Of a stretch of 32,000 nt of DNA, positions 1 through 32,000 are shown one piece after another (position 1 is the first letter of the stretch; every line of letters starts with the position of its first letter). The notes under the pieces are model-generated. The model had not been told where the DNA came from. It searched no databases and saw nothing but the letters and a program-made list of their open reading frames with translations. Location of the stretch: positions 30,001 to 62,000 of the forward strand of contig NZ_LGHJ01000017.1 in assembly GCF_001306055.1 (NCBI RefSeq), written 5' to 3'. The translations under genes and the position numbers were made by a program. This stretch comes from Bellilinea caldifistulae (GTDB taxonomy: Bacteria; Chloroflexota; Anaerolineae; Anaerolineales; Anaerolineaceae).

Positions 1-1444
1 TATCGGTATAACCTTCGCGGTAAATCACGTCCATGATACGGGCATTTTGTAAAAAGGTACCGTACACGCTGACTGCTTTTTGATTATCTAAAACCGTGCC
101 GTACAACAAATACCGTGCCACATGCGAGGCATTGAACGCATTCTGGAACAGGAAGGTATTTTCGGAATGTTCATCCTGGACTACATTGGGAATCATCACA
201 TCCCCAAGCCGGCCGTTCAAGGTAGCCGCCTTTCCCATGATATACACCCCCAAAATAGGATGAACGTGTTCGGAAATTTTGACCAGCAAATTATAGGCAG
301 CCACCCCAAGGGGATAATCAATGTTCAAAATCAGAGCATCACTGCGTTCCAGCCAGGCAAGTTCGCCGTGTTTAATGCGTGGATCCATCCGAGCCGGGTC
401 TAAACGGCGCAATTCAATTACCTGAGCTTCCACATCGAAATAATGCTCGCTCGGTATGCGCACAATCCCCAAATTGACTTCATCCATCGCCTGTGCATGA
501 AGTAACGCTCGCCCTTCGCTGGTCTGCTGATATTTCTTCAAAACATAATACAGGAAGTTCTCCTGACTGGAAGGCACCTGCCCATTGCAAATGCTCTCCC
601 ACTCGCGCTTGAGATCCTCGTTTTCCTTGCGATCCAGAAAGCGCATCAATTCATCACGATGTTGCAGGGCAAAACCGGTCGTCAGATTAATTAAGGAATG
701 GGTGTTGCTGGAGACGAAATAAACCGGGCGGCCGGTCAGGATGGGACAGCATCGTTGGATATTATCCCACCAGGCCTGGGTAGCCCGGCGGTAGTCCGCC
801 AGCGAACCGCTCAGCAGGCGCACCCCAATCCGGCAGCGTTTATGAGCAATCCGCTGTAAATTTGCGTAAAATTCCCGCCCCCACACCGTCCGCAGCCGTT
901 CGAGGTCTTCCACCGTCATTTCCAGCGTATTAGCCAGTTGCCGAAAGGCATCTTCGTCCTTTGCCAGCGTCCGGGCATTCAGCGGACGCTGCCATCTTTG
1001 CAATAAGTTGTGTAATTTATTCCACTCAATCTGGTAAGCCGTCAGGGTTGGAATAATGTCATCAATATCCGAGCGGCTGGCAATGTAGCAGGCCAGCGTA
1101 TCTTTCCCGTTGAAAAAACAACGCCGGCGGCGAGCGCGCGCCGAAACCGGCTGCCAGTTTTCCACCTGACTGTAACCGTGCTGGTTAAAAACACTGGCGC
1201 TCTGCCCCAAAACCACCGAGCGCACCTCGGTCATGCAATCCGGCAGGCGCAGCGAGCTGTAAATCAGCGCAGAAATGTCCGGAGTGACTTTGCGCGCATC
1301 CGGGTGCAGAGATGAGTTGGTCGCCGCATGAACTTCTTCCAACGAGCGGATTTGAACCTCGGCTGAAGTTCGCAGTAACGAGTAAATGGTACGCAGGTAC
1401 AGGTCAATTTCTTCCGAAGCCGTGCTGGGAACTGTTCTCTCCAT
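1..1444 (-). CDS. Uncharacterised protein, C-terminus cut by window edge (>=481 aa). Its C-terminal half resembles the nucleoside-phosphorylase / AMP-nucleosidase (PNP_UDP_1) fold
   Basis: Absent from the ORF track because it runs off the window. My own translation from the ATG at 1444 (complement) gives MERTVPSTASEEIDLYLRTIYSLL... and stays open to base 1. No competing ORF >=60 aa lies between 404 and 1263. The segment LILNIDYPLGVAAYNLL...IMGKAATLNGRLGDVMIPN resembles PNP_UDP_1 core motifs. The start is 13 nt downstream of the protease gene stop. Confidence 0.8.
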   Translation of the reverse strand, partial: MERTVPSTASEEIDLYLRTIYSLLRTSAEVQIRSLEEVHAATNSSLHPDARKVTPDISALIYSSLRLPDCMTEVRSVVLGQSASVFNQHGYSQVENWQPVSARARRRRCFFNGKDTLACYIASRSDIDDIIPTLTAYQIEWNKLHNLLQRWQRPLNARTLAKDEDAFRQLANTLEMTVEDLERLRTVWGREFYANLQRIAHKRCRIGVRLLSGSLADYRRATQAWWDNIQRCCPILTGRPVYFVSSNTHSLINLTTGFALQHRDELMRFLDRKENEDLKREWESICNGQVPSSQENFLYYVLKKYQQTSEGRALLHAQAMDEVNLGIVRIPSEHYFDVEAQVIELRRLDPARMDPRIKHGELAWLERSDALILNIDYPLGVAAYNLLVKISEHVHPILGVYIMGKAATLNGRLGDVMIPNVVQDEHSENTFLFQNAFNASHVARYLLYGTVLDNQKAVSVYGTFLQNARIMDVIYREGYTD

Positions 1445-1457
1445 GTCCCAAATTGTA

Positions 1458-1994
1458 TCACGAGGGCTCCCCAAACATACGGCTTAACGCCCGGCTTATG
1501 TGAATGACAGCCTTTTTGACCGGCACGCTGAGGGGCGCGTCAAACTCCAGGGTTTCAGGTTGAATGCCCAACAACACCACCCGGCAGCCCAGTTCTCTTT
1601 GTAAAAATTCTGCCAGCACCGAAGGTGGCAGGGTATGCGTCGAAGCACTTAAACCGTCCAGGGCTTCAACCTCAACCAGCATAACGCTGCCGGCTGACCG
1701 GCCCATCTCGGCGCTATCCACCATCACCACCACCTGTGGACGAAAGCGGCGCAGCCTTCCGGTCACATTCTCCGGGGCTGTGCCGCCTTCAATCAGCAGG
1801 AGATGATCCGATTGGTTTAATTTTTTCTGGAGGGTGCGCACGACCAGCACCCCAGCGGCATCATCTCCGTTGAACTGGTTACCAATACCGATAACTGCAA
1901 TCCGCAGCGGATGACCAACCTCACTCGCAAGGCGATTCAACAGGCTGCGCAGCTGCGCGCTCCATGAGGAAGCGGATGTCCTCGTCTTTTCCAT
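1458..1994 (-). CDS. hycI: [NiFe]-hydrogenase maturation endopeptidase (HycI/HybD family)
   Basis: IAVIGIGNQFNGDDAAGVLV matches the GIGN-x4-DD-x-G motif of hydrogenase C-terminal processing proteases. It is the last gene of the hydrogenase cluster. The true start is probably internal (in-frame TTG at 1940), because 1921-1994 overlaps the upstream ferredoxin gene. Confidence 0.85.
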   Translation of the reverse strand: MEKTRTSASSWSAQLRSLLNRLASEVGHPLRIAVIGIGNQFNGDDAAGVLVVRTLQKKLNQSDHLLLIEGGTAPENVTGRLRRFRPQVVVMVDSAEMGRSAGSVMLVEVEALDGLSASTHTLPPSVLAEFLQRELGCRVVLLGIQPETLEFDAPLSVPVKKAVIHISRALSRMFGEPS

Positions 1995-2343
1995 AATAGA
2001 CTTCCAGCGGTTTTTTGTTGGTCACCGCCTGCTCCCATTCTTCATCGCTCAATTCAAGGCATTTGAACCGGCAAGAAACCACACACTGCGAGCAGTAGAT
2101 GCAGCGGTCTTGATGATAGCGCATCACAAAGCGTTTATTGACCTTGTCAATGACAATCAGCTCAATTGCGTTTGCCGGGCAGTCCTTAACGCACAACTGA
2201 CAGCCGGTACACTTTTCAGGATCCCAATGCAGCTTTCCGCGAAAGCGTTCCGGGGCCGGTTGCCGCTCAAACGGATACTGACGGGTTACCGGCTTTTTAA
2301 ACAACGACTTAATCAGGTCTTCAATCATCGAACCAATGCTCAT
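1921..2343 (-). CDS. Hydrogenase 2x[4Fe-4S] ferredoxin-type subunit (NuoI/HycF/MbhN-like)
   Basis: 140 aa with two cluster motifs: CTGCQLCVKDCP and CIYCSQCVVSC. It sits directly after the NuoH-like gene. Confidence 0.85.
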   Translation of the reverse strand: MSIGSMIEDLIKSLFKKPVTRQYPFERQPAPERFRGKLHWDPEKCTGCQLCVKDCPANAIELIVIDKVNKRFVMRYHQDRCIYCSQCVVSCRFKCLELSDEEWEQAVTNKKPLEVYYGKDEDIRFLMERAAAQPVESPCE

Positions 2344-2353
2344 CGTTTCACCC

Positions 2354-3292
2354 TCACAACCACCATTGACGGATGTAAATACCGGCCAGAATTGCCAGAA
2401 TTTGCACCAGCCCCATTAAAGCCCCAACCCGCCACCACAGACCAACCGTCTGGTCAATCCGCAGACGGGCGAAAGCAGTTTGAAGCAACGCCATCACCAG
2501 CAGCAGCCCGCCGGTCTTTAATACAAAGTCCAACGGGTTGGCAATTCCACCCAGATAAAAAGCAGCAACCAGCGTCAGACCAATCACCAGCTCAATATCC
2601 TTGCTGAGGCGGAAGAGGGCAAACCCGCGGCCGCTGTACTCGGTTAATGCGCCGGCAACAATTTCGGTTTCCGCTTCGGGAGCATCGAAAGGCGGAAGTT
2701 CTAATTTACCCATCAAACCCACCAGCGCAACCAGAAAACCGATGGGCTGGGCAACGATAAACCAGGTCGTTTCACCGGCATACGCGTTAATTTTGCTGAT
2801 CTGCCAGGATTGAGCCGCCAGCGCCGGGCCGATCACTGCCAGCAGGAAAGGCGCCTCATAAGAGAACAACTGGGTTAGCGTGCGGGTTGCGCCTACCAAA
2901 GAAAAACGATCCACCGAATTAGCCCCTGCCAGCCCCAGCGAAATGGTCAAGGCGCTGAGCAGGTAAATCGTGACGATCAGGTCGCCCTGAAACGAGAAGA
3001 AAGGTTGCACGCCAAACATCGGTACATACAGCGCCGCGGTTAAAGCGGCTGCCAGGGCGATGATCGGCAGGGCAACGAACAGGCCGCGGTGAGCACCCTC
3101 TGGGATGATCTCTTCCTTTGCCAGCAGTTTCAACACATCCGCCAGCGGCTGAAGGAAGCGCGGGCCAACCCGGTTCTGAAAGCGTGCGACCAGTTTGCGG
3201 TCAGCCCACTGAAAGACCAGCCCACTGGCCAGCAAGAACAGACCGCCCGGAAAGAACAACAGTACAATGAGAGGATGGATCGTCAAATTCAT
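2354..3292 (-). CDS. Hydrogenase membrane subunit (NuoH/HycD/MbhM-like)
   Basis: Polytopic membrane protein with the NuoH-type motif FQNRVGP. I place the start at MNLTIHPL (ATG 3292), which overlaps the large-subunit TGA as ATGA. The track start at 3337 would overlap the upstream gene by 49 nt. Confidence 0.85.
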   Translation of the reverse strand: MNLTIHPLIVLLFFPGGLFLLASGLVFQWADRKLVARFQNRVGPRFLQPLADVLKLLAKEEIIPEGAHRGLFVALPIIALAAALTAALYVPMFGVQPFFSFQGDLIVTIYLLSALTISLGLAGANSVDRFSLVGATRTLTQLFSYEAPFLLAVIGPALAAQSWQISKINAYAGETTWFIVAQPIGFLVALVGLMGKLELPPFDAPEAETEIVAGALTEYSGRGFALFRLSKDIELVIGLTLVAAFYLGGIANPLDFVLKTGGLLLVMALLQTAFARLRIDQTVGLWWRVGALMGLVQILAILAGIYIRQWWL

Positions 3293-4476
3293 CGGTAATA
3301 CTCTATCCCATAGTTTCTCAAATCTGCCCATGTCCACACTTGCGGGTCTTGCCGATTGCGCTTGACCATCACCAGCCGGTCATTGCAGGAAAAACACGGG
3401 TCAATTCCGGCCAGAATCATCGGCATGTCCGCCAATTTGTGACCAACAGCCAGGGTGATGACCGTTCCCCAGTTACACAGACTGGGAGTCCGAACTTTGA
3501 CCCGCTCCGGCTTTTCACCTCCACCGCTGGCGATGAAGTAAAACAACTCACCGCGCGGGGCTTCAACCCGGCTGATGGTTTCGCCGGCGGGAATACGGCG
3601 CGGTACGCGGGTGACCAGTTCGCTTTCCGGCATATTTTCAAAAATCCGCCGCAGCACCCGGATACTCTCCATCGTTTCCAAAATCCGCACCACAAAACGG
3701 GCGTGCAGGTCGCCTTCCTGGGCAACCACCATCTCTACCGGAAATTCAGCATAGGCGGCATAGGGGGCATCCACGCGCACATCATAAGCGAAATTAGAGG
3801 CCCGTGCCGTCGGCCCAACTGCACCCAACAACTGGGCTTGCTCGCGAGTCATCGTCCCAATTCCGCGTGTACGGCCAATGAAGGTTTCATCGTTGTTGAC
3901 CACATCCAGATAATGAGCCAGCCGTTCTTCCAGATAATTCAGCCCCTCGCGAATTTTGTCCATCATGTCAGGCGTGAGATCGTACTTCACCCCGCCAATC
4001 AGATTGGCCGAGTAATGCACACGATTTCCGCTCAGCATTTCGAGCATGTCCATGACCACTTCGCGGTCACGCCAGGAGTACATAAACAGTGCATCAAAAC
4101 CGCCTTCATGGGCGGCCACCCCCAGCCACAACATGTGACTGTGAATGCGCTCCAGTTCGGCAAAAATTTCTCGGATGGCACGCGCCCTCGGCGGAGCTTC
4201 GACTCCGGCCAGTTTTTCAACCCCCTGAACGAAAGCCGTGGCATGAATGTGGGAGCAGATTCCGCAGATGCGTTCCATCAAATACAGGTTTTGCGTCCAG
4301 GTGCGGTCTTCGGCACCCTTTTCGATACCGCGATGGACGTAGCCAAGGCGGACGCTGGCACCGGTAACAATTTCACCGTCCACCACAAATTCAAAGTGAC
4401 CGGGTTCCTTCAACGCCGGGTGCTGAGGGCCAATTGGCACCACAAAACGATTTTCTCCGTGTTTTTCAAGTGTCAT
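3289..4476 (-). CDS. Group 4 [NiFe]-hydrogenase large (catalytic) subunit (NuoD/HycE/MbhL/EchE-like)
   Basis: N-terminal Ni-Fe motif ERICGICSHIH (about 4247-4276) and C-terminal motif DPCFSCNDR (3376-3402), followed by a ~28-aa tail (LVMVKRNRQDPQVWTWADLRNYGIEYYR). I place the start at MTLEKHGENRFVVPIGPQHP (ATG 4476), preceded by GGAGG and 1 nt after the upstream TAA. The track start at 4611 looks like an artefactual extension. Confidence 0.92.
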   Translation of the reverse strand: MTLEKHGENRFVVPIGPQHPALKEPGHFEFVVDGEIVTGASVRLGYVHRGIEKGAEDRTWTQNLYLMERICGICSHIHATAFVQGVEKLAGVEAPPRARAIREIFAELERIHSHMLWLGVAAHEGGFDALFMYSWRDREVVMDMLEMLSGNRVHYSANLIGGVKYDLTPDMMDKIREGLNYLEERLAHYLDVVNNDETFIGRTRGIGTMTREQAQLLGAVGPTARASNFAYDVRVDAPYAAYAEFPVEMVVAQEGDLHARFVVRILETMESIRVLRRIFENMPESELVTRVPRRIPAGETISRVEAPRGELFYFIASGGGEKPERVKVRTPSLCNWGTVITLAVGHKLADMPMILAGIDPCFSCNDRLVMVKRNRQDPQVWTWADLRNYGIEYYR

Positions 4477-4477
4477 C

Positions 4478-4984
4478 TTAACCTCCTTCGGCTCCACCGC
4501 TAAATCTGGCAGCAGGCACAAACGACTTACGCAACGGGTACACACCCTCCGGCCAGCTATCCGCCAAAATGAGCCGGCTGGTATCCGGGGTACCTTCCAC
4601 CTTGACCCCAAACATTTCCATCAACTCCCGCTCTCCCAGCGTTGCCGAGGGAATCAGCGGGCAAATGCTCGGTAAAACTGCATCGGCATAGGGCACCCTC
4701 ACCCGCAAATTGACAATAGCCGCCCCGGAACAGAAGCTATATAACACCTCAATCTCACCTTCCTCCGGTGACTGCCCTTCTTCAACGGCTGCGGCCGGTC
4801 GGTCAATCCCCGTAATGGTTGAAAGGTAACCCCAGCGGGCTTCCACCAACACTTTGATTGCAGGGATCAGGTTCTCCCGCGCAAGGTAAACATCCAGCCG
4901 ATTCGTCTCCGGGCGACTGGAACTTTGGGCATACGGTTGCAGCAGATTTTCTGCCTTTTGAAGAATTTCCTCCAGCGTGCTCAT
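4478..4984 (-). CDS. Hydrogenase NuoC/MbhK-like (30 kDa family) subunit
   Basis: The C-terminal ERELMEMFGVKVEGTPDTSRLILADSWPEGVYPLRKSF matches the NuoC family signature (E-x-E-x2-dmfG ... hPLRKdf). Its ATG overlaps the small-subunit TGA (ATGA at 4981-4984). Confidence 0.85.
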   Translation of the reverse strand: MSTLEEILQKAENLLQPYAQSSSRPETNRLDVYLARENLIPAIKVLVEARWGYLSTITGIDRPAAAVEEGQSPEEGEIEVLYSFCSGAAIVNLRVRVPYADAVLPSICPLIPSATLGERELMEMFGVKVEGTPDTSRLILADSWPEGVYPLRKSFVPAARFSGGAEGG

Positions 4985-5514
4985 TGGCGCACCTCCGCCT
5001 GTGGCATCTCAAAACCGGCGGGTAATTCGACCGTCATCGTGCGTTCCGGACGCTTGCCGCTTTTCAGCGCTTCCAGCAGCACGGCCACCCCATAAATGAT
5101 GCCCTCCGGGCGCGGCGGGCAGCCCGGCACAAACACATCCACCGGTAGCACTTCATCAATGCCATGAACGATGTTATAACAGCCATGAAAAACGCCCCCC
5201 GAAAGCCCGCACGACCCCACCGCAATCACAAATTTCGGCTCCGGCATCTGCCAGTAAATCCGCAACAGACGATCTTTGGCTTGTAAGGATACCGGACCGG
5301 TACAAATCAGTACATCCGCATGGCGGGGAGAACCCTGCAACTTAATCCCAAACCGTTCTACGTCATAACGCGGCGTTAGAGTTGCCAGAATTTCAATATC
5401 ACAGCCATTGCACGAACCACTATTGAAGTGAATTGCCCAGGGGGAATTAACCCGCGCCCACGTGCGGATTTTATCCAGCACCTGCTGCCATGGTGTGCTC
5501 ACCTCAAGACCCAT
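4981..5514 (-). CDS. Group 4 [NiFe]-hydrogenase small subunit (NuoB/MbhJ/HycG-like)
   Basis: Four Cys ligands for a single [4Fe-4S] cluster in NuoB-type spacing: SCNGCDIE, GSCGLSGG, VPGCPPRPE. I prefer the start at MGLEV (ATG 5514), which is preceded by GAGGAGG. The track start is 5532. Confidence 0.9.
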   Translation of the reverse strand: MGLEVSTPWQQVLDKIRTWARVNSPWAIHFNSGSCNGCDIEILATLTPRYDVERFGIKLQGSPRHADVLICTGPVSLQAKDRLLRIYWQMPEPKFVIAVGSCGLSGGVFHGCYNIVHGIDEVLPVDVFVPGCPPRPEGIIYGVAVLLEALKSGKRPERTMTVELPAGFEMPQAEVRQ

Positions 5515-5551
5515 TCCAACCTCCTCTTTCAAATCTTAAATCCGATACAAC

Positions 5552-5863
5552 CTATCCTAATAATAATGCAACCAGCGCCAAAATCAACCCCAGTAAAAAG
5601 GGCAGGATGCTGGCACTGAACTCACCCGTGCCTAATACCAGCATTCCCAAATGCAGAATGGCAAAGAAAAATGCAATCAGGAAAAAGGGACGGTAACCCG
5701 GCGCTGCGGCGGTGGAGGGAGCTGCTTCACCGCTTCCATAAGCACTTTCCTTAACCGGAGAAGGATTCTCCGGGCCGGCCAGCACTTTGCCAAACCGTTC
5801 AATGATCAGTACCAACGGGATGTAGAGTAAGAATGCCAGTGGAGGAGAGAGCAGAATTTCCAT
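5552..5863 (-). CDS. Small membrane subunit, NuoA/MbhI-like
   Basis: 103 aa with ~3 TM helices. The loop KESAYGSGEAAP sits where NuoA carries YECG, followed by FFLIAFFFAILHL. Strong RBS AAGGAGG. Confidence 0.65.
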   Translation of the reverse strand: MEILLSPPLAFLLYIPLVLIIERFGKVLAGPENPSPVKESAYGSGEAAPSTAAAPGYRPFFLIAFFFAILHLGMLVLGTGEFSASILPFLLGLILALVALLLG

Positions 5864-5877
5864 AAAGGTTTACCTCC

Positions 5878-7383
5878 TTAACCGCCCAGTAAGGCCAACA
5901 GACTTTGAGCAGCCGGTTGGGTCAGCCAGCTCACCAGAGAAGGCCAGAAGCCCAACACAACCACGCCGAGAGTCAGTATGAGTAAAGCCGCGTTCATCCA
6001 CGCTGAAACCGGCTGACCGCTTTCAATCCGGCTGGATGGCTGATGACGGTACATCCGGTTGATCAGCGGGGCGTAATAACCAAGCGAGAGAACGCTGTTA
6101 AGGGCAGCGAAAATCACCAGCACAATTGCCCAGGTCTGGCGGGTTTCAAAACCGCCTACGAAGATCTGCCATTTGGACATAAAACCTGCCAGCGGGGGAA
6201 TACCGCCCAATCCGAGCAGTGCAACACTCAAGGTAAACGCCGCCAGGGGATAACGGGTTGCTGCCCCGTCCAAATCATCCACCATCAACGGCTGATGCTT
6301 GCCATTGGCAATGTACACGGCATAGAGCAGAGCGCCGGCCGCAAGAAACGCCAGTCCCTTCATCAAGCCGTGGGTGATAACATGAAAGAAACCACCCGCC
6401 GCCGCATTCGGCGCACCAAACGCAAAGGCACAGCCAATCCCCAAAACAATGTACCCCATGTGGCTGAGACTGGAAAAAGCCAAAAGGCGTTTGACCTGCG
6501 TCTGGCGTAACGCCATCAGGTTGCCCAGCAGCATATTCAACGCGGCAAAGACCAGCAGGAAAACGCCCCAAAGCTGACTGACCGCAAATAATGCCCCCAG
6601 CGCCCGCAGCAGGGCAATTAACCCCGCTTCGATTACCACCCCCGAAAGCATGGCACTGATTCCGCTGGGCGCCTGCGAATGAGCATCCGGCAGCCAGGTA
6701 TGCAATGGTACCAACGCTGCTTTGACCCCAAAACCAATCAGGAACAACGCCCCGGCTGCCAGCATGACCGGCGTCAGCGGGGCATTGGCGCGGATAGCGC
6801 TCAAGGTGAGCGTGCCGGTCTGTCCAAAGACCAGCGCAATCCCAATCAACACAAGGGCCGAGCCGACCGCGCTTTGCACCAGATATTTGACCCCTGCTTC
6901 CAGGGCTGCTGGCGTCTGGCGGTGGAAAGCAACCAGCGGGTATGAGGCAATTGCCATCAACTCGAACCAGACCCACAGGTTGAACAGGTCTGTGGCGCAC
7001 CCCAAGCCGATCATCCCGCCGACCATTGCGCTCAGCAGGGCATAGAATTTTTCCTGATGTTCTTCCCTGTTGAGATACGGTCCGGAGAACAAGGTAACCA
7101 GCACACTCAGCACCAGCACCAGCGTGGCGAGGAGTGCACCCACCCCATCCAGTTGCAGCCGAATGACACCCAGCGAAAACGAAACCGGGCCGCCCTGATC
7201 CAGGATGACTTGCAAGGCGATCGCAAGCGGATAGAACGCCGCCAGCAGTACCAGCAACGCAACCCACCGGGCCGGGTTCAGGCCCGGTTTTCTCCGCTCA
7301 ACCAGCCTGCCAACCAAATAGATCAGCGGTGTGCCCAGCAGGGGCAAACCCACCACGAGGAGAAATGCAACGCCCGCTTCCAT
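5878..7383 (-). CDS. Antiporter-like membrane subunit (NuoM/NuoN/MrpD/HyfD family)
   Basis: ~500 aa polytopic protein with the proton-conducting transporter core (WLPDAHSQAPSGISAMLSGV..., LAFSSLSHMGY). I prefer the start at MEAGVAF (ATG 7383), with a GGGAGGG RBS, 1 nt after the upstream TGA. Confidence 0.85.
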   Translation of the reverse strand: MEAGVAFLLVVGLPLLGTPLIYLVGRLVERRKPGLNPARWVALLVLLAAFYPLAIALQVILDQGGPVSFSLGVIRLQLDGVGALLATLVLVLSVLVTLFSGPYLNREEHQEKFYALLSAMVGGMIGLGCATDLFNLWVWFELMAIASYPLVAFHRQTPAALEAGVKYLVQSAVGSALVLIGIALVFGQTGTLTLSAIRANAPLTPVMLAAGALFLIGFGVKAALVPLHTWLPDAHSQAPSGISAMLSGVVIEAGLIALLRALGALFAVSQLWGVFLLVFAALNMLLGNLMALRQTQVKRLLAFSSLSHMGYIVLGIGCAFAFGAPNAAAGGFFHVITHGLMKGLAFLAAGALLYAVYIANGKHQPLMVDDLDGAATRYPLAAFTLSVALLGLGGIPPLAGFMSKWQIFVGGFETRQTWAIVLVIFAALNSVLSLGYYAPLINRMYRHQPSSRIESGQPVSAWMNAALLILTLGVVVLGFWPSLVSWLTQPAAQSLLALLGG

Positions 7384-7384
7384 G

Positions 7385-9136
7385 TCAACGCCCTCCCACA
7401 GCAAGACTTGCCAGTAAGATCAGGAATGCACAAACGATGGCAAACACATTCCAGTTCAACAGGCCCGGCTGAGTCACCCGCAGGGCTTCGGCCAGTTTTT
7501 GGGTGGCATTGACCACGCCGCGGTTGATTGCCTCAAAACCGAAACTCTCGGCTGCTGCCTTGCCCACCCCGCTGAGCGCCTGCCCCACCCGGCTCAGGCG
7601 CCGGCGCTGCCAGCCAGCCAGCCAGCCAAGTGCCACCACTCCCAGCGCCAGATAAGTCGCCGGAGCCGTGATGACTTCTTCAACTACCGCCAGCGTGCTG
7701 TGTACTTCCAGATGATGGGCTGGTAAACTCTCCGCCAGCAGGTGACCAAACGGCCCGGCCAGCAGCCAGGTGGTCAGGCTGCCAATGGCTAAGGGCAGCA
7801 GAGCCACTTTCATGGCATTGCCCGCATCGTGAACATGCCGTTCGGGATGCGCCTCACCGTAGAACACCATCGAGATCATGCGAACCGTGTAAAACGCCGT
7901 CAGCCCGGCCACAAAAACCATCAGCGCATACAACCACAGCGGATTTTCATGTAAACCCGCTTCCAGAATCAACTCTTTGCTCCAAAAGCCGTTGAAAATC
8001 GGGATGCCGGCCAAAGCCAAACCGCCAATCACAAATACGGCGCGGGTTACGGGCATATCCTTACCCAAGCCGCCCATCCGGCGCATATCGCGTGTACCCA
8101 CCGAGTGAATCACCGCCCCCGCAGCCAGGAACAACAGCGCCTTGAAAACGGAATGGCTGAGCAGGTGAAATTGACTGGCAAAAACCCCACCGGCACCAAC
8201 TGCATAAACCATAAAGCCCAATTGGGAAATGGTGGAATAAGCCAGTACCCGCTTCAAGTCGGTGGCAACCATCGCCATAACGGCTGCCAGCAAAGCCGAA
8301 AGCATCCCCACAATCATCACCGCTTCCCGCCAACCCGGAACCCCGGCAAAGGCCGGGTAAAAACGCGCCAGTAAATACACCCCGGCATTGACCATTGTAG
8401 CCGCATGAATCAGAGCACTGATGGGCGTGGGGGCTTCCATCGCATCCGGCAACCAGGTCTGGAAGGGGAATTGGGCGGATTTTGCCGCTGCAGCAATCAG
8501 ACAACCAAAACCCATCCAGGCCAGCACTCCTGCTGGCAAAATTGCCGGATTTTCAAGCAGCACATGAAAATCATTGCTGCCGGTATAGGCATACAGAAGC
8601 AGCGCCCCCGCCAGCAAACCAATCCCACCCAGCTGTGTGATGATCAGTGCTTTGATACCGCCCGCAACTGCCTTCGGATCATCGTTATGAAAAGAAATCA
8701 GCGCGTACGAACAAAGGGCAGTAATTTCCCAAAAGAAGAACATGAGCAGCAAATTACTGGTCAACACCAGACCGGCCATTCCCCCGATGAAAAACAGCAC
8801 AAAGGCGTAATAACGGGGCAGTTGCCCTTCCCCGTGCATATAATCCACCGAGAAGATGACCGCCAGCGAGCCAACTACTGTGGCAATGGCCGCCAGAAAA
8901 ACCCCCAATCCATCTACCACGAAGGTGAAATCACCAAACACCCCCCCCATCGGAAGGGAATAAACCAGCCGTTCTTTGCCGTAAGGCAGCAGCAGTAAAG
9001 CAGCAACCCCTGCCGCCACCGAAAACGCCACAGCCAGCAGATGGGTGAATTTTTCGTCCCGATCACCAGCCAGCCAGATGACCAGCGCCCCCAGCCAGGG
9101 CAAGCCAATTGTCAGCGTCAGCCAGGTCATCGCCAT
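7385..9136 (-). CDS. Antiporter-like membrane subunit (NuoL/MrpA/HyfB family)
   Basis: 583 aa polytopic protein. WLPDAMEAPTPISALIHAATMVNAGVYLL and LAYSTISQLGFM are typical NuoL/MrpA motifs. A GGAGG RBS overlaps the end of the previous gene. Confidence 0.88.
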   Translation of the reverse strand: MAMTWLTLTIGLPWLGALVIWLAGDRDEKFTHLLAVAFSVAAGVAALLLLPYGKERLVYSLPMGGVFGDFTFVVDGLGVFLAAIATVVGSLAVIFSVDYMHGEGQLPRYYAFVLFFIGGMAGLVLTSNLLLMFFFWEITALCSYALISFHNDDPKAVAGGIKALIITQLGGIGLLAGALLLYAYTGSNDFHVLLENPAILPAGVLAWMGFGCLIAAAAKSAQFPFQTWLPDAMEAPTPISALIHAATMVNAGVYLLARFYPAFAGVPGWREAVMIVGMLSALLAAVMAMVATDLKRVLAYSTISQLGFMVYAVGAGGVFASQFHLLSHSVFKALLFLAAGAVIHSVGTRDMRRMGGLGKDMPVTRAVFVIGGLALAGIPIFNGFWSKELILEAGLHENPLWLYALMVFVAGLTAFYTVRMISMVFYGEAHPERHVHDAGNAMKVALLPLAIGSLTTWLLAGPFGHLLAESLPAHHLEVHSTLAVVEEVITAPATYLALGVVALGWLAGWQRRRLSRVGQALSGVGKAAAESFGFEAINRGVVNATQKLAEALRVTQPGLLNWNVFAIVCAFLILLASLAVGGR

Positions 9137-9139
9137 AGG

Positions 9140-9451
9140 CTACCTCCGTAGCGTGGTCAACGCGCTTAAGTCCAGAGTGCCAACCACCCGCCGTACCTGC
9201 ACCGCCAGCGCAAGCCCCACCACCGCTACAATCGTATCGGCAACGATCACGGTCAGTGCCAGACTCTGTCCGAGGTTTTCCTGCCCCTGCAAGCGACCGG
9301 CCAGTACCAGCGCCAGCATGGCAGCCTTAACCATGATTTGCAGCGCAACCACCACCTTAATCAAATTGCGCACGGTCAGCAGCGCATAGGTGCCCACCCC
9401 CAACAAACCGATCACAATCAAAATCACAATGTTTGGAACGGATAAATTCAT
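9140..9451 (-). CDS. Small membrane subunit, NuoK/MrpC/MbhG-like
   Basis: ~103 aa with 3 TM helices, taking the start at MNLSVPNIVILIVIGLLGVGTYALL (ATG 9451). That ATG overlaps the upstream TGA as ATGA. The N-terminal 43 aa in the ORF track look spurious. Confidence 0.7.
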   Translation of the reverse strand: MNLSVPNIVILIVIGLLGVGTYALLTVRNLIKVVVALQIMVKAAMLALVLAGRLQGQENLGQSLALTVIVADTIVAVVGLALAVQVRRVVGTLDLSALTTLRR

Positions 9452-9948
9452 TCCCCATCCTCCGAAAGGCTGTGTTCGGCCGGGGTGGATTCCCTCTCGC
9501 TCAACAATCCAAGAACCCCCAGCACGCCGCAAAACACCAGTACCGCCTGCAAGAACACATCCATCTGACGATTGCCCCATAAAACCACTTTGAGAGCCGG
9601 TTCTCCCACCGATGGCCCAGCCCGGTCAATCCCCGGCACCAGCAAAACACCCAGCAAAACGATGGCAAGCACACTCATCACCACCGCCAGCGGTTCCTTG
9701 ATCAAGCCTTTCAGGTCAGCGGCTTCCTCGCCGGTGAGGTTGATCGCAAAAACAAACAAAACCGTTACCAGACCGGCCCCCACACTCAACTCGATCACCC
9801 CGATTTCAGGTGCGCCGAGCAGATACAATTCCAGCGCAACCAGAGCGCTGGTGCCGGCCAGCCACAATGCCGAAACAATCAAGCGCCGGGAACGGATGGC
9901 TTGAATGGCACACACCAGAATCCCGACCGCCGTCACGAGATGCAGCAT
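9448..9948 (-). CDS. Membrane subunit, NuoJ / MbhD-E / MrpB-like; first gene of the hydrogenase operon
   Basis: Start taken at MLHLVTAVGILV (ATG 9948) with GGAGG about 10 nt upstream. The pattern SALWLAGTSALVALELYLLGAPEIGVIELSVGAGLVTVLFVFAINL resembles the NuoJ/MbhD conserved core. Confidence 0.65.
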   Translation of the reverse strand: MLHLVTAVGILVCAIQAIRSRRLIVSALWLAGTSALVALELYLLGAPEIGVIELSVGAGLVTVLFVFAINLTGEEAADLKGLIKEPLAVVMSVLAIVLLGVLLVPGIDRAGPSVGEPALKVVLWGNRQMDVFLQAVLVFCGVLGVLGLLSERESTPAEHSLSEDGE

Positions 9949-10100
9949 GATGATTTTTCCTCCGGTGAAATGGGTCTCAAGATAGAAATGTCCGCCGACG
10001 CGCCGGTTACCCCTATGCCTGATCACATCTCCGACACCGATAAATCATAGGGAAAACATGCTCACTGGTATAGGTATATCATCATTTTTGACAAAAGTCA

Positions 10101-10116
10101 TGTGAATTTCATCACA
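10101..10116. promoter_or_regulatory. Perfect CRP/FNR-family-type palindrome TGTGA-N6-TCACA upstream of the hydrogenase operon
   Basis: The sequence is tgtgaatttcatcaca. It lies 153-168 nt upstream of the first hydrogenase start codon (9948). It is immediately upstream of a possible minus-strand promoter: TTGTCA at 10094-10089, 16-nt spacer, TATACC at 10072-10067. Confidence 0.5.
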
Positions 10117-10158
10117 AAATTAACTTAAAAATATTCCTGACCCACTCGGTTTAACTAC

Positions 10159-10199
10159 AAAACGGCTTTGCCTTTCTAACTTAAGGACAAAACCGTTTT
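10159..10199 (-). terminator. Long hairpin downstream of the 694-aa gene (possible terminator or insulator before the hydrogenase promoter)
   Basis: A 17-bp stem (aaaacggctttgccttt / aaggacaaaaccgtttt) with a 7-nt loop. Two positions are G-U pairs only in the minus-strand transcript and C-A mismatches in the plus transcript. No clear U-tract follows, so this is not a canonical intrinsic terminator. Confidence 0.35.
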
Positions 10200-10221
10200 G
10201 TTGAGAACGCTGGAAACCAGC

Positions 10222-12306
10222 TTACATGCGAGTCAGCTGGAAGGTGACACCATAGTCCGAATCTTCGCCATCTTCGGGTGTCACATAACGATGTTCCACC
10301 ACATATCGTACCGTTGCCGGAGTATCTGGAGCCTTGGGCTTGGGATTATGACTGGTAGAAACTTCCTCAAACCTGTACCGCTCCACGGGGGGCAATTGTC
10401 CTTTCGGGCTGGTCAAGTTCCAGGCTTTGCGTGCATCCATCGTGATCAAGTCCACGGCTATCCGGTCGGCCGGCGCCCAGGCAGCCCAGAACAATCCCAC
10501 AATCAGGATCAAAGCAGCGACTACAGCCAGAACAATCAAGCCCTGCGTCAATGTCAGTGAAATCATTTTGGCAATGGATGCGGCGGTTCCTTCCATCGCA
10601 ACCGCCCCCTGCCAGATGTTTTCAAGGTAATGGACAAAAGCAGATCCAAAATCCCGTAATTGATCTCTTGCGGCTGATTCGCTGTCCACCTCAAAACCAA
10701 TCAGACCGGCCGCCATCAGCCCTCGATTGAAAGAACCGTTCCACAGATCAGCGCTGTACGCGCCCGAATCTTCCCCCGAGTCCATATCATCCCAGGCATC
10801 CCGATTAAACTCAACATGTTTCACGGGGGCAAGGGTATGTTTTCCGGAAGGCATCGAAGCCGGAATCAGGTGGGCAACCCACGCATCAAACCAGATCTCA
10901 TCCGAACCCAATCCATCCGTTTCTTCGTAGCAACGACCGTTTTCGCTCCAGAAATGGAAGGCAATGTTGGGATCCGGTTCAATTTGCAAAATCAATCGAT
11001 TCGATTTCAAACGAGGTGCAATTCCGCCGGAATAAACTGCCGAAAGCACATTATTAACCTCGATCCAGACATCGTAAAGACCGGGCGGGAAAGGCGCACC
11101 GGGTTGTTGAGGATGTTCTTTAGGGACATTGACCACAACCGAATCGAAAACCCGCCAATCATGGATGGTATGACCACTCTCATCCTTTACCGGGGTTTCC
11201 AGATCGCCAAAAACTGGAGCATCAAGGGATATTTTCAAACCAGTATCACGGTTTTGGAACCATACTTTGATCGTCTCGGTGATGAAATTGAACCCTCTCA
11301 GACAAATCGTCGCTCCCGGTTCAACCACTGGAAACTGAAGACACTGACCATTGAAGGTATAATCCTGCCCGCCCTCGCAAAAAGCCGGGAATAAAGCTCC
11401 GGGTGGGGGTGGCGGCGGAGTTTTCGGTGTGCAGTTGGCAATCAGTTCCCCCGGTTTGTTTAGGTTGACCGAAACGCTGCAATCCTTGGCAATTTGATAA
11501 GGCTGGAAAGTGTAAACATTTTCCATCGAAGAACGATAACTCGCCACGCTGCCGTATTCTTTATAATCGCCAATGTCCGGACGGATGGCAGTCAACCACG
11601 GCCACGGGCCGCTGAAAATCCGCGGCTGTTGAGAACCATTGGGGGTAGGCGGTAAAACCGCATCCCATATTCTGACCTGTCCGGGGCCTTTGATACCCTT
11701 TGAGTTCGACATCAGAGTTTGGGCAGTGTAAGCCAGCCCTTCCAGAACAAAGGCTTCTATCACATCTGCCGGCTGAACTCCATCGCCGCGGACTTTATCG
11801 GCCAAGCGCTCATCGAACAAACATTTACGCAAACGGGGTGATAAGTTCTCATAACCTTTAAACCCCTCCCCCAATGCTTTCAGTTGTTTTTTGTTCAAGC
11901 GCGAAAGCCCTTCAAAGATCATCTCTTCATAACCGGCTCGCGGATCTTCCCCCTTGCTGAAACGATAAAAAAGTTCTGCCATCATGGGGACAATGGCATC
12001 CACCGTTGGCAAATCACAACAAAGGCAATCTGCTTTTGTTCCGGGACGTTGTTTCGGTTTACGAAAATCGTCCACTTTAACCCCAGGAACCCGTTTCAGG
12101 ATCTCGGTGATTTGCTCTTTTTCTTTGGTCTTTCGCGAACGTCCCCCGCACCGACAATTGGCTTTGGGATTGGCTGCTTCCCCCATCGGTGGTGAACACG
12201 GATTTTCTGGTGAGATTTCTTCGCGGACTCCTTCCTCTCCCAGAGGATGCTGATGGGATGCCGTCTCCTCGGATGATTCTTCTTCTTTTTTTTCATGCGC
12301 TTTCAT
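10222..12306 (-). CDS. Hypothetical protein, 694 aa; Cys-rich N-terminal region, Pro-rich linker, beta-sandwich-like middle, single C-terminal TM helix
   Basis: Long uninterrupted ORF with an AGGAG RBS 7 nt before the ATG. I recognise no family. Features: an acidic/basic N-terminus with CRCGG and CLCCD; TPKTPPPPPPG; an IPT/TIG-like stretch PVVEPGATICLRGFNFITETIKVWF; an acidic DDMDSGEDSG; a TM segment LTQGLIVLAVVAALILIVGLFWAAWA (about 10475-10560); and a ~83-aa tail. Confidence 0.85.
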   Translation of the reverse strand: MKAHEKKEEESSEETASHQHPLGEEGVREEISPENPCSPPMGEAANPKANCRCGGRSRKTKEKEQITEILKRVPGVKVDDFRKPKQRPGTKADCLCCDLPTVDAIVPMMAELFYRFSKGEDPRAGYEEMIFEGLSRLNKKQLKALGEGFKGYENLSPRLRKCLFDERLADKVRGDGVQPADVIEAFVLEGLAYTAQTLMSNSKGIKGPGQVRIWDAVLPPTPNGSQQPRIFSGPWPWLTAIRPDIGDYKEYGSVASYRSSMENVYTFQPYQIAKDCSVSVNLNKPGELIANCTPKTPPPPPPGALFPAFCEGGQDYTFNGQCLQFPVVEPGATICLRGFNFITETIKVWFQNRDTGLKISLDAPVFGDLETPVKDESGHTIHDWRVFDSVVVNVPKEHPQQPGAPFPPGLYDVWIEVNNVLSAVYSGGIAPRLKSNRLILQIEPDPNIAFHFWSENGRCYEETDGLGSDEIWFDAWVAHLIPASMPSGKHTLAPVKHVEFNRDAWDDMDSGEDSGAYSADLWNGSFNRGLMAAGLIGFEVDSESAARDQLRDFGSAFVHYLENIWQGAVAMEGTAASIAKMISLTLTQGLIVLAVVAALILIVGLFWAAWAPADRIAVDLITMDARKAWNLTSPKGQLPPVERYRFEEVSTSHNPKPKAPDTPATVRYVVEHRYVTPEDGEDSDYGVTFQLTRM

Positions 12307-12532
12307 AGAATACTCCTGTTGCCTGACTTAACCTTAAAGCAAAACAGGCCAGGGTTGGCCAAAGTTACGGGTCTCTATTCCATAGGCTCTCCGTAAAGAA
12401 GAAATGTTATTGAAAACAAAAGGACTTTCCTCTAACCTCACGAAATCAGACAGAGACGAGTCCGTTGAGGAAATTACTCTTAACGAATGCGCTTTATACA
12501 GGCTATTATTTACCTTTTTTATCAATATTTTG

Positions 12533-12560
12533 ATTATATCCCCCTGTGTCAAAAAGTCAA
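12533..12560 (-). promoter_or_regulatory. Sigma-70-type promoter for the 694-aa gene (TTGACT-16-TATAAT)
   Basis: On the minus strand, the -35 TTGACT is at 12560-12555 and the -10 TATAAT at 12538-12533. This implies a ~220-nt 5' UTR. Confidence 0.55.
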
Positions 12561-12567
12561 TCTGGAA

Positions 12568-12584
12568 AATTGCAAATTGCAATT
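12568..12584. promoter_or_regulatory. 17-bp perfect palindrome AATTGCA-AAT-TGCAATT between the divergent promoters
   Basis: The 7-bp arms are exact reverse complements. The site lies 8 nt upstream of the minus-strand -35 and 66 nt upstream of the plus-strand -35. Confidence 0.35.
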
Positions 12585-12649
12585 GAAGGCATTTTTGAAC
12601 TCATCTTCGCTGAATTTCCTGAATGGCCGTTAAAGATAAACATAAACCG

Positions 12650-12678
12650 TTGACAAACATAACGCATTGCGTTATATT
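12650..12678 (+). promoter_or_regulatory. Near-consensus promoter of the phasin-phaR operon (TTGACA-17-TATATT)
   Basis: TTGACA at 12650-12655, an exact 17-nt spacer, TATATT at 12673-12678, then AAGGAGG (12702-12708) and the ATG at 12714. Confidence 0.7.
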
Positions 12679-12699
12679 CCAAATAACGCAATGCGTTAT
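12659..12699. promoter_or_regulatory. Two 17-bp palindromic operators, ATAACGCA-W-TGCGTTAT (candidate PhaR sites)
   Basis: Copy 1 (12659-12675) fills the -35/-10 spacer and overlaps the -10. Copy 2 (12683-12699) covers the predicted transcription start. The copies differ only at the central base (T versus A). Their centres are 24 bp apart. Confidence 0.6.
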
Positions 12700-12713
12700 C
12701 CAAGGAGGTTGAA

Positions 12714-13067
12714 ATGGCTAAACGAATCGGGCACGAATCTGTCGAAGATGTTACCAATCGCGGTGGGTTCACCGAACTTTCACGGAAAATCCTGCTGGCA
12801 GGCATCGGCGCTGCCGCTCTGGCTCAGGAAGAAATTGAGCGCTTTGTCAATCGGCTGGTGGAAAAAGGCGAACTGGCTGAAAAAGACGCCCGCCGGATGA
12901 TTCAGGAGATCATGGAAAAGCGCGAGAAGCTGGAACAAGAACGCCGCGCCGCCGCCCAGAAAAGCCGACCGGCCCCGGTCACCCAGGCGGATATTGAAGC
13001 CCTCAGCGCAAAAATTGCTGAGTTAAGCAAGAAGATTGAAGAATTACGCAAAGAACGCGGCGAGTAA
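12714..13067 (+). CDS. Phasin-family (PHA granule-associated) protein
   Basis: 117 aa. SRKILLAGIGAAALAQEEIERFVNRLVEKGE matches the N-terminal signature of the phasin / PHA_granule_1 family, followed by a charged coiled-coil tail. It sits directly upstream of the phaR-like gene. Confidence 0.6.
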   Translation: MAKRIGHESVEDVTNRGGFTELSRKILLAGIGAAALAQEEIERFVNRLVEKGELAEKDARRMIQEIMEKREKLEQERRAAAQKSRPAPVTQADIEALSAKIAELSKKIEELRKERGE

Positions 13068-13078
13068 TCCGGTTCTGA

Positions 13079-13600
13079 ATGCTGCACATCAAGCGTTACA
13101 GCAACCGCAAGTTGTACGATACCGACAACCGGCGCTATATCACCCTGCCGGAAATTGCCCGATTCCTGCGGGAAGGTGAGGAAATTCAGGTCATTGACCA
13201 TGACAGCGGAATTGACCTGACCACTCTGGTAATGCTGCAAGCTCTCTTCAGCGCCGAAAAACGGTCAGGCGGCTGGCTGCCGCCCAATCCGTTCGACCGA
13301 TGGTTGGAGGTGGGTGAAAAAAACTTTCAAACCCTGCTGACTGCTCTGCTCCGCCGGGTTGATTTGGATCGCCTGGTCAATCGGGAAATTTTGCATCGCC
13401 TGGAGCAGCTGGTCAACAACGGCGATCTGGTGCCAGAAGAAGCCGAGCGGATTGGCAACCTGCTGATGAAATCCTCTCCGCAGACCCTTGACTCTCAAAT
13501 ACCCACACCTGCCCGACGCGAATCCCTTGAAAATCTGCTGGCGGACCTGGAGCGGCTCTCCTCCCTTTTGGATGAACTCGCCGGCCCGCCAGCCACCTGA
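13079..13600 (+). CDS. phaR: PhaR-like polyhydroxyalkanoate synthesis repressor
   Basis: The N-terminus MLHIKRYSNRKLYDTDNRRYITLPEIARFLREGEEIQVIDHDSGIDLT matches the PHB/PHA accumulation regulator DNA-binding domain (IKKYxNRRLYDT...YITL...G..f.V.D...G.DLT). Confidence 0.8.
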   Translation: MLHIKRYSNRKLYDTDNRRYITLPEIARFLREGEEIQVIDHDSGIDLTTLVMLQALFSAEKRSGGWLPPNPFDRWLEVGEKNFQTLLTALLRRVDLDRLVNREILHRLEQLVNNGDLVPEEAERIGNLLMKSSPQTLDSQIPTPARRESLENLLADLERLSSLLDELAGPPAT

Positions 13601-13607
13601 ACCTTGC

Positions 13608-16600
13608 TTATTCGATCTTGAACACCATGCCAGCCGTCCTTCCCTGAATGTCGGGGAAGTAATAAGCGTAGGCATGCGCCGGCAGCACCCGAAATTCACC
13701 TGCCTGCAATGGCATGAGCCGGTAAGTCAGCAGGTACGTCCCGGCCGGCACATATGCTCCCACCCAGCGGATGTGATCGTCGAAGATTCGCGGTTCACTG
13801 AAATGCCACCAGCCCCAGCCACGAAGGAAGCGGTCTTGATCCACAACCCCATTCTGCCCTTGTTCACTCCCTTGCCGGGTGGTTAGCAAGGTCGTATTCA
13901 CAATTTCTGCACCAGCAGGAATGTAGTCTTCCACCACCAGATATGTGAGGTCCTCAGGTACGGTGATGGATAGTTGCACCTGCACAACCGGATTGCTCAT
14001 CGAACGGTTAACGCCGGTAACCGGCGAGCAGGCATCCGCCCGGCAGTCAGCACCTTCCAGATAGTATTGCCGGCTAAGGATAATTCCGCCGTCCATGGCT
14101 TGTACCGTCTCGACGGGTTGACCGACATCGAGGATCGCCCGGTAATACAGACGCCCGCTGCCAGCCGACCGTTGAATCCGCAGGGCATTTCGGTTGGAGG
14201 GGAATTGAGTGATATTCACATCCGCCCGCACCGTGTTGAAAGATTGCGCCCCTCCTGCTTCTCCGCTGGCAATGGCTGCTCCGTTCAAAGTGGCCGAGAA
14301 GGAGTAGTTGCCTTGCAGCTCGCCCGTCGCCCGCACAGCCCGGCTGAGGGCAGCCAGCACCCACCCGCTGCCGTAACTGTTCAACCAGCCTTGCACCCCG
14401 CGTTGGAGAGTCAGATAACGCACCGCATCACCCACGAGGGGCGAGGCCGGATCCAGATCGAGCAGCGCCATTAAAACAATGGCTGTTGAAGCGTAAGTAT
14501 TTGAAAAGCGGAACAGCGAGTTGTCTTCTTCCTGCCAGAAAACCCCATCTGCCGAGCGAACTGCCCCGCCCTGCAAGTCAGCCAAAATGGTCTGAGCCGA
14601 TTGAGTATCACCGCTGCTGTTGAGCGCCATCGCCAGAAATGCCTGCCCCCACGGATTTAATCGTCCGCGCAAGCGCAATAATTCCGGCGGAACTGGATTC
14701 TGGCGCCCATGTTGATTGAGGACAAAGTAGGCGAAAGCCAGCTGATCCAGTTTGGCGGTTTCCTGCGCCATTTCGGGCGTGTAAAGACTGGCTGTAACAA
14801 AACGATTGACATCTAAAATCTGAAAAGGTTCAATAACAAAACCGGCTGCACCCGCCTGATCGAGCACCCACAAAGCATAGGTACTCAAGAAAAAGTCACT
14901 CGGTTCGCTGCTGATCCAGCCCCAGCCCCCGTCAGCCTGCTTCTTTTCAAACAAGCGGTCGAGGTCACGCCGGATGGCTTGCTGCAAGCGTTCGCTCAGG
15001 TCCGGTGCGGAGAAATTGGTCTCCCGGCTCAATTGATACACACTCAAATTCGCCGCCAGACGCGAGAGCAATACCTCGACAAAATCATCCGGATAACCTT
15101 CCAACACCTCCAAACCCGAAAAGACGCTACCCGCCAGATTGGGAGAAAGCTCAATCCGCAGGTTGCCCCCGGTTGGGGTGAACGAGCGCGGCAGAGTGAC
15201 TACCTCCAAAACCTCTCCCGCCTCATCAAGAATCCCCCCCGTTACAAACGATTGGGGTGTGCTGTATCGGTGGATGGGTAAATTTTCATTAGAAAGCATT
15301 ACCGCATCTTGCAGCCCCCCACCTTCCACACTGAAAATCAACGAAGCCGAAGGGACATCCTCGACTTTGACCCACCAGTTGACCCGTTGACGGTCATTGG
15401 CACTCAGCTGAAGCGCCTGCCGCTCCAAACCCGGATTTTCCAGCACCAGCCCGCTGCTCTGCAAACGAACGGTGACATCCAGTGAAGCATCCGTGTTGTT
15501 TTGAACCACAGCCCCTATTTCAACCCGGTCACCCGCCACCACAAAACGCGGCAGAATGGGCCGGATTAGCAAATCCTTGCTGACCAAAATCTCGGCAACT
15601 GCTTCCCCCACCCGCGCATCACGGGTCAGTCCGCGCACAAGGACCACCCATGTGGTTAAATTGTCCGGCAGGTTAAATTCCAACCGGGCAAAACCACTCG
15701 AATCGGTTTCCAGCGCCCCGACCCAGTAGGCGGTATCTCGAAAATCACTGCGAACGGGAAGCGGAGAGGCATCTCCCCCTCCACCGCCGCCTAAGCCGCG
15801 CGGCAGCAACGGGATGCGGCCGATATATGCCGCCATGGAACAGCTGGTGAATACCCCCAGCGGCTGATCCCCGTAAAAAGCGCTGAATATATCCGGGGCA
15901 TTTGGCGTACTCAACGCAAAAATAGCCTTGTCCACCACGGCTACCGAGAACTCGCCCTGGAGCGGATTGCCGCGCTGATCCTTGACCTGTAGATCGAGCC
16001 GGGCGGTCTGGCGCGGTTCGAAACGGCTTTGTGGAGCAGCCAATCGTACATCCAGTTGAAACGCCTCTGGTTTCACCTTCAATTCGAGATAACCCTGCCT
16101 GAAATCCGGCTTGCCGGTTTCGTTCACCCCCAAGAGGGTAACCGAAACAAAAACATTGGGAGCAAATGCTTCCCCAATGGATAGATTTACCGTTTCGCCA
16201 CCCTCGCCAATCGAAAGCACCTGATCGGTAATCACACCGCGCCGTTCGACACTGAGCCACGCCAGGGTATTTCCCTTCAACGGATTGGGAATGAAGATCT
16301 GGGCAGTATCACCCACAGCATATCCCTTTCGGTCGGATTCCAGCCGAATCTGCTGGTTGGGTAAACGCGGCCATGGAGCGGCTCCGGATCCCCCCACCCA
16401 AACCAGGGCTTGAGAGACCGCCTCCTCGCCCCGCACCTCCAATCGGTAAATACCCGGTTCCTGGGGTGTGAATTCGAGGGTCGCCAGGCCGTTGTTACCG
16501 GTGCGCAGGTCGGCTCCGCTGACCGGAGTGACCACCTCACGGTAGGAGACGGCTCCGGTTTCGACTTCGCTCCATTCCTGTACCCACTCAATTCGATCAA

Positions 16601-19529
16601 AGGATGCACTCAACGGGCGGTCTGCAATGGGTTGATTCTGCCAATCCACCGTCAGAACAGAAAAGATGAACGGACTGCCGGCCGGTTGCACCCAGCTTTC
16701 CGGGCGAATTCCAATGACAAAATCCGCAGGGTGCAGGACGGTTTGCGCTCGCTGAGACACGGGAAAGCCGCTTTCGTCCGTCATAGTCACTTCGAGGGTC
16801 AGAACCTTTTGGCGATTTTCTTCCATCAGTGCTGTGAGATTTTGGCTGAGGAAAGTCAACGGAAAACGCCCGTCCGTCCCGGTAATGCCGCTCCCCCCTA
16901 TGATAAAATCCCCAAGCGGTAATTCCATCCGCATCCACCAGTCCGGTTCAAGCCAAAAGGTATCCACCCGACCCGAAACAAAGCCGCCCGGCAGGTCTGC
17001 TTCGGTGTTGCGGGCATACAATGACCAGCTGACATTGACCCCAGCAGCCAGCGCTCCAAAGAAATAATTGGCTGCCACCTCAGCGCGGATGTCTTCACCC
17101 GCCCGGTAATCGCTTTTGGAAAAAGCAACCTGCAAATCAATTTCCGGCTTGCGGTAGGCCGCCACCTGAAACTCAATCACCGAGTCGGGCTGATCCTCAA
17201 TTTGAATGGTATATATCCCCGTTGGCGTGTCGGGCGGCAATTGCACCTGCCCGTACGCCGTACCATAAGGCGAAAGGCTCAGTTTTTGGGTTTCCAGCAA
17301 GGGTGTCCCCTGTTCGGGGGAGTAGCTGCCGTAAATTTTTACGGTAATCTCTTTCAAGTCGGCGGGCGGGTAGCGTGCATCGTTCCACTGGCGAACAACA
17401 TAACGGTAGTAAACCATTTGCCCCGGTTGATAAATAGGGCGGTCGGTATAACCGTAGGTTTTGATCGGGGGTTGATCAAAATTGCTGTTAATTCCAAAGT
17501 TCCACGGGAAAATCCCACCATTCCATTCCGTGGTTGCCAGCGAAAAATCGGGGTCGCCCTCCTTTCCCAGCGTGACCACCAGCGTGCGGTAAGACCGGCT
17601 CTCGGTCAGGGAAATCCGAGCGATGCCCTGTTCATCGGTTTGGGCTTTGCCCAACTCCAATCCACTCCCCCCTTGGTACACGGTGACTTCACGCCCGCTC
17701 ACCGGACGGCGGTTCAAAGCGTTGACCGCCCAAACCACAACCTCTTGCTGGCTTTCTTTGATGGTCAATTGAATGGGACTGACCACCATTAGCAAATTCA
17801 CCGCTTGATAGGTTTCAGTAAATTGCGGCGAAGAAATACGAAACGCATAAAGACCGGTTTCCAGACCACTGCGATCCGCCTTGAGGGGAATTTCAATACC
17901 CTGACTGGTGTTCTGCGGTAAATTCAATTCAACCTGCCAGTTTTCCTCAAGCGGCAGCGAATCAAATGCGGGGGTGCGTTCGATGGCACGAATCACATCC
18001 AGCAGGGTTATTCGCGCCCGGCGGATACTCAACCCCTCCAGATTCGTGGCATAGGCTGGTAATGTGGTATCCCCCGGCAGGGCGTAATAGAGGGTGCCAT
18101 ATGTATTCTGGATGGGAATATTGAGGGTGGGAAGTGAATTACCGGCTTTGAAGGTGAAGGTATAATCCCGCCCGAGTGCCTGTCCCCAGCGGTCCTGGAG
18201 GTCTGCTTTCAGGGTCAAGCGGTAGGTTTGACCGCTCTTGAAGAAGCCGGAAATGTACAGAAAACCGGCCTGCTCATCGCTGAAAAGGAAGAAATTACTG
18301 ATTTTTGGTTCAAGGAGTACCCGATCATTCAAGTTTTGAGTGCGTGCCAGAGGGGCAGAAAATTCCACCAGCAGTGAGCCGTAATCGCCAAATACTTCCA
18401 GATCTTCCCCGTCTGCGGGGGTGGTGGAAACCACCTGAAATTGCCCCACCGTTCGAAAGGATTGGTTCAGTGTTTCCTCAATGGTTACTCCGCCCAAGGC
18501 TTCAACCCGATCCATCTCAACCACATATTCCCGATTTCGATCCAGCAACTCCTGAGGTTTAACGGCTACCACCGAATCGCGCTCGCTCCACTCATAGGTT
18601 AGATTAACCGGGCTGCCATCCTGCCTCCGCAGGCGTAAACCCTGCTCGACACTTCTCCGGTTCATGGGTTGATTGAAGGTCAGGCGAATCTGAACATCCA
18701 GCGGTTGTGCCCCTTCCAAAGGCGGTTCAATGCCGATGAGTGCCGGTTTGACAGTACTGAACTGCCAGTTCATCAATTCAGCATCCGGCAAGGACGTCCC
18801 ATCCACACCCACCAGTGTGGTATTCATCACAACCTGATAGGTCTGACCACCTTCCAGTGCCGGGCGGGGGGTGAACACGTACGTGCTGGTATTTAACCAG
18901 CGTCCTTCCCCTTCGGCGGCTGGCTGCAGGGAAAACGCCGCCGGTTCGGCTGAGCCCACTTCGCCCAACTCGATCACCGGACGATTGAAGGAAACCGCCA
19001 CAATTGAGGTTGGATCTAAATCCTGCACATCCGGTTGGGGGAGTCGTTCGGTGATGCGCAACTCACCTGCGGTGCGAAATTGGTAAGAAAACGCACGGAG
19101 CAGGTTATTGCCGCTGCGGTCTTTTGCGGTTGGCTGCAGCGTGAGCGTAAGTGGCGTATCCAACGGCAGGGCCTGATCCGGCACAAAACGCACCGATGTG
19201 TCATCCAACCACTCAAAACGGCCCGAGGTGACCGGACGGATCTCCAGAGCGCCCTCTACGGAAGGGCGATCCATCGGCTGATCAAAAGTCACAACCATCC
19301 CCTCGCGAGGGTTGATGATACTGCCCGGTTCGGGTTGAACCTCTAAAACTGTTGGGGGCAGTCCCTCTTGGAGCACAGGCAGCCGGGTAGGCTGAGCCAC
19401 TGTCTGAGTCGGCAGGGTCGAATTGGTCGTTCCACCAAATGGCAGATTGCAGGAAAGACCCACAACGGCCATCAATCCAAACAAGGTCATCATCACCCGA
19501 AACAAACCCGGTTGAGTATGGTTTCTCAT
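13608..19529 (-). CDS. Alpha-2-macroglobulin family protein (~1973 aa) with N-terminal tandem Ig-like domains; thioester motif degenerate
   Basis: A2M-domain signature VRSDFRDTAYWVGALETDSSGFARLEFNLPDNLTTWVVLVRGLT. The TED-like alpha/alpha region contains QADGGWGW. Four SbsA-Ig-like repeats occupy about 18174-19358. I place the start at MRNHTQPGLFRVMMTLFGLMAVVGLSC (ATG 19529, GGAGGA RBS), which gives a signal peptide ending in Cys. Confidence 0.9.
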   Translation of the reverse strand: MRNHTQPGLFRVMMTLFGLMAVVGLSCNLPFGGTTNSTLPTQTVAQPTRLPVLQEGLPPTVLEVQPEPGSIINPREGMVVTFDQPMDRPSVEGALEIRPVTSGRFEWLDDTSVRFVPDQALPLDTPLTLTLQPTAKDRSGNNLLRAFSYQFRTAGELRITERLPQPDVQDLDPTSIVAVSFNRPVIELGEVGSAEPAAFSLQPAAEGEGRWLNTSTYVFTPRPALEGGQTYQVVMNTTLVGVDGTSLPDAELMNWQFSTVKPALIGIEPPLEGAQPLDVQIRLTFNQPMNRRSVEQGLRLRRQDGSPVNLTYEWSERDSVVAVKPQELLDRNREYVVEMDRVEALGGVTIEETLNQSFRTVGQFQVVSTTPADGEDLEVFGDYGSLLVEFSAPLARTQNLNDRVLLEPKISNFFLFSDEQAGFLYISGFFKSGQTYRLTLKADLQDRWGQALGRDYTFTFKAGNSLPTLNIPIQNTYGTLYYALPGDTTLPAYATNLEGLSIRRARITLLDVIRAIERTPAFDSLPLEENWQVELNLPQNTSQGIEIPLKADRSGLETGLYAFRISSPQFTETYQAVNLLMVVSPIQLTIKESQQEVVVWAVNALNRRPVSGREVTVYQGGSGLELGKAQTDEQGIARISLTESRSYRTLVVTLGKEGDPDFSLATTEWNGGIFPWNFGINSNFDQPPIKTYGYTDRPIYQPGQMVYYRYVVRQWNDARYPPADLKEITVKIYGSYSPEQGTPLLETQKLSLSPYGTAYGQVQLPPDTPTGIYTIQIEDQPDSVIEFQVAAYRKPEIDLQVAFSKSDYRAGEDIRAEVAANYFFGALAAGVNVSWSLYARNTEADLPGGFVSGRVDTFWLEPDWWMRMELPLGDFIIGGSGITGTDGRFPLTFLSQNLTALMEENRQKVLTLEVTMTDESGFPVSQRAQTVLHPADFVIGIRPESWVQPAGSPFIFSVLTVDWQNQPIADRPLSASFDRIEWVQEWSEVETGAVSYREVVTPVSGADLRTGNNGLATLEFTPQEPGIYRLEVRGEEAVSQALVWVGGSGAAPWPRLPNQQIRLESDRKGYAVGDTAQIFIPNPLKGNTLAWLSVERRGVITDQVLSIGEGGETVNLSIGEAFAPNVFVSVTLLGVNETGKPDFRQGYLELKVKPEAFQLDVRLAAPQSRFEPRQTARLDLQVKDQRGNPLQGEFSVAVVDKAIFALSTPNAPDIFSAFYGDQPLGVFTSCSMAAYIGRIPLLPRGLGGGGGGDASPLPVRSDFRDTAYWVGALETDSSGFARLEFNLPDNLTTWVVLVRGLTRDARVGEAVAEILVSKDLLIRPILPRFVVAGDRVEIGAVVQNNTDASLDVTVRLQSSGLVLENPGLERQALQLSANDRQRVNWWVKVEDVPSASLIFSVEGGGLQDAVMLSNENLPIHRYSTPQSFVTGGILDEAGEVLEVVTLPRSFTPTGGNLRIELSPNLAGSVFSGLEVLEGYPDDFVEVLLSRLAANLSVYQLSRETNFSAPDLSERLQQAIRRDLDRLFEKKQADGGWGWISSEPSDFFLSTYALWVLDQAGAAGFVIEPFQILDVNRFVTASLYTPEMAQETAKLDQLAFAYFVLNQHGRQNPVPPELLRLRGRLNPWGQAFLAMALNSSGDTQSAQTILADLQGGAVRSADGVFWQEEDNSLFRFSNTYASTAIVLMALLDLDPASPLVGDAVRYLTLQRGVQGWLNSYGSGWVLAALSRAVRATGELQGNYSFSATLNGAAIASGEAGGAQSFNTVRADVNITQFPSNRNALRIQRSAGSGRLYYRAILDVGQPVETVQAMDGGIILSRQYYLEGADCRADACSPVTGVNRSMSNPVVQVQLSITVPEDLTYLVVEDYIPAGAEIVNTTLLTTRQGSEQGQNGVVDQDRFLRGWGWWHFSEPRIFDDHIRWVGAYVPAGTYLLTYRLMPLQAGEFRVLPAHAYAYYFPDIQGRTAGMVFKIE

Positions 19530-19675
19530 GGGGGATCCTCCGTAAACACCGCTCAATCCACTGGCGAACTAACTTTACTTTACCACAATTTGAGGGGGAA
19601 AACTCCCATCGAATTTATTGAGGCAAACCGCAATAGTTTTCAGGATAGACGCTCTTGAGTCGGTTAAAGTTTCAG

Positions 19676-19706
19676 AAAAGGGGCTGCCTGTTTTTCAGGC
19701 AGCCCC
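19676..19706 (-). terminator. Rho-independent terminator after the solute-binding protein gene
   Basis: Perfect 11-bp stem GGGGCTGCCTG / CAGGCAGCCCC with a 5-nt loop. In the minus-strand transcript it is followed by UUUU (19679-19676). Confidence 0.8.
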
Positions 19707-19731
19707 TGCTGTCGGAATCCCACCATCCCCA

Positions 19732-21402
19732 TCAAGGTTGATTGAGGAATGCGCCGAAAAAGCGCCGGAACAACTGGAATTGGCCGCTTTCACCGGTATG
19801 ATTGGGATTTTGAGCATCCCAAATGGCGGCAAAAGACGCAACCACATCATTGGCATTCAACAAAGCCCCATTGGTGAATCGGACACCATAACGCAGGTTG
19901 AAAGTCCATTCGGTCGCGTTTGGATTGGAAGACCATGATTCCGCCAACCCCGGCCGTAGACCAACCCCATCAAACTTGTTTTCGACCAGTGTGGAATACA
20001 AGAGACTGGTCACACGGAAGGTCGTCCACTGGGTGGCGTCCGCTGGCCAGAGCGATTCTGGTTCAGCCGATTGGAGAAAGACCAGCGTTCCATCGGGGGT
20101 GATCACTTCCGGCAGATTTTCCAGATAGGCATTCACCGCAGCCCCCTGCACCTCGCGGCGAAAAACCGCAGCAGTGCGCACGTGGGCAAGCGGGATTGCG
20201 GGTGTGTGCATTCGCAGCATCTCGTTGATTCGGTTGTATCGGTTTTGGCGCTGGTCAGGATCACTGGTACGCCCGGCTTCGTTTGCCATGAACTGAATAT
20301 CCGGATAGACATTCCCCAATAGTTGGGCATTGGACGAAAAAATGGTTGAATAAAGGCTGTTGGGGTCTGCGTAATCGGCAGACCACGAGTAAAGGAAGAA
20401 CGCCTCGTTTCCGGCCTGAACCGATTGCTCGAATTCGGCTGCCTCCATGCGGTTGAGACGCACATTGATACCGTACGGCAATAACTGCGAGCGAATCGTC
20501 TGGGCAATCCGGTGCGGGTCGGGCAATAATTCATTGCCCTGCGAAGAATAGGAAAGGATCAATTCCTGTTCAAAATCAAAGTTTGCCCGGCGGAGTAAAT
20601 CCAGTGCTTGCTGCGGGTCATAAGGCAGCCAGGCATACAGCGGGGTGTAACCCACCCCAAAAACCGGGGAAAGGAATTGTTCGGCTACTTCGGTGCCGAC
20701 CGGGTAAATCGTATTGACGATCCTCTCCCGGTCAATCAACATACTGATCGCTTGACGAACCCGTGCATCGTTAAACGGCGCAAAGCGGTTGTTCATTCCA
20801 ATAAACGCCAGATTCAGCGCAGGGCGATAGACTAAATTCAAGGAACTATCTTGATTAATGCTGTAAAAGGAATTGGGGTCGGGCGAGTCCATCGCATGGG
20901 CTTTTTCAGTGCTGACCTCAACCAGCCGCGAGAGCGAGGTGGTCGCCCATCGAAAGGTTAGGGATTCAATCCGGGGTGGCAAACCCCAGTAGTCCGGATT
21001 CGAGCGGAGAACCAATCGCACACCCGGCACATATTCCGCTACCTCATAAGGCCCGCTGCCGTTTGGCTGGCGGCTCATTGCCTTCGAGTCCCCCCGGTGT
21101 TCATTCAGATACTCATCATCCTGAATTGCAAAAATTGGAAATGCCAGTTTTGCCGGAAAAGCCGGATCGGGGTTGCACAATGTAAAGCGCACAGTGTAAT
21201 CATCCACAGCCTCCACTGCGCGAATCGCTCCACCGTAGGAACAATCCTGAGCCCGTACCCGCTGTAAATTGACGGAGGCCTGCACCTGTTCAACTTGCAG
21301 GGAAAGCGGCTGACAGGCGCTTAATACGAGACTGATCGTCAAAAGAAGAATGCTTATCCAACTTGAACTTTTCCTGATGAGGAACGTAGATGAACGCTTC
21401 AT
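19732..21402 (-). CDS. ABC transporter substrate-binding lipoprotein, family 5 (peptide/nickel/opine type)
   Basis: Family-5 motifs NPDYWG and GMNNRFAPFNDARVRQAISMLIDRERI. I place the start at MKRSSTFLIRKSSSWISILLLTISLVLSAC (ATG 21402), which gives a canonical lipobox L-S-A-C. Confidence 0.85.
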   Translation of the reverse strand: MKRSSTFLIRKSSSWISILLLTISLVLSACQPLSLQVEQVQASVNLQRVRAQDCSYGGAIRAVEAVDDYTVRFTLCNPDPAFPAKLAFPIFAIQDDEYLNEHRGDSKAMSRQPNGSGPYEVAEYVPGVRLVLRSNPDYWGLPPRIESLTFRWATTSLSRLVEVSTEKAHAMDSPDPNSFYSINQDSSLNLVYRPALNLAFIGMNNRFAPFNDARVRQAISMLIDRERIVNTIYPVGTEVAEQFLSPVFGVGYTPLYAWLPYDPQQALDLLRRANFDFEQELILSYSSQGNELLPDPHRIAQTIRSQLLPYGINVRLNRMEAAEFEQSVQAGNEAFFLYSWSADYADPNSLYSTIFSSNAQLLGNVYPDIQFMANEAGRTSDPDQRQNRYNRINEMLRMHTPAIPLAHVRTAAVFRREVQGAAVNAYLENLPEVITPDGTLVFLQSAEPESLWPADATQWTTFRVTSLLYSTLVENKFDGVGLRPGLAESWSSNPNATEWTFNLRYGVRFTNGALLNANDVVASFAAIWDAQNPNHTGESGQFQLFRRFFGAFLNQP

Positions 21403-21617
21403 TAGACGCCCGGCTCCCTTTGAATGGGTGGTGATTCCTGATAATCCTCCGGATTGGTCAACATTCGCAACCACGGAGATTGAGCTCCAAGGTAATTATA
21501 CGGGAAGAGCAGCCCTTTGGAATTGACAAATCAGTAAGGTGGCTGCTGGTCAACTTTTCCTAATCAAGGTATACTCCCTTTGGGATTTCAGCATAGAGGT
21601 TACGGGGTTTTCTTCGA

Positions 21618-22160
21618 ATGATGCAAAAATTGATCCAACTGGATGTGAACCTGTCCAATCGGTTGCGCATGGAAGTGGACGAATCCTTCCGGTGGAAACT
21701 GGTGGCATTTTTAGCCCACTCTGGCGATTCGTGGTTTTGGCTGCTGGGTTTGGGGGTCGTCTGGTTGTTTTCCAACGCATGGAGGGGATTTTCGGCCTTT
21801 TTAATCCTTGATATTCTTCTCCTGGCCGCCCTGGTGATGGGCATCAAATTCCTGGTGCGCCGTAACCGCCCACCGGGTGAATGGGGCAGCATTTACCGCA
21901 ACACTGACCCGCATTCCTTTCCCTCCGGCCATGCTGCCCGGGCAGTCATGATTGCTTCGGTAGTGGCAGCCAACGCTCCTCTGTGGGTGGCAGCCTGTGT
22001 GGTGGTTTGGGCGGTACTGGTCAGCCTATCGCGCATTTTTACCGGTATGCACTATGTATCGGATGTGGTAGCCGGTATGGCACTGGGTCTGCTAAGCGGA
22101 GGGGTGTTCCTCTCGGCAAGAGAGTGGATGCAGGCCGTTATACCTTTCCTGTTCGGGTAG
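21618..22160 (+). CDS. PAP2-family phosphatase (undecaprenyl-diphosphatase / phosphatidic acid phosphatase-like)
   Basis: The three PAP2 motifs are present: KFLVRRNRP, PSGH and SRIFTGMHYVSD. Polytopic membrane protein. Confidence 0.85.
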   Translation: MMQKLIQLDVNLSNRLRMEVDESFRWKLVAFLAHSGDSWFWLLGLGVVWLFSNAWRGFSAFLILDILLLAALVMGIKFLVRRNRPPGEWGSIYRNTDPHSFPSGHAARAVMIASVVAANAPLWVAACVVVWAVLVSLSRIFTGMHYVSDVVAGMALGLLSGGVFLSAREWMQAVIPFLFG

Positions 22161-22169
22161 TTCCAACCC

Positions 22170-22748
22170 ATGTTCAGGCGCGGATTTTTCTCCCCTCACG
22201 GGTGGATCACAATCGGCTTTGGGTTCTTCCTGCTTTGCGCCTGTCAATCCCCATCACTGGAAATACGCGTGGAAAATCAGAGCAGCCTGCCAATTTGCGA
22301 AATCTACTTTTCGCCACACCAGCAAACGGATTTTGGCGAAAATCAGTTGCCCGAAGGGGAGTGGATCGCCGGTGGCAGCAGTCAGACTTTCACCCTCGAA
22401 GCCGGAGTGTACGACCTGTTGATACGCTCCTGCTCGGAAGAGACCCTCTACTCCGCTGCCCAAATTTCCCAAAACCGTTCCATCATCATCGGCAGCCAGG
22501 GGAACGCTCTGTTTCGGGTGACCAATCAAACCACGCAGGAAATTTGCTACCTTTACATTTCCAGTAACGAAGAATGGGGGGACGACCGCCTGGGTAAGGT
22601 CGAGAGCATTCTGCCTGGCAGTAAGCGGGTTTTCTTTTTACCGCCTGACATCTACCATGCCCGGGCATTGGATTGCGGCGAAAATGTCCTTGCCGAAATT
22701 GGAGAGGTCAACCTGAGCGACTCGTTCGAGTGGGTGATCTCCCCTTGA
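22170..22748 (+). CDS. Hypothetical secreted protein or lipoprotein with an internal two-fold repeat
   Basis: Signal peptide with a lipobox-like LLCAC. There are two ~75-aa repeats sharing V-x-N-Q-(S/T)-x3-I-C-x-(I/L)-Y ... G ... Y(D/H) ... C. The start is 9 nt after the PAP2 gene. Confidence 0.7.
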   Translation: MFRRGFFSPHGWITIGFGFFLLCACQSPSLEIRVENQSSLPICEIYFSPHQQTDFGENQLPEGEWIAGGSSQTFTLEAGVYDLLIRSCSEETLYSAAQISQNRSIIIGSQGNALFRVTNQTTQEICYLYISSNEEWGDDRLGKVESILPGSKRVFFLPPDIYHARALDCGENVLAEIGEVNLSDSFEWVISP

Positions 22749-22757
22749 ACAGAGAAT

Positions 22758-22786
22758 TTGACGAATACGGCGCGCTGGAGTATGCT
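22758..22786 (+). promoter_or_regulatory. Candidate promoter of tRNA-Sec (TTGACG-17-TATGCT)
   Basis: The -35 is at 22758-22763, followed by an exact 17-nt spacer and a -10 at 22781-22786. The predicted start (about 22793) coincides with the tRNA 5' end. Confidence 0.5.
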
Positions 22787-22793
22787 TAATGGC

Positions 22794-22889
22794 GGGAGTG
22801 GTCGGGTCCCGGTGGGCTCCCCGGTCTTCAAAACCGGTGGCGGGCCGCGTTGCGGGCCGCGGTGGGTTCGACTCCCATCCATTCCCGCC
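22794..22889 (+). tRNA. selC: tRNA-Sec (anticodon UCA)
   Basis: Hand fold: an 8-bp acceptor stem GGGAGTGG/CCATTCCC (one G-U); a 6-bp D-stem GGGTCC/GGGCTC with a 4-nt loop CGGT; anticodon stem CCGGT/ACCGG with loop CTTCAAA (TCA at 22828-22830); a long GC-rich variable arm (about 22839-22861); and a T-arm GTGGG-TTCGACT-CCCAT. Discriminator G is followed by CC. The layout parallels E. coli selC as I remember it. Confidence 0.9.
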
Positions 22890-22927
22890 TGATTAATGAT
22901 GGTTATCCTCAACAGGGACAATGACTC

Positions 22928-24139
22928 ATGGAAGATCAACCTTTGCTGTATGAACGAGTCGAACTGGCTGTACGCCGGGTCTTCTTCATTGAAGACACCA
23001 CCTATGGAGATGAACGCAAAGGGTTTGTAATCAAATATCATGGGCGGATCATCCTGCCAGATACCGCCGAAGCCTATGACCGATTGGCTGAAGCGGTCGC
23101 TCCGTTGGGTTTAACCCCCCTGTTTCGTTATGAAAACAACCGCCAAACGGTGATTTTTGTAACCAGCCGGCAAGCTCCGCGCCCTTCCAATCCTCGCACC
23201 AATCTGATCTTCTTCATTCTCACCCTGATCAGCGTGTGGTTCACCGGCGGAATGCTTAACTTACAGGAAATGCCGGCCAATGCGATCGAATTCGTCTGGG
23301 CAATCATCAGCGGCGGCTGGCCGTTTGCAATCAGTATGCTGGCAATCCTTACGGCCCACGAATTCGGACATTATCTGGTGGGCAGGCGGCACGGTGCCGC
23401 CGTCAGCCTGCCCTACTTTCTGCCGCTGCCATTCCCACTCAGTCCGTTTGGAACGCTGGGCGCCTTCATCAACATGAAAGAACTGCCTAAAAACCGACGG
23501 GTGCTGATGGACATTGGAATTGCCGGCCCGCTTTCCGGCCTGGTCGTAGCAATTCCGGTATTATTGATCGGCCTGTCCCTTTCCACACTTTCTCCACTGC
23601 CGGCAGCGCCCCTGGGCAGCGGACTGGGACAAACGCAGCTGGAAGGCAATTCCATTCTTTACCTGCTGCTCAAATTCGTGGTCTTCGGGCAGTTTTTACC
23701 AGCACCGGCTGATTACGGCGGACTTCCCCCGCTGCTTTACTGGCTGCGCTATATTTTCACCGGACAGCCGCTGCCGTATGGCGGGCTGGACGTTCTGCTG
23801 CACCCCGTAGCGTGGGCGGGCTGGGGCGGTATCCTGATCACTTCGCTGAATCTGATTCCTGCCGGTCAACTGGATGGCGGCCACCTGCTCTATGTCCTTT
23901 TCGGACGGGAACGTGCCCGGCGTATTTACCCGCTGGTACTGCTGGCACTCGGCTTGTTGGGGTTCGTCTGGTCGGGCTGGTGGCTGTGGGCTGTGTTGAT
24001 CTTCCTTTTTGGACGGGTGTATGCCGAGCCGCTCGATCAGATCACCGAACTGGATCCGCGCCGTAAACGTCTCGGATGGCTGACCCTGGTGGTGTTCCTG
24101 CTGGTGTTCACCCCCGTCCCGCTGGTGCTGATGCCCTGA
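22928..24139 (+). CDS. Site-2 protease family (M50) membrane metalloprotease
   Basis: HEFGHYLVGRRHG (HExxH) and NLIPAGQLDGGHLLY (NxxPxxxLDG) sit in a polytopic membrane protein. Confidence 0.88.
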   Translation: MEDQPLLYERVELAVRRVFFIEDTTYGDERKGFVIKYHGRIILPDTAEAYDRLAEAVAPLGLTPLFRYENNRQTVIFVTSRQAPRPSNPRTNLIFFILTLISVWFTGGMLNLQEMPANAIEFVWAIISGGWPFAISMLAILTAHEFGHYLVGRRHGAAVSLPYFLPLPFPLSPFGTLGAFINMKELPKNRRVLMDIGIAGPLSGLVVAIPVLLIGLSLSTLSPLPAAPLGSGLGQTQLEGNSILYLLLKFVVFGQFLPAPADYGGLPPLLYWLRYIFTGQPLPYGGLDVLLHPVAWAGWGGILITSLNLIPAGQLDGGHLLYVLFGRERARRIYPLVLLALGLLGFVWSGWWLWAVLIFLFGRVYAEPLDQITELDPRRKRLGWLTLVVFLLVFTPVPLVLMP

Positions 24140-25244
24140 CAAAGGTCTCAATCCATTCGCCCTGCAAGGTCCGGTAAACACCCAGTGCCGAGACGGTCAG
24201 GCAGACATGCGCAGGGATCACCCCGATCAAGCCGCCAATTGTAAGAGAAGAAAAAACTTCTGGGGGCAAACGGACGATTCCATGTTCCTGGGAAAGCCGC
24301 ACCAGCGCGCCACCCGGAATGCGCGGCGACCATCCCCGCTCATTCAGCAGCACGGCCCAGCCATAAGCGGCTATGCCATTTTCTGTCACGCTGTCTTTGG
24401 AAAAGTGAACCGCGCCCCCGTAGATTACCGCCTCTTGTCGTTCGGGGTGGAAAGCCACCAATGGGCAGGCAACCACTGCGGCTATGTCGGCCTCCCGGCA
24501 GGCTCCCAACTGTGCCATCTGAGCATCGTAAAAGACAAAATTACCCGGGCGGATTTCATCAACCCCTTCAAAATTATCACTCAGGCTGCAACCGGGGGTA
24601 TCACCCACCGATACTTCCAGACCATCAATGCCGTTCTGCTCTAAAAATTGGCGCACCTGGTTCATGCGCTGGTTGCTGCGTCGAAACCGCTGCACCACTT
24701 CGTCCGGGTTTTGGCTTTGATAGGTCTCCCCGGCGTGGGTCAACAACCCACGCAGATTCAAGTGAGGCTGCTGCCGAACGTGACCGGCCAAATCCAGAAC
24801 AGCGTGGGAATCATTCCATGCCAGACCTGTGCGTCGGCTGCCGCTGTCAATCTTAATCCACACATCAACCGGCCTTTCCACCGCATCCGCAAGTGCTTCA
24901 ACATGCCCGGCACACTCCACCAGCACACCCAGCCGGATGAATTCGCTCAACCGGCGCACCAGATTGATCTGGCGTAAATTGAGGGGAAACGCAACCAGTA
25001 TGTCTTTCCAACCGTGTCCGGCAAAATACGCTGCCATCTCCAGCGAGGAAACGGTAATTGCCTGAATACCAAACGGCCGAAACCACTCACCTGCTTGCGC
25101 CGATTGATGGGTCTTGAAATGGGGGCGCAAGCGTACCCCCGCCGTATTGGCCTTTTCGACCATGCGTTGAATGTTCTTCTGAACACGCTGGGGATCGATC
25201 AACAGCGTTGGACGAGAAATATCGGGATATAAGGTTGGGTTCAT
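24108..25244 (-). CDS. D-TA / DSD1-family PLP-dependent enzyme (D-threonine aldolase or D-serine dehydratase-like, alanine-racemase fold)
   Basis: PTLLIDPQRVQKNIQRMVEKANTAGVRLRPHFKTHQS matches the N-terminal PLP-lysine region (RPH-x-K-T-H) of this family. Confidence 0.75.
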   Translation of the reverse strand: MNPTLYPDISRPTLLIDPQRVQKNIQRMVEKANTAGVRLRPHFKTHQSAQAGEWFRPFGIQAITVSSLEMAAYFAGHGWKDILVAFPLNLRQINLVRRLSEFIRLGVLVECAGHVEALADAVERPVDVWIKIDSGSRRTGLAWNDSHAVLDLAGHVRQQPHLNLRGLLTHAGETYQSQNPDEVVQRFRRSNQRMNQVRQFLEQNGIDGLEVSVGDTPGCSLSDNFEGVDEIRPGNFVFYDAQMAQLGACREADIAAVVACPLVAFHPERQEAVIYGGAVHFSKDSVTENGIAAYGWAVLLNERGWSPRIPGGALVRLSQEHGIVRLPPEVFSSLTIGGLIGVIPAHVCLTVSALGVYRTLQGEWIETFVRASAPAGRG

Positions 25245-25267
25245 GGCTCTATTGTATAATAATTGGC

Positions 25268-27001
25268 ATGAATAATCAGCAATTAGCCGAGATTTTTGAG
25301 CGTATCGCCAATTTGTTGGAAATCAACGGCGAAGTGGTCTATAAAACCCTTGCCTATCGGCGGGCTGCCGAAAGCCTGCGGGCTTATCCGCGTGAAGCCG
25401 AGGAACTGTACCGCGAAGGTAAACTGACGGAAATTCCCGGCGTTGGCAAAGCCATCGCCGAAAAGATCGAAGAATTGCTCACCACCGGCAAACTGGGCTT
25501 TCTGGAAAGACTGGAGCAGGAAGTTCCCCCAACCTTGCTGGAATTGCTCGAAATACCGGATGTTGGCCCCAAAAAAGTGGCTCTGTTTTGGAAACAAGCC
25601 GGCATCACCTCCCTGATGGATCTGGAATCGGCTGCGCGGGATGGCCACCTTCGCCGCCTTCCGGGAATCGGCGAAAAGTCCGAGCAGCGCATCCTCGCCG
25701 GGATTGAGGCGCTGCGCAGGCGCAGCAAACGCATGTTACTTGGCACGGTGCGCCCAATTGGCCTGCGCTGGTTAAACTGGCTGCGGGGACTTCCCGGTGT
25801 GCGGGAGGCCGAGCTGGCTGGCAGCCTGCGCCGCTGGAAGCCGACCATTGGAGACCTTGATCTGGTGGCGGCAGCCGATGATCCGGTGGCTGTAATGGAG
25901 GCTTTTGTCCATCATGATGAAGTTGTGCGGGTGCTGGCACATGGTGAAAACAAATCCAGCATCGAGCTGAGCAACGGCTTGAATATCCAGCTCTGGATTC
26001 AACCACAGGCGAAATTCGGTTCACTGCTCCAATTCGTGACCGGTTCCAAAGATCACAACGTGCGCCTGCGCGAACTGGCCCAGCGGAAAGGTTTTTCCCT
26101 CTCCGAGCATGGGCTGACCACCCCCGACGGCAAGGAGCTATTCTTTGCCAACGAATCCGACCTCTATCAGGCCCTTGACCTGGAATGGATACCACCGGAA
26201 CTGCGAGAAGATCGCGGCGAGATCCAGGCAGCTCTGGAACACCGTCTGCCGGATCTGATCAGTCCAGCCGACCTGATTGCCGAATTGCACAGCCACACCA
26301 CCTGGAGCGACGGAGCGCTGAGCATTCACGAGATGGCCAGGGCAGCCAAAGCACGCGGCTTGAAGGTGCTGGCAATTACCGACCACACCCATTCACTGGG
26401 CATCGCCAACGGGCTGGACGCCGACCGCCTGCGCCAGCAGCGCAAAGAAATAGACGCCGTCCAGGCAATGCTGGGCGAGGAGTTGACCCTGCTGCAAGGC
26501 GCCGAGGTTGAAATCAAAGCCGATGGTAGTCTGGACCTGGCCGATGATGTGCTGGCCGAGCTGGATATTGTGATCGCATCCCTGCATGTCAGCCTGCGCC
26601 AGCCGCGCGAGGAAATCACCGCCCGCTTGCTGCGTGCCATCCGCAACCCGCACGTGGACATCATTGGTCACCCCAGCGGGCGTTTGCTTCCCAACCGCGA
26701 AGGCGCGGATTTGGATTGGGAAGCGATCTTAACCGCTGCCCGCGAAGAAAATGTTGCCCTCGAAATTAACGCCAATCCCTCACGACTGGATCTGGATGAA
26801 GTACATGCGCGTCGGGCTGTGGAACTGGGAATCCTGTTGAGCATCAACACCGATGCTCACAGCCCGGCGGATCTGGAGCTGGCAGAATATGGGGTTTCGG
26901 TCGCACGGCGGGCCTGGGTGAGCGCCGCTCAAGTGTTGAACACCCGCTCTCCCGCCGAAATTCGCCGCTGGCTGGCTGAACACCGCCACAAATCCGGCTA
27001 G
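25268..27001 (+). CDS. polX: Family X DNA polymerase with C-terminal PHP domain (PolX)
   Basis: HhH-rich N-terminus (MNNQQLAEIFERIANLLEINGE...), pol-beta nucleotidyltransferase motif GSLRRWKPTIGDLDLV, and PHP motifs ELHSHTTWSDG and ITDH. I prefer the start at ATG 25268. The track start at 25208 overlaps the divergent gene. Confidence 0.9.
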   Translation: MNNQQLAEIFERIANLLEINGEVVYKTLAYRRAAESLRAYPREAEELYREGKLTEIPGVGKAIAEKIEELLTTGKLGFLERLEQEVPPTLLELLEIPDVGPKKVALFWKQAGITSLMDLESAARDGHLRRLPGIGEKSEQRILAGIEALRRRSKRMLLGTVRPIGLRWLNWLRGLPGVREAELAGSLRRWKPTIGDLDLVAAADDPVAVMEAFVHHDEVVRVLAHGENKSSIELSNGLNIQLWIQPQAKFGSLLQFVTGSKDHNVRLRELAQRKGFSLSEHGLTTPDGKELFFANESDLYQALDLEWIPPELREDRGEIQAALEHRLPDLISPADLIAELHSHTTWSDGALSIHEMARAAKARGLKVLAITDHTHSLGIANGLDADRLRQQRKEIDAVQAMLGEELTLLQGAEVEIKADGSLDLADDVLAELDIVIASLHVSLRQPREEITARLLRAIRNPHVDIIGHPSGRLLPNREGADLDWEAILTAAREENVALEINANPSRLDLDEVHARRAVELGILLSINTDAHSPADLELAEYGVSVARRAWVSAAQVLNTRSPAEIRRWLAEHRHKSG

Positions 27002-27257
27002 ACAAGCCACCCAATAGCACCGGCTCGTACCCACGCATTGGCAAGCGGGGGCTTACTTGCATTCAACCTTGCTAACAGGGTTGAAAAGTAAGGTATTACC
27101 CACATCTTGCGTCTGATAAGACAGAATAACCCATATTCTGCCTTGTTCTTTTCGTAGAATTCCACCGGCCTGTTTCATCGGGCCAATGTATAAGGTTTCA
27201 AAACCCCGAGGGCTGCAAATCAGACTTGTTTCGGTTAAAAATTAAGCAGAGGTAATA

Positions 27258-27776
27258 ATGAACTACGCTACCATCCGCCACGAAAAAGACGAATTCTTCG
27301 CCAATCACCCGCAAAGCCCGCTGAGGGAAGAACAAAAGGTCGTTTTTAGCGGATTGAATTACTTTCCACCCAACCCCGGTCTGCGGCTGGAATTGACGCT
27401 TCAGCCATTTCCTGAACGAACCCATGTGGAAATTCAAACCAACACCGGTGATATTCAGATCTACGCACGGTTGGGACGTTTTTCTTTTGAAGTTGAGGGG
27501 CAAAAAGTCGAACTAACCCTTTACGGCAATCAATACGGCTACTTTCTGCCGTTTGTGGACAGTCTGGCAGGCGTAGAAACCTACCCGGCCGGGCGGTACC
27601 TTGAACCGGAGGCGATTGGGCAAAACCAATTCATCGTAGATTTCAATCTGGCCTATAACCCTTACTGCGCCTATAACGATGACTGGTCATGCCCGCTCAC
27701 CCCCCCGGAAAACCACCTTACCGTACCCATTCGCGCTGGCGAGAAACTCTTCCATTCACCATCCAATCACAAGTAA
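27258..27776 (+). CDS. DUF1684 domain protein
   Basis: HEKDEFFANHPQSPL, GLNYFPPNP, GRYLEP, DFNLAYNPYCAYNDDWSCPLTPPENHL and IRAGEK follow the DUF1684 pattern as I recall it. Confidence 0.75.
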   Translation: MNYATIRHEKDEFFANHPQSPLREEQKVVFSGLNYFPPNPGLRLELTLQPFPERTHVEIQTNTGDIQIYARLGRFSFEVEGQKVELTLYGNQYGYFLPFVDSLAGVETYPAGRYLEPEAIGQNQFIVDFNLAYNPYCAYNDDWSCPLTPPENHLTVPIRAGEKLFHSPSNHK

Positions 27777-27790
27777 GAGGTTAAACAATC

Positions 27791-28075
27791 ATGGCAAAAG
27801 CAATCTGGAACAATACCATACTGGCAGAAAGTGATCAAACCATTGTCATTGAAGGCAATCACTACTTTCCCCCGTCTGCCGTCAAGTGGGATTATTTTGT
27901 AAAAAGCGAAACCCACACCACCTGCCCGTGGAAAGGCGAAGCCAGTTACTACACGATTGTGGTCAACGGACAAAGCAATCCGGATGCCGCCTGGTATTAC
28001 CCCAACCCCAAAGAAGCAGCCCGTCAGATAAAGGATTATGTGGCGTTCTGGCGCGGCGTCCGGGTTGAAGCCTGA
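27791..28075 (+). CDS. DUF427 domain protein
   Basis: 94 aa. AESDQTIVIEGNHYFPPSAV...SETHTTCPWKGEASYYTIVVNG...AAWYYPNP...YVAFW matches the DUF427 pattern. Confidence 0.75.
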   Translation: MAKAIWNNTILAESDQTIVIEGNHYFPPSAVKWDYFVKSETHTTCPWKGEASYYTIVVNGQSNPDAAWYYPNPKEAARQIKDYVAFWRGVRVEA

Positions 28076-28080
28076 AAAGC

Positions 28081-28626
28081 ATGGGCGGATTGCTCATAGG
28101 AGACCGAATCGAGCCTTTTTCCCTGCCCTCAGCAGACGGGAATCCTTATTCATTTTCTGACCTGCTCAACGGAAATCCTTACCTGCTACTTGTATTTTTG
28201 CGTCATTTGGGTTGAATACCCTGCCGCGAACATGCTTTGCAGTTGCAAAGCGCCCGGGCTGAATTCCAGCAGGCCGGTATTTCCATCGCCCTGGTTACCT
28301 TTGAGCAGGGATACTTGCTGGAGCAATGGAGGGAAACCACTCGAATAGACTTTCCCATCCTGCTCGATCCACAGAAGAACCTGTATCGGGCTTTCGGCTT
28401 GCAGCGTTCCATCCGCCGGACGTGGAATTTAGCGACCCTGTGGTTTTATGCCCGGAGATTAATACGGGGTGAAAAGTTGATCGCCACCGGCGGTGATCTG
28501 CATCAATTAGGGGGTGATTTTATCCTCGACCGGGAGGGTGTGGTACTGCTGGCCTATTACAGCCACGACCCGACCGATCGGCCACATCCCAAATCCTTGT
28601 TGCAATCCATTCCATTAGAAAGTTAG
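28081..28626 (+). CDS. Peroxiredoxin-like (AhpC/TSA, Prx-like2) thiol oxidoreductase with predicted selenocysteine at codon 45 (TGA 28213-28215)
   Basis: The frame is open from ATG 28081 except for one TGA. It reads ...NPYLLLVFLRHLG-U-IPCREHALQLQSARAEFQQAGISIALVTFE..., which joins in frame (156 nt = 52 codons) to track ORF 28237-28626. U-x-x-C replaces the C-x-x-C of this thioredoxin-fold family. A hairpin lies 18 nt downstream, and tRNA-Sec is in the same window. Confidence 0.75.
28234..28251 (+). promoter_or_regulatory. Candidate bacterial SECIS hairpin
   Basis: GCUUUGC-AGUU-GCAAAGC forms a perfect 7-bp stem. The apical loop contains GU and lies 26-29 nt downstream of the first base of the UGA (28213). 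Confidence 0.55.
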
Positions 28627-28630
28627 GAAT

Positions 28631-28660
28631 TCGCCAGATTCCCCCTTCTACCGGTATAAT
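28631..28660 (+). promoter_or_regulatory. Candidate promoter (TCGCCA-18-TATAAT) for the small-ORF/gerW/dut block
   Basis: A perfect TATAAT at 28655-28660 lies 30 nt upstream of the start at 28691. The -35 element is weak. Confidence 0.4.
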
Positions 28661-28690
28661 GAAAGAGATCGCATAAACAAGGAGATAAAA

Positions 28691-28954
28691 ATGACGCTCC
28701 AAAACACAAACCGTCCATCGCTCAAGTGGCGCGGTTACGAAATCAGTCCGGTTGTACAGGCCTTCCGCTTCGTGCCATTCCCCCAGTTCGGAATGATCTG
28801 GAATCGTCCCGTTGGCGTACGGGTTCAAACACCTCAGGGCGAAACGCAATACCTACCGGTCTACGATTTGACTCGCATGCTCCAGATCATAATTGTGCTG
28901 GGCGGGTTGTTGTTCTTTTTCCTGAAAATTGTTTCCCAGAGGAGATCAGCATGA
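28691..28954 (+). CDS. Small hypothetical protein with a C-terminal TM helix
   Basis: 87 aa with a strong RBS AAGGAGA 6 nt upstream. Its stop overlaps the next ATG (ATGA at 28951-28954). The C-terminal hydrophobic segment is MLQIIIVLGGLLFFFLKIV. Confidence 0.55.
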   Translation: MTLQNTNRPSLKWRGYEISPVVQAFRFVPFPQFGMIWNRPVGVRVQTPQGETQYLPVYDLTRMLQIIIVLGGLLFFFLKIVSQRRSA

Positions 28955-29355
28955 GCAATTTAGAAAATGTAGAAAATGAAAATCAAGCCGAAACTACCCT
29001 CCCCGCAAACGAAGAAGAATTGGCTGCCGCGGCCTTAGAAACCATTCAGGACACCATGGATCAATTCATGGCAACTGCCGATGTGAACGCCGTCTTTGGC
29101 GAAACCATCAAACATCAGGGAAATCTCATCCTGCCGGCTGCCGAAGTAGTCAGCATCATGGGCTTTGGCATTGGCAGCGGTTCCGGCGGCGGTGGAGGCG
29201 GCAAGACCTTTGCCCGGCCGGTAGCCGTGATTGTCGCTAATGAACAGGGTGTTCAGGTCAAACCGGTTGTAGATTTCACCAAGATTTACCTGACCGCCTT
29301 TACCACCCTGGCATTCGTCACCAGCGCCTGGCTGCGGATGAGGCGCGGCCAATAA
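28951..29355 (+). CDS. GerW/YtfJ-family protein
   Basis: Start at MSNLENVEN (AGAGGAG RBS). VFGETIKHQGNLILPAAEVVSIMGFGIGSGSGGGGGGKTFARPVAVIVANEQGVQVKPV matches the YtfJ/GerW pattern. The N-terminal extension in the track (from 28726) is rejected. Confidence 0.75.
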   Translation: MSNLENVENENQAETTLPANEEELAAAALETIQDTMDQFMATADVNAVFGETIKHQGNLILPAAEVVSIMGFGIGSGSGGGGGGKTFARPVAVIVANEQGVQVKPVVDFTKIYLTAFTTLAFVTSAWLRMRRGQ

Positions 29356-29377
29356 CCCCCACAACTGCTACAAGGAC

Positions 29378-29821
29378 ATGGAACGAATCCGGATTACCCG
29401 CCTGCGAGGGGATGCCCGCCTTCCCACTCGAAAACATCCCGAAGATGCCGGATTAGACCTGTATGCCGTCGAAAGGGTCGAAATACCCCCCCATGAATTT
29501 GGCATTGTACCTACCGGCATTGGCGTGCAAATTCCCGCCGGTTTTGTCGGCTTATTAAAACCCAAAGGCCGCAGCAACCATCTGTTGGGAGCGGGTGTGG
29601 TGGATGCCGGTTACCAGGGCGAAATTCTGGTCAAAGTCGCCAATCCCACCAATGAGCGGCTTGTCTTTGAAGCCGGTGACGCCGTCGGGCAATTACTGAT
29701 CCTCCCCATCCTGACCCCACAGGTGGAGGAAGTCAGCCCGGAGGAGTTCAATCAAAACACTACTGCTCGCGGGGCGAGCGGCGGGATTGTGGAACAGAAA
29801 CGCCGGCAGTCGGTTGGTTAA
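29378..29821 (+). CDS. dut: dUTP diphosphatase
   Basis: Trimeric dUTPase motifs: EDAGLDLYA, KGRS, GVVDAGYQGEI, VGQLLI and ARGASGG. Confidence 0.85.
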   Translation: MERIRITRLRGDARLPTRKHPEDAGLDLYAVERVEIPPHEFGIVPTGIGVQIPAGFVGLLKPKGRSNHLLGAGVVDAGYQGEILVKVANPTNERLVFEAGDAVGQLLILPILTPQVEEVSPEEFNQNTTARGASGGIVEQKRRQSVG

Positions 29822-30819
29822 AGCGAAGCGTTGAATTGATTTACCGCCCTGACAAGTGCATCCAGGTTAGCCAGCGGTGTATGCGGTGGCAGGTCGTCTT
29901 CCGGCGCCAGCACAATGTTGGGAACATCGCGCATGGCAGTTAACAAATTTTGAGTTTCCTCATAAACCGCATCCGCCGGAGCACCTGTTAACCAGTCCAC
30001 TGCCAGATTGCCGACGACCATTGTGTCTTCTGTAAATTGCTTAACCGCCGAAGCCAGACTCACACGGCTGCCAATCCAGTAGCCTGCAGCGCCACTGGTA
30101 TGCAATTGGGTCAATTGGGCTTCATCCGCCAGCGGATTGTGCAGGATGACCCCAAAATGCTGATTCTGGACCTCCCGAATCAAACGTTGAATGTGGCGTA
30201 AAGAAAACCGTTCGCGCTGATCAGCGGTCAAAGCATCCTCCAGCGGCTCACTAACCACAACGCCGTCCGCATCGTTGAAATGGAAAGCATGCAGGTAATC
30301 CGGTAAAAAGCGCATGATTTTATCCAGGAGCGCATCCAAAACTTCCGGCTTCTGGTTAAGAATTTCCTCCCAACGCTCTTCGCCAATCATCTGTCGGGCA
30401 ACTGCCAGCGGTCCGTTCATGATTCCCAAAACGAATGGTTTAGGATCCGGAAGACGTTCTTTTAGCAAGCGGGGGATAGCCAGCGTGACCGTCGTGCGTT
30501 TATGCCCCGGCCGGGGAATGATCATCGCCTCAACATCCTGTTGAGAACCAATCATCGCTGCTGAGGCACCAATCGGCATTTCCGCCTCCACTTGAAGCGG
30601 TGTGCCAAACGCTTCAGCCTCGATCATTCGGTCCCAAATGGGTAAAAGAAACGCACCTCCAAACCGCTTGTACACCTCTTCAAGAACCTGAATTTGCGTA
30701 TTGGTATCGGTAGCAAATTCAGAGATGGCTTTGTCCATTTCCAATCCAACCGGATATCCCGCCGGGAGGATGAATAAACGCTGTTTCGATTTTAGAACGG
30801 TTTCAGTAAGGTGGAGCAT
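29818..30819 (-). CDS. Uroporphyrinogen-decarboxylase (URO-D) family protein, MtaA/CmuA-like
   Basis: Start taken at MLHLTETV (ATG 30819, GGAGG RBS). DRMIEAEAFGTPLQV, GIMNGPLAVARQMIG and DADGVVVSEPL resemble the URO-D-like methyltransferase/decarboxylase family. This assignment is only at the pattern level. Confidence 0.55.
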   Translation of the reverse strand: MLHLTETVLKSKQRLFILPAGYPVGLEMDKAISEFATDTNTQIQVLEEVYKRFGGAFLLPIWDRMIEAEAFGTPLQVEAEMPIGASAAMIGSQQDVEAMIIPRPGHKRTTVTLAIPRLLKERLPDPKPFVLGIMNGPLAVARQMIGEERWEEILNQKPEVLDALLDKIMRFLPDYLHAFHFNDADGVVVSEPLEDALTADQRERFSLRHIQRLIREVQNQHFGVILHNPLADEAQLTQLHTSGAAGYWIGSRVSLASAVKQFTEDTMVVGNLAVDWLTGAPADAVYEETQNLLTAMRDVPNIVLAPEDDLPPHTPLANLDALVRAVNQFNASL

Positions 30820-30963
30820 AAAGGCTACCTCCGCAAGGAATATGATTTTTTTTGAATGGACTAATTTTAAACCCATTCGCGCCTTATGGCTGAAAGGCAG
30901 CGTATCTTTTCTTATGCAACAAGAAAGGTCTTTCATATCATTTACCCAATTGCTAAAAAACCC

Positions 30964-31010
30964 TTGACAAAAACAGAAACAAGCAATAACATTAGTTATA
31001 TGCTATAACT
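30964..31010 (+). promoter_or_regulatory. tetR-family gene promoter (TTGACA-17-TAACAT) with an overlapping 17-bp palindrome AGTTATA-TGC-TATAACT
   Basis: The -35 is at 30964-30969 and the -10 at 30987-30992. The palindrome (30994-31010) covers the predicted transcription start, and the ATG is at 31024. The site lies in the divergent intergenic region shared with the URO-D-like gene. Confidence 0.5.
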
Positions 31011-31023
31011 TATGTGAGAAATC

Positions 31024-31710
31024 ATGACAAGAAGAGCAAAATTCCGCCAGATCACAATTGACGAAATCAAAAGCCTTGCCCGCCTTCAAATGGCAGAAGG
31101 CGGAACGGCCAGCCTATCGCTGAATGCGATTGCCAAACACATGGGAATGAGCGGCCCGGCATTGTACCGCTACTTTGAGAGCCGTGATGCCTTGATCACC
31201 GCCCTGATTGTAGAAGCTTATGAGGCGCTGGCCAACGCATTGGAAGAAACCGCTGCCCGCTTCGCCGATCAACCGGTACGGGATTGTTTGAGACAAGTCC
31301 TGCTCACCTATCGGCGTTGGGCACTGGATCATCCAATAGATTTTCAATTAATCTTTGGTAATCCCATCCCCGGCTATCAGGGTGAGGAAAAAATCACCGC
31401 CCCCACCGCAGGCAAAGTTTTTGCCCCCATCTTGAAAATCCTGCAACGCGCCTATCAGCAGGAAAACCGCCCGTACCCGTCCTTTTTAGAAAACCTGCCT
31501 CCACAATTACAGGTTCGGCTTTCCCATTCCATGCGAGAATTTCAGCCTTCTCTGCCCGAAAAAGTGGTGTATATCGGAATCGTTGGCTGGTATCACATTC
31601 ATGGGATGATCATGCTGGAACTTTTCAATCATATTCAACCCTTAATCAGCGATCCGGCCACTTTTTACTCCAATGAAATTGAACGGTTAATGGACCAGAT
31701 GAATTTATGA
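31024..31710 (+). CDS. TetR/AcrR-family transcriptional regulator (WHG-type C-terminal domain)
   Basis: HTH segment SLNAIAKHMGMSGPALYRYFESRDALI. The C-terminal GWYHIHGMIMLE resembles the WHG domain. Confidence 0.85.
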   Translation: MTRRAKFRQITIDEIKSLARLQMAEGGTASLSLNAIAKHMGMSGPALYRYFESRDALITALIVEAYEALANALEETAARFADQPVRDCLRQVLLTYRRWALDHPIDFQLIFGNPIPGYQGEEKITAPTAGKVFAPILKILQRAYQQENRPYPSFLENLPPQLQVRLSHSMREFQPSLPEKVVYIGIVGWYHIHGMIMLELFNHIQPLISDPATFYSNEIERLMDQMNL

Positions 31711-31738
31711 GCCAATGACCGGTTGGCATTTTGCTTTT
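31711..31738 (+). terminator. Weak hairpin plus T-tract after the tetR-family gene
   Basis: GCCAA-tgaccgg-TTGGC is followed by ATTTTGCTTTT. The stem is only 5-6 bp. Confidence 0.35.
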
Positions 31739-31788
31739 ACGAAATTGTATAAAAAAATTCGATGATCAACATTTAAAGGAGTCAAATC

Positions 31789-32000
31789 ATGTCAAATCAA
31801 ACTTCTCTCCATGTGGTTTTCGGCAGCGGACCGTTGGGGCTTTCCGTTGTGGATGAATTAATGGTTCAAGGCCAGCGGGTACGCCTGGTCAACCGCAGCG
31901 GTAAAGCCGATGTGCCTGCTGAAGTCGAGATTGTTCCGGCTGATGTATATGACCTTCAACAGGCATTGCAAGCCTGTGAAGGAGCTGCTTTTGTGTACCA
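31789..32000 (+). CDS. NAD(P)-binding Rossmann-fold oxidoreductase / epimerase family, C-terminus cut by window edge
   Basis: Not in the ORF track because it runs off the window. AAAGGAG RBS, then MSNQTSLHVVFGSGPLGLSVVDELMVQGQRVRLVNRSGK with a GxGxxG dinucleotide-binding motif. Confidence 0.7.
   Translation, partial: MSNQTSLHVVFGSGPLGLSVVDELMVQGQRVRLVNRSGKADVPAEVEIVPADVYDLQQALQACEGAAFVY

Follow-up and report, generated by a model that had tools for sequence, protein, structure and literature searches.

Organization of the locus

The analysed window, a stretch of DNA 32 kb in length, carries on its forward strand a reading frame that begins at ATG 28081, ends at TAG 28624-28626, and is interrupted by one stop only, a TGA at 28213-28215. 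This frame and its single TGA had been proposed in an earlier note on the same DNA, and they were recovered from the sequence along with the 5-nt spacing to the preceding DUF427 gene (ORF end at 28075) and the TTG start at 28237. The latter is the start used in the mechanical list of open reading frames, in which the gene is represented by 28237..28626 and a product of 129 aa. All coordinates in the earlier note were correct. The features of the locus are as follows.

22794..22889, + strand: tRNA-Sec gene (selC), anticodon TCA (ARAGORN; Rfam RF01852)
27791..28075, + strand: DUF427 gene (Pfam PF04248, 120.3 bits), ending in a TGA stop
28081..28626, + strand: proposed complete selenoprotein CDS, a SelL-related / Prx-like2 thioredoxin-fold redox protein of 181 codons plus TAG, with the motif U45-I-P-C48
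28213..28215, + strand: in-frame TGA, read here as Sec (residue 45); Cys in homologues and TGA in ~165 related loci
28222..28224, + strand: TGC encoding Cys48, the putative resolving partner in UxxC; its column is invariant in alignment A2 and corresponds to the peroxidatic Cys of 5epf
28234..28251, + strand: putative SECIS hairpin (5' arm 28234-28240, loop AGUU 28241-28244, 3' arm 28245-28251)
28237..28239, + strand: TTG used as a start by ORF and gene callers, considered false, inside the 5' arm of the hairpin

Given that the DUF427 stop lies 5 nt before the ATG of the proposed selenoprotein gene, co-transcription or translational coupling of the two genes is probable. Gene order in the seven Bellilinea-type loci (L001-L007) was that of the window, DUF1684 - DUF427 - selenoprotein gene.

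Conservation of the in-frame TGA

Among database proteins, the nearest relatives (P0001-P0006 and P0009) are calls of 129-136 aa, and P0001 and P0003-P0006 are each 129 aa. The lengths of P0001-P0006 agree with the prediction of the earlier note that standard gene callers would truncate this protein and remove its active site. At the DNA level, the identical in-frame TGA is present in loci L001-L009, where the coding region ahead of it, for the N-terminus, is also conserved. On the 571-kb contig Ga0226835_1000010 the gene is 98% identical. All full-length homologues have Cys in the TGA column (FLRHLG-C-xx-CRE), which is the alignment of Cys with the proposed Sec that the earlier note had named as a check.

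Scans with a clade alignment were used to collect 160 further loci, 80 from genome_contigs (one genome per species) and 80 from metagenomes. The scan patterns were either neutral or biased toward Cys codons, with one explicitly demanding a Cys codon and none favoring TGA. A TGA was present at the motif in all 80 of the retrieved genome_contigs loci, from genomes that include Bellilinea, Anaerolinea, Anaerolineales, Ardenticatenales, Caldilineaceae, Armatimonadota/Chthonomonadaceae, and Poribacteria. The metagenome loci had TGA in 75/80 and TGC in 2/80, and the motif was not located in the other 3/80. Altogether an in-frame TGA was found in ~165 related loci, with orthologues down to ~36-43% identity, and the codons flanking the TGA diverge while the TGA stays at the identical codon. 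Cys orthologues were represented by L010 (TGT) and L136 (TGC), both of which share the FLRHLG-C-xx-C motif.

The 44 codons before the TGA were compared between the window and L001, yielding 13, 6, and 27 differences at the first, second, and third codon positions (23 synonymous and 11 nonsynonymous codons). In Bellilinea-type orthologues generally, changes in these 44 codons fall mostly on third positions, a pattern that agrees with the part after the TGA. Judging from these substitutions, the 44 upstream codons are under purifying selection as coding sequence. A conserved N-terminus, the other homology check named in the earlier note, was found as 44 conserved residues before the TGA with coding-type substitutions.

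Selenocysteine decoding machinery and TGA usage

The tRNA-Sec gene at 22794-22889 lies on the same contig, 5.3 kb upstream, where the earlier note had placed it. It was detected by using ARAGORN and by Rfam RF01852 (70.5 bits against a gathering score of 47), and it was the only Rfam match at gathering score in the whole window. The gene is syntenic in the Bellilinea MAG loci L001 and L002. No selA, selB, or selD was present among the ORFs of the 32-kb window, and a tblastn search with SelD (the E. coli sequence) against all fetched loci with flanks of up to 6 kb returned no match. At the level of the class, published tables list SelD, SelA, and SelB for Anaerolinea thermophila UNI-1 together with four selenoproteins, and for Caldilinea aerophila together with three (PMC5029168 Tables S1, S2).

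Of the 20 Pfam-supported ORFs in the window, 10 end in TGA, among them the neighbouring DUF427 gene. Genome-wide reassignment of TGA was rejected on the basis of this ordinary use as a stop.

The hairpin downstream of the TGA

A hairpin with the sequence GCUUUGC-AGUU-GCAAAGC, that is, a perfect 7-bp stem closed by an AGUU loop, has its first base 18 nt after the TGA, in agreement with the description in the earlier note. Its folding energy is -10.2 kcal/mol and the spacing from UGA to loop is 25 nt. The published consensus for bacterial SECIS elements gives a loop of 3-9 nt, a stem of 4-16 bp, a G in the first two loop positions, a UGA-loop distance of 16-37 nt, and an MFE of ≤ -7.5 kcal/mol (PMC13188914). 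On all four published criteria the window hairpin falls within these limits, and its stem covaries, which upholds the bacterial SECIS proposed in the earlier note.

The same register was recovered, with at least 5 of the 7 pairs, in 114/137 unique TGA-form sequences (83%). An AGUU loop occurred in 121 of 139 unique sequences, a set that includes two Cys forms. Most members lacking AGUU formed their hairpin at this location with the register shifted, and its loop, GGU, also follows the G rule. Pairs were counted in alignment A3, consisting of 133 distinct sequences, in which 76% of cells pair versus 24-58% with slid partners. Double (compensatory) changes were observed at 5 of the 7 pairs. The covariation score was 0.363 versus ≤ 0.188 for the slid controls, and 0/500 shuffles reached 0.363 (phylogeny uncorrected). 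Pairing was also visible at the synonymous third base of an Ala codon in the 5' arm, with GCA opposite Cys UGY 76 times and GCG opposite Arg CGN 26 times. The 2x2 table of this Ala third base against the first base of the opposing codon was 78/0/3/38, with three mismatches (phylogeny uncorrected).

The stability of the 76-nt region did not differ significantly from that of shuffled sequences (z = -1.48), and GC-rich distant Cys homologues also fold stably in the hairpin region, by other structures. Given that stability was uninformative, register-specific pairing and covariation were used as evidence. Applied to A3, RNAalifold returned only the apical 4 of 7 bp, at a weak -3.12 kcal/mol, and it gave no alternative conserved structure within 57 nt of the UGA. 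Rfam SECIS families produced no match at gathering score in the whole window and none at E ≤ 10 in 28100-28400. A PtaRNA1 match on the minus strand, obtained from Rfam at E ≤ 10 in 28100-28400, was rejected as chance. Since the bacterial SECIS models in Rfam are each specific to a lineage and gene, a missing match does not count against a SECIS.

Cys forms of the gene differed from one another in this region. Three distant Cys homologues had 3-5 of 7 pairs, attributable to chance, and no loop following the G rule. In the Cys orthologue L136/L139 (TGC) the hairpin was lost (1/7 pairs), and in the Cys orthologue L010/L011 (TGT, 45% identity) a perfect 7-bp hairpin with an AGUU loop was present at the same offset. 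L010 is read most simply as having recently exchanged Sec for Cys while retaining a relic SECIS. Since this Cys form keeps the hairpin, the hairpin alone is no proof of Sec decoding. As a SECIS mark, the hairpin put forward in the earlier note thus stands in that it is nearly universal in TGA forms, but it is not exclusive to them.

Protein family, fold, and active site

For profile searches, the TGA was replaced by Cys in the 181-aa product. This sequence matched Pfam AhpC-TSA (65.6 bits), AhpC-TSA_2 (PF13911, 59.6 bits against a cutoff of 27), and Redoxin. The read-through product also matched the NCBIfam family NF040769, "SelL-related redox protein", with 157.6 bits (cutoff 120) over profile positions 7-172 of 173. 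The 129-aa call reached only 107.1 bits against the same profile, which is under the cutoff, and covered positions 45-172 only. The truncated database relatives P0002 and P0005 likewise scored below the NF040769 cutoff with partial matches. Nine of the ten Cys-type homologues tested passed it, and P0019 fell slightly short (118.3 bits). The family that fits best is SelL-related (NF040769) / Pfam AhpC-TSA_2.

An AlphaFold2 model built on alignment A1 had a mean pLDDT of 89.8 and a pTM of 0.88. Given that strand β1 spans residues 34-39 and helix α1 residues 47-57 in this model, U45 is predicted to cap the N-terminus of helix α1, where thioredoxin folds with a CxxC motif have their attacking Cys. 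The 129-aa product is without β1 and without the entire redox motif. Fold neighbours of the model were BCP/PrxQ peroxiredoxins and human prostamide/PGF synthase. The latter, with its C44/C47 site, had the highest identity (24%) and the lowest RMSD (2.7 Å) among the fold matches, with a TMq of 0.71.

Alignment to the peroxiredoxin 5epf placed U45 on the Thr of TxxC, C48 on the peroxidatic Cys, and Leu40 on the Pro. The canonical peroxiredoxin signature PxxxTxxC is therefore not kept relative to 5epf, with Thr replaced by Sec, Pro by Leu, and only the Cys retained. Because U45 aligns with the peroxiredoxin Thr and C48 with the peroxidatic Cys, the site is, as read from this alignment, a thioredoxin-like UxxC rather than a canonical peroxiredoxin site. 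The earlier note had described a peroxiredoxin-like active site. The described placement of Sec, first in a CxxC-type motif between β1 and α1, was confirmed, whereas a canonical peroxiredoxin site was not found in the 5epf alignment.

The neighbouring genes, encoding DUF1684, DUF427, a small ORF, a YtfJ-like protein, and a dUTPase, gave no hint at a substrate.

Interpretation and alternative readings

The region 28081-28626 is interpreted as a genuine selenoprotein gene encoding 181 residues and carrying its own SECIS, with a probability of roughly 90%. The reading in which the TGA is a real stop, through pseudogenization, sequencing error, or a split gene, would leave a 44-aa peptide, a separate 129-aa protein from TTG 28237, or no functional product at all. 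This is exactly the call made by ORF finding and by public gene callers, and TGA is an ordinary stop for 10/20 ORFs of the window. This reading is highly improbable given that the TGA occupies the identical codon in ~165 loci from several phyla with diverged flanking codons, that the 44 upstream codons are under purifying selection as coding sequence, that the 129-aa product lacks β1 and the active site and scores under the family cutoff, and that the TTG sits within a conserved RNA stem. A pseudogene or split gene was rejected on the conservation of the TGA and the coding-type N-terminus. Decoding of the TGA as a standard amino acid (Trp or Gly) by an alternative code, with no selenocysteine involved, is barely conceivable. 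The database protein P0008 does have W at the TGA column, but this W comes from a gene call with TGA=Trp; translation of the locus with table 11 does not give P0008, and in that call the true TGA stop is read through. Moreover, TGA stops 10 of the 20 Pfam-supported ORFs of the window, DUF427 included, the column in homologues is Cys and not Trp or Gly, and a tRNA-Sec is present.

It is also very unlikely that Sec is inserted while the hairpin at 28234-28251 serves another role, such as mRNA stability or translational pausing, with the element for SelB located elsewhere. The perfect hairpin at the same offset in the Cys orthologue L010, the missing match to Rfam SECIS models, and the stable but different folds of GC-rich distant homologues would all accord with such a role. 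The position, loop, and stem of the hairpin nevertheless agree with every published bacterial SECIS criterion, and the hairpin is near-universal in TGA forms, lost in L136/L139 (1/7 pairs), and absent in distant Cys homologues (3-5/7 pairs, no G-rule loop). L010 itself is most simply explained by recent Sec-to-Cys conversion with a relic SECIS, and no other conserved structure was seen within 57 nt of the UGA. The role of the protein was weighed separately. A function as canonical thiol peroxidase (peroxiredoxin), in place of a thioredoxin-like thiol-disulfide oxidoreductase or an endoperoxide reductase, is regarded as unlikely, though by a smaller measure. The Pfam AhpC-TSA match (65.6 bits) and the best PDB neighbours in both sequence and fold, which are BCP/PrxQ peroxiredoxins, speak for a peroxidase. 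On the other side, PxxxTxxC is not kept (Thr to Sec, Pro to Leu), the motif is of the CxxC kind seen in Prx-like2 proteins, prostamide/PGF synthase (C44/C47; 24%, 2.7 Å) among them, and the best family match is SelL-related / AhpC-TSA_2.

Proposed mechanism

As a selenoprotein gene, the locus would have selenocysteine inserted at the UGA of codon 45. The Sec-tRNA(Sec) encoded by selC at 22794-22889 would be brought by a SelB-type elongation factor, which is presumed to bind the mRNA hairpin at 28234-28251 and to compete with release factor 2 in supplying Sec to the ribosome. In the protein, the selenolate of Sec45 would most likely attack an oxidised substrate, which from the motif, fold, and family could be a peroxide/endoperoxide or a disulfide, producing a selenenic acid or a mixed selenenylsulfide. 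Cys48, located one helical turn past Sec45, would then resolve the adduct by forming an intramolecular Se-S bond, and a thioredoxin-like reductant would reduce this bond. The catalytic chemistry and the substrate class given here are the most likely ones by analogy of motif, fold, and family.

Comparison with known selenoproteins

Prx-like UxxC selenoproteins have been described since 2004-2008. They include a "Prx-like thiol:disulfide oxidoreductase" (PF00578, UxxC/UxxU) in the table of a selenoprotein review (PMC13188914) and the "Prx-like 1" family (pfam00578, UxxC) of the GOS selenoproteome, with 225 sequences (PMC2398784 Table 2). Bacterial Prx-like selenoproteins and the window protein share a thioredoxin-fold AhpC/TSA-type domain, Sec at the first position of UxxC, and Cys in homologues. 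They also share a SECIS within the CDS shortly after the UGA and routine truncation by gene callers (PMC13188914, PMC2398784). The window clade differs from Prx-like 1 and similar families in its FLRHLG-U-[IL]PCREH motif and AhpC-TSA_2 region, a comparison made from published descriptions. It also belongs mainly to Anaerolineae and other Chloroflexota and to Armatimonadota, lineages that go unmentioned for this family in the selenoprotein literature covered here. The window gene is an addition to the established class of bacterial Prx-like UxxC selenoproteins.

The eukaryotic selenoprotein SelL has been described as "a Prx-like protein" (PMC2398784). SelL, found in fish and aquatic invertebrates, resembles the window protein in having Sec and a redox motif at β1-α1 of a Prx-like thioredoxin fold. 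In the 2007 account of Shchedrina et al., SelL reportedly has two Sec residues (UxxU, forming a diselenide) and a eukaryotic SECIS in the 3'-UTR. The window protein, unlike SelL with its UxxU, has one Sec (U-I-P-C), and its SECIS is of the bacterial type, located within the reading frame. As this frame contains only one TGA, a UxxU diselenide motif is not present. NCBI already curates a bacterial family under the name "SelL-related redox protein" (NF040769), whose cutoff the window protein passes.

Human PRXL2B, the prostamide/prostaglandin F synthase (PDB 9us9 / 9usa), has C44/C47 at the same place as U45/C48, and the sequence match to it spans residues 37-176. PRXL2B differs in being eukaryotic and in having Cys instead of Sec. 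The substrate of PRXL2B, prostaglandin H2 / prostamide H2, would not be anticipated in bacteria.

The window hairpin resembles the SECIS of the E. coli fdhF type in being a stem-loop directly 3' of the UGA, inside the ORF, with a small apical loop containing G then U. The fdhF SECIS has a GGUC loop. By comparison, the window hairpin has an AGUU loop and shows neither a bulged U nor an extended lower helix.

A Sec-dominated clade in Anaerolineae/other Chloroflexota and Armatimonadota was not described in those parts of the selenoprotein literature that were searched, and neither was the systematic truncation of its members in protein databases. Titles and abstracts of the literature on Anaerolineae with selenoproteins contained nothing on this family. 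Deep-Sep makes no mention of AhpC, Chloroflexota, or peroxiredoxin, and in the BSepDB paper Dehalococcoidia are the only Chloroflexota mentioned.

Implications for annotation

In most selenoprotein families, Cys forms far outnumber Sec forms. Among the closest 160 loci examined here, ~155 had Sec versus 2 with Cys. We tentatively raise the possibility, with the odds judged to be against it, that these loci represent a large SelL-related clade that is almost always Sec-containing, characterized by FLRHLG-U-[IL]PCREH and its own AGUU/GGU SECIS, distributed over Anaerolineae and other Chloroflexota, Armatimonadota, and Poribacteria, systematically truncated in public databases, and maybe never explicitly catalogued. 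If this were true, L010 with its intact SECIS would be a Sec-to-Cys conversion caught in the act.

The main value of the analysis lies in the correction of annotation. Public protein entries for this gene, in the window and in all close relatives retrieved, are 129-136 aa long. Because such truncated entries score below the family naming cutoff, they are labelled "AhpC/TSA family protein" or "hypothetical". Restoring the Sec codon would add a selenoprotein to Bellilinea, Anaerolinea, and many uncultured Chloroflexota and Armatimonadota. These lineages are abundant in hot springs, digesters, and sediments, and the correction bears on estimates of selenium use in those environments. The understanding of Sec decoding or of Prx-like selenoproteins is unaltered, and specialists would not be surprised. 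The 133 distinct SECIS sequences also provide a clean natural covariation set for one type of SECIS.

Public gene calls hiding the selenoprotein

Two relative loci show different ways in which gene calling obscures the selenoprotein gene:

L001:5609-6154, Bellilinea MAG, selenoprotein gene cut in two by the gene caller
L009:165-773, public entry for the database protein P0008, with Trp at the Sec column (the column of the window TGA)

At L001, the pieces consist of a 44-aa ORF running up to the TGA and a 136-aa ORF that starts at the ATT codon directly 3′ of it. P0008 runs 24 residues beyond the true TGA stop, and its contig was evidently gene-called under a genetic code in which TGA encodes Trp. 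Calling of this kind masks the selenoprotein gene by a route other than truncation.

Sequence variation across the SECIS element

One Cys orthologue has the hairpin intact:

L010:6124-6165 (gene 6001-6570; also L011), Cys orthologue with TGT at the Sec column and 45% identity

L010, and also L011, carries a perfect 7-bp hairpin (GUCGCGC-AGUU-GCGCGAC) at exactly the offset of the SECIS, and the L010 hairpin may be a relic SECIS left by a recent Sec-to-Cys change. From a second Cys lineage (L136/L139) the hairpin is gone.

Residue 56 is a third Cys (AQL-C) or Arg in most clade members and Gln in the window (window 28246-28248, columns 40-42 of the 133-sequence alignment A3). The codon for this residue contributes to the SECIS 3′ arm, so constraints on the protein and on the RNA are intertwined at that position.

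One subclade is defined by the motif RHLA-U-LPCRDHV.QV, in which Ala precedes Sec and Q-V replaces Q-L (L031, L040, L044, L053, L054, L088, L116, L117, L146, L148, and L171). The AGUU register is not matched by this subclade; a GGU-loop hairpin with a 1-base shift folds in most of its members.

Other genes in the window

Elsewhere in the window lie:

1458-10026 (-), clustered genes encoding a membrane-bound group-4-type [NiFe] hydrogenase / Mbh-Mrp-like complex
13608-19556 (-), 1982-aa ORF with a bacterial alpha-2-macroglobulin domain set
25208-27001 (+), DNA polymerase of family X whose C-terminus carries a PHP domain (HHH_8, DNA_pol_B_thumb, PHP)

Among the products of the hydrogenase cluster are the maturation protease HycI and the large subunit (Complex1_49kDa / NiFeSe_Hases). 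Its other subunits include a NuoH-like one, those of 30 kDa and 20 kDa, two that resemble antiporters, and chain 4L and MbhD-like subunits. Domains in the 1982-aa ORF are MG2, bMG3, bMG6, the A2M bait region, A2M, TED, and bMG10, with Big_5 at the N-terminus. Two sizeable window ORFs had no Pfam match, at 10222-12306 (-; 694 aa) and 22170-22748 (+; 192 aa). The latter is located directly 5′ of the tRNA-Sec gene, and an ORF of equal length occupies the corresponding place in L002 and L004. The family X DNA polymerase gene lies within a block that is syntenic with the selenoprotein gene across Bellilinea MAGs.
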